Shown here: piece after piece, positions 1 through 64,000 of the stretch
How positions within the stretch are numbered: position 1 is the first letter of the stretch
Layout of the letters: every line of letters begins with the position of its first letter
IMG/VR virus record: IMGVR_UViG_3300005613_000006
Span: 32,001-96,000 of that record
Direction: 5' to 3' (one strand)
Source of the DNA: a virus
DNA: 64,000 nt
Made by a program: the position numbers and the translations under genes
Notes under the pieces: generated by a model
What the model was told of the DNA's origin: nothing
Databases searched by the model: none
Seen by the model: the letters and a program-made list of their open reading frames with translations, nothing else

Positions 1-8705: not shown

Positions 8706-9824
8706 GTGGCTAATAACCGAATTTTCTACGCCTGCCAAAAAGCCGGAATCGCTCCTGCCGCGTCGTATGCGTTTCAGACTATCCGAGGTCTCCAAACCTT
8801 GGGTATCACAACGACATTCAACCTAGAGCAAGTGTTCGAGATTGGTCAACTGGCAATCTATGAAAATATCGAGGGTATTCCCGACGTGGAAGTTACCACC
8901 GAGAAAGTCATGGATGGGTACTCTCCTGTATACTGTCAAGCAACGCAGGGTTCTCCTGACTCTACGTTGGTTGGTCGCTCAAATTCTATCTGCAACCTTG
9001 GTGTTGCTATCTACGCTGACACAGCACAGTCTGCCTATGGCGCTCCTCTACAGGAAGTCCACATGTCGGGTATGTATGTGTCGAGCATTGGATACAACGT
9101 CACAGTTGATGGAAACGCTACTGAAAGTGTAACCCTCGTTGGTAACAACAAAGTGTGGGTTGGTGTCGCAGGCGAAAGCAACGGCACATTCACTGAAGTG
9201 GTTAATCCTGCTGGTGGTAGCATTCAGAATAACAATGACCAGCCAATGGCAATCAGCGGCTCTGGCGGTGTAAACCGTCGAGAGGACGTATTGTTTGGTT
9301 CAGACCTAGTTCGCCATACCATCTTGCCGCCTGAAATTCCAGGCATCATTGACAAGGGGTTGGGAAGTGGTACGAACGAGTTGGACGGCGACGGTCACTA
9401 CGGTGCCCACGTTCAATCCATAAACATTACCGCTGACCTTGGCCGTGAAGAGTTGTTTGAACTTGGTCGAAAGGGTACGTATCACCGATTCGTAACCTTC
9501 CCAGTTGAAGTTACAAGCGAAATCACCCTGATTGGTATTTCTGGTGACATGATTAGTGCCACTGAAGAAGGAATTTACCAAGTATCTGGTAGTGGTGCCG
9601 TTTGTGGTCGATACAACTTGGAAGACCAAGTAGTTATTCTGCGCTTGTGCGAAGGTCTACAGGTAGACTGCGGCAATAAGAACAAGCTGTCAACGGTCGG
9701 CGTGACAGGTGGAGATGCTGGTGGTGGAAACGTAGAAATTACGTACACCTACACGACATTCAACGACATGGATGTTCAGCACCCTCAAGACCCAGACGCA
9801 ACTACACGTCGAGTCATGCCGTAA
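8706..9824 (+). CDS. Major tail (tube) protein
   Basis: 372 aa, G/T/V-rich beta protein with its own promoter, strong RBS and terminator; precedes chaperones and tape measure; two related motifs (EQVFEIGQ / EELFELGR). Confidence 0.7.
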   Translation: MANNRIFYACQKAGIAPAASYAFQTIRGLQTLGITTTFNLEQVFEIGQLAIYENIEGIPDVEVTTEKVMDGYSPVYCQATQGSPDSTLVGRSNSICNLGVAIYADTAQSAYGAPLQEVHMSGMYVSSIGYNVTVDGNATESVTLVGNNKVWVGVAGESNGTFTEVVNPAGGSIQNNNDQPMAISGSGGVNRREDVLFGSDLVRHTILPPEIPGIIDKGLGSGTNELDGDGHYGAHVQSINITADLGREELFELGRKGTYHRFVTFPVEVTSEITLIGISGDMISATEEGIYQVSGSGAVCGRYNLEDQVVILRLCEGLQVDCGNKNKLSTVGVTGGDAGGGNVEITYTYTTFNDMDVQHPQDPDATTRRVMP

Positions 9825-9835
9825 ATGCGGAAATA

Positions 9836-9872
9836 GGACGTAGGGGTTTCGCGGCCCCTGCGTCCATTTTTT
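9836..9872 (+). terminator. Rho-independent terminator after the tail tube gene
   Basis: GGACGTAGGGG / CCCCTGCGTCC stem plus T6. Confidence 0.85.
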
Positions 9873-9905
9873 CACTGGTATTAGGAATTGAACAAGGAAC
9901 TAACG

Positions 9906-10229
9906 ATGAATGAACAGGAACAATCCCTACCCCCTGGACTCAAAGTCCCTCTTGATACGGTCGATGCTGACCAACTGCCTCGTAGTGAACCTCTCAACTA
10001 CGAACTCGTATGCTATCTCGTAGGAGATATGTATATCGAGAACGTCCTGGCCCGTCGTGCCCAGCGTGAACAATTTGAGGCAGTAACTACCCAACTAAGA
10101 GAACTGGCTGATGGTCTAAAGGTAGAGAACGATATGTTAAAGAAAGAGTTGGCCAAGCATGAAGGAATACGAGAAAGAACTCCACCTAGCCAGGATTCTG
10201 TCGGGCCGCGTGAAGGCCACGGTGGGTAA
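9906..10229 (+). CDS. Hypothetical coiled-coil protein
   Basis: ATG 9906 after AAGGA; overlaps the next gene by ~70 nt. Confidence 0.5.
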   Translation: MNEQEQSLPPGLKVPLDTVDADQLPRSEPLNYELVCYLVGDMYIENVLARRAQREQFEAVTTQLRELADGLKVENDMLKKELAKHEGIRERTPPSQDSVGPREGHGG

Positions 10230-11205
10230 AGAGGTTTTCTACGTTGCTCAAGCTACTCCAATACAACGAGCCGAAGCGCATGAAATATACATGGAGATGA
10301 TGCAGAAGACGCGCTTCGATGATATGCTGACCGATGAAGCAATGTGTCAGCAGTTGATGGACAGCGACCTGTGGACAGAGAAGCAACAAAAGGCCCTCGA
10401 TGATGGACCCAAGGTTCTTGAACAACTCAAGGTACAACTGTATCAGGCTCACCGAAAATTTCAAAGTAAACATGTGCGGCTGATACGCAAGCAATTAGAT
10501 AAGACCCGAAAGGGACTTAACAAGCTGCACAACATGCGCCACACAAAGGACGTTATGACTTGTGAGGGCTTAGCCGAGATTGCCAAAGTGGAACACTTGG
10601 TATACAGTGGGGCCAAGAATGTTTCAGACAATCCACGCTTGTTAGATGACAGCGACACACTAAAGAAGGTAACAGCACAATTCCTGCAAGCGCGCGTGCC
10701 GGAAAGAATACTTCGTGAGATAGCGCGTACTGAACCCTGGCGCGGGTTATGGAGTGTGAGTAAAGCAGAGGGCAGTCTGCTAGGTATCCCTGCGGTAATG
10801 GTAACAGAGGACCAGAAAGCGTTAGTGGTTTGGTCACGTATTTATGACAGTGTGTACGAAAGTATGGATTGTCCCGGCGAGCCTATTATCAGAGATAATG
10901 ACTTGTTGGATGGCTGGTTAACGGTACAGCATCGCAAACGTGAGGCTGAACGTAAGAAGAGAGAGGGCGACGAACACGCCAGTAAGGTCAAGAACGCCCA
11001 AGAAGTCTTTATCCCCGTACAGAGCGCTGAAGATGCGCGACGGGTTGAGGCTTTGAATGACCAAAGAGCGAAGCTGTTGAAAGCACAGCGCTCAAAGGCG
11101 TTAGAAAAGAGGGGCACAATTCGCGAGCAAGATATGCCAGACTCACAACTCAAGTTGCGGGCACAGGCTATGGCAGAAGCGAGAGCAGCCGCTAAGAAAA
11201 AGTAA
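10159..11205 (+). CDS. Putative tail assembly chaperone
   Basis: Charged helical 348-aa protein between tube and tape measure. Confidence 0.45.
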   Translation: MKEYEKELHLARILSGRVKATVGKEVFYVAQATPIQRAEAHEIYMEMMQKTRFDDMLTDEAMCQQLMDSDLWTEKQQKALDDGPKVLEQLKVQLYQAHRKFQSKHVRLIRKQLDKTRKGLNKLHNMRHTKDVMTCEGLAEIAKVEHLVYSGAKNVSDNPRLLDDSDTLKKVTAQFLQARVPERILREIARTEPWRGLWSVSKAEGSLLGIPAVMVTEDQKALVVWSRIYDSVYESMDCPGEPIIRDNDLLDGWLTVQHRKREAERKKREGDEHASKVKNAQEVFIPVQSAEDARRVEALNDQRAKLLKAQRSKALEKRGTIREQDMPDSQLKLRAQAMAEARAAAKKK

Positions 11206-11215
11206 GGAGTGAATT

Positions 11216-11617
11216 ATGGAAGAAGGACAGAAGAGACCTTTATCGCACACTCAGCTTAAAGAGTTGAGCGCCAAGGCGAAAGAGGCGAACCGACAGAAAT
11301 ATCTGGAGCAGTCGCGCAAACGCCTTGACAAAATCATGTGTACAAAGATTCGTACATCATTCATCGGGTCTTTGGATGCATTTGAACAGGTGTTTGGTTT
11401 TCTTTGGGGTCATGGCAAGAAAGAAGAAGACAAAACCGAAGAAGAGAAGCAAATGTTCCAGTTGTGGGCACAGGCCCGTACTGAGGTTCTGAACAATGGT
11501 AACAACCAGTTGAGAGGGGCCAGAAATGAAATCGCAAACCATACCGTAAGTTGGAATCGGTATCACTTGGATTTGCCCGTTAAACCTAGAGAAGAGGAGA
11601 ACGACGATGGCGAGTAA
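11216..11617 (+). CDS. Hypothetical protein (tail assembly region)
   Basis: RBS AAGGAG; 133-aa helical ORF. Confidence 0.55.
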   Translation: MEEGQKRPLSHTQLKELSAKAKEANRQKYLEQSRKRLDKIMCTKIRTSFIGSLDAFEQVFGFLWGHGKKEEDKTEEEKQMFQLWAQARTEVLNNGNNQLRGARNEIANHTVSWNRYHLDLPVKPREEENDDGE

Positions 11618-12461
11618 TAAGGATGTTTTTAAGGCTGTTATCGAAGGAAAGCAGCGAGAGTTGGCAATCAAGAGACCCGACCGAAAAATAGGCACACAGG
11701 CCCAGGTCGAGTACAACAAGGCGTTTAGTGCCGCCGTGAAGTCTGGAGCTTTGTTCCGCGAGAAGCTAGAACAAGAGGCTCGGGCACAAGGAGTTTGGAG
11801 CGACGACCAGGAAAAGAAGTATCAGGAGTTGATAAAGAAGGTCAACGAGACTGATATGCGCATCAAAAAGGGTGGTTTCCCGCTGAGTGAAGCGCGCGAC
11901 CTTGCTATTGATATGCGTAAGCTGCGGGGCGACATGAGAGAAATGCTCTCTGGTCGAACACAGCTTGATGTCAACAGTGCCGAGGGACAGGCAGAAAATG
12001 CCCGCTTCAACGCGCTTGTAGCCCTATGTTTGGTGTATAATGATACAGGCAAGCCTGTCTTTGCAACGCTAGACGACTACTTATCACACAGCACCGAAGA
12101 TTATGCCTTTGAGGCTGCATCGCGACTTGGTGCTATGATGTACGGTCTTGATAGTGACTATGAAGCCAATCTGCCAGAGAATAAGTTCCTGGCTGAATGG
12201 AACTTTGTTGATGATAAGTTGCGACTTATCGACAAAAATGGTCACTTGGTCGCCGTTAGCGGCAAACTGATTGATGAAGAGGGACGCTACATTGACGAGC
12301 AAGGCAACTTTGTTGATGTTGATGGAAACCCAATGGATGAAGAGGGTGAATATCAAATAGAACAACAGCCATTCCTCGATGATGATGGCAACCCGATTGT
12401 CAAGGACAAGCCTGCCGAAGAAGAGAAACCAGAGGATGAGGGGCAACCCGAGTCCAAATAA
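11607..12461 (+). CDS. Putative tail assembly chaperone with C-terminal D-x-x-G repeats
   Basis: Directly upstream of the tape measure; N-half resembles the 10159 protein (W(S/T)xxQ.K then a coiled coil). Confidence 0.5.
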   Translation: MASNKDVFKAVIEGKQRELAIKRPDRKIGTQAQVEYNKAFSAAVKSGALFREKLEQEARAQGVWSDDQEKKYQELIKKVNETDMRIKKGGFPLSEARDLAIDMRKLRGDMREMLSGRTQLDVNSAEGQAENARFNALVALCLVYNDTGKPVFATLDDYLSHSTEDYAFEAASRLGAMMYGLDSDYEANLPENKFLAEWNFVDDKLRLIDKNGHLVAVSGKLIDEEGRYIDEQGNFVDVDGNPMDEEGEYQIEQQPFLDDDGNPIVKDKPAEEEKPEDEGQPESK

Positions 12462-12469
12462 TAGCGGAT

Positions 12470-12548
12470 AGAGGCTACACTGTCGGTTAGTGCAACGTGC
12501 GAACGGTTTGACCGTTCCGTTACCTTACTGATAGTCTAGCCTCTTTTT
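12470..12548 (+). terminator. Long interrupted hairpin plus T-tract ahead of the tape measure gene
   Basis: AGAGGCTA/TAGCCTCT outer stem, GAACGGT/ACCGTTC inner stem, then TTTT. Confidence 0.55.
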
Positions 12549-12565
12549 CTATAGGCAGGCAGAGA

Positions 12566-15500
12566 ATGGCACAGCAATTCAACATAGTGGCCCAGCTTTC
12601 GTTGCGCGGCCCCACCAATCTAGCACAAGTCCAACGTCGAATCCAAGCCGGTCTTCGCAACATTCGAGCCGATGTTCAGGTTAACATTGGTCGCGGTGCG
12701 CAAAGAGGTCTGCAACGTACCAATCGACAACTGCGCGATGTAGCCAACACACTGGCCTTGGTAACAGGTAATGCCCAGGCGGCTGCCGCAGCATTGACAA
12801 ACGTGGGGGCCGCGTATGGAGCCGCTGCTGGTGGAGGGGCCGCTGCTGCCCGTGGGGCATCACAGACCGCTGGTGCTATGAGCAACGTAGCCGGAGCTGC
12901 TGGCGCTGCAACATCTTCAATGCAAGAGTTCGGTCGCATCAGTGCTTTGGCTGTGCGTCGATTCCTCGCCTTCTCTATTCCCGCTGGTATCGTTGTCGGG
13001 CTCATCGTAAACATTCGACAAGGGGTCAAGGCCGCTATTGACTTTGAGCGCCAGTTGATTAAGGTTGCCCAGGTAACAGGCAAGACTACAGGCTCGCTGG
13101 CAGATTTGACTGGTGAAGTCACCCGTCTAGCCACAACCTTTGGTGTGGCCTCTGCTGACCTGTTGAATGTGTCTCGTATCTTGGCTCAAACAGGCTTGTC
13201 TGCCAAGGACACCGAGATTGCCCTGCAAGCCTTGGCCAAGTCCGACCTCGCTCCTACATTCGATAGCATCGAACAAACCGCTGAAGGTGCCATCGCTGCT
13301 ATGCGTCAGTTCGGCATCGAGGCCAAAGACTTAGAAGCCGCTCTTGGTTCTATCAACGCTGTTGCTGGTCAGTTCGCTGTAGAATCCGGCGACATCACAA
13401 GCGCTCTGCGTCGTACTGGTGGTGCGTTCCAGGCGGCTGGCGGTGAAATCAACGAGTTGATTGCCCTGTTCACATCTGTACGTGCTACCACTCGTGAATC
13501 TGCTGACAGTATCGCCACTGGTTTCCGTACTATCTTCACTCGTATCCAACGACCACGAACCATCGAGTTCTTGAGAGACTTGGGCATTGAGCTACAGGAC
13601 TTGCAAGGACGATTCGTCGGCCCGTTTGAAACGGTGCGCCGCTTGAACTTGGCCCTTCGCGAACTTGACCCGCGAGACGTTCGCTACTCACAAATCATTG
13701 AGCAGTTGGGTGGCTTCCGTCAGGTATCCAAGGTTATTCCATTGATTCAACAGTTCGACACAGCGCAACAGGCGTTGGCTGTAGCTATCGGTGGAACTAA
13801 CTCATTGACCGAAGACGCAGCCACAGCCCAACAGGCATTGGCAGTACAAGCAGCCAAGGTTGGCGAGCAGTTTCAGGCATTGTTCCGTCGTATCACGGGT
13901 AGCTCCACATTCCAAGTAATCGCTCGTTCAGCCTTGCAGTTGGCTAGCGGTTTCTCCAAAGTCCTAGAGACCCTTGAACCACTGTTGCCACTGTTGACTT
14001 CTCTTGTCGGTTTGAAGTTGGCTCAAGTTGGCACACAATTCGGTCTGGGATTTATCGGCGGTCTCCGCAACGTAGGGACGGCTGCTGCGGGAGTAGCGGC
14101 TGCTGGCCCAGGCACACAACAGGCAGCTACGCAACAACAGCGTCAGTCCACCGTGACTACCGCCAACACCACAGCTATCAGCAGCAACACAACCATTCTA
14201 ACAACTCTGAACACCACGCTCACTACGTTGACAACAGCCGTCAACAATCTTACCCAGCGCATCGGCGGCCTGGGGGGTGGTGGTGTGCGGCGTCCAGCCC
14301 GTGGCGGTCGTATTCACAAGTTCGCTCGCGGCGGTTTAGTTCCTGGCGTTGGCAATGGCGATACCGTCTCAGCACAACTAGAGCCGGGTGAGTTTGTTAT
14401 TCGGAAGAAGGCTGTTGAGAGTATTGGCGCTGACCAACTTGCTGGTATGAACCGCAAGGCTGCCGGTGGCCGTATTTCGATTGAGGGCAAGCCCGGCACC
14501 GATTATGCTGGCTTCTTCTTTAGACCTGTTGGTAAAAGAGACTTGAAAGAACGAGCTAGATACAATAGGACGTTTGCCAATGCTCCACGGGTGGCCGACA
14601 TAGCTAATCAAAAGATGCTTGAACTTGGATTCTCTGGGTTGAAAGCAGTTCAACCTGGGGGTGTAATTCCAGTGACCGGAGGTCCAGGTAAGCGCAAAGG
14701 CCCCATAGATTTCAAGGCTCTGGGTGTGACCAAAAAGGGAATGTTCCAACAACTAAAGGCTAGGGGTGCTATTTCACCAAAACAAGCTGAGAGTTCTTGG
14801 GTTCCTACGGCAGCAAACTTTGAAGGTAAAACTGTCAACAAGCAATTCTTTGCATCTGTTAAAGCGGAGGGTGGTGCTGTTGTACGTGGAACAGGCACAG
14901 GCACATCGCGTGTGACGACGGCTGACGTTGGAAGTGCTGAAAAAATTGGCAGACCAGTTGGCATGGGTATTAGCGTAGGGGTTAGAAGCAGATTCAAGAA
15001 AGTCAGTGACGCTTATCTTGTTCGTTTCCTACAGGGATTTACAACTGGAAGAAAGCCAGCCATGCCCAAACCTTTGGGAGGCGGCGCATTGAGCGTGGGT
15101 AAAGCAACGGAGATTATGAACAAGATTGGAGTGGAATCACTACAAGGTGGAATGTTTGAGGGTATGATTGATGCTGTGGCTGGAGGCGTGCAAGCTGGAA
15201 CCGGCAAGGGGGGCTTCTTTGACCATGTAGTGCCCAACATGAAAAACAAAAGAGCGGTCGATAGTTTGTTCAGCGATGACAAGACCATTGACCGTATCAA
15301 GTATGCCGACGCCAAGAGAACAAGAACAAACCAACAAATCTCTAGTCTGGTGAAAAAGGCTGTAAACACCTTTCCAACCGACCGTAATTCTTTCAATGTA
15401 TTGTATGATTTACCCAAAAGGATTACCGACAAGAACAAGGGCAAGCCCAAAAGAATTGAATTAGCTAAAGGTGGCCCAACCACAGACACCGTTCCAGCTA

Positions 15501-18500
15501 TGCTCACCCCAGGCGAGTTTGTTATCAACAAACGTAGCGCCGACGCTATCGGTTTGAACAAGTTGAACCAACTCAATCGCGCCGACCGCAGCGCTGCGGG
15601 TGGTCGTATACAAGGCTTTGCCGATGGTGGTTTGGTGCAGCGTTTCCAGACAGGCGGCCAGACACAAGCAGCCGCCCAACAAGGAGGAAGCGGCCAGGGC
15701 TTGGCTCTGTTGTTTGCCATCACAGCAATCACCAGCGTAGCATCTAGCCTGACAGAAATGGACAGCGAGTTGGGTAAGACCATCAACACGTTGACCCAGT
15801 TCGCCCTCACCATTGTTACCCTTTCTACAGTCATGTCTAGTATCACCGGACTTGCTGGACAGGGAGGCTTGGTTGGAGCTATACAGAGAAGGTCGGCAGC
15901 GGCAGCGGCGGCACAGCAAGCGACGGGCCAACAATATCAACGTGCTGCGTTGCCGCGTGACCCTGGATTGGGTACATATACAAGTCGAGTCAGAGGAAGA
16001 GGGAGACCTTTTGAGGCTGAACGAACTGCCCGAGTGGCACAGCCGGGAGAAATCCCAGGCCAAAGTCCGGCAGACCGTCAAGCCGCGAGACAGGCCGCAC
16101 AAGCCGCAGCCGCGAGAGCCCCGGTTAGGACTCCGCGAGAAGCTGGTCTTGCTCAGGCCCCAACCTTTGGGACTGCACCAAGAAGAACTGTAGACACGGG
16201 CATTGCTCTCGGTGAACAGGCCGCTCGTCAAGACCGCAGAAGATTAACGGCAGGGCCAGGTTTAAGAGCCTTGGGCAGAGGATTGCGTAGAGCCGGTGCT
16301 GGTCTAGGCAGGATGGCTACTAATGCCAATGCAATGGCGGGAGCTGCAAGCGCGGCTACCGCAGCCCTGCTTATCTTTGGTCAGATGATGCAAAAACAAG
16401 CTGTGGAAGCAGCAAAAACTGCCGGTATTCAAAATGATGTAAATGCACTTCGCAAAGCGGAAGTTAAAGCAACCAAGGGCTGGGTTTTGGCCAAGGCTGG
16501 TCTTGGGGCTGGTGCTGGTGCTGCTATTGGTACACTTATAGCTCCTGGTATTGGAACCGCTATAGGTGCAGCTTTGGGTGGAGTCACAGGTGGTTTAATC
16601 GGCGCTTTGACGGACAACACCAAAGAAGTGCGCGCCGCGTTTAGAGCAGGCAGGGTAGAACAAACTACAGAACTTTTGACCGATTCTCTTAAAAGAGTTT
16701 TGACAGACAGAGCTACGCCAGGAGGAGCAGCCACAGCAGGCATTGGACAGGCTATTGAAGCCCAGATGGACGCCATCACCGAAGCTACGCTAGATGGTCG
16801 TAGAGAAGAAGCCGATTCTATACGCAAGGGCCTCAAGGGGCAACTGTCGCAGTTTGAGGCTTTGAGACAGAAGTTGATTGAGTCTAGTGCAAGCGTAGAA
16901 GAACTGGGGCGTGCGGGAAGAGGCGCTGGCAATATCTTGCTGCGACAAATTGCCTTTCAAACCAATCGAAGTTTCGCAGAGCTGCAACGAGAAACAGCCG
17001 AACTTATTCGCCAACACCAAGAGGCCGCTGCCGCTGCGCAACAAGTGTCTATCAGTTTGGGTGTTTTGGCCGACACCGCCCAAGCCACACAAATCTTCGC
17101 TGGGGCTGTGTCCGACTTAGAACAACAGACCAAGCGAGCCGCTGATACTGCCGGTATTTTTGCTGGTTTAGGAGCGGGGCGTGCCTCTGTGCCCGACTTC
17201 AAAGGAATCTTGGGAGCGCGAGCGTTTGAGCGCGCTGCCACTGGCCAAATTACAGAACAACAAGACCCGCAGTTGCGTTTGGCCATACGACAACTGTTGG
17301 GAACAGGCGAAGCTGCACAACGACTAGAGGGAGAAGTTCTGGCTATTGCTCAACTTACCCGAGAGTTGCCAGCCGTTCTGCGGGATTTGGCTAATGCCCC
17401 TCAGTTGGGAACCGAACAAGATTTAACTCGTCAGTTTTCTGACGCCATTACTGAAAAATTCCCACAAGTTGGGGATGAGCTGCTGGTTGTTATGACAGAC
17501 AGCCTGCGTCAAATCCAAAGAGAAGGTGGCCCTCCTGCGTTGATTCGCCGTATTCGTGCTGACGCGCGAAAAGTAGGTAATGAGCTAATTGGTGGGCGCG
17601 CCAACTTCTTGAAAGACTTGGACAAGGTACAACAAAGTTTCAACAACGTCGTCAAAACCATTAGCCAACTACAGAGCCAAGTATTTGACAGCGAAAAGCG
17701 TATTACCGACGCCAGAATCCAAGGGTCGAAGATTGCGCTGGCCAACGAAATTGCCTTGCGCAAGGCTCGACAGATTGAAGACCCCCTTCCATTAGACAGG
17801 CGCGTGGGCGCTATCCGTGAACAACAAGCTCAGAGAGTGGCGTTTACCGGACTTACGGGAGACCAAGCGCAAGACCCGCAGGCTCTTAGCCGTGCTATCC
17901 AAGGGATTACCGCACAAATCTTAGAGGCCCGTCGCCGTCTGTTTGACGCTTCTATCCAATCGCCAGAAGGCATTCAACAAGCCCAAGTAGAATTGGGTCG
18001 ATTGGTCAATACATCGGCTGTGCTTCGACAAGCCTTGCAAAATTTGGCCACCAGCACTGAAGAGTTCGCGGCGGTTCAAGACGAATTGTCTCGTCTACAG
18101 TCTGAACGTCAAGCGAGACAGGACTTTGTGGTTGACTACTTTGGCAGCACTCGACAACAACAAGTTGAAATAACACGCACGTTGGCTCAAACCTTTGTGG
18201 CGGGCACACGTAATTCATTCGATACATTTACAGAGCAACAGCGCATTGCTATTATTCGCTTTGTTAAGACGTTACGACAAGGTGAAAGAATCGCTGCTTT
18301 GCAAGACAGAACGTCGCGAGAGTTCTTGCGTGACGTTATCGGGGGCACTACGTTTATGAGTGGCGCTCCCATCCCGCCGGAGTTGAGCGACTTGTTTGTT
18401 CAACAGTTTGACCCGTCCTCAGAAGAGGAGCAATTAGCCAATACTCTTGAGCGGCTAGCTGAACGCCAAGCTACAGCCAATGAAGAACTTCGCAAGATTT

Positions 18501-21500
18501 TGGGAGACAACAACAATACGTTGGTCAATAATCTCAACAGCGCCAACGCTCAACAAATAGCTGACATGGCTAGTGACCGCGACCAGCTTGTAAATGGGCT
18601 GAATCAATCGTTTGGTAATTTCTTGCAACAGTTTACTCAGAGACAAAACCAATTTACTGCTGCTAGATTTGAAGCCCGTATTACTGGCGTTGAAACAGCC
18701 AAAACAGCCGCCGAGAAAAATCTGAAAGCAGCAGAACTTGCACAGCAGTTTGCGCGCAATTTAGGCTCAGACTTTGCGGGCTTGACGGAATCAGTCAATC
18801 TTATGAGAGACGTTGCGAGAATTTTTGACGATGTGTCCAAAGCGAGGGAGCAAGAGCAAGTACAACCGCGTATCCGAGAAGCTATCGGCAAGATTGTGGG
18901 CGACATTGAAGTTGCTGTGAAGAAGGGCGTAACTGTTCAAGCTGAAGAGTTGGATGCTTTGTTTGCTGGTCAAGCCGAGGCCCTTGGCCCTGAGACCGAC
19001 AGAATGCCGCTCGGAGCCGCTGGTCGTTCTTTGCAATTTGAATTTTTGAGAGAACTGAGTGAGCCTTTCAAAAGACAGCTTAGAGACCGATTGTTGGCAT
19101 ACCAACAAGCTATTGAAGAACCTTTGACTTATTGGGAGTCTGTTAGAGCTGGCCTTGGCGGAGTTGGCCAGGGAGACATCGACATAAGCGATATTGACCG
19201 CCTGCGCCGTCAAGTTGGTCGAGGCACCAAAATTGGTGCAAGGTTTAGGCTTGCCCGTAGAAATGCTGGCGTGGGGGATGTTCGTGGGGCTTTTGCTGTG
19301 AACACTATTAAGGTGTTGGAAGAGAGGGCTCGTAAAAGTAGAGCATCTGTGCAAGAAGACTTGGCTGGTGTTATCGACACCGAAACCACAAAGTTGCAGG
19401 GCAACATATTTGATTGGCGGAAGGCCATCAAAGATTTGGGCATTTCTGTTGAACAGTACGACCAGTTGGTAAGAGGAGACCAAATTGAGTCGATTCAGAA
19501 AATTACTGAACAGCTTCGAGGCATAGATGTTTCCAAACTGCCAGATACAGTTAATTCATTACAGGGAGAACTGGATAAATTGGCCGCAGCCTTGGAGACC
19601 TTTAACGAGAAGGTTGCCGCTGAAAACAAAGAGGCACAACAACTAAACCAGCAGGCGGTGGCCCCGCCAGCCGGTGTTCCTGTTCCACGCCGCGCCCAAG
19701 GTGGCCCCATCTTCCGCAGACGCGGAACCGATACCGTTCCGGCCATGCTGACCCCCGGCGAGTTCATCGTGAACGCCGCTGCCACGCGCCGCAACCTTCC
19801 TACATTGCAAAGCATTAACCGTGGTGTAGATTACAAGGCTGCCGGTGGCTTGGTGCAATACCTACAAGACGGAGGCGCGGCTCAGGATGTGCAGCCGGTC
19901 ATGGCTGACCCCAACACTGGAAGAGAAGTGATTCAACTTCTACGGCAGATTGCTCAAAACACATCGCGGCCAGCTACAAGACTTGCTACAGGAGGCGCAG
20001 TATTCAAGCCGCGCGGCACAGATACGGTTCCTGCTATGCTTACTCCTGGTGAGTTTGTCGTCAACCGCAAAGCAACACAGCAAAACCGAGGGCTCTTGGA
20101 AGCCATCAACAAAGGAAGCAACGTAGTACATGCTGCGGGTGGGGGCGTTGTGTACGCACAAGCTGGCGGCGAGATACGTCTTAGCTCCAACATTCCAACA
20201 CGAGGCCCAATCTGGGAGGCGTATTTGGAATGGGTACAGAGAAAATACCCCGACCTGTTTGACGATGCTCAAACGCCAGAAGATATTAGCAGGGTTGCCC
20301 GTGCAAGAAATAGACCAGAGTTTTCTGAGGAGACTATTGCTGCTCAACGCAGGGGTCAAAAGCCACAGTTTACTGAGCAAGACGTAAACGAACTGCGTCG
20401 TGTTAGCCAACTAAGGGATGAGTTCCGCCAGTCAACAGCTTATCGTGTCGCGGTTGAAGAACAAAAGCTGGCAAACGACAAGCGCAGAGAAGACCGCCGC
20501 GCAGCCAGCGGCATCCTCCCAATGGAACAACGTCTCAAGATGCTTGGTCGTGTTCCGTATGCAGAGAGACAGCGCAGACGGTATGGAGTTCCCTTGGCAG
20601 ACCGTCAAAGGGCTCTTATTCGTAGAAGATGGGCCGAGGCCAACGCTCGTCGGCAAAGACTGGGCAAACGTCCATTGCCACCACCTCCTCAACTACGAGG
20701 CCAAACGGAAGAGGATAAGAAAAGAGAAGAGGCAGCACGAGCGCCACTACAAGTCAAAGACGTTGCGGGTTTCCAGATTCGAGCAATCAACGAGTCGCGC
20801 ATCCGAGAAATCGCACGTTATACTTCATTAACTGGCAGCAACGCTAGGGATGAAGACCAGAAGTTTATTGCCACGCTGACCGGCGATGAAAAGGCTTTTG
20901 GTAGCTATCTATGGAATAAGTCAAGAGACGCCAGGGCAAAAAGCGTAGAAACTGTTACTGACAAGTTGTCTCGCAATGAAATTTTGACGCCTCAAGATAA
21001 CAGCTTGTTGGATAATCTAACTCGGAGTGAACGAGTCGGTATCGAAGCCGACGCGCAGAGACGCAGGAAGAGAGCTAAAGCCGACGCCTTAGCTGCCAAA
21101 CCTCCTGGGCCGCTGTCAGACGAAGAGTTGAACTTCTTTAGAAGTTTGTCTCCGGCTCAAAAAGACTATGTGCTTCAAAAAAGAAGAGCTGAATATATTG
21201 GTATTGCCACTGGTGACGATGTGGATGCGAGGACTGTAGAAATTGACAGGCTGGCTCGTAAAGCGCTCAAATCACCGGACCTATTGACTGAGACAGAACG
21301 AGAGTTCATCAACAACCTAGATGAAGACAGCCGTAAACTTGGAAGCGCGTTGCTGCGGTTAGAACGTAAGCAACAGGTAGACAGGCAACTACGCATCGAC
21401 CAACTGGCTTTGAAACTTCGTTCAAAGATTGCTGCTGAAAGAGATGTGGCTGCTGGGAAAGACATCGGATTTGACCCGAGCGTACTTCCTGATTTAACAG

Positions 21501-22435
21501 ACGATGAGAAACGGTTTTTCAACACTCTCACAGCCGCAGAGAAAGACCGCCTCAAACGTCGAACAGAGGCGGCTCGTCGAGCAGGTTTTAATACCGTAGA
21601 ATTGTTTGCTCGCGGGGGCGTTGTCCCAGGCATCGGTCATCAAGACATAGTTCCAGCTATGCTGACGCCAGGCGAATTGGTGATTCCAAAGAAGCAAGTA
21701 CAGCACATGGCCCAAGGTGGCATCGTACAGTATTTGCAGAATGGAGGGCCAAGCCGCACCACAACCACTACTTTTGACACAAACACTGGTATGCCTATTG
21801 AAGTAATGGCTAAGGTCGATTTGGAAACCAAGGTCGTCAAGCTAGAAGACAACACAGTAATGCTAGACGCTGGTAGCGCAGCCTCTATGGACGCGCTGGC
21901 CGCCGCTCTTGTAGCGTTTGGTCCGTCCAGCACAGCTTTGGCAACGGCGCTGGCCGGTTTTAACGCCGCCGGTCTTACCGAAGCCGTCACGGGATTCAAC
22001 ACTTCAGTTGGACAGTTGACAACCGCACTGGCTCCCCTGACCGCATTGCAAAACCTCAACCTACAACAACCCGTAGCTGAGTTTGGTGGATATGTGTCGG
22101 CGTTCGGCAACCAAGCCGGAGTCTTTGGTCTTCATGTTGGAACCTTTGGCACACAGGTCGCAGGATTTGGAACACAGGTTTCCAATATGCAAAATGCCTT
22201 CAACTCGTTCACCACGAACCTCGACCCATTGATTGGTCGCTTTGAGGAGGTTGTTGGGGGGTTCCCAGACACCGTGGCAGTTACAGTAACACACGGAGAC
22301 CTCAATGTGAACGTCTTTGGTTTGGATGGCTTGTCTGCCGACCTTGAAGACACTCTTGTAGGAGGCATTCAAGACCGCGTGATGGCAGCAGTCAAGGAAG
22401 AGTTTAGGAACTGGGGAACTGAAGGAGGAACGTAA
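12566..22435 (+). CDS. Tape measure protein, 3289 aa (TP901-type core, TM/glycine-zipper segments, five GG...DTVPAMLTPGEFV repeats)
   Basis: N-terminal TP901-family core (AIDFERQL..VAQVTG, NAVAGQFAVES.DI..AL.R.G, ESADSIATGFRTIFTRI); Ala/Gln-rich helical sequence; position. Confidence 0.92.
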   Translation: MAQQFNIVAQLSLRGPTNLAQVQRRIQAGLRNIRADVQVNIGRGAQRGLQRTNRQLRDVANTLALVTGNAQAAAAALTNVGAAYGAAAGGGAAAARGASQTAGAMSNVAGAAGAATSSMQEFGRISALAVRRFLAFSIPAGIVVGLIVNIRQGVKAAIDFERQLIKVAQVTGKTTGSLADLTGEVTRLATTFGVASADLLNVSRILAQTGLSAKDTEIALQALAKSDLAPTFDSIEQTAEGAIAAMRQFGIEAKDLEAALGSINAVAGQFAVESGDITSALRRTGGAFQAAGGEINELIALFTSVRATTRESADSIATGFRTIFTRIQRPRTIEFLRDLGIELQDLQGRFVGPFETVRRLNLALRELDPRDVRYSQIIEQLGGFRQVSKVIPLIQQFDTAQQALAVAIGGTNSLTEDAATAQQALAVQAAKVGEQFQALFRRITGSSTFQVIARSALQLASGFSKVLETLEPLLPLLTSLVGLKLAQVGTQFGLGFIGGLRNVGTAAAGVAAAGPGTQQAATQQQRQSTVTTANTTAISSNTTILTTLNTTLTTLTTAVNNLTQRIGGLGGGGVRRPARGGRIHKFARGGLVPGVGNGDTVSAQLEPGEFVIRKKAVESIGADQLAGMNRKAAGGRISIEGKPGTDYAGFFFRPVGKRDLKERARYNRTFANAPRVADIANQKMLELGFSGLKAVQPGGVIPVTGGPGKRKGPIDFKALGVTKKGMFQQLKARGAISPKQAESSWVPTAANFEGKTVNKQFFASVKAEGGAVVRGTGTGTSRVTTADVGSAEKIGRPVGMGISVGVRSRFKKVSDAYLVRFLQGFTTGRKPAMPKPLGGGALSVGKATEIMNKIGVESLQGGMFEGMIDAVAGGVQAGTGKGGFFDHVVPNMKNKRAVDSLFSDDKTIDRIKYADAKRTRTNQQISSLVKKAVNTFPTDRNSFNVLYDLPKRITDKNKGKPKRIELAKGGPTTDTVPAMLTPGEFVINKRSADAIGLNKLNQLNRADRSAAGGRIQGFADGGLVQRFQTGGQTQAAAQQGGSGQGLALLFAITAITSVASSLTEMDSELGKTINTLTQFALTIVTLSTVMSSITGLAGQGGLVGAIQRRSAAAAAAQQATGQQYQRAALPRDPGLGTYTSRVRGRGRPFEAERTARVAQPGEIPGQSPADRQAARQAAQAAAARAPVRTPREAGLAQAPTFGTAPRRTVDTGIALGEQAARQDRRRLTAGPGLRALGRGLRRAGAGLGRMATNANAMAGAASAATAALLIFGQMMQKQAVEAAKTAGIQNDVNALRKAEVKATKGWVLAKAGLGAGAGAAIGTLIAPGIGTAIGAALGGVTGGLIGALTDNTKEVRAAFRAGRVEQTTELLTDSLKRVLTDRATPGGAATAGIGQAIEAQMDAITEATLDGRREEADSIRKGLKGQLSQFEALRQKLIESSASVEELGRAGRGAGNILLRQIAFQTNRSFAELQRETAELIRQHQEAAAAAQQVSISLGVLADTAQATQIFAGAVSDLEQQTKRAADTAGIFAGLGAGRASVPDFKGILGARAFERAATGQITEQQDPQLRLAIRQLLGTGEAAQRLEGEVLAIAQLTRELPAVLRDLANAPQLGTEQDLTRQFSDAITEKFPQVGDELLVVMTDSLRQIQREGGPPALIRRIRADARKVGNELIGGRANFLKDLDKVQQSFNNVVKTISQLQSQVFDSEKRITDARIQGSKIALANEIALRKARQIEDPLPLDRRVGAIREQQAQRVAFTGLTGDQAQDPQALSRAIQGITAQILEARRRLFDASIQSPEGIQQAQVELGRLVNTSAVLRQALQNLATSTEEFAAVQDELSRLQSERQARQDFVVDYFGSTRQQQVEITRTLAQTFVAGTRNSFDTFTEQQRIAIIRFVKTLRQGERIAALQDRTSREFLRDVIGGTTFMSGAPIPPELSDLFVQQFDPSSEEEQLANTLERLAERQATANEELRKILGDNNNTLVNNLNSANAQQIADMASDRDQLVNGLNQSFGNFLQQFTQRQNQFTAARFEARITGVETAKTAAEKNLKAAELAQQFARNLGSDFAGLTESVNLMRDVARIFDDVSKAREQEQVQPRIREAIGKIVGDIEVAVKKGVTVQAEELDALFAGQAEALGPETDRMPLGAAGRSLQFEFLRELSEPFKRQLRDRLLAYQQAIEEPLTYWESVRAGLGGVGQGDIDISDIDRLRRQVGRGTKIGARFRLARRNAGVGDVRGAFAVNTIKVLEERARKSRASVQEDLAGVIDTETTKLQGNIFDWRKAIKDLGISVEQYDQLVRGDQIESIQKITEQLRGIDVSKLPDTVNSLQGELDKLAAALETFNEKVAAENKEAQQLNQQAVAPPAGVPVPRRAQGGPIFRRRGTDTVPAMLTPGEFIVNAAATRRNLPTLQSINRGVDYKAAGGLVQYLQDGGAAQDVQPVMADPNTGREVIQLLRQIAQNTSRPATRLATGGAVFKPRGTDTVPAMLTPGEFVVNRKATQQNRGLLEAINKGSNVVHAAGGGVVYAQAGGEIRLSSNIPTRGPIWEAYLEWVQRKYPDLFDDAQTPEDISRVARARNRPEFSEETIAAQRRGQKPQFTEQDVNELRRVSQLRDEFRQSTAYRVAVEEQKLANDKRREDRRAASGILPMEQRLKMLGRVPYAERQRRRYGVPLADRQRALIRRRWAEANARRQRLGKRPLPPPPQLRGQTEEDKKREEAARAPLQVKDVAGFQIRAINESRIREIARYTSLTGSNARDEDQKFIATLTGDEKAFGSYLWNKSRDARAKSVETVTDKLSRNEILTPQDNSLLDNLTRSERVGIEADAQRRRKRAKADALAAKPPGPLSDEELNFFRSLSPAQKDYVLQKRRAEYIGIATGDDVDARTVEIDRLARKALKSPDLLTETEREFINNLDEDSRKLGSALLRLERKQQVDRQLRIDQLALKLRSKIAAERDVAAGKDIGFDPSVLPDLTDDEKRFFNTLTAAEKDRLKRRTEAARRAGFNTVELFARGGVVPGIGHQDIVPAMLTPGELVIPKKQVQHMAQGGIVQYLQNGGPSRTTTTTFDTNTGMPIEVMAKVDLETKVVKLEDNTVMLDAGSAASMDALAAALVAFGPSSTALATALAGFNAAGLTEAVTGFNTSVGQLTTALAPLTALQNLNLQQPVAEFGGYVSAFGNQAGVFGLHVGTFGTQVAGFGTQVSNMQNAFNSFTTNLDPLIGRFEEVVGGFPDTVAVTVTHGDLNVNVFGLDGLSADLEDTLVGGIQDRVMAAVKEEFRNWGTEGGT

Positions 22436-23130
22436 TGGCTACGGACAACGATGGCATTACGCTATTTATGAACGGTTGGGCTCCGACCGTCAACACATAC
22501 ACAACGCTACATATCGTAGGCGCGTCCACGCCGGGCGCTGAGTTTATCGGAGAGAGCATCCCGCTCTATATCGACAGCCCCGGCACCTTTAATAGCAGGA
22601 CGCTCTACATCGAAGGACACGACCCCTTGGGGCCGTATCGCAACAACAGCATTACGCTTGTCATCAACTCCGAGCCCCCGATGGTGACGGATGCGATTCC
22701 GCTGTATACGACGGCTCCCGAGGGCACAGACGAGTGGCTGCGACTATCCATCAACGGGGAGGGTGAAAACGACGGCTTCTTTCCGATGGGCGAAGGAATC
22801 CCCTTATTCATCAATCGCGTGAATGAAACGCATGTGATGCCCCTCTTCCTCAAGGCGGCAGATGGCGTGGCCAACACGTATGCTCCGCTGTATGTATGCG
22901 GAGCCATACCAGACGACGACAATATCCCACTGGTGATAGAAGGTGCCCAGCCCATCAACACCTTTATCCCGCTGGTCTGCTGGAACGACCCAGTACCACT
23001 GAACACCTTCATGCCGCTGTTGATTTTGGGCGCGATAGGCATAGAGGTAGACTCAATTACACTGGCAATGCCGAACACGCATGGCACAGTGGACGAACCC
23101 AAAGTAATACTCTACACTGACGGACACTAA
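22435..23130 (+). CDS. Virion tail protein with short (I/M)PL(Y/F)I-x-G repeats
   Basis: More than ten ~14-20-aa repeats; start overlaps the tape measure stop. Confidence 0.55.
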   Translation: MATDNDGITLFMNGWAPTVNTYTTLHIVGASTPGAEFIGESIPLYIDSPGTFNSRTLYIEGHDPLGPYRNNSITLVINSEPPMVTDAIPLYTTAPEGTDEWLRLSINGEGENDGFFPMGEGIPLFINRVNETHVMPLFLKAADGVANTYAPLYVCGAIPDDDNIPLVIEGAQPINTFIPLVCWNDPVPLNTFMPLLILGAIGIEVDSITLAMPNTHGTVDEPKVILYTDGH

Positions 23131-23132
23131 TC

Positions 23133-25451
23133 ATGGCAGCAACCGGATATGGAACAGTCGTTTACAACGGCAAACGTATCATCCCTGGTCCGTATGTAAC
23201 GGCTACGAAAGAATACAACCGCACTGAAGACGGTAAGAAGACCAGTGCGAAGATTACATTTACTCTCAACGGCACCCTTGTCGCTTGCCGTGGTTCTGCC
23301 GGTACGTACACAGGCGGCGACTACCCCGCCGACGATACAGGCTGCTGCAAGTTCGAGGACATTCTGGTTAAACAGGACCAGCTTCGAGAACTCTTTGACA
23401 CCGACTATCAATACTTCGAGCTGCGTAGCTATGAAACCGACCCACCATTTGCCGCACATCGCTGGCGCGTTCGGGTTGAGAGTATTGAGTTTGAAGAAGG
23501 CCCGTGGGTTGACAAGTGCGACTATACGGTTGTGCTTACGCACCAGTTGGAAGAGGATGGGCCGGTGGACTTCACCGAAACCTGGACTCTGGAAACCAAC
23601 GACGACGACATCCCATGCACCTACAGGCTGACGCACGATGTCTCTGCTAAGTTTGACGAGTGGTGGAACAGCGTGGGTGGTGACACCGACCCAGGTTTTG
23701 AGCGAGCAATGGACTGGCTCAAGAATCACGTATCAGGATATGATGGCACAACCGGCATCAACAACAGCCGCGTATACGCCCCATCTGTCTACGGTTTTCA
23801 AGTCCCTGTCAGCTTTGATTCATACAACTACACACGCAGCGAGACCATTGACGAGACAGGCGGTTCTTACAGTCTGTCGGAGTCATGGATACTCAGCGAA
23901 GATGCCGCGAGACAAATCGAGAGTATCACGGTCACCAAGACCAGTGAAGAGAACAGGGTAACGGCCTCTGTTGAAGGTACGATTACGCCGCTCCGGCCCG
24001 CAAAGGATTGCGACTGTGAATCAACCGCCGCCGAAGCCCTGTATAACTCAAACGGATTGCCAAGCCAAGCCCTGGTCCGAGCCCAAACAGCCGTCAACTT
24101 CCTGGGTTATGTGGACGAGAACGGCGACCCGGTATCACTGGGCGACTGCATCAAATCCCAGACCACCACATTCAACGACGCCGATTGCAGTATCAGTTAC
24201 TCGTATGAGTTCAGCGATGCGGAGGACGTTGAAGAAACGGTCACGGTCACGGTCTCGAACGACCGGGAGAACTGTGAGAAACAGACAATTAGCGTGTCGG
24301 GCACCCTGCAAGGCTACGACTGTGTTGGTACAACCGCGTGGGAAAACGTCCTTGATAAATGGGCTACAGATTATGGCAGTGGGGCAAATGTCTATGATAT
24401 AGCCAATGCCTATTACAGCGGCACTGGTACATTAGGTACAACCCCAGTATCTACATCTATCACATACAATGAAAGCAACAACCAGCTATCGTTTGAGTAT
24501 GTGTATGACGACTGGCCAGACAACTTCACCCAAGACCTAACTGTAACCGTTGCATATTCTCAGGATGACTGTGGCATAGGAACAGTTACCGTAGAAGGTA
24601 CGTTGAAGGGCCTATGCGACGCCACTGAGGACGCATGGAAGAACGTGCAAGACCAATGGGCTTTGCTTGAGCCAACACTGCTGAGTATTGCTCAAAGCTA
24701 TGAGCCAGACGCCAATCAGTTGGTGCGAACGTCGGTTAGCTACAATGAGTTTGGCAAGACCATTTCGTTCTCTTATGAGTATAGCACGCGCCAAGAAGAT
24801 GCTATTGTGGAGTACACCACAGAGGTATCTGATGCCTTCGACACATGTTTGCAGACCGTCACAGTCTCGGGTAGCGTCAAGGGATACTGCACCGACCCGG
24901 ACGACCCCGACTCTGCCTACAATAACGCCGTCACGGTGTATAATACTGATGTAGCCCCGAACATTTTGACCTGGGCGAATGGTGCGTATACCGGCAGTGG
25001 CTCGCTGGATACGTTGCCCACACGACAGAGCAAGGGTGAGAACAGGCGAACGGGCACCATCACGTTCAGCTTCACATACAACGACCGCCCCGCCAAGTGT
25101 CTGACCGACGTACTAACCGAGTCCATCAACTGGCAGCATCAGCATCCAGGTGATATGTTCGCCATTGTGCCAGTGCTTGGGCGCACCAATGGTCCCATTC
25201 TACAGGACAAGGGCACGGTCAAGGAGATGCGCTCGACCCTGAGTATCGAGGCTACTGTGTGTCCCGTGGGTAGCTGTGACTTTATGACCAACCCAGCGGT
25301 GAAGACTGAAGTAGACGCGCTGGTGGCGTCGGCAGAGGCCAGTCTACAAGCATCGTATACAATAGTGTTCAAAGAGAGTGATTCGGAAGGCTGGAATCCT
25401 TCGACAGGACGATACAGCAGGACTATAACATGGGTGTATGGACAATGTTAG
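23133..25451 (+). CDS. Tail-tip/baseplate hub-like protein with ~95-aa internal repeats
   Basis: Repeated TV(S/E)G(T/S)(L/V)xG...SFxYxY(S/N)D units; downstream of the tape measure. Confidence 0.55.
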   Translation: MAATGYGTVVYNGKRIIPGPYVTATKEYNRTEDGKKTSAKITFTLNGTLVACRGSAGTYTGGDYPADDTGCCKFEDILVKQDQLRELFDTDYQYFELRSYETDPPFAAHRWRVRVESIEFEEGPWVDKCDYTVVLTHQLEEDGPVDFTETWTLETNDDDIPCTYRLTHDVSAKFDEWWNSVGGDTDPGFERAMDWLKNHVSGYDGTTGINNSRVYAPSVYGFQVPVSFDSYNYTRSETIDETGGSYSLSESWILSEDAARQIESITVTKTSEENRVTASVEGTITPLRPAKDCDCESTAAEALYNSNGLPSQALVRAQTAVNFLGYVDENGDPVSLGDCIKSQTTTFNDADCSISYSYEFSDAEDVEETVTVTVSNDRENCEKQTISVSGTLQGYDCVGTTAWENVLDKWATDYGSGANVYDIANAYYSGTGTLGTTPVSTSITYNESNNQLSFEYVYDDWPDNFTQDLTVTVAYSQDDCGIGTVTVEGTLKGLCDATEDAWKNVQDQWALLEPTLLSIAQSYEPDANQLVRTSVSYNEFGKTISFSYEYSTRQEDAIVEYTTEVSDAFDTCLQTVTVSGSVKGYCTDPDDPDSAYNNAVTVYNTDVAPNILTWANGAYTGSGSLDTLPTRQSKGENRRTGTITFSFTYNDRPAKCLTDVLTESINWQHQHPGDMFAIVPVLGRTNGPILQDKGTVKEMRSTLSIEATVCPVGSCDFMTNPAVKTEVDALVASAEASLQASYTIVFKESDSEGWNPSTGRYSRTITWVYGQC

Positions 25452-25460
25452 GAGTAAATT

Positions 25461-28400
25461 ATGTCGTGTTGCGACTATAATCAAATAGGACCATTCGTAC
25501 AGACTTTGTTTTGTGGAGCCAGCGTCGTCAGTTTTTCTGCTAATGTAGGATGGGACGGCACAGGGGGTTCGCTGTCTGTCGTTGTGGCAGAGGACGATTG
25601 CCCAGGCGAGAAGCTGTACTTCGACGGAGATGGTATTCCTCAAATCCATACTGGGGCAGACCGTTTCAACCCTCCTCCGATTGGTAGTCCTATCTTCTTT
25701 GCCTACGGCACTTTTACCTTTGCCGGTATTGTCAAAAGATGGAACGAAAAAGACAGCGCGACTGGAGCCCTCGAATATCAAATAGAGGTCATGGACCCAA
25801 CCACCATTCTGGACGCTGCAAAGGTTATCCTTAAAGCATACGATGGTCCCACTTATGGCGTGCCCAACTTGGAGAATGTGTTTGGTTGGATTGAATCCAC
25901 ATATCCTAACTGCTATCAAGATGGTGCATTATCTACCGGACCACCTCGCGGTTTCAATCGCAGTCTATTTGACTGGTATCCACCAGCCGAAGGTTATGGT
26001 ACTGCCGTTACCAACGACGCTGGCATTTTGTGGAATCAGGCGCGAGGGGCTCTGATTGACACGATAAACTCTTCGGTTTCCCATGTGTACGGAGGAAACT
26101 TGAAGTATCGAAGTTACAATTATCAGGTTGACCTAACAGACCTCCCTTATTTAGACTCCAATGCATTCATTGGTGGCGATAGTATGAGCGTGTCTGACAT
26201 TATTCGCTATGTTTGTGAATACGCTGGAGCCCAATGGTTTGCAGAACTCATTCCTGTGTCTGGTGGTATTCCAGCGCCTCCCGGCACCAACCCAGAGGAT
26301 GAACTAGCTGGCCATGTTCGTCCTACTGTAGACCTGTATATCAAAATACGTGTTTCATATCGCAAGTTTGCCGAGGCGGGCGCTTTGGCGGTAGACGTAA
26401 ACACTGGTTCTCCTATCAGCAATCGTTTGGGTGCTGGTGCTTTGGGCGGATACATCGGAGACCCACAGTCTGGATGCAAGAGTGGACAGACGCGCGGCTT
26501 GGAATTGGCCGAACGCATTACCAACTCTTTCATGGTAGGAGAGTTTCGGAAAGACCTATGGCAAATTTCCTATGATGGTTCTTGCGATGGTTTTACAGAT
26601 ACCATTTGGCCCTACTGGGGAACAGACCCCGATTCGGGCGAATTGGTTTTGGGTAAGCAGTGCGTGTCGGCAGATAATGACATTGATATTCAAGACGAAG
26701 ATGACGACCACTACTTTGACATCAACATAGATTCTTGGGCGATTGACGGCTTGATTGGTCAGGGGCCATATAGAGTTGCGACTGGAGAGTTGCGGGCTGT
26801 TAAGGATGGCTACGACACCTGGGTAGCATACTTAGCTGCATACAAGGTTGCCATTTTACAAGCACTCAAACTGTCTCCAGAAATTGCTTTGTATGGTCTT
26901 GTTGGCGCTGTGCAAGATTCCGTCAACTCAGGTAAGATTAAGCCAGAGGATTTACAGGGGCCAACCAAGCAGTTTGTTGAATGGGCCGAAGGCCAAAACA
27001 TGAAGAATAATGTATTGGTAGACGCAAACGCTAAGCGTTTGTATGACCATTTGAACACGTATGCACAACAGTATTATGGTCAGAAATACTTGGTGAAATT
27101 ACCTTCTCTATGTACACGCGCCAACCCAAATTCTCTTTGGACAATTCAAACCAACTGGGAGCAAACTGCCTCTGCTTGGTACGAAGGGGCCGTGTTGGGC
27201 CTCGCTGCTGGCAGCCCTGGTTGGAATTGGTTTCGCGACGACGAAGGCCGCATTAAGTGTGTCACACGATTTGCCACTGGCAAACCAATGGACATTAGTG
27301 GCATCGACCTTCCTAAGATATGGGGAGATAACCTGTTTAACATTTGGCTAGAGGCTAGCGAAGAAGGAATTGTGTGGGGGCCTGATGGTGAGCCTCGTAT
27401 GATTATCAGATTAGAAGGCGGTCCAGTGACGCTTATCAATCAAGAAGCAATACCAAATCACTGGAAAATGACCTTGCGTATAATCAACAAGTTCAAAGGT
27501 GACCAAGCTGACCCGCCAATGACTGAACAAGAGTTCCAAGAGCTAATTGACATGGAGGGTATGGACATCAATCAATATGGTCTCCATCCACAGCCCCTCA
27601 TTCCATTGGCGGCAGCCATACCACTACAAAGTTCTAAATTGTGTTACGGTCCTTGGGTCGCCGGAACAGACCCAGCAGTAGGTCCAAGTGGCGCTACGAT
27701 TGCATCGGCTGGTGAAACCGAATACCAACGAGACACTTCGTTTGCCCCGTGGACATTCAGCGGAACGTCTTTGATGAATCTTGCTGGCTACGCCGCCGTC
27801 AATGCGAAGCTGAGCAACTACTACGTTATCGAACAGGGCAACATCAATGTGCCTGGGTCTCCATTATATCGACTAGGAGATACCCTTGTCTTGGGAGGCC
27901 CTGAGATTACTCGTATTGGAGTTGATGTTGGACGAGGAGCTGGTCCTGTTATGACCAATATCCAAGTCAAGACGTTTACCCCCGACTTTGGCAAGCGTGG
28001 TCAGGCATTTGTTGACTCCTTAAAACGCATGGGTAAAGCTGCTACCGCTATTCAATCAGCTAATCGCAAAGCATTTGCAGAGCGTTACAAAGACATAATG
28101 GAGGTATTCCGATTCAAGCTAACCATGCGGTACAAGAGTACCCGCGATGACAACCAAAGTTCTATGCACTTCTTTGGCGGCGAAGCCTTGGATGACCCCG
28201 ACAACGAATACTACACCCGACAAACAATGGCCATAACTGACTTGCGCAAAATTCTGCCCAAGTTGGGTGTCACGACAGGCGGCGGGGGGCGATACAAAGA
28301 GAAGGCCCTGGTTGAGGGTATCGGCTTATTCAGACCAATTAGCACCAAGGCCAACGACGCTGAATGCGGCAAGATGTCCACCTATGACACCAGCCCAGAA

Positions 28401-29852
28401 AGCGGTACTGGTAGTGACCGATTGAACCTAAGTAAAACCACTACTCTGTTCTACAGTAAGGAACAGACGCCTCCAGTTATGTGCCACGAAGACCACATGC
28501 CCATCGTAACTGGTACGCTGAGTCCATTCTTGAGCCCAGGCGGTAAGTCCATCAACGACGTGACAATGGCTCATGCTGATAGCGTTGGCCACGATATTGA
28601 ATACATCGTTCGCGATGGTACATTCCCAGCCCACCTACATATTCGTGAGAATCAGGCAAAGGATGACTATTCTAGCGACCACTGGTACAGAACAGTGGCC
28701 TTGCGTGGCCCACTCGTTTTGTCCGGTTGGGGTTTTGACATCGACAACAAGCCAATTCCAAACGCGGCTGATGGTGGCTCTGAACAAGAGGGCGGTAATA
28801 AAAAGATGCGCTTCCTCAAGAACTGGTTGCGCAAACCTCATACTTGGAAAACCGGGCCGGTTGACCTACGTTGGGATGATGAACGAAAAGTATGGACATG
28901 TGAACGCCCACACAAGATTATCCGCGCGGAACTCTGTGAGAATCTTCCGGCGTGCGGCTGCACAACGGCTAGCATGTTTGGTGAAACCATACAGTTGGAC
29001 AAAGAGGGTACGCAGATTAACTCTACCTGTACATGCGCCAGCGGCCAAATGCCTATCGTTATTCACAACCACGGCCACGGCAATTACCTCAAAGGTCAGA
29101 AAGTAGTGGCATATTGGGACACCACGTTGGAAGGCTACATATTATTGAAGGCTGACAAGCTGACGCTCAAGATTGAGTTTACAGAAACTATGACTGATAG
29201 CACTTCTACACCAGGGAAGGCCAAGATTGTTGACGTGTACGGCGACGAAAATTTGACTTGTACTCCAGAATGTGCAAGCGTCATCAATCAGGAAGTATCA
29301 GTTAAGAACGACATGTCCCATCCAATTTGTATAGGGGCAGTCGCTTATGCAGAAATCATTGGGTGGGATACGAGCAGTATCAAGTTTGTATCTGGTTGGA
29401 ACTCTTTCAGTAAAACGTGTTCGACTGTTTGTTCAGTATATGACAAGCCCGTAGTCATTGTCAAGCAAGCCCGCTTTGCTTCCCTTACTGTTGTTACTGA
29501 CATCAACCTCGTTGAGACTAGTGAGATTGTTGACTACAAGACGGCGACAGCTACGCTTGACCTATCTGATTGCACGATTGAATGTGAGGGTTCCGATTCT
29601 GACTATGGCTGTGATTGTGAATGCACGTTGAATTGTAGCGACATTGAGGTTACGATTACCTACGAGGACGACGAGATGCAATACGAACTCTGTGTCTGCA
29701 AGCGTCAAATCTACTTGCAGTCTGCGTGGAGTGTACAGAAGTGTGCTAAGGTCGATGTCGATGGTGGTGCCCCGACATTCCCAGCCCAGCCTTGGGACTT
29801 GCAGTGTGATTCTGGCGACGTAGATGAGGACTGTGATGGAGGTGGCAGCTAA
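25461..29852 (+). CDS. Large tail-tip/central spike-like protein with a Cys-rich C-terminus, 1463 aa
   Basis: N-terminal hub-like motif (FCGASVVSFS...GW......L.V...ED); GPLVLSGWGFDID.KP.P and WKTGPVDLRWD motifs; position. Confidence 0.6.
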   Translation: MSCCDYNQIGPFVQTLFCGASVVSFSANVGWDGTGGSLSVVVAEDDCPGEKLYFDGDGIPQIHTGADRFNPPPIGSPIFFAYGTFTFAGIVKRWNEKDSATGALEYQIEVMDPTTILDAAKVILKAYDGPTYGVPNLENVFGWIESTYPNCYQDGALSTGPPRGFNRSLFDWYPPAEGYGTAVTNDAGILWNQARGALIDTINSSVSHVYGGNLKYRSYNYQVDLTDLPYLDSNAFIGGDSMSVSDIIRYVCEYAGAQWFAELIPVSGGIPAPPGTNPEDELAGHVRPTVDLYIKIRVSYRKFAEAGALAVDVNTGSPISNRLGAGALGGYIGDPQSGCKSGQTRGLELAERITNSFMVGEFRKDLWQISYDGSCDGFTDTIWPYWGTDPDSGELVLGKQCVSADNDIDIQDEDDDHYFDINIDSWAIDGLIGQGPYRVATGELRAVKDGYDTWVAYLAAYKVAILQALKLSPEIALYGLVGAVQDSVNSGKIKPEDLQGPTKQFVEWAEGQNMKNNVLVDANAKRLYDHLNTYAQQYYGQKYLVKLPSLCTRANPNSLWTIQTNWEQTASAWYEGAVLGLAAGSPGWNWFRDDEGRIKCVTRFATGKPMDISGIDLPKIWGDNLFNIWLEASEEGIVWGPDGEPRMIIRLEGGPVTLINQEAIPNHWKMTLRIINKFKGDQADPPMTEQEFQELIDMEGMDINQYGLHPQPLIPLAAAIPLQSSKLCYGPWVAGTDPAVGPSGATIASAGETEYQRDTSFAPWTFSGTSLMNLAGYAAVNAKLSNYYVIEQGNINVPGSPLYRLGDTLVLGGPEITRIGVDVGRGAGPVMTNIQVKTFTPDFGKRGQAFVDSLKRMGKAATAIQSANRKAFAERYKDIMEVFRFKLTMRYKSTRDDNQSSMHFFGGEALDDPDNEYYTRQTMAITDLRKILPKLGVTTGGGGRYKEKALVEGIGLFRPISTKANDAECGKMSTYDTSPESGTGSDRLNLSKTTTLFYSKEQTPPVMCHEDHMPIVTGTLSPFLSPGGKSINDVTMAHADSVGHDIEYIVRDGTFPAHLHIRENQAKDDYSSDHWYRTVALRGPLVLSGWGFDIDNKPIPNAADGGSEQEGGNKKMRFLKNWLRKPHTWKTGPVDLRWDDERKVWTCERPHKIIRAELCENLPACGCTTASMFGETIQLDKEGTQINSTCTCASGQMPIVIHNHGHGNYLKGQKVVAYWDTTLEGYILLKADKLTLKIEFTETMTDSTSTPGKAKIVDVYGDENLTCTPECASVINQEVSVKNDMSHPICIGAVAYAEIIGWDTSSIKFVSGWNSFSKTCSTVCSVYDKPVVIVKQARFASLTVVTDINLVETSEIVDYKTATATLDLSDCTIECEGSDSDYGCDCECTLNCSDIEVTITYEDDEMQYELCVCKRQIYLQSAWSVQKCAKVDVDGGAPTFPAQPWDLQCDSGDVDEDCDGGGS

Positions 29853-30154
29853 TGGGTTTCAAGATGAGACAATTAGGTGGTCGGAGTAGTTCCTCGGGGC
29901 CTTCGATTGTTAAGGCAGCCCAGAATTTTAGCAAGGCGGTTGTGAATCATATCAAGGATGGTTTCGAGAAAGTGACGTTGCCTGTATATCAAATCCGCCT
30001 CAATACATGCAACGAATGTGAGGAGTTTTACAGCGAGGGGCGGTGCCTGCATCCTCAATGCGGGTGTTTCTTGTCGAATAAGGCTTGGTGGGCTAGCGAA
30101 AACTGCCCAATAGGAAAGTGGCCGAATCAGGAAAACGGCTCAAATGGTGTATAA
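29852..30154 (+). CDS. Small Cys-rich protein (DUF6171-like)
   Basis: R...CxxC...C....CGC.L..K.......CP.GKW. Confidence 0.6.
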   Translation: MGFKMRQLGGRSSSSGPSIVKAAQNFSKAVVNHIKDGFEKVTLPVYQIRLNTCNECEEFYSEGRCLHPQCGCFLSNKAWWASENCPIGKWPNQENGSNGV

Positions 30155-30155
30155 T
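30145..30155 (+). promoter_or_regulatory. Phage promoter motif TGGTGTATAAT
   Basis: Exact motif overlapping the upstream stop codon, ending 30 nt before ATG 30185. Confidence 0.7.
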
Positions 30156-30184
30156 ACAGTAGTTCCAAAACGGAGACAGAGCAA

Positions 30185-30814
30185 ATGGCAAGTATTGACT
30201 TCTATGTGTATACAGGTTCGGATTTCGACCTGTCTCTTGCGGGCTCAGGACTAGGGTTCTACGGCTCAGGAGGCTTCGGTGCTTCTATCGCCGTGGGAGA
30301 ATGGCAAGGTAACACCTACGTCACTGATGGCAACGGCCTCACTCAAGGCCCGCAAGCAAACAACGTAAAATGGCGACACGCGAACAGCGGTGAAGTAGCC
30401 GGTGCGACTGTGCTGAATCTACAGTACATTCCAAACTATCAAGCTACATTGAACCCACGCTTTGTGCATAGCACTGGTGTGAAGGTACAGAATGTTGAGG
30501 CTCGTATCTACGACCGCAACAACATCAATGTTGGGGCCACTGGCGTAACAACCAAGGCCGCAGAATTGATTCACCCATCTGTGTCACAAGCTGTTCAAGG
30601 TTCCGGCGACCCCGCCTGGATTACCCCAGAGGGTTCGGCGGTCACTGTACCGCTAGCGCAAAGCCCAGGTCTATCTGGCCTGTACGCTGGCGATGGTACG
30701 ACCTCATTGGTGCCCGACGACCGCCACGACTGGTATCTGGCATTAAGTGCATCGCCTGACAGCGTTGGGTCGAAGACACAGTATGGACTTTTTGTGAGCT
30801 TGGAGTACCTGTAG
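30185..30814 (+). CDS. Probable virion structural protein
   Basis: G/S/T-rich beta protein with own promoter and RBS GGAG; ends HDWYLALSASPDSVGSK...LEYL. Confidence 0.55.
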   Translation: MASIDFYVYTGSDFDLSLAGSGLGFYGSGGFGASIAVGEWQGNTYVTDGNGLTQGPQANNVKWRHANSGEVAGATVLNLQYIPNYQATLNPRFVHSTGVKVQNVEARIYDRNNINVGATGVTTKAAELIHPSVSQAVQGSGDPAWITPEGSAVTVPLAQSPGLSGLYAGDGTTSLVPDDRHDWYLALSASPDSVGSKTQYGLFVSLEYL

Positions 30815-30861
30815 GGCATACGGAGTTTTCGATTCTTTACGATATTTTACTTGATTTTTCC

Positions 30862-30915
30862 ACCCCTTCTCGTGTATAATAGTAGTAGACAAACACTACT
30901 CTACACGAAAGGGGT
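30862..30915 (+). promoter_or_regulatory. Promoter (TCGTGTATAAT, 30870-30880) within an RBS-sequestering hairpin
   Basis: ACCCCTTCTCGTGTA (30862-30876) is complementary to TACACGAAAGGGGT (30902-30915). Confidence 0.65.
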
Positions 30916-30921
30916 TTTCTT

Positions 30922-31716
30922 ATGCCTGGACGACAATGGACGAAGGATGAGGTGGCATTTTTGCGTGAGCATTATCAAACAAAGAGCCTATCTCAGCTTG
31001 CGCAGGATTTAGACAGAACCATGAAGGCAGTGCAACACAAATTGTCTCTGTTGAAATTGGAGCGACCGAAACCGCAGCCGGGAGATGAGTTTCATAGATT
31101 AACCATAGAGGAGTTGTATACTATTCACAAGTATGGTCAACACATCACAATGGCTAAATGCGTGTGTCAATGCGGCAATCAATATGTTGGTAAGTTGACT
31201 GCTATTGTTACGGGACATGTAAAAAGTTGTGGATGTTTGAAAAGGGAAACATCTCGTGATAACGCTATTAAACGCAATTTAACGCATGGTTGTAGCTCCA
31301 CAAAATTGTATAAAGTATGGGCTGGTGCTAAAAATAGGTGTAATAACCCATGTAATGCTTCCTATAATGACTATGGTGGTCGCGGTATTACTATGTGTCA
31401 GAAGTGGCAGGAAGATTTTGACACATTTCAGAAATGGGCATTGGCAAATGGATATGTGGAGGGTTTAACTTTGGACCGCATTGATGTGAATGGTAATTAC
31501 GAACCGAAAAATTGTAGATGGATTACTATGTATGAACAGAGTATGAACCGTCGTAACTCTCTCAAGGTTAGCATTACTGCATTTAATGAAACCAAAAATA
31601 TTCATGCTTGGGTTGAAGATAAGAGATGTGTAGTTTCTACCACTACATTGTGTTATCGCATAGGAGCAGGATGGAAGCCAGAAGACGCCATCACCAAACC
31701 AAGCGAACGCCGCTGA
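30922..31716 (+). CDS. HNH-family homing endonuclease
   Basis: CxCxCG..., KSCGC, RC.NP....Y..YGGRGI..C..W, TLDRIDVNGNYEP.NCRW; AT-rich relative to neighbours. Confidence 0.85.
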   Translation: MPGRQWTKDEVAFLREHYQTKSLSQLAQDLDRTMKAVQHKLSLLKLERPKPQPGDEFHRLTIEELYTIHKYGQHITMAKCVCQCGNQYVGKLTAIVTGHVKSCGCLKRETSRDNAIKRNLTHGCSSTKLYKVWAGAKNRCNNPCNASYNDYGGRGITMCQKWQEDFDTFQKWALANGYVEGLTLDRIDVNGNYEPKNCRWITMYEQSMNRRNSLKVSITAFNETKNIHAWVEDKRCVVSTTTLCYRIGAGWKPEDAITKPSERR

Positions 31717-31722
31717 ACGCCT

Positions 31723-31753
31723 CAAAAGAAAAGCCCCGTTTTACCGGAGCCTT
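31723..31753 (-). terminator. Terminator of the leftward arm at the convergence point
   Basis: Minus strand GCTCCG-GTAAAA-CGGGGC-TTTTCTTTT. Confidence 0.6.
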
Positions 31754-31965
31754 TTGGCATCACATGGCACTTGTAGAATGTAGATTAACGTAGGGACGAC
31801 TGACACGAATTGTGAGAGCCACTTGATTCGTTCAGCGCCCAGGCAGCAAAGCGTGAAACTAATCACGGCCCCATCCCAGTGTTGCGTAGTCAGACACAAA
31901 AACAGTGACACTGCGCCACCGCATATTACCCCCACAGCAATACATAGCCAATCATCTGCGCTCAT
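31741..31965 (-). CDS. Small membrane protein
   Basis: Hydrophobic segments; RBS GGAG before MSADD. Confidence 0.45.
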   Translation of the reverse strand: MSADDWLCIAVGVICGGAVSLFLCLTTQHWDGAVISFTLCCLGAERIKWLSQFVSVVPTLIYILQVPCDAKRLR

Positions 31966-32158
31966 GTAGTTCTCCACTGGCAAACAACGCGCACAATAAA
32001 AGTGGCCACAATAAAGCGAACTGTATTGTACGACATAGAAAAAACCAGAAGTCTCTACGGTCTGGACTATACTTCCACAGATTGTAGAGAAACCAGGGCG
32101 TTGTTGCTAGGGCTCCGACCGCCCAAATAAATTCCAGTATCATCAGTGCGTAAATCAT
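31952..32158 (-). CDS. Small membrane protein
   Basis: Two hydrophobic segments; RBS GAGGTG before MIYAL. Confidence 0.45.
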   Translation of the reverse strand: MIYALMILEFIWAVGALATTPWFLYNLWKYSPDRRDFWFFLCRTIQFALLWPLLLCALFASGELHERR

Positions 32159-32361
32159 GGTTTGCGTATCACCTCTTTGAAATTGGGGTCTGGTCCCCAT
32201 TTCCAATCCCTGTTACCAGTTTGTGCATTGACAATCCAGTGGCCAGCATTGGCTTTGGCGGCAGATTTCCTTGCGCTTTCGTATCCAGCGTCGAATACCA
32301 TTACCCCTATCCAGATTAGGCAAATGACAATCGTTATTGACCCAAAAATTACATCCATCAT
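32155..32361 (-). CDS. Small single-TM protein
   Basis: N-terminal hydrophobic helix; overlaps both neighbours. Confidence 0.5.
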   Translation of the reverse strand: MMDVIFGSITIVICLIWIGVMVFDAGYESARKSAAKANAGHWIVNAQTGNRDWKWGPDPNFKEVIRKP

Positions 32362-32870
32362 TTCTTGAACTCCTGGCGAATCGCCTTCATTTCATCTGTA
32401 TAGTCCTGCCATCCATAGTAGGCACTGATGAAATCTTGAAGCAAAGTAGAAAGAACAATACACTCACCGGGCGCTACCATGAGGCCAACGCGGGTCAGCT
32501 TCTTGTCTCGCTGCGAACTGACGTTCAACGCCATCTTGTCGTCCAACTTCTTCAAGCTGACGGTGACGTTGCCCTTGTCGTTCTTGTGGAACAGTTTGCC
32601 CTCGTTCTTGTGACGACGTAGGGCAAGCAGTAGTTCGGACACGTCTGGGATACCCAGTTTCACCGTGACACTTTGGCCGGTGCTGTTGTCCTGACCCGCC
32701 CAGTCGAACGAGGCATTGTCGTTGGCATCCACGCCAGTCTGGTTGGCCATTTCCAAGAACAACATTGGCTCTGGAAACTTGCCTTCACGACGGGCTTTAA
32801 CTACGAACTGAAACTTGGCGGCAGCGCCCTTCTCGTCTTTCTTTGGTTTGTAAATTCGGAACTCTTTCAT
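32358..32870 (-). CDS. Putative ssDNA-binding protein (Whirly/PC4-like)
   Basis: IYKP....GAA..F, FDW, VKLG..D, LFH pattern; RBS GGAG before MKEFR. Confidence 0.4.
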   Translation of the reverse strand: MKEFRIYKPKKDEKGAAAKFQFVVKARREGKFPEPMLFLEMANQTGVDANDNASFDWAGQDNSTGQSVTVKLGIPDVSELLLALRRHKNEGKLFHKNDKGNVTVSLKKLDDKMALNVSSQRDKKLTRVGLMVAPGECIVLSTLLQDFISAYYGWQDYTDEMKAIRQEFKK

Positions 32871-33832
32871 TTGTCTCTCCAATTCGATTTGTATTCACCA
32901 ACATCCTTTGGAACAGGGTACTTACCCCGTTGAATGTTGTTGAGATATTGCAGCATCTTCTGGGCTGTTGCCCGTGATACGGCCTCAATAGCCTCGTACT
33001 TGTTGTCTCCAAGGTTAATCACTTCCATGACGTTCATGTTCTTGCGACCGCAGATAATGTCGATAGCTTGAATCTGTTCATCACTGATGGGTTCCGAGGG
33101 TGCCCATCCTTCCTCAAACGGATTGTCCTTCTCTGCAATCTCGCTGTCTTCCTCCGCTGTGATTGTGTTGGTGAGGTCCAACAGCTTGCGGTAGATACGC
33201 CCTGCGGCCCTGGTTGCCGCTGTAGCAGATTGGTGCTTACAGTAGGGAGCATCGGTGTTTTCTTTGTTCACGTCGGCAATGTCTTCCAGATGGATAGTTT
33301 GACCTACCGCCGGGTGAGTGTCATTGGTAACTTGAACATCCACACTAACAACAACCGTAGCTGTGCCCAGGTTGTCTTTGGTGGGTGGGTCGTGGTCTGG
33401 AATGCGTGTGTCTACAATGGGGCCAATCAATAACCCTACCAGTCGATGACATCCAACGCATGTAGGACACCCATCTGTAAGTTCACTTTCGCGAAACTGA
33501 CGCATGACATAATCTTGCCATTCCTCCGACCCGAAAGCTGGTACTATTTCTGGAACCGGAATCTCGCCATCCTCATCAGGGTCCGTTGAAACAATGTGAG
33601 CGTCCTCTTCCTCGGCGGCGCTGAACATGTCGTCCGTTGCCTCGTCAGTCATTTCGGGGACAGCTTCGGCTTCCGCTGCCACGGCAGCCAGTTCCTCTTC
33701 CAAGCCCATCAGCAAAGCTACCAAGGGTTTCTTTGTCTGTCCCAGCACTTCCTCGTCTACAATCTTGTGCTTCTCACGAAGAATCTCGCGGATTTCGTCA
33801 ATGCCAGTTTGTTCATAACCAGTCTTAGCCAT
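32867..33832 (-). CDS. Hypothetical acidic protein, possibly a single-strand annealing (Rad52/Erf-like) protein
   Basis: ATAATRA.GR..RK.L.L....AEE motif and a C-terminal ISDEQ...I helical module. Confidence 0.4.
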   Translation of the reverse strand: MAKTGYEQTGIDEIREILREKHKIVDEEVLGQTKKPLVALLMGLEEELAAVAAEAEAVPEMTDEATDDMFSAAEEEDAHIVSTDPDEDGEIPVPEIVPAFGSEEWQDYVMRQFRESELTDGCPTCVGCHRLVGLLIGPIVDTRIPDHDPPTKDNLGTATVVVSVDVQVTNDTHPAVGQTIHLEDIADVNKENTDAPYCKHQSATAATRAAGRIYRKLLDLTNTITAEEDSEIAEKDNPFEEGWAPSEPISDEQIQAIDIICGRKNMNVMEVINLGDNKYEAIEAVSRATAQKMLQYLNNIQRGKYPVPKDVGEYKSNWRDK

Positions 33833-33834
33833 CG

Positions 33835-34617
33835 TTATACCTCAATTTCTATGAGCCGTTTGTTTTTCGCAGGAACTTTCCTGCGTATTTTCTCCAACGC
33901 TTTATGCACAGCCTCAAACACATCCCGTTCTAACTTAGCGGATACGTTCTTGTGTAAGTGCTTCACACGAATGATACACATTTTGTGCGCCAGCACAAGA
34001 CCCGTTTTCTGCAAGTCGGACTTGATGTTCTTCTTGAGTTTCTCTTCACCCCAGATGGGCAAGAAGTGGGCCGGGCCATCAATCTCAATGACTGTCCTCA
34101 ACTCAGGAATGAAAAGGTCGAGTTGCAACTTGGGGTTTGGGATAATATCATCCCTATGGAAATATACAGTAAAACCCGCGTCTGTCAAGTTATCTCGCAG
34201 GCTTTTCTCCAATTTTGAGCCTTCTTTTGAGGTTCTCCGAACCCCCTCTGCTGCCGCCGCGCGAAGCGCTTCTTGCTCGGCCTTGCTCATTTTGTCCCAC
34301 TGTTTTCTGGCGACCTCACTACGAGACCGCAACTTTTCTTCATCAGACTCGGCCCAGTCCTTCGCCACGCCCTCAGATATGCGAATCTTGGTCTCAGAAG
34401 ACCGCTCAGAACCGGCTGTAGGGTGCCTAGCGCGTCCAGATTTTAATGCCGACGCCTGTGCGGCACTCTTATCCCTCAGTTCTACGCCGTCTTTAATGAG
34501 AGCCCGTCTGACGGCATTTGGATAAGTTCCCAGTTCGCGGGCAATGTCGGCAATCGACCGTTCTTTGGTGACGTATTGCTTGAACCGCCACTTTTCTGTC
34601 TTGAGTTTGTTAGCCAC
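33835..34617 (-). CDS. HTH/NUMOD3-like DNA-binding region plus DUF559/Vsr-like endonuclease
   Basis: SIADIARELG HTH; RSSETKIRISE; SKLE...LDLFIPEL..VIEIDGPAHF. Confidence 0.7.
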   Translation of the reverse strand: MANKLKTEKWRFKQYVTKERSIADIARELGTYPNAVRRALIKDGVELRDKSAAQASALKSGRARHPTAGSERSSETKIRISEGVAKDWAESDEEKLRSRSEVARKQWDKMSKAEQEALRAAAAEGVRRTSKEGSKLEKSLRDNLTDAGFTVYFHRDDIIPNPKLQLDLFIPELRTVIEIDGPAHFLPIWGEEKLKKNIKSDLQKTGLVLAHKMCIIRVKHLHKNVSAKLERDVFEAVHKALEKIRRKVPAKNKRLIEIEV

Positions 34618-35554
34618 GGATATGCTCCCTCCACCAATCGACAGTCATGCTCAAACCTTGGTTCAACGATACTTCGTTGAGGAAACCAAAGCCTGCCCTG
34701 GCTTTCTGAATGTTCAGACAACGCCGTGGTTGACCGTCTGGTTTACTTTTGTCATAGATGATGTTGTACTGATTGCATCTCATCCCTAATGTAGAACAGA
34801 TACGCTCAGCCAAGTTGTGAATGAATATCTCTTCGCCGGAACCAATGTTCACCGGCTCTGCGCCGTTATAGTTTTCCATTGCTAAACGAATGGCGCGGGC
34901 ACACTCTCCAACGTAGAGGAATTCCCTGCTGACTTTCCCGGTTCCCCATAGTTTGATGATGCCATCGGTTTCACAGGCTACTGCTGCCTTGTTGATAATG
35001 GCTGGAATTACATGGGAAGTGTACGGATGGAAGTTGTCATTTGGTCCATACATATTTGTAGGAATCAACGTGATGCAGTTGAACCCATACTGTTCTCTGT
35101 ATCCCTGCCCCATGAGCATCAGAGATTTCTTGGCGATGCCATACGGCGCATTAGTTTCTTCGGGGAATCCATCCCAGAGTTCCTCTTCCACAAACGGAAT
35201 AGTTTTGGGAACCTTGGGATAGGCACATACTGTTCCTATGTTGATGAACTTCTCGCACTTCCACTTGCGGGCGGTCTCCATAACATTGAGGCCCATCTGC
35301 ATATTCTCGTAGAAGAACCGTCCTGGGTTGTCTTGGTTGGCCCCGATGCCACCGACCGCTGCTGCCAAGTGAATTACCACTCTGGGTTTCTCGGCGTAGA
35401 ACATGAACTTCACGGACTCTTTGTTGAGCAAGTCACACTGACCGTGAGTCAGCGCAATGACATTCTTGTATTTGCGACACGCCAGTTCTTCTTGCAGGGC
35501 CGTACCCAGAAAACCATGTCCACCTGTTATCAATATCCTGCTATCTTTGTTCAT
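34610..35554 (-). CDS. fcl: GDP-L-fucose synthase (extended SDR epimerase/reductase)
   Basis: ITGGHGFLG, HLAAAVGGIGAN, GTVCAYPK, YGIAKK, PTNMYGPNDNF, SHVIPA, WGTG...REFLY, KPDGQPRR. Confidence 0.92.
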   Translation of the reverse strand: MNKDSRILITGGHGFLGTALQEELACRKYKNVIALTHGQCDLLNKESVKFMFYAEKPRVVIHLAAAVGGIGANQDNPGRFFYENMQMGLNVMETARKWKCEKFINIGTVCAYPKVPKTIPFVEEELWDGFPEETNAPYGIAKKSLMLMGQGYREQYGFNCITLIPTNMYGPNDNFHPYTSHVIPAIINKAAVACETDGIIKLWGTGKVSREFLYVGECARAIRLAMENYNGAEPVNIGSGEEIFIHNLAERICSTLGMRCNQYNIIYDKSKPDGQPRRCLNIQKARAGFGFLNEVSLNQGLSMTVDWWREHIRG

Positions 35555-36029
35555 TACACTCTCTCCCTATTACATCAATGAATTGCAATACTGAACAATC
35601 TTCCACTACATGAGAAACTTTGACGTTGAAGCACTGGCTAATGACCTTTTGGTGTTGTTCGCACCTCGCTATCAGCGTCAAGTTCTCATGCGTAAAGACA
35701 TCCTCAAAAATTCCCCACACTCTCTGCGGTCCCCTCATCCACTCCATATCCCACACGTAGAAGAACTTCATTTGGGGGCCAGGAAAGTCTACCAATTTGA
35801 TGGCGGTTGCAATCGACGTAGCAATGGTTGGCCCCGTTTGACACCACGCCTCGGCCATCTGCATGATGGTGAAGTTGGGCATCATACATTGTCGGTGCAT
35901 GTTATCGTAGAAAACAATGATGTCGGTGTCGTGGTGTGTCACCACATAATCATTGATGCTGGTGCCAAGTTGGAGTGCCATTTGTCCTGCGCCCAAATTG
36001 TCTACTAGTATGTTGATGTTTCTAAACAT
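35541..36029 (-). CDS. Hypothetical protein, glycosyltransferase N-domain-like
   Basis: IATS..TA, KFFYVWDMEW motif; inside the sugar cluster. Confidence 0.45.
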   Translation of the reverse strand: MFRNINILVDNLGAGQMALQLGTSINDYVVTHHDTDIIVFYDNMHRQCMMPNFTIMQMAEAWCQTGPTIATSIATAIKLVDFPGPQMKFFYVWDMEWMRGPQRVWGIFEDVFTHENLTLIARCEQHQKVISQCFNVKVSHVVEDCSVLQFIDVIGRECNEQR

Positions 36030-36837
36030 GGCATTCCTCCCATTGAAGGTCTATTTCTTGGTGACAGCTAGTTACCTCTAGGTCTTTTACTGTCTTGTCT
36101 AAACTAAGCCGGTCACCCCCCAAAAACCTTCGGTTCATTTCCGCCGCCTTGTACTCTTCCTTGTTGCCCACCTTGTTTGGAAATAGGCTTTGTACGCGAT
36201 TGACGGCGGCATTGACGAAAACACTTATCGGGGGACACAACATCAATGGCTCAACGCTGGAAACAAAGGCTTGTAGTTGAGCCTCTAGTTGATTCGGCTG
36301 TGTGAACTGCGCCTTTTCCAACAAGCACAGGATTTCATCGCGGCGGAATATGTGGGCGTCTACCGATAACGGATAATTGTAGTTCGTGTATGGGTCGCAT
36401 GTATTCCTGTTCCAAAGTAGGAACGGCCCTGCGTCTTGAAAGTTGGGCTGGCGAATACTGCGGTGTGACTGGTATTGCCATGCGGTGTTACGCCCTAATC
36501 TCAACGACAAACATGATGCTTTTGGATGTGCAACCATTGCTTTTTTGACATGTTCATGGTTGAATCCTGGCTTGCGCCACATGATTTGGTCGTCTACAAG
36601 AAAACAAAACAATGGACCACAGTTTCGCACAGCTTCCATTACATCGAATTTCAGCTTGGTTTCTTCTTGAAAGTGGGCTCCATCCAGATGCGTGTAGGCT
36701 TGGGCGTAGTCGGCATCGGACGCGCGATACAAAATCAGCGGCTCATTGAATATCCCCTCGCCATTGATATGCAATGACTGCAATAGGAGGTCCAGTTGTG
36801 CCGCACGGTCTTTCGAGAAAACGATTGCGTCTATCAT
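36022..36837 (-). CDS. GT-A fold glycosyltransferase-like protein
   Basis: IVFSKDRAAQLDLLL.S, FLVDD (DxD-like), YPLSVDAHIF, PNQLE. Confidence 0.7.
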   Translation of the reverse strand: MIDAIVFSKDRAAQLDLLLQSLHINGEGIFNEPLILYRASDADYAQAYTHLDGAHFQEETKLKFDVMEAVRNCGPLFCFLVDDQIMWRKPGFNHEHVKKAMVAHPKASCLSLRLGRNTAWQYQSHRSIRQPNFQDAGPFLLWNRNTCDPYTNYNYPLSVDAHIFRRDEILCLLEKAQFTQPNQLEAQLQAFVSSVEPLMLCPPISVFVNAAVNRVQSLFPNKVGNKEEYKAAEMNRRFLGGDRLSLDKTVKDLEVTSCHQEIDLQWEECHV

Positions 36838-37574
36838 TTGAACACGGTCTCCAAAATGTGCTTAACGAGAATGGTGTATGTTGCCTTTTCCATTGCTGGA
36901 TAGTGGGCGTCAACCCACTCTTGACATTCTTCGGGCTCCTGTAGACAGTGAGACACCATACCATACAAGTCTTCCAAGTCTCCCTCTTCTACCCGAGGTA
37001 TCTCCAATTCTTCCGCCACTTCCTTTCGGTCGGTCAGACAGAACGCTTTGCAGTTAATGGCCCTCATCCCCTCTACTATATTTGTCACAAAGGCTATCTT
37101 GGTTGATGAATATGCCTGACAGTGTTCCTCAGTTTGAACGAAGCCCACGTATTGTGGAATAGGCCATGTCCACGGCCCGAAAATCTTCAAGTTGAACTTA
37201 CCCACGGGCCACGCGAGAGACATTACCATAGGATTGGGAGACCCAATGTAGACAACATCTGATTCCATGTGTGGGTTAGGGTCTACATGGTGGAATGTAA
37301 TGTCATCTACCACGTTGGGCAACTCCATTTCTTCTCCATCGAGTATCCATATATTCTGGTCCACCTGGACCATTGTGTGCATATCTGGACGCGCCTCAAT
37401 ACACTTCTCCATCGCACGGTCGGCCTTGGTGGTTAGGATGAATACATCGGGGTTGATTTCATCAAATATGTCGAAGGCTGGTGTATTCTGCCACAAGAAA
37501 GTCTCATGCCCCAGCTTCTCGAACGCCACTGCTAATCCCATTATGTCGGGATGGTGTTTACACAGTATCTTCAT
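36834..37574 (-). CDS. CgeB-like glycosyltransferase (GT-B related)
   Basis: Probable start MKILC; DVVYIG, LKIFG..W....YVG, YSSTKIA, TY..LV..IL. Confidence 0.55.
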   Translation of the reverse strand: MKILCKHHPDIMGLAVAFEKLGHETFLWQNTPAFDIFDEINPDVFILTTKADRAMEKCIEARPDMHTMVQVDQNIWILDGEEMELPNVVDDITFHHVDPNPHMESDVVYIGSPNPMVMSLAWPVGKFNLKIFGPWTWPIPQYVGFVQTEEHCQAYSSTKIAFVTNIVEGMRAINCKAFCLTDRKEVAEELEIPRVEEGDLEDLYGMVSHCLQEPEECQEWVDAHYPAMEKATYTILVKHILETVFK

Positions 37575-37956
37575 CCTCATCCTCCCAGAGTTCAAAATTC
37601 CACGACCCATCTGGCGCGACCACCTTGCATGATTGAACGATGGTAGTAGTGCGAGTGCCTCCGTCGTCCAGTTTTTGGAATTCCATGTGCATACCCTTGC
37701 CAATGTGTCCAATTTTCAAACAAGAACCGCCCCATGTACAACCATTGAATCGTCTTTCGACTTCTTCCAAGTAGGTAGTTCCATTGCGAACTCGCACAAT
37801 GCCATTTGTTGGGTCTACGAAGGTAATTTCGTACACGTTGTTAAGTGTTTCGGCGTATAGCTTTGTGCCTTCCTCGAACTTGCACGTGTCAACGCAACCC
37901 TTTTCAGCTTTGGAATTTAGCTGTGCTTGTAGTTTCTTGTCAATATGGTCGCTCAT
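37558..37956 (-). CDS. Hypothetical phage protein
   Basis: 132-aa ORF overlapping both neighbours; ETLNNVYEI, GCTWGGS.LK.G.I..GMHMEF. Confidence 0.55.
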   Translation of the reverse strand: MSDHIDKKLQAQLNSKAEKGCVDTCKFEEGTKLYAETLNNVYEITFVDPTNGIVRVRNGTTYLEEVERRFNGCTWGGSCLKIGHIGKGMHMEFQKLDDGGTRTTTIVQSCKVVAPDGSWNFELWEDEDEDTV

Positions 37957-38696
37957 ATCATCCTCGCCTGCTCAAGTTCTTTGGGGGTATCCACTTCTGC
38001 AATCCGCATGTGCTGCGGCTCTATTGCGGAGAAGACTCCTCCTCTATTGATGACGTTGTTTAACACTTCGTACCCAAACCATTTCTCTGTTTCGGTATTG
38101 AAGACAGATGTTTCAAACAGGCGTAGTTCTTCGTCAATCAGGTAGACCATCTGGCCCCATTTAGTATCGAGACCATAGGACAGATTGGTGACTACACCTT
38201 CGTGCGTCTGTACTCCAACCTCTTCTGCCTTAAAGTGGTTCTTGGAATCCACCAGCAGGGCTGATGGACCAGTGGCCAATGTGCGAATCGCGTTGGCATT
38301 GAACACTAAATCTCCGTACACTATCAACACGCGCGGCGAGATAGTCGCTTGCATAGCCAGTTGTAAACTATATGCCACATTGGTGTCTTCGTAAAACGGG
38401 TTGGTGATGAAACGAACCGGCATAATGCCGCGAAATTGTTTCCTCACCTTGTCTCCCTGGAACCCAATAACAACAACGATTTCAGCTTGTGGATACTCTG
38501 CCCACAGCATTTTCAGTTGGCGTTCCAGTATTGTTATGCCCCGGTTTAATGACAGCAGAGCCTTGGGGCCAAGCGACTTCATGCGCTTGCCTACGCTCGC
38601 TGCCGGAATTATGATAGTTAAGGCGTCGTTATTGCTTGAACTTGGGGCTACCCTCTTCGTAGAGGTAATGTGTCGTGAAGCACTATTGTTGCCCAT
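37953..38696 (-). CDS. NTP-transferase (LicC-like phosphocholine/sugar-phosphate nucleotidyltransferase)
   Basis: IIPAASVGKRMKSLGPKALL, VVIGF, NP.Y..TN...SL, IVYGDLVF, EVDTPKEL. Confidence 0.8.
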   Translation of the reverse strand: MGNNSASRHITSTKRVAPSSSNNDALTIIIPAASVGKRMKSLGPKALLSLNRGITILERQLKMLWAEYPQAEIVVVIGFQGDKVRKQFRGIMPVRFITNPFYEDTNVAYSLQLAMQATISPRVLIVYGDLVFNANAIRTLATGPSALLVDSKNHFKAEEVGVQTHEGVVTNLSYGLDTKWGQMVYLIDEELRLFETSVFNTETEKWFGYEVLNNVINRGGVFSAIEPQHMRIAEVDTPKELEQARMI

Positions 38697-39492
38697 GTCT
38701 CTCCCTTAGTTTTCGTTGCACAGTTTGCCAGTCTTCTCTCCAGCGGGCTTCCTTTACGGTGTCAGTTGCGTTGAAGCCTGTCACGGTGTAGACTTGCAAC
38801 GCTTCTGGAATATGGATAGCTGCATAGCGTTCGGTAATCCGCAGCCACAAGTCCCAATCTTCACACGTTCGTAAATCCTCATCATATACTCCAACTTCAT
38901 CCAAAGCCTTCTTGCTGATAAGCGGTGAGTTGGAAATGATGTTCTCTCTCTCAAGTTTCGAGCGATGAAACGGCTGGCGAAATTCGTGCATTATGACGCC
39001 AGTGTGCAGATTGTTAATCAGTACATCGCTGTATACCATGCCAATACGGTCGGTATCTTTAACCCACTGGTCGATGGATTTCTGTAGTTTGCCGGGGAGC
39101 CATTCATCGTCAGCATCGAGGACGCCGTATACGTCAGTCATGTTCCAGCCAAACTTGATGCCGATATTGCGAGCCGCCGAAGGCCCGGTCGGCTGCTCAT
39201 TGCGGAAGAGGTATACTGGCCGATTGTCTACCAGTCCACCCAAGACGTTCTCCAACGGAGTCTCTATATATTCCTCAAAGAGTTCACAGACACGCTCATG
39301 TGAGTTGTCTTCGGAGCCATCGTCTATGACGCACACAATCAAGTGGTCAAACTCTTGCTGTGTGGCACTTTGAATGGCTTGTTGTACGAAGTCGGCGTGG
39401 TTATGGCATGGGATTACCACGCACACAATCGGTTCTAGCGGCTTGGCATCGTCGGGACGATTTCCTCGACCGGCTTTATTAGATACTGACAT
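38683..39492 (-). CDS. Glycosyltransferase family 2
   Basis: VVIPCHN, IDDGSED, GPSAARNIG, LDADD, EDWDLWLR. Confidence 0.9.
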   Translation of the reverse strand: MSVSNKAGRGNRPDDAKPLEPIVCVVIPCHNHADFVQQAIQSATQQEFDHLIVCVIDDGSEDNSHERVCELFEEYIETPLENVLGGLVDNRPVYLFRNEQPTGPSAARNIGIKFGWNMTDVYGVLDADDEWLPGKLQKSIDQWVKDTDRIGMVYSDVLINNLHTGVIMHEFRQPFHRSKLERENIISNSPLISKKALDEVGVYDEDLRTCEDWDLWLRITERYAAIHIPEALQVYTVTGFNATDTVKEARWREDWQTVQRKLRERHGQQ

Positions 39493-40244
39493 TCTTGTTT
39501 CTCCGCTACTTTCTCAATCTTTTCAATGGCGTTTGTGTCGTCAATGCTCCCACGAACCAACTTCACGGTATTTCGCTGTAGAACAAAACCGTTGCCGTCG
39601 TCTAATCCTTTCAATACCAAGAAGCGCTGGAGTTGGTCATTCAGGAAGCTGTCAATGCAATACAGGAAGTTGTCGGGCGGCTCGTAGCCTGCGTAGAACA
39701 GGGCGAAGTATGTCGTCTTTGACTTTTGGGTAGCCAAGTCGATGTACTGCAAGTGCCCCTTCTTTTTACCCATGATAACTTCAAACTGCCAGGGTATTTC
39801 CAACGTGTTTGCCCAGTGGAAAAAATCGCTGGGGCGAATGTGTGGGTACGTCAGGAATATGATGCGATTTGGTTTTACTCTACCTCTCTTTAATGCTTCA
39901 ACTGTGCGAAGGGCATCGTCCAGAGTTTCATCTAAGCCAATAACAACCACAGCATCACACCGAAACGTGACTTCCTTACGGACTGCCACAGCACACTGGT
40001 CGAAATCAAGCAACTGTTTGTCGGTTGCCCACTTCTGAGGTCGGCAGTAGACGCACACACGTCCAGGCAACGTGTTGTATGTACGACCGTTCACGTCGGT
40101 TATCTCTTTGATTTTCGCGCCCTGGTCACGATAACGCTCCAGCACACGCATCTGACAGCCAACCTGTTTCTCGTCTTCCCAATCGACAAAAACACACTCA
40201 CTACAGATTGTCTCTACTTGTTCTTGTTCGTATTTTGCACTCAT
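39435..40244 (-). CDS. Hypothetical protein (Cys-motif N-terminus, degenerate GT-A-like C-terminus)
   Basis: CSECVF..GC...C.YCR; inside the sugar cluster. Confidence 0.45.
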   Translation of the reverse strand: MSAKYEQEQVETICSECVFVDWEDEKQVGCQMRVLERYRDQGAKIKEITDVNGRTYNTLPGRVCVYCRPQKWATDKQLLDFDQCAVAVRKEVTFRCDAVVVIGLDETLDDALRTVEALKRGRVKPNRIIFLTYPHIRPSDFFHWANTLEIPWQFEVIMGKKKGHLQYIDLATQKSKTTYFALFYAGYEPPDNFLYCIDSFLNDQLQRFLVLKGLDDGNGFVLQRNTVKLVRGSIDDTNAIEKIEKVAEKQECQYLIKPVEEIVPTMPSR

Positions 40245-40720
40245 GGTCTTTTAGCCTCCACGATGAAATGGTATCCTGTGACACGCTTTTTGATGATAGT
40301 CAATCCCATTGTCGCAAGAAAATTTGATAGACCCAAAGCTGTCAGCGTTATCTTCTTGACAAACTGTGGATTATCGGCGGCGTGTCCGTGCAAATGCGCG
40401 TTGGCTTGATGCACGTCAATCGCATAGGTTGTGAAACCCTTGCAGACCTCATACAAGTCGGTGCCTCCGATAATAAGTGTGCCACCGTGGCGCAGTTTGG
40501 CAACCCAGTGTGACAGTACATCCATCACAATATCTGCTGGCAGATAATCAATCACGTCGTTGGCAACGATTTCTGTGGCCTCGGCGTCGTCCACCCACGC
40601 ACTAAGTTTGAATGTTGGGTCACCAATCTTGAGTTCGTCCGTTTCCTCGGTAGCAAATGGACTGACATTTAGGTAACCGCTTCGCGGTTCCTCTTCTGTG
40701 TACAACAGGTTTATTCTCAT
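40241..40720 (-). CDS. Class I SAM-methyltransferase-like protein
   Basis: GYLNV, EIVANDVIDYL, W..KLRHGGTLII, VEAKRP; probable start MRINL. Confidence 0.6.
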   Translation of the reverse strand: MRINLLYTEEEPRSGYLNVSPFATEETDELKIGDPTFKLSAWVDDAEATEIVANDVIDYLPADIVMDVLSHWVAKLRHGGTLIIGGTDLYEVCKGFTTYAIDVHQANAHLHGHAADNPQFVKKITLTALGLSNFLATMGLTIIKKRVTGYHFIVEAKRP

Positions 40721-41727
40721 AGCGTCACCGCCTTCCTGAATATCTCGTCCCACTTATGTGTGAATCTTTCTAGCGAGAACTTCTCTTCTACAGTTCTACG
40801 TCCTGCCTCCCCAATCTCACGCGCCATAGTTGGGTTGTCCAACAGGGTTTGTGTGTACGCGCGCAACTCTTGAAGGTCGTTCGACACGAATCCATTGACT
40901 CCATGCTCAATCACAATCTCAGGAATGAGACACGTCGCCGTGGACACTACCGGAGTACCACACGCCATCGCTTCCAGAATAACAGTAGGAAGGGAGGACA
41001 CGGTTGTTGTGTTGAGGTAGACCGAGGCGGTGTTGTAGGCTTCAATCAGGGCCTCGACCGACTCAGCCGGTTCGGACAATCCTGGTGTACCGCCCAAAAC
41101 CTTGACTGGAATTATCGAGCCCTTGCCGGTAACTTGCTCCCAGATACGGTAGCCACAGCACCAATCCCTATTTATCCAGTCGTTACACACCGACAAAACT
41201 ACCTTTTCACGCTCCATATCCAGCGGTCGGAACATTTCCAGGTCAAGACCAGTGTGGTTCACTTCGCCGTGGTCGTCTGGGAAGCCCCAGGCTTGGCGAC
41301 CGTACTCGCTCACGAACACGTCAATGTCGCCACTCATTTCCCTGGCTTGCGCCTTCTGGACCTCAGTGTATTCCGGCATGGGCAGTGTATGTTCCATACT
41401 GATAAGTGGCACCTTCAATAGGTTGGATAACGCCTGCCCATACTGGAATTGTCCTACTTTGTTTTGTGATAGTATCACGTCAATGTCAACCCAGTGTGGA
41501 ATCTGGTCGTCGCCCATGCGCGAATCAAGCAGCATGTAGTTGGGTGGCACCGGAGCGTAGTCTTTGTTCCAGTCCTTAATCCCTTCTGCTCTCCACGCAT
41601 AGAAGTTGTGACCACACTGACACATCATGGTTTCGTAGCGCTCATGCGTCGGAAACGTCAGGATGTTCAAGGGTTCATCTTCGCCGCGCGTGGCGTAGCG
41701 AAGGAGTGTGTGTATTTGACTTGGCAT
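40717..41727 (-). CDS. Glycosyltransferase family 4 (GT-B)
   Basis: VFVSEY, GLDLEMFRP, LPTVILEAMACGTPVVST, IEHGVNGF, IGEAGRRTVEEKFS. Confidence 0.9.
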   Translation of the reverse strand: MPSQIHTLLRYATRGEDEPLNILTFPTHERYETMMCQCGHNFYAWRAEGIKDWNKDYAPVPPNYMLLDSRMGDDQIPHWVDIDVILSQNKVGQFQYGQALSNLLKVPLISMEHTLPMPEYTEVQKAQAREMSGDIDVFVSEYGRQAWGFPDDHGEVNHTGLDLEMFRPLDMEREKVVLSVCNDWINRDWCCGYRIWEQVTGKGSIIPVKVLGGTPGLSEPAESVEALIEAYNTASVYLNTTTVSSLPTVILEAMACGTPVVSTATCLIPEIVIEHGVNGFVSNDLQELRAYTQTLLDNPTMAREIGEAGRRTVEEKFSLERFTHKWDEIFRKAVTL

Positions 41728-42063
41728 TCAATCTTCCTTCCTGTGAATCTGCAACATACGACCATCTTGCAAAGCAATTTCTCCTGGTCTCTTTCCATGC
41801 CCACAACAACTTCCCCTCATATCAATGCCTGCGGCTTGTAGCGCGGCTACTATTGGGGCAACACATGCGTCGATTTGTGCAAATTTCCATTTTTCTTTTC
41901 CGGTACAACTTAGGTCGGCGGGAATCTTGACGTATACACCAACGGGCTGTTTTCCACATCGCTTACACGGGCGAACACCGGCTGTTTCACCTGTGTCTAC
42001 CCAGACCCATTGTGAACCATTCCACACAATTTCATGTCCGTGTGATTCGCTAGTTGCTGTCAT
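41728..42063 (-). CDS. Hypothetical Cys-rich protein (IDxC...AL...GI....SCCGH motif)
   Basis: RPCKRCGK plus IDACVAPIVAALQAAGIDMRGSCCGHG. Confidence 0.55.
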   Translation of the reverse strand: MTATSESHGHEIVWNGSQWVWVDTGETAGVRPCKRCGKQPVGVYVKIPADLSCTGKEKWKFAQIDACVAPIVAALQAAGIDMRGSCCGHGKRPGEIALQDGRMLQIHRKED

Positions 42064-42542
42064 TGAAAATCTGCTTTTAATATCCTCTTGGCCGCTTCTC
42101 TATCCATCATTGCAAGGCTCAAATCTACGTTATGTTCTTCCCAGCCGTAAAAGCCAGCACGTCGCGGTTCGCCTATCCCAAATACTTTTTGAACAGCGGC
42201 TTCACTGACAATACCGTGGTCTCTAGCCAGTAGGATTTCCCTTCGAGTCTGCTCATCCATTTGGTCACACCCCCAGAGGCGCATCTCTTCCATTGCCTCG
42301 GGGCTAACGAACAAGTCGTTTAACTTTGAGGTATCTGGTTGGGGCAGCTTGGCAGTACGCTCAAGAATCTCTCGTAGCTCTTGCTTAGATAGAGTCCGAC
42401 AATCACATAGGAGACCTGGGCCAGGATTGGGGTTCCACCCATCATCAGTCACAACCACCTTCGGTGTTTCTTCGGCCTTGACCAGCGCTGCCGGTGCAAG
42501 CAGGGCAGCCACACAGGCTTTGAGAAAGTTACGTCTTTGCAT
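42060..42542 (-). CDS. Tat-signal protein carrying major-capsid-protein-derived segments
   Basis: MQRRNFLK plus hydrophobic h-region plus VKA; aa 73-108 match MCP 201-236 (26/36 identical) and aa 127-137 match MCP 310-320 (10/11). Confidence 0.8.
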   Translation of the reverse strand: MQRRNFLKACVAALLAPAALVKAEETPKVVVTDDGWNPNPGPGLLCDCRTLSKQELREILERTAKLPQPDTSKLNDLFVSPEAMEEMRLWGCDQMDEQTRREILLARDHGIVSEAAVQKVFGIGEPRRAGFYGWEEHNVDLSLAMMDREAAKRILKADFQ

Positions 42543-43134
42543 GGTCTTTGTCCTTCAAAAAGTCTAACGGAAACTCAGGACAAGCCATAGGCGGAAGCCG
42601 TTGAATGTCAAACCCTTTTGTGTCCTCAACAAACTGCATGTAGTCTGCTACATATCTATCAGCGGCTTTCTGGTCCACAATCTCAATCTCCGAAGTAACC
42701 TCTACCGGAAAGTCTACCATTCGGTGGTACGGCGCGCGGCGTCCAAGTTCCCAAAGTTCTTCCCTCTCCATCTGTTCGACTGTCTTCCACTGATGGTGAG
42801 CAAGCATGTCTGAAAATTCACCATCGGGCACTATACATTTGTCAATGTCCTCCTCTTTGAAGACGGCGTTAGGGCGATAGTCTTGATATACGCGCTCACA
42901 CTCTTCCAAAAACGCTTTCAGTCCCTCGTTGGCATGGTTTGTTGCCTCGATATTCTTCTCGAAACTCTTTCTCAGCAGACTCATAGCCCGCTCAACACCC
43001 TCCCACCGTGGTTCTTTGACGTTATCCAGCACAAAATCAACTGGTGGTTCAGGCTTTGCAGTCACGGTCTTGACCAACGCTAGCGGAGCCAGCAGGGCAG
43101 CCGCCGCAGCCTTTAGGAAACCTCTTCGTTCCAT
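42529..43134 (-). CDS. Tat-signal protein carrying tail-tube- and MCP-derived segments
   Basis: MERRGFLK plus h-region; aa 124-150 match tail tube 247-273 (21/27), aa 33-60 match MCP 116-143 (12/28), aa 180-193 match MCP 62-75 (10/14). Confidence 0.8.
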   Translation of the reverse strand: MERRGFLKAAAAALLAPLALVKTVTAKPEPPVDFVLDNVKEPRWEGVERAMSLLRKSFEKNIEATNHANEGLKAFLEECERVYQDYRPNAVFKEEDIDKCIVPDGEFSDMLAHHQWKTVEQMEREELWELGRRAPYHRMVDFPVEVTSEIEIVDQKAADRYVADYMQFVEDTKGFDIQRLPPMACPEFPLDFLKDKDHAKT

Positions 43135-44378
43135 TTGTCTATTCCTTCGATGCTGTGTTGTTGAGTTACGTCTACCAGTCTCCCCTTGCCAGACCAGTAT
43201 TGATAATATGGTCCTTTACTCCCCAGTTCTCCCTCAAGGGCTTCCTTCATTTGCTCGCCCACCGCTTGATAGGAGAAGTCATAAGCGCGGTCAATACCAA
43301 TGTCAGCCCTTTGTTTTCTTTTATCCTCCTGCTCGAACGCTTCACGCATGGCTCTCTGCAATCCGCGAATGCTGATGCTTTCCCAATTCTCGTTTCCTTG
43401 GAAAAGGTCGGGCATGATGTTGTCGGCGGTCATACCGAAACAGGGCTCTGTGTGTGTGGGAACCAACCACCCGCCCAAACCGCCACCCTTTTCTCCAGCG
43501 GGTCGGTAGATGAATTCGCTCATGCCTCCAACTTGAGAACAGATTGGAGTCTTTCCCATTGCCATAGCGTCAAACGCTGGGATACACCAGCTTTCACCAT
43601 AGGACGGCATCACGAAGCAGTCACACGTATTGTGTAGCATCATCATCTTCTGTTCGTCAAACCGTTGCGTGATGATGATTTCGCCAAGGAAATCATCCTC
43701 GTTGGGATACAGCTTCAACTCTCGTTTGATTTGGACACAGATTTCCTGCACATGTTTGTCGCACTCGCCAGCGGGCATACCGCTTAGATTAGCCTTAATC
43801 ACTAGCGTAACAGGCTCCGACTTACGGAATTCTAAATGATAGGCTTTCAGCAGAGCGGCCAAGTTCTTGCGCCTCGTCACTTCGCCAATCGTGTAGAACA
43901 CAAACTTGCCGCGAAGTTGTGGTATCTTGATTTTCTCGTAGTGACGAGCATACTTGCTTGGGTCACATGGAACTGGCATCACACGCATTGGTCTTTGAAC
44001 ATAACTGTTGGTCGAAGCGCGTAGCATTTGTTCATTGCATACCCATGCTTCATCCATCAAGTTCAATCGCTCGGCCCAGAAGGCGTTGCGGAAGTGGCTG
44101 GTTTCACTATGGAACAACCCGATATTCTTATCAAAGTGTCCACAGTAATCCATCATGTGTGGCAGTATATGTTGAATCACAACATCACAGCCTTCATCAC
44201 TCTGGGCTTCCAGTTCTACGATACGCTCTGGCACTTCAACCTCGGCGTCGTTCAACTTGATTGGTCGAGGCACAACCTCAACGCCTGCGGCATCCAGTGC
44301 GAGGATGTAGTTTTCAGCCGCGTGACTCCATCCGGTGCCATCTCGATAAACACCCAAAAATAAAACTTTATTTGACAT
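43113..44378 (-). CDS. Glycosyltransferase family 4
   Basis: TGWSHAA..Y..AL, FYTIGE..RRKNL, DCFVMPSYGESWCIPAFDAMAMGK. Confidence 0.88.
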   Translation of the reverse strand: MSNKVLFLGVYRDGTGWSHAAENYILALDAAGVEVVPRPIKLNDAEVEVPERIVELEAQSDEGCDVVIQHILPHMMDYCGHFDKNIGLFHSETSHFRNAFWAERLNLMDEAWVCNEQMLRASTNSYVQRPMRVMPVPCDPSKYARHYEKIKIPQLRGKFVFYTIGEVTRRKNLAALLKAYHLEFRKSEPVTLVIKANLSGMPAGECDKHVQEICVQIKRELKLYPNEDDFLGEIIITQRFDEQKMMMLHNTCDCFVMPSYGESWCIPAFDAMAMGKTPICSQVGGMSEFIYRPAGEKGGGLGGWLVPTHTEPCFGMTADNIMPDLFQGNENWESISIRGLQRAMREAFEQEDKRKQRADIGIDRAYDFSYQAVGEQMKEALEGELGSKGPYYQYWSGKGRLVDVTQQHSIEGIDKWNEEVS

Positions 44379-44919
44379 GTTGAGTTACCTTCTTGCACAA
44401 TGCGACGAATTCATCATGTGTTAGATTCCATTTCATCGTCTGGATTGATTTGTATATCCAATGGATGTTATTTTTAGTGTAGCCTTTAGAAGAGTCGATG
44501 CGGTCTAATGACGCCAAGTTGTCTTTTTTGTTATCTCTTTTTGTTACACCCTTGGGTAGCGTTAAGCATAAGCCAGTATATGGACAAACGCCACCTTGTT
44601 TTATCCACTGTTTCCATAAGTCTTTTGGCATCACTTTGACAGCAATATCTCGCTTATTGGCATTTCGTTGGACACGATTAAAGTATGCGCCATATATCCC
44701 TTCGTGTCCAGAAAATCCAGATGCGTTTTTACCGCGAGATAGACAACCACAGCTTCGTGTTTTGTTGCCAGTTAAGTGATACTTCTTAACTTCTGTAGTA
44801 TTGCCACATTCACATTGACATAACCACCATTCGTGTCGCTTGCGTGTTTTTGCTATTTTGATTGCTGTTAATAGACCAAACTTCTGACCAGCAATGTCTT
44901 TCCAATTCTTGTGTCTCAT
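44368..44919 (-). CDS. HNH-family homing endonuclease
   Basis: GQKFGLLT, WLCQCECG, RSCGC, CPYTG, ASLDRIDSSKGY...NIHW; AT-rich. Confidence 0.85.
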   Translation of the reverse strand: MRHKNWKDIAGQKFGLLTAIKIAKTRKRHEWWLCQCECGNTTEVKKYHLTGNKTRSCGCLSRGKNASGFSGHEGIYGAYFNRVQRNANKRDIAVKVMPKDLWKQWIKQGGVCPYTGLCLTLPKGVTKRDNKKDNLASLDRIDSSKGYTKNNIHWIYKSIQTMKWNLTHDEFVALCKKVTQHVK

Positions 44920-44927
44920 TGTACTTC

Positions 44928-44974
44928 TCCGTGTTGATGTAATGTACCCAATATATTATACACCAAACTACGGA
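44928..44974 (-). promoter_or_regulatory. Promoter TGGTGTATAAT (44965-44955) within an RBS-sequestering hairpin
   Basis: Minus strand TCCGTAGTTTGGTGTA pairs with TACATCAACACGGA, covering most of the RBS GGAG. Confidence 0.65.
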
Positions 44975-44983
44975 CTGGGGACA

Positions 44984-45406
44984 TTATTTGAGAACCTCAA
45001 GAACCTCATCCATGTTGATGCAAATATGGTCACACATTTTGACCATCAACTCTGGTTCACCATTGTCCAAAAGTAGGATGGTGAACTTGCCAGCCCCGGC
45101 TCCCCAACCCAGTTCAAGCGAAGCCGACCGACCAAACGGCTGTACCGCCACGATAGTGTCGCACCATTCCAGCGCGTCCATGTCTCGCGCGAAACCGAAT
45201 TCTGCAAGGTGGTGCGTCAATTTGTCCCGATACTGTTCCGGTGTCCACGACTGCCAGTCTGGGTCAATTTGTGACCAATGAAATCCGCTGTCGCCTTGAC
45301 GTGGATGGCGGAAATCGTATACATCATGCCCAGCGTTGTGAAGTAGTCGCACTACTTCGGGTTGGCGTTCATTGCGCCATGAACTTGCTACGTAAATCTT
45401 ACTCAT
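44984..45406 (-). CDS. Nucleoside 2-deoxyribosyltransferase-like (NDT/DNPH1-like) protein
   Basis: KIYVASSWRN, F..D..AL..CD, GRSA.LELGW..G.GK. Confidence 0.65.
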   Translation of the reverse strand: MSKIYVASSWRNERQPEVVRLLHNAGHDVYDFRHPRQGDSGFHWSQIDPDWQSWTPEQYRDKLTHHLAEFGFARDMDALEWCDTIVAVQPFGRSASLELGWGAGAGKFTILLLDNGEPELMVKMCDHICINMDEVLEVLK

Positions 45407-45407
45407 G

Positions 45408-45833
45408 TTACACCTGTGCGTGAAATGGGTCTAGCCCTTGGTCTCGTAAAATGGCACAGCCTTGCATGAGCGGGGCGGGCACATGTTCCCACCTGTACCA
45501 ATCCCAATACTCACACTTGTCTTTCTCCATCACTTTCGGTTCTCCCTCTATGTAATCACAAACATAGAAGAGAACTACGTAATGTTTTCCTTCGTCGTAA
45601 AAGCGGGTGTTGGTCATCGCCCAAAACTTAGGATGAGTAACCTTTATATCTTCCCCGGCCTCTTCGCGTAGCTCTCGAATGGCTGTCTCGGCAGGGTCTT
45701 CCCACATTTCCAAGTGGCCTCCAGCAAAGGCGTGAGTCCCTGGCGCATGGTCCCCTTTACGTTTGTGCATCAGCACACTACTATCCGAATGACGACGAAC
45801 CACACACGCAACTCCAACTAATGGCCTATCCAT
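45408..45833 (-). CDS. Nudix hydrolase (NUDT15/MutT-like)
   Basis: Nudix box GGHLEMWEDPAETAIRELREEAG; RP.VGV, KHYV, EP...E..KC..W.W. Confidence 0.9.
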   Translation of the reverse strand: MDRPLVGVACVVRRHSDSSVLMHKRKGDHAPGTHAFAGGHLEMWEDPAETAIRELREEAGEDIKVTHPKFWAMTNTRFYDEGKHYVVLFYVCDYIEGEPKVMEKDKCEYWDWYRWEHVPAPLMQGCAILRDQGLDPFHAQV

Positions 45834-47571
45834 TACTTGCTTCCTTTTTGTTAGCGATGAACAACGGCTTCGACATTGCCAGTCTTGCTGTCCTTCTTTC
45901 TTCCCACTTCGTATCCAACTGATTGTAATGTATCATCTTGTGAACAGCATCTTCCGCAGTGAACGGAAGATAGTGGTTCTTGTTTGCCAACAGACTACCC
46001 TCGTTGAACTTGGTGTCACCAGTATCAGTAATGGCAAAGCCGTAGTTCAAGTCTCGCATCATCTTGAGGGCCGCATAGCTGGTTACCATGTCTGGCCGTC
46101 CCCAAATGTTGGCAAAGCCCCATGTTACCAGTTGCTCGTAGCTAAGCCCCTGTGGTATCTTCAAATCAGGCTGGTGAATGCGAGCGGGCGAGTCCCATGT
46201 CTTGGCTTGGTCGGGCACTTCCAGACTGTCAAAGTATTTTTCCCATACCTTGGCTGTCTTATCCCACGAATAGTGTTTTCGCGCAGCTTTATATGTCTCG
46301 CGACCCCTTTTCAACCTCATTGCTTCTGGCTGGCGCAGAAACTTGGACAACTGGGTTATCAAGTCTCGGTTGTCAGGCACAGCCCGGTACGCATGTGTCT
46401 CAGATTCGCGTGTGACACACAAGGGCTTAATCGGAATGCCCTTGACGTTGCGAAGCACAGACGACATAGCCGAATAATCAACGGCCATGATGGGCACACC
46501 ACAGGCGGCTGCTTCCAACTGGGGCATACCGAAGCCTTCACAGATGGAGTATTGTACATACACGTCCATTACGTTGAGTATGTCGGACAGTTGTTCTTTA
46601 CTCACGCCAGCTTGAGTGCTGGGCAACTCAGCCTTGGGTCTACCGCAGTTGAGACAGGTCGTCCTGGCGTCTTGGAAGAACAGCGGTTGTACATTTCCAC
46701 AGTGGCTACACACATAGGTGAATAGAACTTTGTGGCCAAGGTGTTCCTCTCGCAGCAAACGTGGCATGTCCCAACCTATATCGGGATAGCTCGTATGAAT
46801 GTAGAGAAATGTGCGGTCGGCCAACGCCGGGTTTTCTTCCAGCATGATGCGGAATGAACGAAGCAACTCAGCATACATTTTGCGCTTCTGGTTCCGCATA
46901 ACGGTTCCTACAATCAGCACCTTGTCTTTGAAGGCCATCATGGACTTGTGCTGGGCTTTGTTGCGCACTGGTTTCAGCACATCAAAGTCGGCGGCTGGCG
47001 GCGCAAGGGCAAACACCTTGCCGATTCTAGCGTTTTGAATCTCGGTGTTCCAGGCGGTGCCGGGCACAACAATCTCTTTGCCTTCCAATACATCGCGACC
47101 AAATTCGCTGTAAGCACACAAGGCATCGGCGTTGCGGTAGCTGTATACCCAACGGTCGGGCAGCGGCGCAGAGTCAACTGTGGGCATGATTACCCACTTG
47201 TAGAAGTCTCGGAACGGAGAATGCTCTGCAAACTCCATCATCCACCAATCGCGTATGTCCCACACCACGTCTGGTCGGAAGTCCAAACAGGTTTCCTCGA
47301 ACTTCCAGCATCCGAACTGGTTTAGATTGCTGGCAAGGTAGGTGTCTTCATCGTCGGGCGTGTCGGGCAAGTTACCATAGAACGTCCAGGGGATGCTTAG
47401 CCGTCGCTTGTCATTCCAGTGTCCGTAGCTAGCCAACTCTGCTATCTCGTACTTGCCAGTCTCATGTAGACGAGACAATACCTCTCGGTCGTATACTCCA
47501 TATCCTGTGTTGAGGTAAGCCGCCTCACCGCACCAGAGTATCCTAAGTTTCCTTTTGTTCTTCGTCGTCAT
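45826..47571 (-). CDS. Glycosyltransferase family 4 with a Zn-ribbon insert
   Basis: TGYG, VMRNQKRK, CSHC..CLNC, EGFGMPQLEAAACGVP, YSWDKTA. Confidence 0.88.
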   Translation of the reverse strand: MTTKNKRKLRILWCGEAAYLNTGYGVYDREVLSRLHETGKYEIAELASYGHWNDKRRLSIPWTFYGNLPDTPDDEDTYLASNLNQFGCWKFEETCLDFRPDVVWDIRDWWMMEFAEHSPFRDFYKWVIMPTVDSAPLPDRWVYSYRNADALCAYSEFGRDVLEGKEIVVPGTAWNTEIQNARIGKVFALAPPAADFDVLKPVRNKAQHKSMMAFKDKVLIVGTVMRNQKRKMYAELLRSFRIMLEENPALADRTFLYIHTSYPDIGWDMPRLLREEHLGHKVLFTYVCSHCGNVQPLFFQDARTTCLNCGRPKAELPSTQAGVSKEQLSDILNVMDVYVQYSICEGFGMPQLEAAACGVPIMAVDYSAMSSVLRNVKGIPIKPLCVTRESETHAYRAVPDNRDLITQLSKFLRQPEAMRLKRGRETYKAARKHYSWDKTAKVWEKYFDSLEVPDQAKTWDSPARIHQPDLKIPQGLSYEQLVTWGFANIWGRPDMVTSYAALKMMRDLNYGFAITDTGDTKFNEGSLLANKNHYLPFTAEDAVHKMIHYNQLDTKWEERRTARLAMSKPLFIANKKEASNG

Positions 47572-47926
47572 CTTCTTTTTTCTTTCTGACTAAAGCAAGT
47601 CCTATATTGCTAGGGAAGTCAAACTTCTCTATCCGAAACACAATCTTGCTGATTGTCTGTCCAGTCTTCTTGTCTTCGTAGATGTTGTTCCGCGCAGACG
47701 AGTCGTTGACGATAAGCACGTCGCCTTTGTGACAGTATTGCACAATGACCTCTGCCGCGCTGTCCCATATCTCAAAGTCCAGAAAGTTGACCTTAGATTT
47801 ACCCTTGAATCTGCGTTGTACCGCCAAGGTGAATCGTGCGACACATGTATCGTCACCATCATCCTTCTCGATTCTACGCAGGGCTGGGTCTGCGGTAAAG
47901 CGTCCTATAAATGTGCAGTTGTTCAT
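47543..47926 (-). CDS. ssb: Single-stranded DNA-binding protein
   Basis: MNNCTFIGRFTADP.LR, VARFTLAVQR, W...AE....Y.HKGD. Confidence 0.85.
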   Translation of the reverse strand: MNNCTFIGRFTADPALRRIEKDDGDDTCVARFTLAVQRRFKGKSKVNFLDFEIWDSAAEVIVQYCHKGDVLIVNDSSARNNIYEDKKTGQTISKIVFRIEKFDFPSNIGLALVRKKKEDDDEEQKET

Positions 47927-48456
47927 TACGACATGTCTCCCTGACAGACCCTACATACTATGTTATAACCCACCAATACTCCATATTGGTCTGCCGCTTG
48001 CAAGAGACCGTCAGAAAAACCATTCTGATATGCTTGTTGAATCAATGCTTTCAACGCCTTCTCTTTCTCTAACATCTCTGGCGTTTCTTCATCGCCCCCA
48101 TCTATGCCCCTTAAAAGTGTGCCTTCATCTACCTCAGTATCATCAATGAAGTATTTCAACAACGTCGCGTTGTATTGTAGATATGAGCAACAAAAGATGG
48201 TATCACAAATTATGCAGGACTTTCGTGCATAAGGTGGACATTCAATGTCGAAACCGTCGCGCAACTCTTCTCCATGCCAAGCCTGTATGGATATACCCTC
48301 GGGAGTTAGCTGGTAGTCCCGTCTAAATCCATTGCTGCGCGGCTCTAAGAGGCGCGGCGGATAGTAGAATGAACACCCAGCCTGTGTGAGTTTCCCATAG
48401 ACATAGTAATCATGGTCTTGTAGGAGTTGCTGTGCTGCTTTGTGGTAGTCTTGCAT
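47926..48456 (-). CDS. Hypothetical protein
   Basis: 176-aa ORF with CxxC motifs filling the gap. Confidence 0.5.
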   Translation of the reverse strand: MQDYHKAAQQLLQDHDYYVYGKLTQAGCSFYYPPRLLEPRSNGFRRDYQLTPEGISIQAWHGEELRDGFDIECPPYARKSCIICDTIFCCSYLQYNATLLKYFIDDTEVDEGTLLRGIDGGDEETPEMLEKEKALKALIQQAYQNGFSDGLLQAADQYGVLVGYNIVCRVCQGDMS

Positions 48457-48492
48457 ATCTTATAGTACCAGCCAATCCAGCCAAATATAAAG

Positions 48493-50214
48493 CTAAATCT
48501 GCCAAACTTTCTCGATAATCGAGGAGTCACTTGAGTTGCTTCGCTTTACTTGTATGAGGACTGTATTGCCCTGATACAGAAGACTTTGTGCCATCTTCCA
48601 CTTATCGGGGAAACACACAAGGTCGTCCAAAGCACAGGTGTTGTCTTCGGCGGTTATAAACGCCATCGCTTGCCCAGGAGTCTTGCCGCGTTTGGTGAAG
48701 ACCTTCTTCACATTCGTAATCTCCACGGCCACCAGCATATAGTCGGCCTTGGCCCCCTCGGCTATTTCCTTGCATGTGTGATTTGCTTTACTCGCATCCA
48801 TGCATCCATCTACCCTACTGTACGTAATCCCTGCACCCAGATAGCGTTCTTCGTCAAACGCGATTTCGTCTGGCGGGTCTTCCAGTGAGTTTGGAGGACA
48901 CTGCAACAGATTGCGAATACTTAGCACCACGTCTACCCGCTTGGCCGTATGACAACCGCCGCCTTCCTTTTTAGTGCGGGCACAGTCAGTCAGCGCATGA
49001 GCAAGACTAGGCCAATGTTGTATTGCCGTATCTCCGTTCTGATAGTCTTCTACCATCCAAGGATACTGCCGTTGCACAACCCAATCGCGTTCCTTATCTG
49101 TCAACTGGCTCCATCGCGCTATCTCAAACTTCATGCGACGGCGCGGAACACCTAAGAAGTCTATTGCTCCCGCCGCAATAAGGGCGACGTTAACAGTCGA
49201 AGGAATCTTATCCGAGAAGTACATCAGGTAGTCTTCCCAGGTCCAATCCTTGACGTTCTTTCGCAGAATAAGTTCTGCCTCTTTGACGTGGCGATGCAGC
49301 CTATTCAGCGCCGCTTCACCCACCTGTTTGATGTTGGAGAGGCCAAAGCGCAACTGGTCGTCAACAATATGAAACTCTTCCTGACGAGTTCGCAAGTCTG
49401 GTGTGCAGATGTTGATACCAGTTTGTCTGGCGTCAGAAACCAGTTCCTTAATCTCGGCAAACTTGTCTTGTTTCCAAGCAGAGCCGCGTAGATATGAACA
49501 GTAAAACTGTAGAGGCATGTGGGCCTTGCAGTATGCTGACCAGTATGCACCCTCGCCATAGCAAACGGCGTGAGACTTGTTGAAGCTGTATCGCTGTGAC
49601 TCTCGAATCCACCCAAAGATTTCCTCGGCTTGTTCTGGATTGACGATGCCGGTCGCTTTGCAGCCGTCAATGAAACCCCCTTGCACCTTGGCCATAACGT
49701 CGGCTTTCTTCTTGCCGATGGCTTTTCTCAACACGTCAGCCTCTTGCTCATTAAAACCAGCCAGCGCCACGGATATTTTCATGGCCTGTTCTTGGTACGT
49801 TAGTACCCCATAGGTCTTGTTCAGCAATGGCTCTAGTGATGGATGGAGATACTCGACCTCTTCCAACAGATTCTTGCGGTCGGCGTATCGTTGGGTCATG
49901 GACTTGGGTGGGTCTCCACTCATAGCACGAAGACAACCGGGGCGCAGCAGAGCTACGAGAGCCCCGAGGTCTTCCAACGAGGTCGGCTGCACCTTCTTTG
50001 CCCAGATTTTGCCCAAGTGTCCTTCCAACTGGAAGATACCCTTAGTCTGACCTGATGCGAATAGTTGCCATGTGCGGGGGCAATCAAAGGGAATCTGGAA
50101 AATGTCCACGTCACACAGGGGTAACCTGGGGATTGCCTCGTATACTTGCATGTCGGGGGCTTCGGGGTCCACTATATTGAACGCACACCCACAATCAAAA
50201 TGTACTTTACCCAT
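48493..50214 (-). CDS. dnaE: DNA polymerase III alpha, C-terminal half (fingers, HhH, OB)
   Basis: GQTKGIFQLEG, ALLRPG, TYGVLTYQEQ, LRKAIGKKK, YSFNKSHA..Y, FGLSNIKQVG, TKRG..MAFITAED. Confidence 0.92.
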   Translation of the reverse strand: MGKVHFDCGCAFNIVDPEAPDMQVYEAIPRLPLCDVDIFQIPFDCPRTWQLFASGQTKGIFQLEGHLGKIWAKKVQPTSLEDLGALVALLRPGCLRAMSGDPPKSMTQRYADRKNLLEEVEYLHPSLEPLLNKTYGVLTYQEQAMKISVALAGFNEQEADVLRKAIGKKKADVMAKVQGGFIDGCKATGIVNPEQAEEIFGWIRESQRYSFNKSHAVCYGEGAYWSAYCKAHMPLQFYCSYLRGSAWKQDKFAEIKELVSDARQTGINICTPDLRTRQEEFHIVDDQLRFGLSNIKQVGEAALNRLHRHVKEAELILRKNVKDWTWEDYLMYFSDKIPSTVNVALIAAGAIDFLGVPRRRMKFEIARWSQLTDKERDWVVQRQYPWMVEDYQNGDTAIQHWPSLAHALTDCARTKKEGGGCHTAKRVDVVLSIRNLLQCPPNSLEDPPDEIAFDEERYLGAGITYSRVDGCMDASKANHTCKEIAEGAKADYMLVAVEITNVKKVFTKRGKTPGQAMAFITAEDNTCALDDLVCFPDKWKMAQSLLYQGNTVLIQVKRSNSSDSSIIEKVWQI

Positions 50215-50884
50215 TTTTGAAACAGTCTTTCATTTCCATCCTACGGCGACCCGTAGTCTCATTCAAATCAGTCAAAGAGCGACACGCATTCAACAGCCGT
50301 ATCGCTATTCTTGCAGTCCATTTTGCATCAAACAACGCATCATGTGCGTTTTCCAAAACCTTCTTGTCTACTCCCATGTACTCCAAAATCGTTGGCAGCT
50401 TGATGTTCTTTATCTCTGGGTTGTTGTGAAACCACATCCACATTTCGTCTTGTACGTCGATGGCGAAGGCCGGGTTGAACAGGTTGGCCTCTTCTCTCTT
50501 GGCATCCCACTGTCCGTATTGCTGACAATACCGGCTCGTAATAATGCTGTCAAACCGTCTGATACCATAGCCTCCTCCAATGGGATAGGTAAACGAGTTG
50601 TCTCCCTTTCCCATACAGTGGCGTCGAACAAATGCCACAAACGAGGGCCAGACTACTTTCATTTCCGGCGCGGCCTCCAACCTTTCCATCGTAAACTTGT
50701 TGACCTTCAACGCCCCTGGCTCTACGGCGTCGAAATCTTCTGGCTTGCAATCACATACGAACTCATCCTTGATTTTCAAGTTGTAGCGGTTAACCGCAAC
50801 GGCCCCAATCTGGCAAATTTCACAGCTATGTGGGTTCTTGGCCACGGTCTCGTAGTCGTATATGATGTAGTGTCTATAGTCCAT
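50207..50884 (-). CDS. DEDDh 3'-5' exonuclease (DnaQ/epsilon-like)
   Basis: YDYET (ExoI), GYGIRRFD (ExoII), HDALFDA (ExoIII). Confidence 0.85.
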   Translation of the reverse strand: MDYRHYIIYDYETVAKNPHSCEICQIGAVAVNRYNLKIKDEFVCDCKPEDFDAVEPGALKVNKFTMERLEAAPEMKVVWPSFVAFVRRHCMGKGDNSFTYPIGGGYGIRRFDSIITSRYCQQYGQWDAKREEANLFNPAFAIDVQDEMWMWFHNNPEIKNIKLPTILEYMGVDKKVLENAHDALFDAKWTARIAIRLLNACRSLTDLNETTGRRRMEMKDCFKNG

Positions 50885-51941
50885 GCTGTACCTTCGGTAT
50901 CTTGAGCTTGGGTATGTTTCCGTTCACCACTATGTCGGTGACGATTTCTTCTAGTGTTTCGCGTTTGAAGTATGTGTAGGGGATTTCAATGTAGGTGATG
51001 CCGTGTTCTTTGCAGTATGCGCGTTTGCGACGGTCGTGTTCTATTGTTTCGGCAAACTTGTGAGCCCAGCCCCATTCACATCTGTAGTGTTGCGAACCAT
51101 TGGCTGCTATCATTAGATTGTGGTCTGGAAGATAGAAGTCGGGACGCAACTTCCTTCCGCCAATACCTCGCAAGTCATCTGATATGCCTCGATTGTGTAT
51201 GTGGTTAGTTTTTAATTTTGTTAGCACTTGTAGAATCACATATTCTGCTGCACTACTTAGGCATCCACATGATTTGACTTTGCCGTTCGCAATTCTACTA
51301 AAGTATATTGGTCCTATTTCGTTGCCGCACTCACATTGCGCCCACACACTACAACTATTATTACCAGACTTGACTTTTGTAATAGTTAACAAAGAGTGTA
51401 TATCTCCAATCTCTGGGTCTTGACAGTGCCCACATGATTTTGTTCCGTTGGGTCTGGTTATGTTGTTCAACGAAGCCAGAAAAATTGTTCCACAACGCGG
51501 GCATTCAAATTCAGTTTTTGTGTTGGCCTTAATATATTGTCCAACCAAACGAATACCAGCCGCCAATGCCCTGGCTTCTGCTTCTTCTTGTGTTAGCTTG
51601 TCGGGGCCTTTTAGTAATAAGCACCCACAAGACTTTGTGTTGCGAGATGCTATAGACTCCAATGTGCAAGGAAAAATTGTTCCACAGTATGGACATTCAA
51701 ATTCAGTTTGTGTGTAGTTGTTAATATATTGTCCAACCAAACGAACACCAACGGTTAGTGCTTTAGCTTCTGCTTCTTTCTGTGTGTGGTTCAGTGAACG
51801 TCCAACAAGATTTAATTTATTCAATTTGTTCTTCACCGAACTGCGACTTCGCCCCAACTTATTCATACAATACTCAACGCCATGTTGTAAATAATTTGAG
51901 TACAAAAAGTCTACTTCTGCCTGTGTCCATTCTCTTGCCAT
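50874..51941 (-). CDS. Putative homing endonuclease with duplicated Zn-ribbon repeats and a C-terminal DUF559/PD-(D/E)XK-like domain
   Basis: Two RLVGQYI...TEFECP.CGTIF...TKSCG repeats; LRPDFYLP...NGSQHY...D..K..YC....I.Y. Confidence 0.75.
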   Translation of the reverse strand: MAREWTQAEVDFLYSNYLQHGVEYCMNKLGRSRSSVKNKLNKLNLVGRSLNHTQKEAEAKALTVGVRLVGQYINNYTQTEFECPYCGTIFPCTLESIASRNTKSCGCLLLKGPDKLTQEEAEARALAAGIRLVGQYIKANTKTEFECPRCGTIFLASLNNITRPNGTKSCGHCQDPEIGDIHSLLTITKVKSGNNSCSVWAQCECGNEIGPIYFSRIANGKVKSCGCLSSAAEYVILQVLTKLKTNHIHNRGISDDLRGIGGRKLRPDFYLPDHNLMIAANGSQHYRCEWGWAHKFAETIEHDRRKRAYCKEHGITYIEIPYTYFKRETLEEIVTDIVVNGNIPKLKIPKVQHGL

Positions 51942-53908
51942 TAGAAGTGCCCCGTCTTGAGTAACTGCAAAGCCCCTCGAACCTTATCCAACATGGCAAT
52001 TCCAAGTATATCAAACTTCACCATGCCGATTTGTTCAAGGTCATTCATTTCCATCCCCGCGATAATCTCTCCCGTGGTCTTGTCGAAAACCATCGGACAA
52101 ACTTCATTGAGCGGTTCTGGTGAGATAACAACACCCGCCGCATGTTTGCTTTGTGAGCGCTTCGTTCCTTCCATCCTAATTGCCTGGGCAAAGTGTGGGG
52201 CCAACGGCCCTTGCAGATTGCCTTCGCTATCCAGGTACGCCCACTGCTTGAGTTCCTCATCGTTGTTCTCCAAGGCCCATTGGATAATAGATGCATCGCC
52301 GTCGCCGCCAGCTTCTTCGTCAGCCTTTCTCATCGCCTGTAACTGGTCCGAAATTTCTGCCTCGTCTGGAATGAACATCGTAATCCGATTCATTTCATCG
52401 AAGCCACATGCGTTGTGGGCTCGCAGCACGTCTTTCAACGCACCGCGCCCCTGCATACGTGTAAATGTAAGCATCTGTGCTACGCGGTCGCGTCCATAGC
52501 GGTCCCGTATGTATTCGATTATGTCGCCCCTGTGCTTAATCTCAAAGTCCATATCAACATCAGGCAACGAGGTCCACTCCGGTGTGTTGCGCCCGGCGTT
52601 GTAGAACCGTTCAAACAATAGGTCGAACTCGATGGGGTTTGGATGGGTGACGCTCAACAGATATAGCACAATCGTACCGGCAGCAGACCCACGACCCGCG
52701 CCAACTAGCCAACCCTGACTCTTGGCGTATGCCACTATGTCTTCCACAATCAGGAAGTAGTCGCTCAATGTGCTTTCACCCAGCTTGGTTTCCGACAACA
52801 CCTTAAACTCTTTCTTAAAGCGGTCGCCGTAATCCTTCTTGGTAAACTCGCTGTTGGCAATATGTCTCTCAATCTCCGGTTGTCGTTTCCTCCATCCCTC
52901 TCTACATTTTTCTTTCAAGTAATCGTTGGAAGACTCTCCATTAGGAGTTGGAAAACATGGAATGGCAGGGTGTCGCGTAATGTCGTAGACTTCGCACATG
53001 TCGGCAATGTCAAGCGTGGTCTTTAGCTCTGCCTCAGTGTGGCCTACGTCTATCATATCCTGGTAAGTAGGAATGTGGTAGTTGTTGCTGCGGAAGAATG
53101 ACCCTAGAGAAATATCCTCGTTTTGGATGCGTTGTTTGGTTACCTCGCGGAAGGTAATGTCCAGCTTGTTGCAGAGTAACACTCGCTGGTCTTCGGCGTC
53201 TTCGCGACGTGCGTAGTGGGCGTCGGGGACAGCAGCACAGGGAATACCGGCGTGACTACTAATGTGGCGCAAGCAGTCGGCCAGGACAATGAGAGCGGGC
53301 ATGTTCTTGCGGTCAATCAGAGGAACCTCAAGATAGAAGTTGCCTTTGCCAAACATGGATTCAAAGCGCTGGGCCACAGCGATACCGGCGCTATCCCAGT
53401 TGGGATTCAGATGGTTCTTGGCCATGTTGACACCGTGGGCCGAGGCAACCATCTTCATATCTGGAAAGATAACGCTAGCCATATCGCTGCCCATGTGACC
53501 ACTGAGACCAATGACGTTGCCATCAAGGAATTGGTCCAGAGTTTCCATATCCAGTCGTGGCTTGTAATAGAAGTTCTCAGGTTTGTTGGCTTCGCTAGTG
53601 AGTTCGATAAGCCTGCGCCAACCCTCGATGTTTTTGGCCAACAGAACAAGATGGGTCAGATATTTATTGCTCCGAAGATGTGGTTCTTCGTGGCATACGT
53701 AGAACTCGCAACCGATGATAGGTTTGAGGTTGCGCTTCTTCATGGCACCCAAGAAGGCAATCGCGCCAGCCAAACTGCCGTGGTCAGTCATAGCAGAGCC
53801 GGGAAGATTTGCTTCCACGCAACGCTTAGCTATGTCTTTGGGCTTGCTGAGGCCATCGAGTAATGAGTAGTGCGAATGACAATGGAGAGGAAAATATGTG
53901 TTTTTCAT
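51941..53908 (-). CDS. dnaE: DNA polymerase III alpha, N-terminal half (PHP, palm/thumb)
   Basis: LHCHSHYSLLDG, TDHG, GCEFY, DAHY, GRGSAAG, LLFERF, PDVDMDF, KHAAGVVIS, VKFDILG. Confidence 0.93.
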   Translation of the reverse strand: MKNTYFPLHCHSHYSLLDGLSKPKDIAKRCVEANLPGSAMTDHGSLAGAIAFLGAMKKRNLKPIIGCEFYVCHEEPHLRSNKYLTHLVLLAKNIEGWRRLIELTSEANKPENFYYKPRLDMETLDQFLDGNVIGLSGHMGSDMASVIFPDMKMVASAHGVNMAKNHLNPNWDSAGIAVAQRFESMFGKGNFYLEVPLIDRKNMPALIVLADCLRHISSHAGIPCAAVPDAHYARREDAEDQRVLLCNKLDITFREVTKQRIQNEDISLGSFFRSNNYHIPTYQDMIDVGHTEAELKTTLDIADMCEVYDITRHPAIPCFPTPNGESSNDYLKEKCREGWRKRQPEIERHIANSEFTKKDYGDRFKKEFKVLSETKLGESTLSDYFLIVEDIVAYAKSQGWLVGAGRGSAAGTIVLYLLSVTHPNPIEFDLLFERFYNAGRNTPEWTSLPDVDMDFEIKHRGDIIEYIRDRYGRDRVAQMLTFTRMQGRGALKDVLRAHNACGFDEMNRITMFIPDEAEISDQLQAMRKADEEAGGDGDASIIQWALENNDEELKQWAYLDSEGNLQGPLAPHFAQAIRMEGTKRSQSKHAAGVVISPEPLNEVCPMVFDKTTGEIIAGMEMNDLEQIGMVKFDILGIAMLDKVRGALQLLKTGHF

Positions 53909-53909
53909 T

Positions 53910-54611
53910 CTATTTATCCTTGGAATTATATACTACGACAGCCCGGCATAATTCTAACAATCTATCTAGTGATAGGTCCATTTTCATTTTGTTTACATCT
54001 TTATGAACCCACCACACATTGTCTTTTGTGTAGCCCCCGCAACTGTCAATCCGGTCTAGTGAGGCACTATTGTATAACACTATTGACAAGCCTGAAATAG
54101 CACACGCACCTTCTTGTTTCAACCATAATTCCCATAAAAACTTAGCGTCTAAATCAAACGTAAATTTCTTTTTTCTTGCACGACATCGTATATCTGCCAC
54201 CAAAGAGCCGTTAATGTCACAATATCCAGTCCAGCGGTGATTCTTTTTTCGTTTACGATAACACCCACAGCTTTTAGCACGCCCACTTTTCAAACGAGAG
54301 GTTGGCACTGTTGAAGTATTATCACATTGACATCGACATAACCAATTGATGCTTCCGTTGGCTGTTTTACCTACGGGTTTTATTGTGGTAAGTAAACCAA
54401 ATTGCATTCCTGGTTCTATTTGCCCTCGTAAATCTTGCTTGGGAATACCATGATGTTCAAGGTAGTCATATACCAACCGTACACTACAACCAACTTCGTC
54501 GGCAATGATATATGGAGATTTTTTGAGTTGAGTATATTGCTTCGACAGAAATTCTTTTGTTAATATGTCTTGATATACTGGGCTGAAACGGCCATTTTCT
54601 AATCGTGACAT
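53910..54611 (-). CDS. HNH-family homing endonuclease
   Basis: FGLLT, WLCRCQC, KSCGC, CAISG, ASLDRIDS..GY...NVWWVHKDVN.MK; AT-rich; homologous to 44368-44919. Confidence 0.85.
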   Translation of the reverse strand: MSRLENGRFSPVYQDILTKEFLSKQYTQLKKSPYIIADEVGCSVRLVYDYLEHHGIPKQDLRGQIEPGMQFGLLTTIKPVGKTANGSINWLCRCQCDNTSTVPTSRLKSGRAKSCGCYRKRKKNHRWTGYCDINGSLVADIRCRARKKKFTFDLDAKFLWELWLKQEGACAISGLSIVLYNSASLDRIDSCGGYTKDNVWWVHKDVNKMKMDLSLDRLLELCRAVVVYNSKDK

Positions 54612-54670
54612 GTTTGTTCTCCGTTAAATGTAAGGAAGTTATCCACTACATTATTATACACCAAACATGT
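54608..54670 (-). promoter_or_regulatory. Promoter TGGTGTATAAT (54663-54653) within a start-codon-sequestering hairpin
   Basis: Minus strand ACATGTTTG pairs perfectly with CAAACATGT, which contains the ATG. Confidence 0.65.
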
Positions 54671-54690
54671 TTAGATTGTAGAAATAGTGA

Positions 54691-55134
54691 CTATGGACAT
54701 GCAGGGGGAAATACGTGTTCATCTAGTTTCTCCAAAGTCTCATGCATCCACGACTCATCAAATGTGAAGGAAAGCTGACTTTTACCCCGTTGTGCTGCGG
54801 GTACTGTACTAGCATTCCTCATTATGTGGTTCAACAAGTCGCGTGTGAATTTCACCAAATTCTGATTGTACTCAACCTCGTTTGCGGGAGGTTTGTCAAC
54901 CATGTTCAAATCTTCGGCCACTTGCTGACAGCGAGCGGCGAGGTCCACCAGAGCATTCGTCCCCCCAATCTGGCGGCGCATCAAGTCGGTTGTCGAGACT
55001 TCTGGCCAAAAAGCCTCTAGCCCCTCTTCTAATATAGCCCGCGCGGCGTAAAAGTCAAGTACGACGGCGGGATTTTGCCATTCTAACCTTCGGATTTTTA
55101 GTTGGTCGCGTTGCTGTTCGGCAAATTGTCTCAT
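54691..55134 (-). CDS. Hypothetical protein
   Basis: 147-aa ORF in the operon. Confidence 0.55.
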   Translation of the reverse strand: MRQFAEQQRDQLKIRRLEWQNPAVVLDFYAARAILEEGLEAFWPEVSTTDLMRRQIGGTNALVDLAARCQQVAEDLNMVDKPPANEVEYNQNLVKFTRDLLNHIMRNASTVPAAQRGKSQLSFTFDESWMHETLEKLDEHVFPPACP

Positions 55135-55421
55135 ACTATCAACTCCAATTTCTGCAAGAGACCTTCCACTTCTTTCCTATTCCCTTTTTGATGAGCCTGC
55201 ACCAACGCCATACACAGATAGCGCAGCTTCCACAAGTCGTTGACAATCATGTGCATTGCGTTGCCAGAGATAACGTGGTCAGGTCCCTTAATCTCTTGAT
55301 TGATAGCCACAAGAGTGTCCAAATCCATAATGCGACGATTGAACGTCAGCTTCGGAGTGGCTGGTCCTGGTTCTGGTTTTGGCTTGTCGCTTGGTGGCGG
55401 CGTTGGCGCTTTAGCACCCAT
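55131..55421 (-). CDS. Hypothetical protein with a Pro-rich N-terminus
   Basis: Probable start MGAKAPTPPP, overlapping the upstream stop. Confidence 0.5.
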   Translation of the reverse strand: MGAKAPTPPPSDKPKPEPGPATPKLTFNRRIMDLDTLVAINQEIKGPDHVISGNAMHMIVNDLWKLRYLCMALVQAHQKGNRKEVEGLLQKLELIV

Positions 55422-55936
55422 TAGAATGCTCCCATTATTATCGTATCTGGTCTGGTACAAACCACACCAAGAGACATGTTTCCATAGTTGTGTACTTCCA
55501 ACTGTTTGTTCTCTGGTATCAACGTAAGAAAGGAACTGACCTTAGTGCAATCGAGATAAACAGCCAAATGCTTCTTCCCAACCGGGAGTGAACCGGCTAA
55601 CTCATTAACGAAGAAGTTGTACAACTCTTGGTCTGGGTCGAGGTCCATCATATCGTGCACAGTCACATGGGAACTCATCGCCGTTACGTAGCGATAAAGT
55701 TCATCACTACCAAAAGCATCATCCCAAGCATCAGTTCCGATAGCAACGTCGGTGATTCTATGCGTCCCATTTCTTCTCGCTACAGTCTTGCACAACGCAG
55801 ATAGGCGTGGGGTAAATTGTCCACACTTTGCCTCGTCGTCATACACCATTATGTTGCGATGCGTTCCAGATGCCAGTATGGTGTGCCACTGGTCACAGAA
55901 AATCTTGCGAACAAAGGATTTGTTGAAGAGTTCCAA
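55421..55936 (-). CDS. Truncated major capsid protein paralogue (C-terminal ~60% of MCP)
   Basis: aa 1-57 align ungapped to MCP 134-190 (31/57, counting the start residue as Met); a later block aligns to MCP 245-271 (14/27); ends IMGAF versus MVGSF; TTG start with RBS GAGGT. Confidence 0.85.
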   Translation of the reverse strand: MELFNKSFVRKIFCDQWHTILASGTHRNIMVYDDEAKCGQFTPRLSALCKTVARRNGTHRITDVAIGTDAWDDAFGSDELYRYVTAMSSHVTVHDMMDLDPDQELYNFFVNELAGSLPVGKKHLAVYLDCTKVSSFLTLIPENKQLEVHNYGNMSLGVVCTRPDTIIMGAF

Positions 55937-55951
55937 ACCACGACCTCATTT

Positions 55952-56974
55952 CTAACTCCCTGGATTTTGGTAATGCCCAATCTCGAACCCTGGATGGGTG
56001 TCTTCTTCCATTACCTTATCTATTCCTTGCGTCAACAACTTCTGATGTAAGTAGGAACAGATGGTGTGAGGTTGCCCAGTTCTGTTATTCAACTTGGTTG
56101 GGCTATATGCTTTCTTTCCGTAATAACACACGCGGTTGCAGAACCACCTATCGGTACGTTTCAGTGCAGGCCGCATCATGTTAGCAATAATGTCGAATCG
56201 TTTGTGCAACATGTCCAACGTGTACTTGCGGTCTTCTTCACTAAAAGCCATTGTGAAGGGACCACCATCCCTGACAAAGTGGATGGTCATTAACGTCTGC
56301 ATGTCTGGATACATGGTCTCAGCGGCATAGTTGTACATGAGCAACTGTGGGTCTTTGGTTAACTTCCAGAAGTCTTTTCTTTCTCCTGTCGCCCAGTCTT
56401 TCCGTTGACCACTCTTCCAGTCAATGATTTCGTAACGATGGTCGTCAAGTTTGGTAACAAGGTCAATCGTGCCCTTGATACATAGCTGCCCGTCTAGTGT
56501 TTTTCCGTTTGGCAAAGCAAAGTTGTAGTATGCCCACGGTTCTTCAATCGGTATGTTGAAGTGTGGCTCGGCAGCTATTACGTGAAGGTTGCGAGGGTCG
56601 AACATTTCCTCTCGGACAACATTTCCAACCCACTCTGTACAATCTCTTTTGTCGCGAGGATACCATTTGTGGGGCGACTTACCCACGTAATGGTCGTATG
56701 CTTTATCTATGAGGTACTGTACGTAACTAGCTCCGTACATGTACTCATGGTCCACTTTCATAGTTCCAAAAGTGTCATCCTTGAACGACTTTGTGCCCTT
56801 CTGATGGCACAACTTGGCATTCGCTAAACACTCGAATACCTTGTGAACTATCGTTCCCATTTCAGCCCTTTTGCCAGTCACAGCCGGTAATCCCAACACA
56901 TAGGTCAGGAAATACTGCATCTGGCAAATGCTGAACCCATTGTAGCTTGAGCTACGAAAGTAAGGTATTATCAT
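55952..56974 (-). CDS. PD-(D/E)XK exonuclease (Cas4/RecB-like)
   Basis: SSS.....C...Y, G..VH..FE, KGTIDLV, IIDWKSG, QL.MY, C-terminal Cys cluster. Confidence 0.85.
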   Translation of the reverse strand: MIIPYFRSSSYNGFSICQMQYFLTYVLGLPAVTGKRAEMGTIVHKVFECLANAKLCHQKGTKSFKDDTFGTMKVDHEYMYGASYVQYLIDKAYDHYVGKSPHKWYPRDKRDCTEWVGNVVREEMFDPRNLHVIAAEPHFNIPIEEPWAYYNFALPNGKTLDGQLCIKGTIDLVTKLDDHRYEIIDWKSGQRKDWATGERKDFWKLTKDPQLLMYNYAAETMYPDMQTLMTIHFVRDGGPFTMAFSEEDRKYTLDMLHKRFDIIANMMRPALKRTDRWFCNRVCYYGKKAYSPTKLNNRTGQPHTICSYLHQKLLTQGIDKVMEEDTHPGFEIGHYQNPGS

Positions 56975-57846
56975 TTGGTTGCCACATTAAGGGACTCTTC
57001 TCCTACTGTTACGAAACCCCACTCTTCTAGCTTCTCCGCAACTGCGCGGTTCTGCTCTGGGATGCTCATTTCGCGATTGTCAATCACGGCATCGAAGTCT
57101 TCAAGTGGAAAATCGTCCAAAGCGGTCTCACTCTCATGTTCATCCTCGCCCGCCATCGGTGCCCGCAAGAATCGAATCATCTTGCCACCGGCAGCTTGAA
57201 TACCCACAACCTCGTTGGGGAATCGGCAGTCTGTCACCACGGCCAAGGCTGGCATGGTCTTGCGAATCTCGCGAATCAGCGAGTCAACCCAACAGTTTCC
57301 ATACAGGCGACGGCATACATTGGTGCCAAACATTTGCATGACTTGTCGGGCGGTCATAAAGCCCGGCTCATGGTAAGTGAGAACAAAGTTCTCGTCGGTG
57401 TACGTATTGGGCACTTCTTCGACAAGGTGGTTGATTTCATGGGTCACGTCGTTGAACAAATACTCGTTCGTCATAACCCCAGGAAAATCTTCCCATCTGA
57501 TTTTGGTTAGGCTGTCCTTGTCCTCATTGCGACCGTAACACTGTGGATAGGTCAACCCCAACACATTGATGAGGAATTGCTTCAACGCATCAGCATTGCT
57601 GTACAACCGCAGGGCAAAGCCGATAGACTCGTTAAGCCACGCCTTCGTCTTCTCACTCTCGGGGTTAATCATGGCTTCTTGGAGCCCATGTTCCTCATCA
57701 TAGGCCGGTACTTCCAACTCACCCTTGGTGTTAATCTTCATCCACTCGATGAGGTCGAGGGACTTCATTACGTTACCCAGAATGAAGTTCGCAGAAGTAT
57801 TCTTTCCCGACATTTTTTTGCCGGAAAATCCTAATATTTGAGTCAT
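56971..57846 (-). CDS. Deoxynucleoside monophosphate kinase
   Basis: GFSGKKMSGKNT P-loop, TARQVMQMFGT..CR, TDCRFPNE, HESETALD. Confidence 0.88.
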   Translation of the reverse strand: MTQILGFSGKKMSGKNTSANFILGNVMKSLDLIEWMKINTKGELEVPAYDEEHGLQEAMINPESEKTKAWLNESIGFALRLYSNADALKQFLINVLGLTYPQCYGRNEDKDSLTKIRWEDFPGVMTNEYLFNDVTHEINHLVEEVPNTYTDENFVLTYHEPGFMTARQVMQMFGTNVCRRLYGNCWVDSLIREIRKTMPALAVVTDCRFPNEVVGIQAAGGKMIRFLRAPMAGEDEHESETALDDFPLEDFDAVIDNREMSIPEQNRAVAEKLEEWGFVTVGEESLNVATK

Positions 57847-58658
57847 TACATCATCTCCTCAAAAATTTTCTTTTTACGGTTTAGAGACCAACATTTACCA
57901 TCATACAATAGATGATATATTTCTAAGATTTTTTTACGACTACATACATACCACACATGCCAACTATTACTTTTGATTATATTTCCATATTGCTGCATAC
58001 TACAGTAGTTTCTAAGTTTGTCTAATGTTAAATATTGTTTTGCAACAATGTGCCACTTATAGTCTCGGCAAAAATACTTACCTCTGGTTCTTGTGTATGT
58101 GGCCACACATCCATCTCCATCAAACACACCTAATAAAAAATATTTCCTGAACCGTTTTGGTATTGTGGGTATCGTTGTTAAATATGTTTTTCTTGGTTTA
58201 ATACCCACATTAACTAATGCAGTTATCATGTGTTTGGAATCTATGGTAAACCAGCATGAATGATATTTACTACTCACTTGTTTTTTTATAATGGGTAAAT
58301 TGCCACCAAGTTCTAAATTGATAAAATCCAAAACACATTTATCTTTTTGAGATAAGCCAATGGTTAGTCTATATTTACCATCTTTCAGATAGATATTTCC
58401 ATCTGCAAAAATAAAGCCAACTATATATGCCTTGTTTGGTGTATCTATGGTATCAAAGTAGTGATGATTAAATGTATATTTATACTTGCGTTGATACTGG
58501 CCCTTGGGTTTATGAAGTAATGGAATATGGTGTAACTTAGCAAGATATTCTACTTGTTTAACCGTTAAATTTAGGTTGGTTGCTATGTCTTGTCGGAAAT
58601 CATGCTGGGCGCGGTCCACGATGTACTGGATTTGTTGTTCTGAAAATTTGTGATGCAT
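57846..58658 (-). CDS. LAGLIDADG homing endonuclease
   Basis: AYIVGFIFADGNI and FLLGVFDGDGCV motifs; very AT-rich; real start MHHKF after AGGAG. Confidence 0.88.
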   Translation of the reverse strand: MHHKFSEQQIQYIVDRAQHDFRQDIATNLNLTVKQVEYLAKLHHIPLLHKPKGQYQRKYKYTFNHHYFDTIDTPNKAYIVGFIFADGNIYLKDGKYRLTIGLSQKDKCVLDFINLELGGNLPIIKKQVSSKYHSCWFTIDSKHMITALVNVGIKPRKTYLTTIPTIPKRFRKYFLLGVFDGDGCVATYTRTRGKYFCRDYKWHIVAKQYLTLDKLRNYCSMQQYGNIIKSNSWHVWYVCSRKKILEIYHLLYDGKCWSLNRKKKIFEEMM

Positions 58659-58702
58659 AATATGTCTCCTGGAATAAGTTTGCCACATAGTATTATACAC
58701 CA
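58651..58702 (-). promoter_or_regulatory. Promoter TGGTGTATAAT (58702-58692) pairing with the start-codon region
   Basis: Minus strand TGGTGTATAA..TATGT pairs (two G-U) with ACATA-TTATGCATCA, which contains the ATG. Confidence 0.65.
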
Positions 58703-58707
58703 AAATC

Positions 58708-59820
58708 CTACTTTATACTCCTCACAAAATCGTGTAATGGCCCTACGTCCATTGCTCCTGTGTCTTTAGCTGGTAGCTCAGGAATGAATAGCTCGTATTG
58801 CCGATGTAGTTTTTCTTGCCAATCTTTCTTGGCTTTTTGGCCCGCTTCGTCGTTATCCGCGAGTATGATAATAGAAAGGTACGACCCGAGGCGGCGTAGC
58901 GCCACCAGTTGTTCCTCTGTTAATTCCGTTCCAAAAACCGCCAACGCATAATGGATTCCAGCCATTTCTAACTTCCACACGTCGCCCGGCCCCTCCACTA
59001 GAATGATGGTGCCTTCTTGGAAAATATGCTGCTTGGCAAACCAAGTATTGTAGAGATAGTGACTGCGATTGAAGCCATCGTTGTTCTTCCACTTTCCAGC
59101 GTTGATGATTCCTGCAATGTCAGTGGGACACGGTTCATCCGGCATGTGATACAAGTTGCACTTGGGGCACTTGTCAAACATGGTGCGGGCGGTGAAGCCG
59201 ATGATTTTGGTGTACAAATCATCATAGATGGGCACGACGATTCTTTTACTCTTGTAATGAAATCCCACATCGTACTTATCCAAAACCTCTTTCGAGTACC
59301 CTCTGTTCACATAGTATGGGGCTGGTATGTCCAGGCCCTCTCGTATTTTTACCCTGTCCCATTCGGTGTCAACCGGCGTCGGTGCCAGTCTCAGCTTATT
59401 CATCAAGGTCGTTTGTTTGCGTCGTTCGACTTCCGCATCTTCTGGGCGAGGAACATCCAACAGGCTATCATATCCCAGAAATGTCGCCACCCAGTCAATC
59501 GCTTCGGTCCACGGTATCTCTTGGCCACGCTGCCTCGACAACACGCCCCACACGAACCCGAATAGCGTTTTCTTCCACTTCTTCTCACAGTGGTGTGTCC
59601 TACATTTCCAGTGCCCACGCACTTCATCCCCATCTGGATACAAGTTCCAAGCCGTGGGGTTGTCTCCTCCATGTACAGGACACGGCCCACACACGAAACG
59701 ACGAGACTTGCTGTACTCTACACCTAACTCAAACAACAACTCTTCGATGTTGTCACAAGCTATGTTAGCGAGTTCATTCAGCCTCGGGTAATCCCTGTAC
59801 TTCTCCAGGGGGAGTTTCAT
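58708..59820 (-). CDS. DNA primase (Zn finger plus TOPRIM)
   Basis: CPVHGGDN...C.T..C; IGFTAR; ILVEGPGDV; DNDEAG; KDTG. Confidence 0.88.
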   Translation of the reverse strand: MKLPLEKYRDYPRLNELANIACDNIEELLFELGVEYSKSRRFVCGPCPVHGGDNPTAWNLYPDGDEVRGHWKCRTHHCEKKWKKTLFGFVWGVLSRQRGQEIPWTEAIDWVATFLGYDSLLDVPRPEDAEVERRKQTTLMNKLRLAPTPVDTEWDRVKIREGLDIPAPYYVNRGYSKEVLDKYDVGFHYKSKRIVVPIYDDLYTKIIGFTARTMFDKCPKCNLYHMPDEPCPTDIAGIINAGKWKNNDGFNRSHYLYNTWFAKQHIFQEGTIILVEGPGDVWKLEMAGIHYALAVFGTELTEEQLVALRRLGSYLSIIILADNDEAGQKAKKDWQEKLHRQYELFIPELPAKDTGAMDVGPLHDFVRSIK

Positions 59821-61300
59821 TGTCATCATCCTTTGGTGGTTCAAACGGAACGTCTTGGGAGTCGTCTACTGCTCTCTGTTGAGCTAATCGTTTCAAGTTG
59901 CTGCGTGTGTCTCCCTCGTATACCTTCCCGAATTTCCCCTCAAAGAAAATGTTGATGTAGTCCCCACGTTGCATTCCTCCTCCATGTCGGGCTTTAACCA
60001 CAACCATCTTGCGATTGCCGTGGTGTAATCCCATGTCGGCAATCTCTTCATCGCTCTTGCATTTGAAAATGGCACAGTTGGTTACCAACCACAAGAGTCG
60101 GTCGCTGCCAGCAATCACTCCAGAATGTTCACCGTCGATACCATCACGGTTCAGTTGTGTGAATGCTCCAATGGAAATGTCGTGACGTACCGCAAAGTTG
60201 TGCAACGCGGTAATCATAAATCCAAGTTGTTGGTATTCGGCAAGGTTACCGTGTAGCTTCATGCCATCCATCAGTTTCAGATAATCATAGATGATAACGC
60301 ACGGTAGGCGGTTACCGTCTTCGTCAAAACCCACGTTCTTCTTAATCCACCGTCGCATAACGGCAATCGAGTCCTCAAAGCTGCGGCCAGATATATTCAG
60401 GTAGTGATATGGAATGTTTTCCAAGTCCTCCTGTGCTTCTCTGACCTTCTGTCTCTTTGAATCGCTGAAAGAATACTTGCCGGTCTCCACTTCATTGATG
60501 GTAACACGACCACCACTCCCGTAGACCAGATTGGGAATAAGGCGCGCCCAATGGTCTTCATCGGCCATTTCCGTATCCAGTTGTAGGACTGGAATACCCA
60601 GTTTCTTCGCAATGTGCAAAGCGATGTTGTCAGCCACCATCGTTTTGCCCACTCCCATTCGAGCCCCTATAAGGGATACTGTCTTACGTCGCCAACCCCC
60701 ACCAATAGCTGCATCGTACAATGGAAAGCCGGTACTGATGCCAACCATTTCGACCGGATGCGCTTCTATGTGGTCGAGAAAGTCATTCAGACCGTCGCTA
60801 ATTGGGTGTGGGTCTCGACTATCCACGTCCTGCAACAACAGCGTGAAGTCCAGCACGGCGTTCTCCGCAATCCCGATAATCTCTTCGATAGGTTCGCGGC
60901 CACTTATTTCCTCAAGGCTAATGCCAGCCTGTCGAAGTTGTTCGTGCATCAGGCGAGCAACGTGCAACTTGCGAATCTGCCCAGCCCACACCCTTACATT
61001 CTCCACATTGATTACGTTCTCGGCAAACAGGCCACGCAAGTGACGCTGTTCCTCTGGTTTCTCGAATAGGCTTGTGTATCCCAGATGCTCCGCTGCCGAT
61101 ATGACAGACGCAGCATCTATCGTTGACAAGTTCTTCTCTTCGTATAGGTATTTGAAACAGTTGTACAACGCCTGATTGGTTGTATCTGTAAACGTGTCTG
61201 CCTGTAGGAAATCAGCCACGTCTAAATAAGCATCTTCACCACAGTGGAAAAGACCGCTGAGTACAGCGAATTCCGACTTCAAATCCGTCAACCTATTCAT
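59774..61300 (-). CDS. dnaB: Replicative DNA helicase
   Basis: GISTGF..YD, GARMGVGKT (Walker A), DTEM, IYDYLKLM, QLNR, VVKARHG. Confidence 0.92.
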   Translation of the reverse strand: MNRLTDLKSEFAVLSGLFHCGEDAYLDVADFLQADTFTDTTNQALYNCFKYLYEEKNLSTIDAASVISAAEHLGYTSLFEKPEEQRHLRGLFAENVINVENVRVWAGQIRKLHVARLMHEQLRQAGISLEEISGREPIEEIIGIAENAVLDFTLLLQDVDSRDPHPISDGLNDFLDHIEAHPVEMVGISTGFPLYDAAIGGGWRRKTVSLIGARMGVGKTMVADNIALHIAKKLGIPVLQLDTEMADEDHWARLIPNLVYGSGGRVTINEVETGKYSFSDSKRQKVREAQEDLENIPYHYLNISGRSFEDSIAVMRRWIKKNVGFDEDGNRLPCVIIYDYLKLMDGMKLHGNLAEYQQLGFMITALHNFAVRHDISIGAFTQLNRDGIDGEHSGVIAGSDRLLWLVTNCAIFKCKSDEEIADMGLHHGNRKMVVVKARHGGGMQRGDYINIFFEGKFGKVYEGDTRSNLKRLAQQRAVDDSQDVPFEPPKDDDNETPPGEVQGLPEAE

Positions 61301-61303
61301 CCA

Positions 61304-62062
61304 CTAATCCCTTCCAGCTTTGCCACCCTTCGCGCAACAATCGTTACACTTATACCTGTTGTACTCAGGATTGCGGTTGTATCCTGTTGCCAATGAGGCG
61401 GCGATTTTCTCTTTCTTTCCACACCCTTTACAGGTTACACTAACTTTCTTGCTGGTGTCGGGCGCTTCGCTATCGCTGCTACGGCCCGTTGCCACCTGGA
61501 CGCCTAGTGGTTTACCCTTCTCGTCGTGAGTATGTTTTGTCACGTCTTGACGAGAGAACGCACGGCGGTCGTCCTTAAATTTGTTCTTCCGCTTCCCTTG
61601 CTTGGGCTTGCGGAACGGCTCTCGTTTGCACTTCTCTCCTAGTTCTTCATTGCTTCCCTTGAGTGCATCGTTGGTGCCATCGCCCTTGGTCCTAACAACA
61701 CAATCCGCAAACTCTTCGGGAATCTCTTCTTCCTCTACTTCGTTCCCTGGTTCCAAGTCCTCTTCATCATATTCAATGTCGTGTATCAGTTGAATACCGT
61801 GTGCCGCATTAGACCCTTCTTCCTCTTCCTCTTCTTCTTCCGGCTGTCGCAACTCGGGCGGTAGCTGCATTCCTGGCAATCCATCGGCGGCAACAGGCGT
61901 CGGCTGGATTGGTAACTCAATGTCTATATCCATGTCGGCCAACAACTGCGCCTCTGTCTTCGGTGGCGACAGTGGCTTTCCTGTAATCGCCGTATACACC
62001 TTGCAGACTGCCTCCCAGTCCTGCTGTTCTACAGCTATCTTTAACACATCTGGTAGTTTCAT
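61304..62062 (-). CDS. Hypothetical protein, acidic linker and C-terminal Zn finger
   Basis: CKGCG...YKCNDC; poly-Glu tract. Confidence 0.6.
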   Translation of the reverse strand: MKLPDVLKIAVEQQDWEAVCKVYTAITGKPLSPPKTEAQLLADMDIDIELPIQPTPVAADGLPGMQLPPELRQPEEEEEEEEGSNAAHGIQLIHDIEYDEEDLEPGNEVEEEEIPEEFADCVVRTKGDGTNDALKGSNEELGEKCKREPFRKPKQGKRKNKFKDDRRAFSRQDVTKHTHDEKGKPLGVQVATGRSSDSEAPDTSKKVSVTCKGCGKKEKIAASLATGYNRNPEYNRYKCNDCCAKGGKAGRD

Positions 62063-62568
62063 GTTCTCGCTCCCTTCGCTCTCTGCAACGCTATGAATGA
62101 TTCGGACAACGAACGTAGCTGCTGTGGGACAAACGACAAAAGGTCAAGCCGTAGTCGCGTGTCCATTAGTGCTTGTTGAAACTTCATCGCTACGTCGTCG
62201 CCCTTGATTGCTGCTGCTCTCTTGTGTTCTTTGGACATAAACTGACTGTACTGTTCTACGGTGCTTGCAACACAAAAGTCAATGGATTCCTTGCACCAGT
62301 TGAGCCGGGCGGTCAGTCTGCCAATTTCTAATTGTATGTGGAGAGCGGATTGGTTGAGGATGGCCGAGGCTTCCCCGCACTCTTCTTGGTTTAGCTTACG
62401 TATTTGGGCAGGCGTCATGTTAATGAAGCGCTCTACCTCGTTCTGAACCGAAGGGTATCCCAACCCAACTTTTCGATGGTACTCGGTGAAAATTTCATCA
62501 AGCTCCTTCAACCTCTGTTCCACCTTCGACCGATTCTTCTCCCTCGATTCGTCGCTGCCACTCATCAT
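62059..62568 (-). CDS. Helical protein, possibly a UvsY-like recombination mediator
   Basis: Coiled-coil character and position between recA and dnaB. Confidence 0.35.
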   Translation of the reverse strand: MMSGSDESREKNRSKVEQRLKELDEIFTEYHRKVGLGYPSVQNEVERFINMTPAQIRKLNQEECGEASAILNQSALHIQLEIGRLTARLNWCKESIDFCVASTVEQYSQFMSKEHKRAAAIKGDDVAMKFQQALMDTRLRLDLLSFVPQQLRSLSESFIALQRAKGART

Positions 62569-62935
62569 CGTCCTCCGTATATGGAAGGTGTACTATCTCT
62601 ATGTTGTTGGCCTCGCACCACGCCACTTTGCGGCGGTCATTGGCCTGGGCTCGCTTGAATTCAGCTATGGTGTGATGGAAGTGGGCAACAAACTCAGTGT
62701 GTTGTCTTCCCTGTACTTCAATCACCAATTCTCTCAGCGGTAGATAGAAGTCTATCGTCAGGTTCTCACTTGGCAGCGGAACCTCTTCCAAGATTCGCTG
62801 TGTCGGATACAGGCTTCGCAGCAACTCGCGGCATCGCAAGTGCAACTCTGAACGAGGCCGCTTGTCGTTGAAGTCCACCTGATGGCCAGATGGTGGCCAG
62901 TTGTGGGTGTAGCCGTTCTTATCAGTTACTTTCAC
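62498..62935 (-). CDS. DUF559/Vsr-like endonuclease
   Basis: EEVPLP, IDFYLP..ELVIEVQGRQH, D..K..WC..N.I. Confidence 0.75.
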   Translation of the reverse strand: MKVTDKNGYTHNWPPSGHQVDFNDKRPRSELHLRCRELLRSLYPTQRILEEVPLPSENLTIDFYLPLRELVIEVQGRQHTEFVAHFHHTIAEFKRAQANDRRKVAWCEANNIEIVHLPYTEDDDEWQRRIEGEESVEGGTEVEGA

Positions 62936-63321
62936 TGTATCACCTTCACAAAGACTTTCAACCCTTCTTTCTTGGCAAAGTTAATCATGGCCTTGGTGCC
63001 TTTCGACTTCCCGTCCCAAACTGCTACGAGTGCGTCAGCGTGTTTCTCCATCTTCCAGTTGCGTTGCATACCGGCCTTGGCATTGTAGGCACCATAACTG
63101 TTGTACTTGACTAGAGCGCCGGGAACACTAATGTCTTCCCAATCGGCAGGAAACTCTGCAACCGAAACTCCAATCTCTGCGGCATAATCTTCACCCAGAC
63201 TATCCACCCCCCTGGCTTTGCCAGACACAACCTCGGTGAACTCAAACTGTGACTCCACACACGCGGCCTTGACCACTTCGTAGTCCGTAATCCCACGGCT
63301 ACCAGCGATAATCACTTTCAT
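62932..63321 (-). CDS. SLOG-family (YspA/DUF2493-like) protein
   Basis: IIAGSR, VSGKARGVD, FPADW, AG..RN..M, WDGKSKGT. Confidence 0.85.
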   Translation of the reverse strand: MKVIIAGSRGITDYEVVKAACVESQFEFTEVVSGKARGVDSLGEDYAAEIGVSVAEFPADWEDISVPGALVKYNSYGAYNAKAGMQRNWKMEKHADALVAVWDGKSKGTKAMINFAKKEGLKVFVKVIQ

Positions 63322-63323
63322 GG

Positions 63324-64000
63324 CTACGCCCCCATCATCTGATGCAAAGCATCTTCTAAGTGTTTGAACTCTTCGGGATTCTCACGAAGCCGGTTGGTCA
63401 GGTTCTCTTTGCCCTGTACCTGATAGGGCCTCAGACTATCCTTGTCCTCAAAATCTAGGTCCAAAACGTCTGCCATGAAGTTCAACCTGAACCATGCGCC
63501 ACGTTGTTCGATGAATCCAAAGTCAATTCCAATGTCCACAATCTCCTGCAATTCGTCAATACCAATTCCATACCGGATAATCGACGTGGTTTTCTGCCCA
63601 GGAGCAGCGTTCAAAGCCGTGGACGTGGTAATCCAGTCTACCGTTTGTCCGATAACCGGCCCTTCTTCTCCACCCTCATGGATGAACTTGAAACTCTTGC
63701 ATTCAAGCCCAACATCACAAGCATACTGAATCTTGCGGCCACCGCTGGCAATCTTCCACTTGCCCATGCCGCTGACGTTGGAAATGAAATGTTGGATTCC
63801 CACAAGGATTATGTCATTGATTGGAATAACATTGCTCAAACGCTTGCAGAACTTGGCCATGAGGATTGCTCCACTTGCCCGGTCCATTTCTCCTAATTCC
63901 AATTCCATTTCCTTGTCGGTTGCCAACTGCGAAATCGAATCAATGACAATCACAGCACCAGGGACATTGTGTATGGTATGTTCTGCCGCCGTAAGGAACT
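63324..64000 (-). CDS. recA: RecA/UvsX-like recombinase, 5' truncated by the window
   Basis: Frame open to the window edge; IVIDSI (Walker B), SGGRKIQY, IRYGIGID, GFIEQRGAWF. Confidence 0.88.
   Translation of the reverse strand, partial: FLTAAEHTIHNVPGAVIVIDSISQLATDKEMELELGEMDRASGAILMAKFCKRLSNVIPINDIILVGIQHFISNVSGMGKWKIASGGRKIQYACDVGLECKSFKFIHEGGEEGPVIGQTVDWITTSTALNAAPGQKTTSIIRYGIGIDELQEIVDIGIDFGFIEQRGAWFRLNFMADVLDLDFEDKDSLRPYQVQGKENLTNRLRENPEEFKHLEDALHQMMGA

What the first reader, a model, noticed from the sequence alone, without database searches (positions are those of the whole stretch)
42060..43134. Candidate new system: Tat-signal proteins built as mosaics of the phage's own capsid and tail-tube segments (virion mimics/decoys)
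Seen in sequence: two adjacent, overlapping genes start with related twin-arginine signal peptides (MQRRNFLKACVAALLAPAALVKA and MERRGFLKAAAAALLAPLALVK). Their bodies are patchworks of short segments matching the MCP (2678-3685) and the tail tube (8706-9824) encoded 33-40 kb away on the other strand, joined by unrelated linkers. Codons differ at many synonymous sites while residues are kept (MCP CGA CGT GCT GGT TTC TAC GGT TGG versus CGA CGT GCT GGC TTT TAC GGC TGG), which suggests selection on the peptide and not a recent copy or assembly artefact. Established: virion proteins assemble in the cytoplasm and lack Tat signals; MCPs and tail proteins are triggers of anti-phage sensors (e.g. CapRel binds an MCP). 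Inference: these are membrane-targeted or exported epitope arrays that could (i) titrate host sensors of structural proteins, (ii) interfere with assembly or entry of related superinfecting phages, or (iii) tether nascent heads and tails to the membrane or to the flanking glycosyltransferases. I know no described family with this architecture.
Basis: partly seen in the sequence, partly recalled or inferred. Interest (0 to 1): 0.93.

Follow-up and report, generated by a model that had tools for sequence, protein, structure and literature searches.

The report
Tat-exported mosaics of phage late-protein blocks
A large uncultured phage, which also carries its own TatA export gene, encodes small export-signal proteins stitched from shuffled copies of the most conserved pieces of its own capsid, tail-tube and other late proteins; I found this family described nowhere, and it may act as a decoy.

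Summary
ORF A (42060-42542, 160 aa) and ORF B (42529-43134, 201 aa) start with Tat-type signals. They share significant blocks with the phage's own capsid protein (MCP) and tail tube (E 1.5e-12 and 7.6e-11). Synonymous sites are saturated while up to 70% of residues are kept, so these are old copies under purifying selection.

The 173-kb genome holds three more such genes: a third Tat mosaic, a signal-less protein with a tube block, and a half-MCP paralogue. It also encodes its own TatA.

A profile search of 1.84 billion proteins found about 30 further Tat-signal proteins carrying the same blocks in permuted order. Some also carry blocks from the tape measure, a distal tail protein and the terminase. 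Another 42 signal-less mini-proteins carry the tube block.

Five related phage genomes lack both the mosaics and tatA. No fold or family match was found.

Function is unproven. My best guess (about 0.33) is that these are mimics of conserved late-protein patterns that engage host sensors and are routed to the Tat translocase. Rivals are envelope superinfection exclusion, assembly interference, glycosylation co-substrates and peptide signalling.

The scan noted this stretch before only on this same genome.

The parts
42529..43134 (-). ORF B, 201 aa: a Tat-type signal followed by a mosaic of MCP spine-helix block, tube block T3 and MCP E-loop strand
   Evidence: homologue P0004 in L001
42060..42542 (-). 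ORF A, 160 aa: a Tat-type signal followed by two MCP A-domain blocks joined by a short linker
   Evidence: homologue P0002 in L001
43057..43134 (-). Signal peptide of B (aa 1-26): RRGFLK, Ala/Leu h-region, VTA end
   Evidence: Sequence. TIGR01409 scores 16.0 bits against a cut-off of 16.7; PF10518 scores 14.6 bits
42474..42542 (-). Signal peptide of A (aa 1-23): RRNFLK, h-region, VKA end
   Evidence: Sequence. PF10518 is the only export-signal model among the (sub-threshold) matches, 11.7 bits
42174..42332 (-). A aa 71-123: copy of MCP block 200-246 (numbered from Met26), a strand plus helix
   Evidence: HMM i-E 6.6e-14; BLASTP E 1.5e-12
42132..42170 (-). A aa 125-137: copy of the MCP C-terminal block (10/13 identical, exact 8-mer)
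42946..43041 (-). B aa 32-63: copy of the MCP block just before and at the start of the spine helix
42670..42825 (-). B aa 104-155: copy of tube block T3 (strand-helix-strand, tube 229-276)
   Evidence: HMM i-E 3.3e-11
42556..42597 (-). B aa 180-193: copy of the first E-loop strand of the MCP (MCP 87-100), out of order relative to the MCP
   Evidence: The same block follows T3 in P0014
2678..3685 (+). Major capsid protein, donor of the MCP blocks (the ORF is open from 2603; the likely start is the ATG at 2678)
8706..9824 (+). Tail tube protein, donor of blocks T1-T3
12566..22435 (+). Tape measure protein (3289 aa). Its conserved C-terminal motif is a block in family members P0072 and P0114
25461..29852 (+). 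1463-aa distal tail protein. Residues about 1069-1145 are a block in the third Tat protein and in P0006, P0009, P0011 and P0125
55421..55936 (-). Signal-less paralogue of the C-terminal half of the MCP (171 aa, 33% identical to MCP 159-360), lying in the replication operon
41728..42063 (-). Cys-rich 111-aa gene that overlaps the stop of A. Its homologue follows the A-like gene in L001
43113..44378 (-). GT1 glycosyltransferase whose end overlaps the start of B
40717..41727 (-). GT1 glycosyltransferase downstream in the same operon

Best explanation
What it is. A and B belong to a family of phage accessory proteins that I could not find described. Each is a small (about 120-250 aa), acidic, hydrophilic polypeptide with no confidently predicted fold. 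Each has a Tat-type signal peptide followed by permuted copies of the most conserved sequence blocks of the phage's own late proteins. In A and B the donors are the capsid protein and the tail tube. In relatives they also include the tape measure, a distal tail protein and the terminase ATPase.

Shown:
- the architecture;
- purifying selection on the blocks;
- the blocks track the phage's own donor proteins;
- the genes recur in many uncultured phages with the blocks shuffled;
- they lie on the replication / DNA-modification strand;
- the phage carries its own tatA.

Inferred mechanism. The proteins are made before the late proteins. They act as competitive mimics of the conserved late-protein patterns that host factors recognise, such as Avs-, CapRel-, Lit- or DSR2-type sensors. 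Their Tat signal takes the mimic, possibly with a bound partner, to or through the Tat translocase, whose capacity the phage raises with its own TatA. This would keep such host factors away from the genuine capsid, tube and terminase proteins.
For: - The blocks are significant and old. Most synonymous sites are saturated and up to 70% of residues are identical.
- A's blocks match its own MCP best of 55 family MCPs, whereas blocks from other phages' homologues do not (ranks 30, 51 and 53). B's and D's tube blocks match their own tube best or equal best.
- About 30 further Tat-signal cluster representatives and 42 signal-less ones carry the same blocks in different orders.
- The donor set is MCP, tube, tape measure, distal tail protein and the TerL Walker-B region. 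This overlaps the proteins and regions reported as targets of bacterial pattern-recognition sensors: the MCP A-domain interface, a tube hairpin, a conserved tape-measure segment, terminase and portal (PMC13581612).
- The neighbours are counter-defence-like. In the window they are DnaE, SSB, a GT4 matching PF20706 'GT4-conflict', NUDIX and a sugar-modification operon. In relatives they are T4-type RNA ligase and PNKP.
- Distribution is patchy. Five related genomes, three of them complete, have neither mosaics nor tatA.
- The phage encodes TatA (45.4 bits, E 9e-13).
- The mature parts are acidic and hydrophilic (pI 4.8, GRAVY -0.6 to -0.8) and lack a confident fold.
Against: - No partner is known, no sensor was examined, and the host is unknown.
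- A copy of a trigger would be expected to activate a sensor rather than block it.
- Export removes the mimic from the cytoplasm, where known sensors act. The 'capture and export' step is pure inference.
- The Tat-signal HMMs score just below their curated cut-offs.
- The terminase block rests on one protein (P0114).
- Gene timing is inferred from strand and neighbours only, and no expression data could be obtained.
- Counter-defence neighbours are weak guilt by association.
Confidence: 0.33

Rival explanations
1. Envelope-level superinfection exclusion or superinfection sensing. The proteins are exported early to the periplasm. There the tube, tape-measure and distal-tail blocks bind the matching parts of an incoming sibling phage's tail as it crosses the envelope, blocking or reporting a second infection.
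For: - Tat-type signals plus a phage tatA.
- The genes lie on the replication strand.
- Three donors (tube, tape measure, distal tail) do cross or enter the envelope during infection.
- The blocks track the phage's own lineage, as homotypic exclusion would require.
- Distribution is patchy and accessory.
- From my own knowledge: T4 Imm/Sp and HK97 gp15 are early envelope proteins of this kind.
Against: - MCP blocks are the commonest blocks along with T3, yet the capsid never enters the periplasm.
- A terminase Walker-B block has no target there.
- Signal-less versions exist.
Confidence: 0.2
2. Assembly interference or assembly control. The blocks are subunit-interface pieces that dock onto unassembled capsid or tube subunits. 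This could poison the assembly of co-infecting relatives (as Tab/Tai-type tail-assembly blockers do), or hold or tether the phage's own subunits at the membrane.
For: - The blocks are the conserved strand/helix elements of the donors, rich in conserved charged residues.
- The many signal-less 60-80 aa proteins are essentially tube block T3 alone.
- Defence by blocking tail assembly is established (PMC10884400 and PMC11364771, listed).
Against: - The blocks resemble the phage's own proteins most, so its own assembly would be poisoned too.
- Export would remove the inhibitor.
- Close relatives assemble without these genes, so the role is not a core assembly one.
- The terminase Walker-B block is not an assembly interface.
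Confidence: 0.15
3. Co-substrates of the flanking glycosyltransferases. The blocks are the acceptor or docking determinants by which phage glycosyltransferases recognise capsid and tube. A and B are glycosylated in the cytoplasm and therefore need Tat, not Sec, to be exported as glycoproteins.
For: - A and B lie between two GT1 genes inside a 12-kb sugar operon.
- The third Tat mosaic lies among Fringe-like and nucleotide-sugar transferases.
- Capsid and tail-tube glycosylation by phage enzymes is known in mycobacteriophages (Freeman et al. 2023, as cited in PMC12619734).
- It would explain the use of Tat.
Against: - In other phages the genes sit beside RNA ligase, PNKP, HNH and Zn-ribbon genes with no glycosyltransferase.
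- The blocks are core segments, not Ser/Thr-rich tails.
- Terminase and tape-measure blocks are unlikely glycan acceptors.
- The GT cluster adjoins replication genes and includes a 'GT4-conflict' enzyme, which fits DNA modification as well.
Confidence: 0.1
4. Peptide signalling or protease bait. The exported arrays are cut by the phage's own secreted trypsin-like proteases into peptides that act as signals, or they occupy those proteases.
For: A Sec-signal trypsin-like protease lies two genes upstream of the third Tat mosaic, and this synteny is kept in L084. A second secreted protease lies near tatA.
Against: No receptor or import gene was seen. This does not explain why the blocks should copy late proteins. 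A and B have no protease neighbour.
Confidence: 0.06
5. Non-functional debris from illegitimate recombination, for example after homing-endonuclease cuts.
For: Many HNH genes are present, one of them two genes upstream of B with a glycosyltransferase gene between.
Against: The ORFs are intact with Shine-Dalgarno sites. Synonymous sites are saturated while residues are conserved. The signal and blocks are conserved across about 30 clusters from independent metagenomes.
Confidence: 0.03

Closest known systems
Hitchhiker Tat substrates (for example hydrogenase small subunits, DmsA)
   Same: A canonical RRxFLK signal on a small protein. Tat is the only route that can carry a protein, or a complex, formed in the cytoplasm. 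The ESM feature search placed B near Tat-signal clusters as a weak lead (score 0.81-0.83).
   Different: There is no cofactor domain, no known partner and no confident fold. The cargo is a patchwork of phage late-protein blocks, and the genes are phage-borne together with a phage tatA.
Triggers of bacterial pattern-recognition immunity (Avs families, CapRel, Lit/Gol peptide, DSR2)
   Same: The same donor proteins and regions: the MCP A-domain, the tail tube, a conserved tape-measure segment and the terminase (PMC13581612). That paper states that Lit and CapRel detect the MCP through short sequence motifs.
   Different: Those are host sensors of genuine late proteins. No phage-encoded array of trigger fragments is mentioned in that paper, and I know of none. 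No binding to any sensor was tested here.
Tail-assembly blockers Tab and Tai
   Same: Small accessory proteins of mobile elements that act on the tail assembly of related phages (PMC10884400, PMC11364771).
   Different: I did not compare sequences. As far as I know, those are not reported as copies of tube or capsid segments and carry no Tat signal.
Early envelope superinfection-exclusion proteins (T4 Imm/Sp, HK97 gp15, T5 Llp)
   Same: Small accessory proteins placed in the envelope by an infecting or resident phage (my own knowledge).
   Different: They use Sec, lipoprotein or transmembrane targeting and do not resemble virion proteins.
Phage virion glycosylation systems (mycobacteriophage capsid and tube glycans)
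   Same: Glycosyltransferase clusters linked to exactly these two virion proteins (cited in PMC12619734).
   Different: Those systems have no exported mimic proteins, and the glycans sit on C-terminal tails.

Membership tests
Tat (twin-arginine) export substrates | Twin-arginine consensus (S/T-R-R-x-F-L-K) within the first residues | tested here: met
   A has RRNFLK and B has RRGFLK at residues 3-8. Apart from the third mosaic ORF C, the only other match to the motif search in the genome is an unannotated 76-aa ORF at 123597-123827, and that ORF has no hydrophobic stretch after the motif. The motif is conserved in about 30 family members.
Tat (twin-arginine) export substrates | Hydrophobic h-region followed by an AxA-type signal-peptidase site | tested here: met
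   A 13-15 residue Ala/Leu/Pro stretch is followed by VKA (A) or VTA (B).
Tat (twin-arginine) export substrates | Score above the curated cut-off of the TAT_signal models (PF10518, TIGR01409) | tested here: inconclusive
   These are the best-scoring or only meaningful models, but all are below cut-off. B: 16.0 against 16.7 bits (TIGR01409) and 14.6 against 22.7 (PF10518). A: 11.7. P0004: 18.4.
Tat (twin-arginine) export substrates | A Tat translocase is available, and export depends on it | not testable with these tools
   The phage encodes TatA (PF02416, 45.4 bits) but not TatC. The host is unknown and dependence needs an experiment.
HK97-fold major capsid proteins | Complete fold: N-arm, E-loop, P-domain with spine helix, and A-domain, in one chain and in order | tested here: not met
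   A covers only MCP positions 200-246 and about 310-320. B carries two short MCP blocks out of order. The AF2 model of A shows only helices (pTM 0.23).
Tail tube proteins (Phi812 / Phage_tube_2 type) | Complete tube domain | tested here: not met
   B holds only tube positions 225-263 of 348 profile positions.
Phage anti-defence decoys or sensor inhibitors | Direct binding to, and inhibition of, a host immune sensor | not testable with these tools
   No host or sensor sequence is available. PADLOC gave no match.
Tail-assembly blockers (Tab/Tai) | Sequence or fold relationship, and a block of tail assembly | not tested
   Only the papers were located. No reference sequences were at hand.

The most novel reading that the evidence does not exclude
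A phage-run 'capture and export' counter-defence. Arrays of conserved late-protein patterns, made early, bind the host's cytoplasmic pattern-recognition sensors. They then carry the sensors as hitchhikers to or through a Tat translocase that the phage reinforces with its own TatA. The cell would be disarmed before capsid, tube and terminase appear.
Probability: 0.12. Interest if true: 0.97.

Novelty: categorically new. Interest (0 to 1): 0.88.

Why it matters
If the proteins are what the sequence suggests, phages have evolved a modular way of copying the unchangeable parts of their own late proteins into a separate, exported polypeptide, and they support it with a viral copy of a host export component.

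This matters for three reasons:
- It gives a concrete, testable handle on how phages cope with immunity or competition aimed at conserved structural proteins, a question opened by the recent finding that bacterial sensors recognise most of the core phage proteome.
- It would be, to my knowledge, the first role for the Tat pathway in phage infection.
- The blocks themselves mark which segments of capsid, tube, tape measure and terminase are recognition surfaces.

Tried and rejected
Searches and models that gave nothing useful:
- Pfam, PHROGs, NCBIfam and PADLOC found no family for A, B, C or D.
- tblastn against 50,697 GenBank phages found no match for A, B or the tube, and only phage G for the MCP.
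- The word-indexed search of 5.8 billion proteins found one homologue each. Only the exhaustive profile search revealed the family.
- AF2 of the MCP with 56 close homologues failed (pLDDT 40), so the blocks could be placed on the HK97 fold only by secondary structure and general knowledge of the fold.
- AF2 of A with a 12-row alignment gave pLDDT 62 and pTM 0.23, helices only. The ESM Atlas model of B has pLDDT 0.47.
- Co-folding B (residues 24-201) with the tube gave no verdict (score 0.00, controls not run). This is neither support nor evidence against binding.

Ideas rejected:
- A DNA- or RNA-level explanation (recent copy, gene-conversion cassette, nucleic-acid decoy): nucleotide identity is 47-60% in six of the seven blocks (74% in the 13-residue C-terminal block) and synonymous sites are saturated in six of seven.
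- The layout as a general property of tatA-bearing phages: in a complete 57.6-kb tatA phage, the Tat-signal protein resembles none of that phage's own proteins.
- An exact-pattern scan for the family's signal peptide in IMG/VR found one unrelated 48.5-kb phage with no tatA.
Full report
**1. The observation**

On the minus strand, ORF B (42529-43134, 201 aa) and ORF A (42060-42542, 160 aa) overlap by 14 nt. Each is preceded by a GAAGGA ribosome-binding site. Both begin with M-x-R-R-x-F-L-K, an Ala/Leu-rich stretch and an AxA-type end.

BLASTP of both against all six-frame ORFs of the window gave these matches:
- A 72-108 to MCP 225-261 (26/37 identical, E 1.5e-12).
- An exact 8-mer of A in MCP 335-342.
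- B 104-153 to the 372-aa tail protein at 229-276 (26/51 identical, E 7.6e-11, with an exact 9-mer).
- B 32-60 to MCP 140-168 (E 0.002).
- B 180-193 to MCP 87-100 (E 0.045).

In B the two MCP pieces are out of order relative to the MCP. In A, 73 MCP residues are replaced by an 18-residue linker. The quoted codons are exact.

Nei-Gojobori counts on seven shared blocks give pS 0.58-1.19 and pN 0.16-0.42. In six of the seven blocks pS is at or above 0.77, so the copies are old and the peptides are under purifying selection.

- The MCP matches phage G gp27 (6wkk, E 7e-8) and phrog_2522. It belongs to a very large uncultured MCP family that is about 70% identical.
- The 372-aa protein resembles Phi812-type and Phage_tube_2 tail tubes. 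A 3289-aa tape measure follows it.

**2. The same genome holds more**

The window is bases 32001-96000 of a 172,878-bp virus record. A scan of the record with the MCP and tube sequences found three more related genes:
- *ORF C*, a third Tat-type ORF at genome 134435-134851 (138 aa). It ends in a copy of the MCP E-loop (15/29 identical) and also carries a block of the 1463-aa distal tail protein.
- *ORF D*, a signal-less 238-aa ORF at genome 21078-21794 with tube block 115-151 (E 1e-5).
- A 171-aa paralogue of the C-terminal half of the MCP at window 55421-55936, inside the replication operon (E 1e-27).

An all-against-all comparison shows that short-fragment sharing of this kind is confined to these late proteins.

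The genome also encodes a TatA-family protein. It is 73 aa, scores 45.4 bits on PF02416 (E 9e-13, above the cut-off) and has the usual transmembrane helix, hinge and amphipathic helix. No TatC was found.

**3. It is a family**

The word-indexed protein search found only one other contig. That contig has both genes adjacent in the same order, both with the signal and the same blocks, followed by a homologue of the 111-aa Cys-rich gene that follows A.

An exhaustive profile search of 1.84 billion cluster representatives, using B plus its homologue as query, gave 179 hits. They sort as follows:
- 53 are tube-sized proteins.
- About 30 are 120-250 aa proteins with the same, strikingly conserved, twin-arginine signal.
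- 42 are complete signal-less small proteins.

Profile HMMs of the MCP and the tube place the blocks in each protein. The same blocks recur but in different orders. For example:
- MCP 294-336, then MCP 192-234, then tube 214-259.
- MCP 157-237, then tube 215-255, then MCP 111-154.
- MCP 68-129, then tube 217-263, then MCP 200-247.

Other members add further blocks:
- the tube N-terminus;
- the tube 117-154 block;
- a tape-measure motif;
- the distal-tail block;
- in one case, the Walker-B region of the large terminase (14/34 identical, E 3e-6).

Many signal-less members are 60-80 aa and are little more than tube block T3. Several of them end in a CxC...GCxCG motif.

**4. Evolutionary behaviour**

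A's two blocks match its own MCP better than or as well as any of 55 family MCPs. Blocks from homologues in other phages rank 30th, 51st and 53rd against this MCP. B's and D's tube blocks match their own tube best or equal best. The blocks therefore follow the donor proteins of their own lineage.

Five related genomes with the same MCP family, three of them complete, contain only full-length MCP and tube. They have no small block proteins, no such signal and no tatA. The genes are accessory, patchy, multi-copy and rapidly reshuffled.

**5. Fold**

- The mature parts are acidic and hydrophilic (pI 4.8, GRAVY -0.6 and -0.76).
- The ESM Atlas model of B has pLDDT 0.47.
- AF2 of A with 12 family rows gives locally confident helices but pTM 0.23.

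From the secondary structure of the poor MCP model and general knowledge of the HK97 fold, I infer the following placement:
- the A blocks are an A-domain strand-helix and the C-terminal hairpin region;
- the B blocks are the start of the spine helix and an E-loop strand;
- C holds the whole E-loop hairpin;
- T3 is a strand-helix-strand of the tube.

This placement is inference, not a measured result.

**6. Context**

In the window the genes lie on the strand that carries a DnaE split by an HNH gene, an exonuclease, SSB, a PD-(D/E)XK nuclease, NUDIX and a 581-aa GT4 that also matches 'GT4-conflict'. The same strand then carries a tightly packed sugar operon (GT1, GT2, nucleotidyltransferase, epimerase/dehydratase and a probable methyltransferase) in which B and A sit between two GT1 genes. 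C lies among Fringe-like and nucleotide-sugar transferases, downstream of a secreted trypsin-like protease.

In other phages the Tat mosaic lies in a conserved run instead: T4-type RNA ligase, PNKP, HNH, Zn-ribbon, a small signal protein, the mosaic, and further on a RecA-like gene. The glycosyltransferase link is therefore not general. An early or middle accessory, counter-defence-like neighbourhood is the common feature.

**7. Mechanism**

Four points constrain the mechanism:
- Block order does not matter, so each block probably works as a local unit.
- The donors include a non-virion enzyme, and the blocks are the most conserved segments, so 'surface epitope of the virion' is too narrow.
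- The set of donors and regions overlaps what bacterial pattern-recognition sensors have been shown to bind (PMC13581612).
- The use of Tat, and a phage tatA, say that routing to the Tat translocase matters. Tat is the one pathway that accepts proteins or complexes formed in the cytoplasm.

I therefore rank a mimic-and-sequester counter-defence first, at about one in three. Its weak point is that a trigger copy might activate rather than block a sensor.

The rivals are:
- Envelope-level exclusion of sibling phages. It fits tube, tape-measure and distal-tail blocks but not capsid or terminase blocks.
- Assembly interference. It fits the T3 mini-proteins but not export, nor the closeness of the blocks to the phage's own proteins.
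- Glycosyltransferase co-substrates. It explains Tat and the local context but not the other contexts.
- Protease-linked peptide signalling.

Decay debris is excluded by selection and conservation.

**8. Comparison with what is known**

No library holds the family. A full-text search for Tat together with capsid and phage terms gave nothing relevant. A 2026 review of the Tat system mentions phages only in connection with SlyD and the PhiX174 lysis protein and in its reference list, with no phage tat gene or phage Tat substrate.

Nine other IMG/VR contigs encode TatA relatives, in several cases with a small Tat-signal ORF directly upstream of tatA. In the one complete genome examined, that ORF does not resemble the phage's own proteins. 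Phage Tat modules may therefore be broader than this family, while the block mosaics are specific to this MCP lineage.

**9. Earlier notes of the scan**

The same stretch was noted before only on this genome, in overlapping windows.

Noticed in passing
outside the window: G000:C1:152075-152212 (-), = L092:5045-5266 (-): The phage encodes a 73-aa TatA-family protein (PF02416, 45.4 bits). No TatC was found. Five related genomes lack it. Nine other IMG/VR contigs carry relatives, in several cases with a small Tat-signal ORF directly upstream.
   Followed up: partly
window 55421-55936 (-): A signal-less 171-aa paralogue of the C-terminal half of the MCP (33% identical, E 1e-27) lies between a PD-(D/E)XK nuclease and DnaE.
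   Followed up: partly
outside the window: G000:C1:134435-134851 (-) = L082:7435-7851 (-): A third Tat-signal mosaic (138 aa) carries a distal-tail-protein block and the MCP E-loop. A homologue with the same layout and synteny is in L084.
   Followed up: yes
outside the window: G000:C1:21078-21794 (-) = L083:6078-6794 (-): A 238-aa signal-less protein in the early region carries tube block 115-151 (16/37 identical, E 1e-5).
   Followed up: partly
proteins P0014, P0035, P0116, P0131, P0147: Signal-less mini-proteins made of tube block T3 end in a recurring CxC-x8-9-GCxCG cysteine motif of unknown nature.
   Followed up: no
window 32867-47571 (-): About 15 kb of sugar-metabolism genes directly adjoin the replication genes: several GT1/GT2/GT4 (one matching 'GT4-conflict'), a nucleotidyltransferase, an epimerase/dehydratase and NUDIX. 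This could serve DNA hypermodification or virion glycosylation.
   Followed up: no
window 48493-53908 (-): The DnaE-type polymerase is split into two ORFs (finger/HHH part and PHP/NTPase part) by a 355-aa HNH-like gene at 50874-51941 and an exonuclease gene.
   Followed up: no
outside the window: G000:C1:26841-30233 (+) = L091:841-4233: The large terminase (1130 aa) carries an intein with a LAGLIDADG endonuclease domain.
   Followed up: no
window 12566-22435 (+): The tape measure protein has 3289 residues, which implies a very long tail. It has an internally repeated C-terminal motif (around residues 2390 and 2487).
   Followed up: no
L082:8311-9261 (-) and L092:1107-3293 (-): Two phage-encoded trypsin-like proteases have Sec-type signal peptides. 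One lies two genes upstream of the third Tat mosaic. The other (728 aa, Pro-rich, with a transmembrane segment) lies near tatA.
   Followed up: no

What the first reader, a model, noticed from the sequence alone, without database searches (positions are those of the whole stretch)
42132..42326. 160-aa Tat protein joins two distant MCP segments
KLNDLFVSPEAMEEMRLWGCDQMDEQTRREILLARD (42326-42219) versus MCP 201-236 KLTDLYVSPEAMEDMRDWGVDQIDEITRREIYTAAD is 26/36 identical. RRAGFYGWEEH (42164-42132) versus MCP 310-320 RRAGFYGWGEH is 10/11. The 73 MCP residues between these blocks are replaced by an 18-aa linker. Inference: the two segments may be neighbours in the folded capsid protein, so this ORF could rebuild a conformational surface in miniature.
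Basis: partly seen in the sequence, partly recalled or inferred. Interest (0 to 1): 0.8.

Follow-up and report, generated by a model that had tools for sequence, protein, structure and literature searches.

The report
Tat-tagged protein built from capsid pieces
A small gene of an uncultured 173-kb tailed phage joins an export-type (twin-arginine) leader to two short pieces copied long ago from the phage's own coat protein; it belongs to a large family, found in no paper I searched, that shuffles coat and tail pieces behind the same leader, and its function is untested.

Summary
Observation confirmed. ORF 42060-42542 (-) encodes 160 aa: a twin-arginine leader, then block 1 (26/36 identical to major capsid protein, MCP, 201-236; BLASTP E 9e-15) and block 2 (10/11 to MCP 310-320; 0 of 1000 shuffles exceed 8/11). 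Synonymous sites are saturated while replacements are few, so the leader and blocks are old and kept by selection. The MCP model failed, so distances could not be measured. Two predictors give no confident compact fold, and block 2 is low-confidence. The 81 leader-bearing relatives behave as strings of independent blocks. About half are 64-110 aa with block 1 alone. Block order is permuted. Other members carry tail-tube and tail-tip pieces. In a close relative (86% flanks) genes B and A are replaced by one hybrid gene without block 2. The neighbouring gene B and a third gene in this genome have the same design. My best reading is a modular, Tat-directed mimic of conserved virion-protein segments made from the early/middle operon; the target is unknown, and a decoy for a host factor is inferred only. 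The scan noted this design before in other phage groups. No paper found.

The parts
42060..42542 (-). Gene A: 160-aa leader-plus-MCP-block protein (P0002); its start overlaps the end of gene B by 14 nt, with AAGGA 9 nt upstream of the ATG
   Evidence: syntenic orthologue P0006 in L107
42474..42542 (-). Twin-arginine-type leader, residues 1-23: RRNFLK, a weakly hydrophobic Ala/Leu/Pro stretch, and V-K-A with a basic residue in the c-region
   Evidence: read from the sequence; 17/23 identical to the leader of gene B; pN 0.14 against pS 0.89 versus the orthologue; RR invariant in 81 relatives, 35 of which match TIGR01409
42327..42473 (-). Fast-evolving region, residues 24-72; a predicted helix at 48-64
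   Evidence: pN 0.61 versus the orthologue; AlphaFold2 secondary structure
42219..42326 (-). Block 1, residues 73-108, copy of MCP 201-236 (26/36). The conserved core is MCP 204-232.
   Evidence: S208, D214, W218, D224 and T227 are kept at 90% or more in both MCPs and leader proteins
42165..42218 (-). 18-residue linker, residues 109-126, opening with a family-recurrent G-I-V-S motif
   Evidence: 7 of 81 proteins against 0.06 in shuffles; similarity to MCP 268-285 is not significant
42132..42164 (-). Block 2, residues 127-137, copy of MCP 310-320 (10/11)
42063..42131 (-). Tail, residues 138-160, probably a degenerate MCP C-terminus (321-335) with a small insertion
   Evidence: placed there by alignments through P0006, P0007 and P0009; not significant on its own
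42529..43134 (-). Gene B: 201-aa paralogous leader protein (P0003). Blocks: 42955-43041 resembles MCP 115-143 (41%); 42676-42765 resembles tail tube 247-276 (70%); 42556-42597 resembles MCP 62-75 (10/14), which is out of MCP order.
   Evidence: Pfam TAT_signal E 0.032, below its cut-off
2678..3685 (+). Major capsid protein, source of the blocks (201-236 = 3278-3385; 310-320 = 3605-3637)
8706..9824 (+). Tail tube protein, 372 aa; source of the tube block in gene B and, in relatives, of N-terminal and 115-151 blocks
   Evidence: gene order before the tape measure protein; Atlas structure TM 0.76-0.92 to Phi812_tail_tube and Phage_tube_2 clusters; block matches
25461..29852 (+). 1463-aa tail-tip protein downstream of the tape measure; its residues about 1061-1145 are the source of a further block used by relatives and by the third leader gene of this genome
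41728..42063 (-). 111-aa Cys-rich gene directly downstream, conserved next to the leader genes in three phages

Best explanation
Shown: gene A is a real gene under selection. It lies in the same minus-strand gene block as the early/middle (replication and sugar-metabolism) genes, on the strand opposite to the virion genes; co-transcription with them is inferred from position, since no expression data were obtained. Its product is a twin-arginine-type leader followed by a string of short modules. Two of these modules are ancient copies of MCP 201-236 and 310-320(-335). It belongs to a family of at least 81 sequence clusters (50% identity) in uncultured phages. In that family the same leader precedes one to five blocks copied from the MCP, the tail tube and a tail-tip protein, in variable number and order.

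Inferred: the blocks act as separate, largely linear mimics of conserved virion-protein segments, not as one folded surface. The leader directs them to the Tat translocase, so they end up in the periplasm or held at the membrane. There, or on the way, they engage whatever normally recognises those segments. I think the most likely target is a host factor that senses or binds conserved virion proteins, which would make A a counter-defence decoy produced before the real virion proteins appear. The target, the export and the effect are all untested.
For: - Gene reality and selection: synteny B-A-111-aa gene in L107. pS is saturated (0.76-0.89) with pN 0.14 in the leader and 0.06-0.27 in the blocks, against 0.61 in the spacer.
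- Same constraints as in the MCP: the positions conserved in MCPs (S208, D214, W218, D224, T227) are also 90% or more conserved in 78 leader-protein copies. The retained MCP parts are not simply the most conserved ones: 0.67 and 0.52 against 0.57-0.60 for the deleted parts.
- Modularity: members with a single block; permuted order in 7 of 7 proteins with two or more separate MCP matches; tube and tip blocks. There is a hybrid B/A gene in a phage whose flanks are 86% identical.
- No confident compact fold.
- Leader: RR invariant in 81 of 81; 35 match TIGR01409 and 17 match formate_TAT.
- Early/middle context: SSB, DNA polymerase III alpha, NUDIX and glycosyltransferases here; RNA ligase, PNKP, HNH and RecA in relatives.
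- Patchy, accessory distribution, as is typical of conflict genes: present in G000 and G001, absent from nine related contigs including one complete 173-kb genome.
- From established knowledge: short MCP segments can act in trans on host defence (the Gol peptide of T4 gp23 with the Lit protease), and MCP and tail tube are known triggers of abortive-infection sensors (CapRel, DSR2).
Against: - No target is known, and no tool here can show export.
- A itself does not reach any Tat HMM at E 0.1.
- Known sensors of virion proteins are cytoplasmic, and binding usually activates them, so a decoy could be harmful unless it binds without activating or removes the sensor.
- If the proteins are truly periplasmic, MCP pieces have no obvious partner there, because capsids never enter the periplasm.
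- The host is unknown; the MCP relatives sit in aquatic metagenome bins of many phyla.
- Block 1 is predicted as a helical hairpin. It could have been reused merely as a stable building block.
Confidence: 0.4

Rival explanations
1. One reading: the two blocks are neighbours in the folded MCP, and gene A rebuilds that patch as a miniature folded domain (a cut-down A-domain of the HK97 fold) that presents one conformational surface.
For: At least ten relatives fuse block 1 almost directly to the MCP C-terminus block, as expected if MCP 237-309 is an excursion whose ends lie close together. From general knowledge of the HK97 fold, the C-terminal strand returns to the A-domain sheet, where the strand that precedes the block-1 helices also lies. 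A colinear truncated MCP paralogue (55421-55936, 36% identity over MCP 134-301) shows a possible intermediate.
Against: Block 2 and the tail have pLDDT below 50, and the ESM model scores 0.47. There is no structural match. Many members carry block 1 alone, some have the reverse order, and the close relative L137 has lost block 2. The adjacency can also be explained by common descent from a deleted MCP half.
Confidence: 0.15
2. An envelope-acting superinfection-exclusion factor. The exported string of virion-protein pieces binds parts of an incoming related phage (tail tip, tube end, tape measure or ejected proteins) in the periplasm and blocks DNA entry, by analogy with Ltp of TP-J34, Imm/Sp of T4 or Llp of T5.
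For: An export-type leader; early/middle operon; tail-tube and tail-tip blocks in gene B, in the third leader gene and in many relatives; accessory distribution.
Against: The commonest cargo is MCP, and gene A carries only MCP pieces. The capsid does not enter the periplasm, so A has no evident partner there. No similarity to any known exclusion protein was found.
Confidence: 0.15
3. A membrane-tethered or cytoplasmic modulator of assembly. The leader acts as an uncleaved anchor, and the MCP and tube pieces compete with full-length subunits, poisoning the capsid or tail assembly of co-infecting relatives or timing the phage's own assembly.
For: The blocks keep MCP-invariant residues. The pieces come from the two most abundant self-assembling virion proteins.
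Against: The blocks are most like the phage's own MCP clade, so the phage would poison its own assembly. This reading does not explain why a twin-arginine motif should stay invariant.
Confidence: 0.1
4. A relic without function: leftovers of MCP duplications and illegitimate recombination that happen to remain open.
For: Rapid rearrangement between close relatives, patchy presence, and low-confidence structure.
Against: Saturated synonymous sites with few replacements in the leader and blocks. Orthologues at 40% identity keep the leader, the block and the synteny. At least 81 clusters share the design.
Confidence: 0.05

Closest known systems
Twin-arginine (Tat) signal peptides of bacterial periplasmic proteins (TIGR01409, PF10518)
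   Same: An N-terminal RRxFLK motif, a short weakly hydrophobic h-region with Pro, a basic residue in the c-region and a V-K-A end. 35 of 81 relatives match TIGR01409.
   Different: The gene is phage-encoded. The passenger is not a cofactor enzyme but a string of virion-protein pieces with no confident fold. A itself is below every HMM threshold. Export is untested.
HK97-fold major capsid proteins (NF042927; PDB 6wkk Gp27) and truncated or specialised MCP paralogues such as T4 gp24
   Same: Blocks 1 and 2 are homologous to MCP 201-236 and 310-320 and keep MCP-invariant residues.
   Different: Only about 50-65 of the 335 MCP residues are represented. The N-arm, E-loop, spine helix and most of the P domain are missing, so it cannot form a shell subunit. 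It carries an export-type leader.
Gol peptide of T4 gp23 with the Lit protease of prophage e14 (from memory, not tested here)
   Same: A short internal segment of an MCP that is biologically active on its own, outside the capsid context.
   Different: Gol is part of the MCP gene and triggers a host defence. Here the segment is a separate, selected phage gene with a leader. There is no sequence relation.
Exported phage superinfection-exclusion proteins (TP-J34 Ltp, T4 Imm/Sp, T5 Llp) (from memory)
   Same: Small phage proteins made early and directed to the cell envelope, with accessory distribution.
   Different: Those proteins use Sec or lipoprotein signals or membrane helices, and they are not built from the phage's own virion proteins.
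Phage counter-defence proteins that occupy a sensor's trigger site, such as DSAD1 against DSR2 (from memory)
   Same: The proposed logic is the same: engage the site that recognises a virion protein without the full trigger.
   Different: DSAD1 is not a fragment of the trigger and has no export leader. No sensor is known here.

Membership tests
Tat signal peptide | Consecutive arginines within an (S/T)-R-R-x-F-L-K-like motif near the N-terminus | tested here: met
   M-Q-RRNFLK at residues 1-8; RR invariant in 81 of 81 relatives
Tat signal peptide | A short, weakly hydrophobic h-region followed by a c-region with a small-x-small site, often with a basic 'Sec-avoidance' residue | tested here: met
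   A 13-residue Ala/Leu/Val/Pro stretch, then V-K-A before two Glu; assessed by eye, because no signal-peptide predictor is available
Tat signal peptide | Match to the curated models TIGR01409 / PF10518 at their cut-offs | tested here: not met
   A has no hit at E 0.1. Gene B matches PF10518 at E 0.032, 14.6 bits against a cut-off of 22.7. 35 of 81 relatives match TIGR01409 at E 0.1 or better, best 1.4e-4.
Tat signal peptide | Tat-dependent export, abolished by RR-to-KK or in a tatC mutant | not testable with these tools
   Needs an experiment
HK97-fold major capsid protein | Full fold: N-arm, E-loop, P domain with spine helix, A domain | tested here: not met
   A aligns only to MCP 200-236 and 310-320(-335); no capsid family hit; no fold match
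Leader-plus-virion-block mosaic proteins (undescribed family defined here) | A twin-arginine leader followed by one or more short blocks homologous to virion proteins of the same phage group | tested here: met
   A. Family: 137 profile hits, of which 81 are small proteins with the leader. Sources of the blocks: MCP, tail tube and tail tip.
Leader-plus-virion-block mosaic proteins (undescribed family defined here) | Purifying selection on the leader and blocks, with fast-changing spacers and architecture | tested here: met
Superinfection-exclusion or counter-defence proteins | A demonstrated effect on infection by a second phage or on a defence system | not testable with these tools
   No cultured host or phage; no match in PHROGs or Pfam

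The most novel reading that the evidence does not exclude
The Tat leader is the point of the design. Tat is the one pathway that moves folded proteins and their bound partners ('hitchhiking'). Early leader-tagged copies of the conserved MCP, tube and tip segments could therefore capture the host proteins that recognise those segments, and drag them out of the cytoplasm or pin them at the translocase before the real virion proteins are made. That would be a general counter-defence by eviction. The shuffled block arrays would then record which virion epitopes local hosts sense.
Probability: 0.1. Interest if true: 0.95.

Novelty: categorically new. Interest (0 to 1): 0.7.

Why it matters
If these proteins are mimics, their blocks mark the exact segments of capsid, tube and tip proteins that something in the cell recognises. 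That would be a map, written by the phages themselves, of the virion features that matter in phage-host or phage-phage conflict. The MCP family concerned is very abundant in aquatic metagenomes: more than 5,000 clusters at 90% identity. Earlier notes of this scan report the same leader-plus-capsid-piece design in T4-like, N4-like and giant phages, so the principle would be general. I found no described class of phage-encoded Tat substrates with such a cargo. It can be tested directly with reporter export assays and pull-downs.

Tried and rejected
1. AlphaFold2 of the MCP with 29 relatives gave pLDDT 34, which is unusable, so the distance between MCP 201-236 and 310-320 was not measured. The tools also return no coordinates.
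2. AlphaFold2 of mature A gave only a moderately confident helical stretch. Foldseek against the PDB found no match. The Atlas model of A is low-confidence with no meaningful neighbours.
3. Complex prediction of MCP plus mature A returned 'no answer' (score 0.01). This is no evidence either way.
5. tblastn of A against GenBank phages found no match. A pattern scan of IMG/VR with A found none. Searches of ten related large contigs with A or its profile found only their MCPs.
6. Similarity of the linker to MCP 268-285, and of the tail to MCP 321-335, is not significant on its own.
7. Closer tracking of the phage's own MCP (co-evolution) is only weak: block 1 scores 26/36 with its own MCP against 16-25 with others, and block 2 scores 10/11 with its own MCP and with two others.
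8. The idea that only the most conserved MCP parts remain recognisable is rejected: retained and deleted parts are similarly conserved.
9. A link to the surrounding glycosyltransferase cluster is not general: relatives sit among RNA-repair and recombination genes.
10. Host assignment from MAG titles is uninformative, since many phyla appear and the contigs are probably mis-binned phage.
11. No promoter or terminator signal above chance lies around the genes.
12. Seven literature searches found no description. The paper behind PDB 6wkk was not found.
13. A covariation analysis of the MCP was not attempted, because only about 200 rather similar sequences were accessible.

Full report
**The observation**

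ORF 42060-42542 (minus strand) encodes 160 aa. The major capsid protein (MCP) is not the 330-aa ORF at 4461. It is 2678-3685 (+), 335 aa. It was identified by phrog_2522 major head protein (E 1.9e-5), by NF042927 HK97-fold MCP (E 3e-8, below its cut-off), and by a profile match to PDB 6wkk Gp27 MCP (E 1e-11).

- Block 1 (ORF residues 73-108) is 26/36 identical to MCP 201-236. BLASTP gives E 9e-15.
- Block 2 (residues 127-137) is 10/11 identical to MCP 310-320. With block 1 masked, 1000 shuffles never exceeded 8/11.

**Age and selection**

At the DNA level the blocks are only 62% identical to the MCP gene. Third codon positions are near random (15/36), and half of the identical residues use different codons. 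By Nei-Gojobori counts, pS is 0.82 for block 1 and 0.61 for block 2 (0.76 for both together, near saturation), against pN 0.27 for block 1 and 0.06 for block 2. The copies are therefore old and have been held at the protein level. They are not a recent recombination patch.

Against the only close-architecture orthologue (P0006), the values differ by region:

| Region | pN | pS |
|---|---|---|
| Leader | 0.14 | 0.89 |
| Block 1 | 0.26 | 0.68 |
| Residues 24-72 | 0.61 | 0.84 |

P0006 is 40% identical to A and lies on the 1,056-bp contig L107. L107 keeps the same gene order: a B-like leader gene, an A-like gene, and the 111-aa downstream gene.

**The leader**

The N-terminus reads M-Q-RRNFLK, then a 13-residue Ala/Leu/Val/Pro stretch, then V-K-A. 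That is the twin-arginine pattern, including a basic residue in the c-region. A itself reaches no Tat HMM at E 0.1. The neighbouring gene B gets PF10518 at E 0.032. Among 81 relatives RR is invariant, 35 match TIGR01409 and 17 match formate_TAT. Export itself is an inference.

**More of the same in this genome**

- Gene B (42529-43134, 201 aa) overlaps A by 14 nt and has a leader 17/23 identical to A's. It carries pieces like MCP 115-143 (41%), like the 372-aa protein at 8706-9824 residues 247-276 (70%), and like MCP 62-75 (10/14), the last out of MCP order.
- The 372-aa protein is the tail tube. It lies before the 3,289-aa tape measure, and its Atlas model matches tail-tube clusters at TM 0.76-0.92.
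- A third leader gene lies outside the window (genome 134435-134851). It carries an MCP 68-95-like piece and a piece of the 1,463-aa tail-tip protein.
- A colinear truncated MCP paralogue without a leader lies at 55421-55936 (36% identity, E 1e-26).

**The family**

A profile of A plus P0006, searched against 1.84 billion representatives, returned 137 proteins. About 20 are full-length MCPs. 81 are small proteins (64-252 aa) with the leader.

- They are strings of recurring blocks: MCP 62-112, 111-150, 166-192, 199-236, about 256-295 and 309-335; tail tube 1-15, 115-151 and 224-276; tail tip about 1061-1145.
- About half carry block 1 alone and are complete genes inside their contigs.
- All seven members with two or more separate MCP-derived matches have them out of MCP order.
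- The core of block 1 (MCP 204-232) keeps S208, D214, W218, D224 and T227 at 90% or more in both MCPs and leader proteins. The flanking MCP-invariant L202 and T203 are not kept.
- The MCP parts retained in A are not simply the most conserved ones.
- The '18-aa linker' opens with a motif that follows block 1 in other members (7 of 81 proteins against 0.06 expected).
- A's tail aligns through relatives with the MCP C-terminus.

A is therefore best described as a leader, a variable spacer, and an MCP C-terminal half that has lost its internal parts.

**Turnover**

In L137 the flanking glycosyltransferase gene is 76% identical in DNA to this window, and the 111-aa gene with the next gene 86%. There, B and A are replaced by one 129-aa hybrid. 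It has B's leader and spine-helix block, 85 nt of A around the start of block 1 (85% identical), a B-like piece, and A's last residues. Block 2 is absent.

The design is patchy among relatives. A 125-kb relative (G001) has at least five leader genes with other cargoes, including a copy of the head gene next to its MCP. Nine other related contigs, one of them a complete 173-kb genome, have none detectable.

**Structure tests**

- Mature A, folded with a 42-row alignment, gave mean pLDDT 58. Helices around block 1 scored 72-82. Block 2 and the tail scored below 50.
- Foldseek found nothing, and the Atlas model of A has pLDDT 0.47.

None of this supports a compact miniature domain. Low confidence is not proof of disorder.

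**Context**

A and B sit in a long run of minus-strand genes, probably one operon. It contains five glycosyltransferases, an epimerase, a nucleotidyltransferase, NUDIX, SSB and DNA polymerase III alpha, and lies opposite the virion module. Relatives sit among RNA ligase, PNKP, HNH and RecA genes. The common denominator is a position among early/middle-type genes, not sugar metabolism; expression timing was not measured. No promoter or terminator stands out.

**Interpretation**

The descriptive conclusion is firm: A is a selected, leader-tagged, modular copy of MCP pieces and a member of a large shuffling family. The mechanism is inferred.

- I favour independent linear mimics of conserved virion segments directed to the Tat machinery. 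A host recognition factor is the most likely target.
- Arguments for this: the blocks keep the MCP's own constrained residues; the number and order of blocks are free; the cargo spans the proteins that known defences sense; the genes are accessory and fast-changing; and they are placed to be made before the virion proteins.
- Arguments against: no partner is known, a periplasmic location fits MCP pieces poorly, and a decoy might trigger a sensor.
Each is weighed in its own section.

**Novelty**

Seven full-text searches found no description, and no library family covers A. Earlier notes of this scan report the same design on other DNA, in T4-like, N4-like and giant phages, and the broader system on this window. 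I treat those notes as leads. The parts concerning this genome I re-derived independently here.

Noticed in passing
window 55421-55936 (-): A 171-aa leaderless paralogue colinear with MCP 134-335 (36% identity over 170 aa, E 1e-26). It lies between a PD-(D/E)XK nuclease gene and replication genes, and may be an intermediate on the way to the leader proteins.
   Followed up: partly
G000:C1:134435-134851 (-), outside the window: A third twin-arginine-leader gene (138 aa). It carries an MCP 68-95-like block (15/28) and a block resembling residues about 1076-1095 of the 1,463-aa tail-tip protein.
   Followed up: partly
G000:C1:21078-21794 (-), outside the window: A 238-aa ORF without a leader. Its residues 144-180 resemble tail tube 115-151 (43%, E 1.6e-7). 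The same tube block recurs in leader proteins P0027 and P0030.
   Followed up: no
window 41728-42063 (-): A 111-aa Cys-rich protein (CxxC ... CCGHG) directly downstream of A. It is conserved in that position in L107 and L137. Its only hit is weak, to phrog_12958 of unknown function. It may be a functional partner of the leader genes.
   Followed up: partly
L137:462-851: In a close relative (flanks 76-86% identical in DNA), one 129-aa hybrid gene replaces B plus A. It combines B's leader and spine-helix block with the start of A's block 1 and A's C-terminal residues.
   Followed up: yes
L109:1223-1876 and 2029-2733: Two adjacent leader genes in another phage together carry most of the MCP in shuffled order (C-terminus, 38-110, 172-192, 200-236, 111-150), plus a tail-tube block.
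   Followed up: partly
G001 (record of L002): 95173-95370, 100719-100991, 100991-101356, 106981-107586, 121803-122396: A 125-kb relative has at least five leader genes. One is the leader plus a near full-length copy of the roughly 165-aa head gene that lies next to its MCP. One carries MCP 76-96 and one carries MCP 256-292.
   Followed up: partly
window 32867-47571 (-): A large sugar-metabolism cluster in the early/middle operon: NAD-dependent epimerase/dehydratase, an NTP transferase, GT2, three GT1/GT4-type enzymes (one matching 'GT4 in conflict systems') and NUDIX. Its target (DNA, virion or host envelope) is unknown.
   Followed up: no
window 12566-22435 (+): A 3,289-aa tape measure protein, which implies a very long non-contractile tail. 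The MCP family of this phage has more than 5,000 clusters at 90% identity in public metagenomes, on contigs up to 235 kb.
   Followed up: no
L108:2426-2848 and L110:3909-4166: Directly upstream of the leader-mosaic gene in two other phages lies another small secreted-type protein. The two share a motif around C-I-H-V-M-N, whose origin was not traced.
   Followed up: no

What the first reader, a model, noticed from the sequence alone, without database searches (positions are those of the whole stretch)
42556..43038. 201-aa Tat protein is a head/tail chimera with MCP pieces in permuted order
Order in the ORF: MCP 116-143-like (DFVLDNVKEPRWEGVERAMSLLRKSFEK versus DWILKYARDARWDIVGRAMQVLQASFTK, 12/28); then tail tube 247-273-like (REELWELGRRAPYHRMVDFPVEVTSEI versus REELFELGRKGTYHRFVTFPVEVTSEI, 21/27; nt 42765-42685 versus 9444-9524); then MCP 62-75-like (LPPMACPEFPLDFL versus LEPGAAPEFPLDFV, 10/14). 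Pieces from two different genes, out of native order and all in frame, imply several independent capture events into one ORF, like a protein-level cassette array. The remaining linkers could derive from virion genes outside the window.
Basis: partly seen in the sequence, partly recalled or inferred. Interest (0 to 1): 0.85.

Follow-up and report, generated by a model that had tools for sequence, protein, structure and literature searches.

The report
Export-tagged mosaic of virion-protein pieces
A large T5-like phage carries small, selectively maintained genes that join a twin-arginine (Tat) export-type leader to shuffled short copies of its own capsid, tail-tube and probably portal proteins; the genes belong to a combinatorial family I could not find described, and its function is untested.

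Summary
The 201-aa ORF (window 42529-43134, minus strand) has a Tat-type leader. Behind it come a capsid-like block (aa 32-60), a tail-tube block (aa 104/124-153) and a second capsid-like block (aa 180-193) taken from an earlier part of the capsid protein. All three beat shuffled controls.

The source genes are an HK97-fold capsid protein and a T5 pb6-like duplicated tail tube. Synonymous sites between copies and sources are saturated, so the blocks are old and kept by protein-level selection (dN/dS about 0.08 between orthologues).

The gene is one of three such genes in this phage. A leader-profile search of 1.84 billion proteins returned only small proteins. Eleven of the 22 family proteins examined carry other combinations and orders of the same capsid and tube cassettes. 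One carries a T4 gp23 piece.

In three related contigs the same locus, between two conserved glycosyltransferase genes, holds different cassette genes.

The "cassette array" reading is largely supported. "Recent independent capture" and "linkers from terminase or portal" are not.

Function is unknown. I favour an exported virion-segment mimic or decoy. This scan has noted leader-plus-capsid-fragment genes before on other phage DNA; I found no paper describing them.

The parts
42529..43134 (-). tat201: 201-aa gene made of a Tat-type leader plus a mosaic of virion-protein pieces
   Evidence: ORF with an AAGGA-N8-ATG ribosome site; overlaps the stop of the upstream GT gene and the start of tat160. 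Orthologue P0002.
43057..43134 (-). Leader, aa 1-26: MERRGFLK, an Ala/Leu h-region, Lys in the c-region, then VTA|K
   Evidence: RRxFLK motif by inspection. TIGR01409 scores 16.0 bits (cut-off 16.7); PF10518 scores 14.6 bits (cut-off 22.7). Leader dN 0.19 with dS saturated against P0002.
42955..43041 (-). Capsid-like block A, aa 32-60, resembling MCP 140-168
   Evidence: 12/29 identical; shuffle p 1e-4; MCP HMM iE 4e-5.
42676..42825 (-). Tail-tube block, aa 104-153 (core 124-153), resembling tube 229-276
   Evidence: 26/51 identical, core 21/30; E 6e-13; HMM iE 2e-14; 26/33 identical to orthologue P0002 with dN/dS about 0.08.
42556..42597 (-). Capsid-like block B, aa 180-193, resembling MCP 87-100 (out of native order)
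   Evidence: 10/14 identical; pairwise E 3e-4; 1/1000 shuffles reach it; the homologous block in P0013 scores iE 6e-8.
42060..42542 (-). tat160: second leader gene, with MCP 226-272 and MCP 334-345 pieces
   Evidence: 26/36 identical, E 1e-11 genome-wide; RRAGFYGWEEH block p 1e-5; orthologue P0004.
2603..3685 (+). Major capsid protein (HK97 fold), the source family of the capsid-like blocks
   Evidence: NF042927 E 3.6e-8; phage G major head; best fold hits are capsid proteins; 75 relatives at 55-76% identity.
8706..9824 (+). Tail tube protein (T5 pb6-like, two tube domains), the source family of the tube block
   Evidence: AF2 pLDDT 76; Foldseek E 8.5e-11 to the SH-Ab15497 major tail protein, with T5, DT57C and P74-26 tail chains following; upstream of the tape measure protein.
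43113..44378 (-). GT1 glycosyltransferase (421 aa), the conserved upstream flank of the variable locus
   Evidence: PF00534; 63-77% identical homologues flank P0009 and P0013.
41728..42063 (-). 111-aa Cys-rich protein, the conserved downstream flank
   Evidence: 88% and 73% identical homologues follow P0009 and P0013; also present after P0004.
40717..41727 (-). GT1 glycosyltransferase (336 aa), the conserved downstream flank
   Evidence: PF00534; 91% and 72% identical homologues in L204 and L205.
55421..55936 (-). Leaderless 171-aa paralogue of MCP 159-360 in the replication operon
   Evidence: 33% identity over 204 aa, E 4e-30.

Best explanation
SHOWN.
- tat201 is a real gene under purifying selection. 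It sits in the minus-strand block of sugar-metabolism and replication genes, opposite the plus-strand structural genes, so it is presumably expressed early or in the middle of infection.
- It encodes a twin-arginine (Tat) type leader followed by a mosaic of short segments that copy conserved parts of the phage's own HK97-fold capsid protein and T5 pb6-like tail tube.
- It belongs to a family defined by a nearly constant leader (M-x-RR-x-FLK-A-rich-AP-x-A-x-x-K-A) and a combinatorial body.
- This phage has three members: tat201, tat160 and tat138. Together they carry pieces of MCP 87-120, 140-168, 226-272 and 334-345, tube 229-276 and, probably, portal 379-397.
- Relatives carry the same cassettes in other numbers and orders, at a hypervariable locus between conserved glycosyltransferase genes.

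INFERRED.
- The leader takes the protein to the Tat translocase and through the inner membrane, where it is cleaved after VTA.
- The conserved blocks work by mimicry. They present the same peptide surfaces as the virion proteins to a partner that recognises those surfaces. The protein therefore acts as a decoy or competitor, made before the late proteins appear.
- The partner is not identified. My odds: a factor in the envelope, such as parts of an incoming related phage (exclusion or gatekeeping), about 35%. A cytoplasmic host sensor of core virion proteins that is bound and tethered or carried out by the leader, about 30%. The phage's own or a rival's assembly intermediates, about 15%. Something else, about 20%.
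For: Gene reality: ribosome sites and overlapping stop/start codons.

Leader: the RRxFLK motif, a Lys in the c-region and an AxA-like site in all members. The Tat profiles are the top hits, just under their cut-offs.

Blocks: significant against the sources and against the family HMMs.

Selection: synonymous sites are saturated against the sources. Between orthologues, blocks and leader have dN 0.16-0.22 with dS of 2.0 or more. The tube block is 79% identical between tat201 and P0002 (26/33); outside it and the leader the two proteins align only sparsely, with long gaps.

Shared derived residues mark the family: W in EELWELG and Q/L in DEQTRxEIL, against F/I/L and I/V..Y in true tube and MCP proteins.

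Family: the leader-profile search gave 19 hits at E<=1e-3, all 73-216 aa.

Variable locus.

Sister phage G004 has two adjacent leader genes. One carries an MCP piece that follows G004's own MCP variant: QPGT.KDYVAY, where the window phage's MCP has APGTEKDFVAY.

A gp23-type example, P0022, scores 29.8 bits on PF07068, over the cut-off.

The sources (capsid, tube, portal) are among the conserved core virion proteins; a 2026 paper (PMC13581612, abstract seen) reports bacterial STAND receptors that sense the core phage proteome. That capsid, portal and tail tube are individual triggers is from my own knowledge.
Against: No export, binding or phenotype has been tested. Capsid and portal proteins are not expected in the periplasm during infection, so an envelope target for those pieces is not obvious.

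The pieces tile much of the MCP rather than one epitope, which fits poorly with a single specific sensor.

The Tat profile scores stay under the curated cut-offs.

The ESM Atlas model of tat201 is poor (pTM 0.19), whereas classical Tat substrates are folded.

Leaderless relatives exist in the same genome: the 171-aa MCP paralogue and a 238-aa ORF with a tube 115-151 block. Export is therefore not required for keeping virion pieces.

25 related large genomes lack full-length homologues of tat201 and tat160, so the genes are dispensable.
Confidence: 0.5

Rival explanations
1. Cytoplasmic anti-defence decoy. The pieces bind host pattern-recognition proteins that sense capsid, tube, portal or terminase. 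They block or mop these up before late proteins appear. The leader only tethers the complex at the membrane or clears it.
For: The source proteins are core virion proteins, the class that STAND receptors are reported to sense (PMC13581612, abstract seen). The genes lie with early/middle genes on the strand opposite the late genes. Leaderless MCP and tube fragments occur in the same genome. One protein carries pieces from several sources.
Against: A copy of a trigger would be expected to trigger the sensor rather than block it. The leader is the most conserved part of the family and has a cleavage site, which argues for real export. No defence gene or host is known for this phage.
Confidence: 0.2
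2. Assembly interference. The fragments act as dominant-negative pieces that insert into capsid or tube assembly intermediates of co-infecting relatives, as Tab of phage JBD26 blocks tail assembly. Alternatively they delay the phage's own assembly.
For: The tube block covers a strand, a conserved low-confidence loop and a strand in the second tube domain. In an isolated subunit model this is the kind of element that usually packs against neighbours (inference). Phage-encoded blockers of virion assembly exist (PMC10884400).
Against: The blocks are closest to the phage's own proteins: 70-72% identity, against mostly 45-67% to relatives. They would therefore poison the phage itself. An export leader would remove them from the site of assembly.
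Confidence: 0.1
3. Glyco-acceptor carrier. The flanking glycosyltransferases glycosylate the same acceptor segments in virion proteins and in these small proteins, which are then exported folded and modified via Tat.
For: The locus lies between two GT1 genes inside a sugar-nucleotide and GT operon. The same flanks occur in L204 and L205. Tat can carry proteins matured in the cytoplasm (established knowledge). A periplasmic effector matured in the cytoplasm is described in PMC13128918.
Against: Other family members sit in unrelated contexts: replication genes for P0014, small-ORF regions of T4-like phages for P0012 and P0022, and other genes for P0011. No acceptor motif is common to the cassettes.
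Confidence: 0.07
4. By-product of recombination. Fragments of abundant structural genes are scattered by illegitimate recombination and happen to lie behind a leader, without any function of their own.
For: Rapid turnover at the locus, absence from most relatives, and a poor fold prediction.
Against: Blocks and leader show strong purifying selection with saturated synonymous sites. The same design recurs in phages with an unrelated capsid family. Frames are intact with good ribosome sites.
Confidence: 0.05

Closest known systems
Twin-arginine (Tat) signal peptides and small Tat substrates (Pfam PF10518, NCBIfam TIGR01409)
   Same: N-terminal M-x-RR-x-F-L-K, a moderately hydrophobic Ala-rich h-region, a basic residue in the c-region and an AxA-type site. 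The Tat profiles are the best hits to the leader.
   Different: Scores stay just under the curated cut-offs. The passenger is not a cofactor enzyme but a mosaic of virion-protein pieces with no confident fold. The leader is far more constant across members than ordinary Tat leaders are.
Hepatitis B virus precore protein / e-antigen (own knowledge; an analogy only)
   Same: A virus makes a second form of its capsid protein sequence behind a signal peptide, so that it enters the export pathway instead of assembling.
   Different: HBeAg is one colinear, nearly full-length core protein in an animal virus. Here short pieces from several virion proteins are shuffled, the pathway is bacterial Tat, and there is no homology.
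Tab, the tail assembly blocker of Pseudomonas phage JBD26 (PMC10884400)
   Same: A small phage-encoded accessory protein directed at virion morphogenesis proteins of phages.
   Different: Tab is a cytoplasmic prophage protein and is not built from copies of virion proteins. No leader. Sequence similarity was not tested here.
Gol region of T4 gp23 and the Lit protease of prophage e14 (own knowledge)
   Same: A short internal segment of a major capsid protein is by itself a recognised ligand for a host factor.
   Different: Gol is part of the capsid protein itself, not a separate gene. Nothing here shows a Lit-like partner.
T5 Llp lipoprotein and other early envelope-located exclusion proteins (own knowledge); HxsA periplasmic gatekeeper (PMC13128918)
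   Same: Exported proteins that act in the envelope on phage entry. The phage here has T5-like capsid and tube folds.
   Different: Llp blocks the receptor FhuA, and HxsA binds DNA and is bacterial. Neither resembles virion proteins, and there is no sequence relation.
Truncated or duplicated capsid paralogues, such as the 171-aa MCP paralogue in this window
   Same: Derived from the major capsid protein gene and kept as a separate gene.
   Different: Those are colinear domain-sized copies (33% identity over 204 aa). tat201 has only 14-29-aa capsid pieces, permuted and mixed with a tube piece behind a leader.

Membership tests
Tat signal peptide (PF10518 / TIGR01409) | Twin-arginine motif (S/T)-R-R-x-F-L-K near the N-terminus | tested here: met
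   MERRGFLK (tat201), MQRRNFLK (tat160), MKRRSFLK (P0002), MRRRNFLK (P0004).
Tat signal peptide (PF10518 / TIGR01409) | h-region of about 12-20 mildly hydrophobic residues, a basic c-region and an AxA-type cleavage site | tested here: met
   AAAAALLAPLALV-K-TVTA|K in tat201...ALVKA|E in tat160; by inspection.
Tat signal peptide (PF10518 / TIGR01409) | Profile score above the curated cut-off | tested here: inconclusive
   TIGR01409: 16.0 bits against 16.7. PF10518: 14.6 bits against 22.7 for tat201. P0020 reaches 21.7.
Tat signal peptide (PF10518 / TIGR01409) | Export that depends on TatABC and on the RR pair | not testable with these tools
   Needs reporter fusions in wild-type and tat mutant cells. 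The host is unknown.
HK97-fold major capsid protein | Colinear homology over the capsid fold (N-arm, E-loop, P and A domains) | tested here: not met
   tat201 matches only MCP 140-168 and 87-100, in reversed order. The source gene itself matches NF042927 at E 3.6e-8, and its best fold hits are capsid proteins.
T5 pb6-type tail tube protein | Complete tube domain(s) able to form a ring | tested here: not met
   tat201 holds only the equivalent of tube 229-276. The source gene matches the SH-Ab15497 major tail protein and T5, DT57C and P74-26 tail chains at E 1e-9 to 1e-10.
Leader-plus-virion-fragment family (undescribed; defined here) | The conserved leader M-x-RR-x-FLK...AP.A..K followed by a body of 50-190 aa | tested here: met
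   Profile A5 finds 19 proteins at E<=1e-3, all 73-216 aa.
Leader-plus-virion-fragment family (undescribed; defined here) | The body contains significant pieces of capsid, tube or portal proteins of the same phage group | tested here: met
   11 of 22 members match the MCP HMM and 4 match the tube HMM at E<0.01. P0022 matches Gp23. For the rest no cognate phage was available.
Tab-like assembly blockers | Sequence or fold similarity to Tab; block of tail assembly | not tested
   No Tab sequence was compared. The function needs an assay.

The most novel reading that the evidence does not exclude
Tailed phages of unrelated capsid lineages (HK97/T5-like here, T4 gp23-like elsewhere) share a dedicated 'self-mimic export' device. 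One constant Tat leader is recombined with interchangeable cassettes copied from their own core virion proteins. The result is a fast-evolving panel of exported decoys that neutralise whatever recognises those proteins, whether host receptors or rival phages. This would be a bacterial-virus counterpart of secreted capsid antigens of animal viruses.
Probability: 0.3. Interest if true: 0.9.

Novelty: categorically new. Interest (0 to 1): 0.8.

Why it matters
If the blocks work by mimicry, this is a modular way for a virus to copy short surfaces of its most conserved proteins, shuffle them, and send them to another compartment. It would point directly to which segments of capsid, tube and portal are 'seen' by some partner, so the cassettes could serve as ready-made probes for finding that partner.

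The family is also a clear natural case of new genes built by combining in-frame fragments of old ones. Closely related loci capture different stages of that process.

It is testable with simple reporter fusions, pull-downs and plaque assays.

Tried and rejected
1. Full-length homology to one known family. Pfam, PHROGs and NCBIfam give nothing beyond sub-threshold Tat-signal hits. This refutation route failed.

2. Terminase origin of the aa 70-111 linker. A viral-contig scan found a TerL of an unrelated phage (L001) with 48% identity over 42 aa, pairwise p 4e-8. About 1e8 proteins were effectively screened through an exact 8-mer seed, so this is near chance. The phage's own intein-bearing TerL gives p 0.5. 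Left unresolved; not used.

3. Extension of the tube block to aa 96-119 (DIDKCIVP against DMQKCIIP of some tube homologues). The tube HMM does not support it.

4. Full-length homologues of tat201 and tat160 in 25 related large phage genomes: none, only hits to their MCP and tube genes.

5. Complex prediction of tube plus mature tat201: 'no answer'. No conclusion drawn either way.

6. The AF2 model of the MCP was of low confidence (pLDDT 52). I therefore did not map the capsid blocks onto a structure.

7. The promoter/terminator scan was no better than shuffles.

9. The ESM Atlas gave only weak leads.

10. Microhomology at junctions was not pursued, because the sequences are too diverged.

11. 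Literature searches for Tat leader plus phage capsid fragment found no description.

Full report
SETTING. The window is bases 32001-96000 of a 172,878-bp viral contig. The plus-strand structural module is as follows.
- TerL with an intein-like insert, then a 774-aa portal candidate, lie just upstream of the window.
- A 529-aa coiled-coil protein lies at 594-2183.
- The major capsid protein lies at 2603-3685.
- The tail tube lies at 8706-9824.
- A 3289-aa tape measure protein lies at 12566-22435 (PF10145).

The capsid call rests on three results: NF042927 'HK97-fold major capsid protein' at E 3.6e-8, a weak hit to the phage G major head protein, and fold hits led by T5 pb8 in which the best matches are capsid proteins, from a low-confidence model. 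The tube call rests on an AF2 model (pLDDT 76). That model matches the SH-Ab15497 major tail protein and T5, DT57C and P74-26 tail chains at E 1e-9 to 1e-10. The phage is therefore a distant T5-like siphovirus.

THE GENE. ORF 42529-43134 (minus strand, 201 aa) has an AAGGA-N8-ATG ribosome site. It overlaps the stop of the upstream GT1 glycosyltransferase gene and the start of the next ORF, tat160 (42060-42542). tat160 has the same ribosome site and overlaps the following 111-aa Cys-rich gene. The surrounding minus-strand block encodes an epimerase, a nucleotidyltransferase, GT2 and GT1 enzymes, NUDIX, SSB and DnaE pieces. These are non-structural genes, presumably early or middle.

CHECK OF THE OBSERVATION. 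All three blocks are present at the stated places.
- Tube block: 21/27 identical, extending to 26/51. BLASTP E 6e-13, genome-wide tblastn E 9e-9, 0/1000 shuffles with Gumbel p 3e-13, tube-family HMM iE 2e-14.
- MCP 140-168-like block: 12/29 identical. Pairwise E 2e-5, genome-wide E 0.006, shuffle p 1e-4, HMM iE 4e-5.
- MCP 87-100-like block: 10/14 identical. Pairwise E 3e-4, genome-wide E 0.24, 1/1000 shuffles, HMM iE 0.06. It is weak alone. It gains support from P0013, a family member with the homologous, longer block in the same relative order (iE 6e-8).
- Negative controls are at chance.

AGE AND SELECTION. Between blocks and sources, nucleotide identity is 47-62% and third-position identity about 30%. 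Only 31 of 79 codons for identical residues are identical. The copies are therefore old and do not result from recent capture or gene conversion.

One metagenomic contig (L157) carries orthologues of both genes in the same order, followed by the Cys-rich gene. Between orthologues the tube block is 26/33 identical and the MCP block about 19/27 identical. dN is 0.17-0.22 and dS is 2.0-2.6. The leaders have dN 0.16-0.19 with saturated dS. Outside the blocks and the leader the proteins barely align. The orthologues share derived residues that true tube and MCP proteins lack: W in EELWELG, and Q and L in DEQTRxEIL. The blocks were therefore already in the common ancestor of these small genes and have been kept there by selection.

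A FAMILY, NOT A ONE-OFF.
1. The phage has a third leader gene outside the window, tat138 (genome 134435-134851). It carries an MCP 93-120 block (15/28, E 1e-4) and a portal-like block (10/19, shuffle p 1e-3).
2. tat160 carries MCP 226-272 and MCP 334-345.
3. The sister phage G004 (MCP 76% identical) has two adjacent leader genes next to sugar genes and SSB. One carries an MCP 100-120 piece that follows G004's own MCP spelling.
4. A profile of the 32-residue leader was searched against 1.84 billion representatives. It returned 19 proteins at E<=1e-3, all 73-216 aa long.
5. Mapping these proteins with BLAST and with HMMs of the capsid and tube families gives:
   - P0002 = tube 228-273
   - P0004 = tube 5-44 | MCP 229-259 | MCP 336-360
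   - P0009 = MCP 137-160 | MCP 226-241
   - P0011 = MCP 329-360 | MCP 226-256 | tube 191-273
   - P0013 = MCP 140-146 | MCP 67-103
   - P0014 = MCP 110-120 | MCP 289-360
   - P0008 = MCP 120-136
   Head-plus-tail chimeras and permuted order therefore recur.
6. P0022 has the same leader and a piece of T4-type Gp23 (PF07068, 29.8 bits, over the cut-off). P0012 lies in a T4-like context. The design thus crosses capsid lineages. This agrees with earlier unchecked notes of this scan on other genomes.

A HYPERVARIABLE LOCUS. Contigs L204, L205 and L157 carry the same flanks: GT1-421, the 111-aa Cys-rich gene and GT1-336. The flanks are 63-91% identical in protein and 70-86% in DNA. Between them lie P0009 alone, P0013 alone, or P0002 plus P0004. 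At the DNA level L204 aligns with the window through the flanks and the leader. It is then unalignable except for one 85-nt piece (85% identity) that corresponds to the tat160 linker plus the start of its MCP cassette. This pattern suggests exchange and replacement of modules among family members.

'Head/tail chimera' and 'cassette array with variable content and order' hold. 'Several independent capture events' is possible but not shown; the data favour old cassettes that are reshuffled. The proposal that the linkers come from portal or terminase is not borne out for tat201. A terminase-like match to an unrelated phage is near chance once database size is counted.

MECHANISM. Shown: a Tat-type leader, conserved virion-protein pieces under selection, and a non-structural genomic context. 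Inferred: export, followed by action through mimicry.

The tube block spans a strand, a conserved loop of low model confidence and a strand in the second tube domain. In an isolated subunit model this is typical of an element that packs against neighbours, but that is inference.

I favour a decoy or competitor role, with the target unknown. The main difficulty is that capsid and portal pieces have no obvious partner in the periplasm. The main alternative is a cytoplasmic decoy for host sensors of core virion proteins (PMC13581612), but that leaves the strongly conserved export leader unexplained. Assembly interference (compare Tab, PMC10884400), a glyco-acceptor role and non-function are less likely, for the reasons given under rivals.

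The complex prediction gave no verdict. No expression data could be obtained.

NOVELTY. I found no paper describing Tat-leader proteins built from phage virion fragments. The library is limited to open-access papers. The scan has seen leader-plus-capsid-fragment genes before in other phages. This case adds the multi-source mosaic (capsid, tube and probably portal), the combinatorial family and the variable locus.

Noticed in passing
window 55421-55936 (-): A 171-aa leaderless paralogue of MCP residues 159-360 (33% identity, E 4e-30) sits among replication genes.
   Followed up: partly
G000:C1:21078-21794 (-), outside the window: A 238-aa ORF without a leader carries a block resembling tube 115-151 (16/37, DGNETESVTLVGN; E 2e-5 in the all-against-all search).
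   Followed up: partly
G000:C1:134435-134851 (-), outside the window: Third Tat-leader gene (tat138), with an MCP 93-120 block and a portal-like block.
   Followed up: yes
G000:C1:135311-136261 (-) = L201:5311-6261: A 316-aa trypsin-like peptidase (PF13365) with a Sec-type signal peptide lies two genes upstream of tat138. It is an exported phage protease of unknown role.
   Followed up: no
G000:C1:26820-30233 (+), just upstream of the window: The large terminase lies in a 1137-aa open frame. Terminase_6N and 6C matches are about 2 kb apart, and the sequence between them looks like an intein with a homing endonuclease.
   Followed up: no
window 44368-44919 (-): An HNH endonuclease gene (phrog_374, E 2e-24) is inserted in the sugar-gene operon. 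It has paralogues elsewhere in the genome.
   Followed up: no
window 8706-9824 (+): The tail tube protein has two tube domains. The internal repeat EQVFEIGQ...PDVEVTTEK resembles EELFELGR...FPVEVTSEI, as in T5 pb6.
   Followed up: partly
G000:C1:1-366 and 171744-172139: ORFs at the two contig ends are 93% identical over 119 aa. This may be a terminal repeat or a diverged duplication.
   Followed up: no
G004:C1:100991-101356 and 89119-89364: The second leader gene of the sister phage shares a Cys-rich block (17/35, E 1e-8) with another small ORF of that genome. The source is not a known virion protein.
   Followed up: no
G005 (L120 and L142): One related contig holds two tube homologues, one with large insertions (477 aa). 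This is either a real duplication or a chimeric assembly.
   Followed up: no
window 41728-42063 (-): A 111-aa Cys-rich protein always follows the leader genes in four contigs (73-88% identical). It matches no family.
   Followed up: partly

Follow-up and report, generated by a model that had tools for sequence, protein, structure and literature searches.

Several HK97-fold proteins are known to have been duplicated or repurposed, among them the encapsulins, which are complete, cytoplasmic, shell-forming proteins of cells, and gp24 of bacteriophage T4, a complete vertex protein of the virion. A literature search for twin-arginine (Tat) leaders on capsid-fold or HK97 proteins returned nothing relevant, which is not proof of their absence. 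The window, i.e. the whole 64,000-nucleotide stretch of DNA analysed here, belongs to a 172,878-bp IMG/VR virus record classified as complete by CheckV. Within its replication operon lies an open frame of 171 codons (55421-55936, minus strand; TTG start, TAA stop), which is very probably what is left of the 3' part of a capsid-like gene with a Tat leader and a predicted HK97 fold.

The head module of the phage carries the gene for its major capsid protein (MCP; 2678-3685, plus strand; 335 aa). The open frame spans 2603-3685, with the true start probably at the ATG at position 2678, and its assignment as the MCP, proposed from the sequence alone, agrees with matches to phrog_2522 'major head protein' (E 1e-5) and to gp27 of phage G, as well as with a match to the NCBIfam model NF042927 'HK97-fold major capsid protein' (3.6e-8, below the cut-off of that model). 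BLASTP of ORF 55421-55936 against the MCP produced a single colinear alignment of residues 1-171 with MCP residues 134-335 (numbered as in the sequence-only reading), in which 66 of 204 positions are identical (32%; E 1e-29 for the pair) and which reaches the last residue of both proteins. The colinearity reported in that reading was therefore reproduced, and both sequence blocks quoted there (WHTILASG...RRNG and HDMMDLD...ELAGSL) are present. HMMER matches to dozens of MCP-length proteins also link the ORF to capsid proteins; in the HMM-aligned core, it is 42-45% identical to the MCP of its own phage and, to the same degree, to the MCPs of five relatives. The ORF does not encode a complete HK97 fold (N-arm, E-loop, P-domain with the full spine helix, and A-domain), and it lies 50 kb away from the head-morphogenesis genes (portal, protease or scaffold, MCP) and on the other strand. 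Without the N-terminal half of the fold, its product should not build a shell, as had been concluded before.

Direct searches with the ORF were largely negative. A word-indexed search of 5.8 billion proteins retrieved only the ORF itself, in the form of a 142-aa call (P0004), for which the gene caller had chosen the ATG at residue 30 instead of the TTG at 55936. Neither tblastn and megablast against 50,697 phage records nor a scan of viral contigs gave a match, and Pfam and PHROGs contained no match for the ORF or for either of the two small ORFs that follow it. When a second capsid-like copy was sought in five long relatives of the phage (one of them complete), the true MCPs alone were matched. 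The search that led further was HMMER over 1.84 billion representative proteins, with 89 matches. The best of these, apart from the ORF itself, is P0005 (365 aa; E 1e-43), whose residues 176-365 align with the ORF over its entire length. P0093 (375 aa), identified by a word search with P0005, is approximately 80% identical to the ORF over the common part, the corresponding value for P0005 being 51-60%. Compared with P0093, the ORF comprises residues 191-375 minus residues 341-354.

The ORF, P0005 and P0093 are encoded in the same genomic slot. In the window, the following genes were distinguished in order, all on the minus strand: DnaB, primase, a LAGLIDADG homing-type endonuclease (57846-58703), a dNMP kinase, a PD-(D/E)XK (Cas4-like) exonuclease (55952-56974), which is the upstream anchor of the slot, the ORF, two companion ORFs of 96 and 147 aa (55131-55421 and 54691-55134, respectively), an HNH homing-type endonuclease (53910-54611), the N-terminal part of DnaE (51941-53908) and a further HNH homing-type endonuclease (50874-51941). 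The location between the Cas4-like nuclease and dnaE within a replication operon, described in the sequence-only reading, is accordingly correct. Contig L078 (45 kb) carries the genes of DnaB, primase, dNMP kinase, exonuclease (340 aa), P0005 (365 aa), orf91, orf149 and DnaE, whereas contigs L085, L086 and L088 carry the exonuclease, P0093 (375 aa), orf97, orf150 and DnaE. The full-length form was met again in L090 and L088, and L090 shows its full N-terminus. The more distant P0007 (contig L080) likewise follows the same DnaB, primase, kinase and PD-(D/E)XK series, and is itself followed by a homologue of the 147-aa ORF. The proteins P0093 (L085, L086, L088 and L090), P0005 (L078) and P0007 are orthologous and have the same neighbours as the ORF of the window. 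In addition, the full-length orthologues share with the window the spacing between the start codon and the exonuclease stop, and the TAATG overlap with the next gene. Unlike the ORF, they possess (i) a further 175-190 N-terminal residues, which comprise, in addition to the N-terminal half of the HK97 fold, a linker and an SRRDFLKG...-type leader, and (ii) 14 residues near the C-terminus that are missing from the window copy. That the ORF was made as a half protein standing alone, as had been proposed, is not supported: a protein of full length (365-375 aa) is encoded at each of the four other orthologous loci that were recovered.

The capsid-like gene diverges faster than its neighbours: between the window and L078 it is 51-60% identical at the protein level, against 82-94% for the flanking proteins. 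At the DNA level, the identity to L078 within the capsid-like gene is about 90% at both ends of the ORF and collapses in the middle (the part encoding the A-domain; window 55620-55850, minus strand, compared with L078:8600-8950). The L085 DNA is close to that of the window throughout, including the central segment, which suggests that this segment was swapped, or has evolved fast, in the L078 lineage.

The two small ORFs were always found behind a Tat-leader capsid-like gene (or, in the window, behind the ORF: 54691-55421, minus strand; L078:9098-9819; L085:2134-2876; and, for the 147-aa one, beside P0007 at L080:8330-8764). The ATG of the 96-aa ORF overlaps the stop codon of the preceding gene as TAATG, and its product is 74-78% identical to the counterparts in L078 and L085. 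The 147-aa protein is predicted to be mostly helical, and its homologue beside P0007 shares 37% identity with it. The two companions may be partners of the exported protein. The 147-aa protein was also considered as a TorD/DmsD-like Tat chaperone; this was unsupported, its model being of moderate quality (pLDDT 68) and matching no PDB entry at E <= 0.001.

The remaining content of the region is variable. Three homing-type endonucleases (HNH, LAGLIDADG and HNH) occur within 8 kb of the replication operon. The HNH gene between the companion ORFs and dnaE is absent from L078 and L085, and L078 is devoid of the two endonucleases that fall within its called genes. DnaE of L078 is a single 687-aa gene, whereas that of the window is cut after 655 aa by an HNH gene. 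Between the exonuclease and DnaE, every relative examined (contigs L074-L077 of G002-G005) carries different cargo: a HAD-like protein, a dUTPase-like protein, HNH genes, or about 8 kb of glycosyltransferase-like genes, and, as one type, an ORF of 377-407 aa resembling saccharopine dehydrogenase (judged by eye). Because the contents are quite different, these intervals are not usable as orthologous comparisons.

In a maximum-likelihood tree, the ORF, P0093 and P0005 form a group (SH-aLRT 99). This group is placed in a long-branched cluster that contains 15 of the 17 Tat-leader sequences. The true MCPs lie outside this cluster, among them that of the window, from which the ORF is separated by a path length of 2.9. 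Nearly all members of the cluster begin with a twin-arginine leader (e.g. MSSRRDFLKGVGGLFAGVAAW, MKSNRRGFLKGAMG, MERRNFLKRFLGGAAVAATAAVAG and MNRRDFVKCSAIAATGIAAG), i.e. the pattern S/T-R-R-x-F-L-K followed by a hydrophobic stretch. A regular expression for this leader selected 17 sequences, of which 16 are convincing, whereas P0089 appears to have been picked up falsely. With the NCBIfam Tat model TIGR01409, P0007 and P0024 scored above the cut-off, and others just below it. The ORF belongs to this family by the clade of its body, by orthology and by its shared slot, and its own leader has been deleted. A scan of viral contigs with an alignment of the family contributed no contig except the one on which P0007 had been found before. 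Genes of the family are located in early or replication regions and not in head modules. In contig L081, for example, P0009 (a Tat-leader capsid-like protein) is encoded amid genes of SSB, glycosyltransferases, methyltransferases and poly(A)-polymerase-like, DUF4326 and sigma-like proteins, likewise outside any head module. The sequence-only reading had named the ORF an MCP paralogue. It is indeed a capsid homologue outside the head module, but the Tat-leader capsid-like proteins with which it is classed form a separate clade of old origin, and it is a product of deletion; the suggestion of an exapted capsid domain suits the gene family from which it derives.

The structure of the intact protein was predicted with AlphaFold2 for P0093, using an alignment of 56 sequences (pLDDT 74.7, pTM 0.76). 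In this model, the leader and the linker (residues 1-63) are disordered, the prediction is confident for residues 160-375, and Foldseek matched it to the capsids of HK97 (gp5), T5 and DT57C and to encapsulins with a probability of 1.0. The parent family is accordingly predicted to have the HK97 fold. Transferred to this model, the first residue of the ORF corresponds to residue 191. The ORF thus enters the spine helix (184-216) seven residues after the start of the helix, and it retains the A-domain and the C-terminal strands. It is devoid of the leader, the E-loop region and the first P-domain strands, as well as of the short helix 344-348 and the start of the strand 351-364.

How the N-terminal half was lost is visible in the DNA alignment of the window (minus strand) with L078 and L085. 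The similarity of window and L078 covers the end of the exonuclease gene with its stop codon, a 2-nt spacer and the sequence ATGAG, the conservation extending up to ...GGGAGTTAGAAATGAG. After ATGAG the window lacks 512 nt compared with L078 and 557 nt compared with L085, and the similarity resumes at GTCGTGG, which places the deletion junction (ATGAG/GTCGTGG) at 55944-55945. Both edges of the junction carry AG, a 2-nt microhomology. The retained ATG (55949-55947) lies 2 nt past the exonuclease stop and is preceded by GGGAG, exactly as in L078 and L085. Both 512 and 557 leave a remainder of 2 on division by 3; since the gap is not a multiple of three, this ATG reads only 18 codons (MRSWFGTLQQILCSQDFL; 55893-55949, minus strand) before a TGA, in a frame +1 relative to that of the ORF. 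The window copy has thus lost its 5' part, and its ancestral start is stranded out of frame. In the frame of the ORF, a TGA occurs three codons ahead of the TTG, and these codons (GRG) still match those of the relatives (GRGLEVF). Ribosomal +1 frameshifting from the old ATG frame into that of the ORF was considered, and no defensible slippery motif was found for it. A second deletion, of 42 nt and in frame, is specific to the window lineage (55460-55465, minus strand; between ...EVHN and YGNM...). It removed 14 residues (P0093 341-354), and with them the R-x-G motif conserved in the family, a short helix and the first part of the last long strand. When the N-terminal half of P0093 was sought elsewhere in the 172,878-bp genome, it matched the true MCP only, which rules out a relocated copy of this half.

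The codons that are left show no sign of decay so far. Comparison with the intact orthologue of L085 over the 167 codons common to both gave a dN of 0.111 and a dS of 0.779 (omega 0.14). With L078 as the outgroup, 10 amino-acid changes are unique to the window and 9 to L085, and the lineage-specific synonymous and non-synonymous changes (24/17 in the window, 19/16 in L085) do not differ in proportion (Fisher p 0.82). Relaxed selection is thus not apparent in the ORF, whose 171 codons contain no stop. Neutral drift over the whole branch would be expected to produce about 70 replacements, from which it can be roughly estimated that the stump has been neutral for at most about 1/8 of its branch. 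The in-frame codon score of the ORF is positive and the best of six frames (0.07), but low compared with those of neighbouring genes (0.13-0.27). The absence of relaxed selection is compatible both with a young deletion and with continued translation of the stump. For a pseudogene, the sequence-only reading had expected broken close relatives and a dN/dS near 1. The situation is the reverse, with intact relatives, a damaged copy in the window and a dN/dS of 0.14, and a functional leaderless stump has to be considered on this account.

Such a live stump would be a leaderless, cytoplasmic half protein, containing most of the spine helix, the A-domain and the C-terminal strands and kept by selection. 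It would be translated either from the new TTG, located behind a GAGG motif created by the junction, or by re-initiation at Met30. Deprived of the leader, the protein would have moved from the envelope to the cytoplasm, with the true MCP or a host protein that senses capsids as possible binding partners; this arrives by another route at the decoy or dominant-negative role suggested in the sequence-only reading. In its original form, the idea of a cytoplasmic decoy sits poorly with the orthologues, since at 4 of the 4 other orthologous loci a Tat-type export leader is encoded and the window copy is an out-of-frame deletion product. We consider a live stump possible rather than probable, and the more specific version, in which a half protein made from the new TTG has been selected as a capsid mimic that switched compartment, rather doubtful. 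Several observations are nevertheless in favour of a live stump: besides the low omega and a substitution rate not accelerated relative to the intact orthologue, the second deletion preserved the frame, all 171 codons are open with the top score of six frames, and the allele is present in two slightly different genomes. The TTG is a derived codon, which arose in the window by two synonymous changes from the leucine codon CTA of both intact orthologues, and it stands seven bases behind the GAGG, an ideal spacing; a strict GGAG or GAGG precedes about 55% of the starts of this phage and 6% of random positions. The phage also keeps P0094 and P0095, small genes built from MCP pieces, which indicates that short capsid fragments can be useful.

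These points are balanced by others. The strong Shine-Dalgarno-ATG pair 13 nt upstream is intact and should dominate, driving ribosomes across the TTG into the 18-codon dead end. The argument from the TTG is post hoc, and the chance probability of such a site was estimated at a few percent. The Tat leader, found in all other recovered members of the family and in both small mosaics, is missing here, and so is the conserved R-x-G segment, which the mosaic P0094 specifically keeps. The stump would start in the middle of a helix of the fold, and none of the collections searched contained another lineage truncated in a similar way. Finally, every signal of selection listed above is equally expected under a recent deletion.

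It is highly improbable that the truncation is an artefact of assembly or sequencing and that the real phage carries a full-length gene. Such a suspicion may arise because the source record is a metagenome assembly and because P0093 was obtained from sister samples of the same studies (ERZ27256773; JGI Ga0180434 and Ga0180433). However, exactly this junction is also present in an 88-kb contig that was assembled independently from a different sample (L092; ENA ERZ27256772), which is 99.83% identical to the window and differs from it by 9 SNPs in 5,429 positions, none of them in the stump. The phage encoding P0093 differs by about 18% at the protein level in the flanking genes and is therefore another phage and not a collapsed variant of this one.

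Scarcely credible is a recent internal duplication, in which a fragment of the phage's own MCP gene was copied into the replication operon: the significant colinear similarity to the resident MCP and the nearby homing endonucleases, which could promote copying, are compatible with it, but it is refuted by the best HMMER match (P0005), the DNA alignment and the tree, as the ORF is 32-45% identical to the resident MCP and equally far from the MCPs of the five relatives, falls with P0093 and P0005 in the tree, and lies in exact flanking synteny with the full-length gene.

The explanation that we prefer is that the ORF is a 3' stump left by deletion in a second capsid-like gene, and that this stump is inert; to this statement as a whole we assign a probability of roughly 0.6. 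The origin by deletion is hardly in doubt, and the present state of the stump as an inert remnant is the probable one. The ancestral gene, as in related phages, would have encoded a protein of about 365-375 aa, composed of a Tat-type leader, a disordered linker and an HK97-fold body without the usual N-arm, and would have occupied the slot between the PD-(D/E)XK exonuclease gene and the two small conserved ORFs upstream of dnaE. A loss of approximately 512-557 nt between two AG dinucleotides would have taken codons 2 to about 190, and thereby the leader and linker, the E-loop region with the first strands of the P-domain, and the initial turns of the spine helix. Ribosomes starting at the retained ATG would halt after 18 codons, and a second loss, of 14 codons, would have taken the conserved C-terminal motif. 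The 171 codons would still be open because the event is young relative to the divergence from the nearest intact orthologue. The opposite direction of change, in which the full-length forms are fusions of two genes, is disfavoured by the deep full-length Tat-leader branches P0006, P0007 and P0009. That the stump has no function of its own we infer from the loss of a leader common to all other family members and to the mosaics P0094 and P0095, from the loss of the conserved motif, from the low codon score and from the old, strong start codon just upstream; the in-frame second deletion, the lack of a stop in 171 codons and the stop codon that still overlaps the next ATG count against it.

From its leader, the intact protein of the parent family is predicted to be exported. 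In the simplest mechanism, the folded capsid-like protein would pass through the Tat system of the host at an early stage of infection and reach the periplasm or the envelope. The phage encodes a TatA protein of its own outside the window (G000:C1:152075-152212, minus strand; PF02416, 45 bits, above the cut-off), which may supplement the Tat export of the host, and the presence of this gene lends circumstantial support to the predicted export. Of the five long relatives, G001 alone carries tatA (44 bits), and the complete relative G004 has none. Since the capsid-like gene is absent from all five and tatA from all except G001, the trait appears to be confined to a sub-lineage. The window also contains P0094 and P0095 (42060-43134), two intact, small, Tat-leader mosaics of MCP pieces. 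These mosaics, which combine capsid and tail pieces, resemble the parent family in containing capsid-derived sequence, in having a twin-arginine leader, in lying outside the virion module and in occurring in a phage with tatA. They differ from the stump in being intact, leader-bearing, short and shuffled, whereas the stump is colinear with the capsid fold, leaderless and a product of deletion.

Taken alone, the ORF probably matters little, and its value is that of a pointer and of a natural experiment. Through it, capsid paralogues of full length were found that have Tat leaders and a predicted HK97 fold and that occupy a conserved slot in the replication operon of a group of large uncultured phages. 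What is new is that the ORF is a beheaded member of this family, that the conserved slot otherwise holds a full-length gene and that two companion genes travel along with it. The phage of the window can be regarded as a natural knock-out or leader deletion which keeps tatA, the two mosaics and the companion genes; as it has no intact member of the family in the slot, that member is dispensable, at least in the short term. Once a host is found, a phage with an intact P0093-type gene and a phage without it would offer a ready comparison. The case also calls for caution, as an ORF that looks clean, has the size of a domain and shows good homology may turn out to be a frame-shifted stump, which only the orthologous loci reveal. 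If the stump were alive after all, its product could affect the assembly of the phage's own capsid or a capsid sensor of the host.

Compared with known systems, the ORF is homologous over the C-terminal 200 residues to HK97-fold MCPs (the MCP of its own phage, phrog_2522, NF042927, gp27 of phage G and HK97 gp5; PDB 2FT1 and 8CFA), and the model of the full-length orthologue resembles them in the spine helix, the A-domain and the P-domain strands. In contrast to these MCPs, the ORF lies outside the head module, has no N-arm or E-loop, belongs to a long-branched separate clade and cannot form the inter-subunit contacts needed for a shell. Encapsulins and T4 gp24 differ from both the capsid-like family and the stump, as neither of them has an export leader or is a half protein. 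With ordinary gene remnants of phages, the ORF shares the microhomology-flanked deletion, the stranded start, the broken frame and the position in a variable, endonuclease-rich interval; unlike them, it retains codons without a sign of decay and has a plausible new start site.
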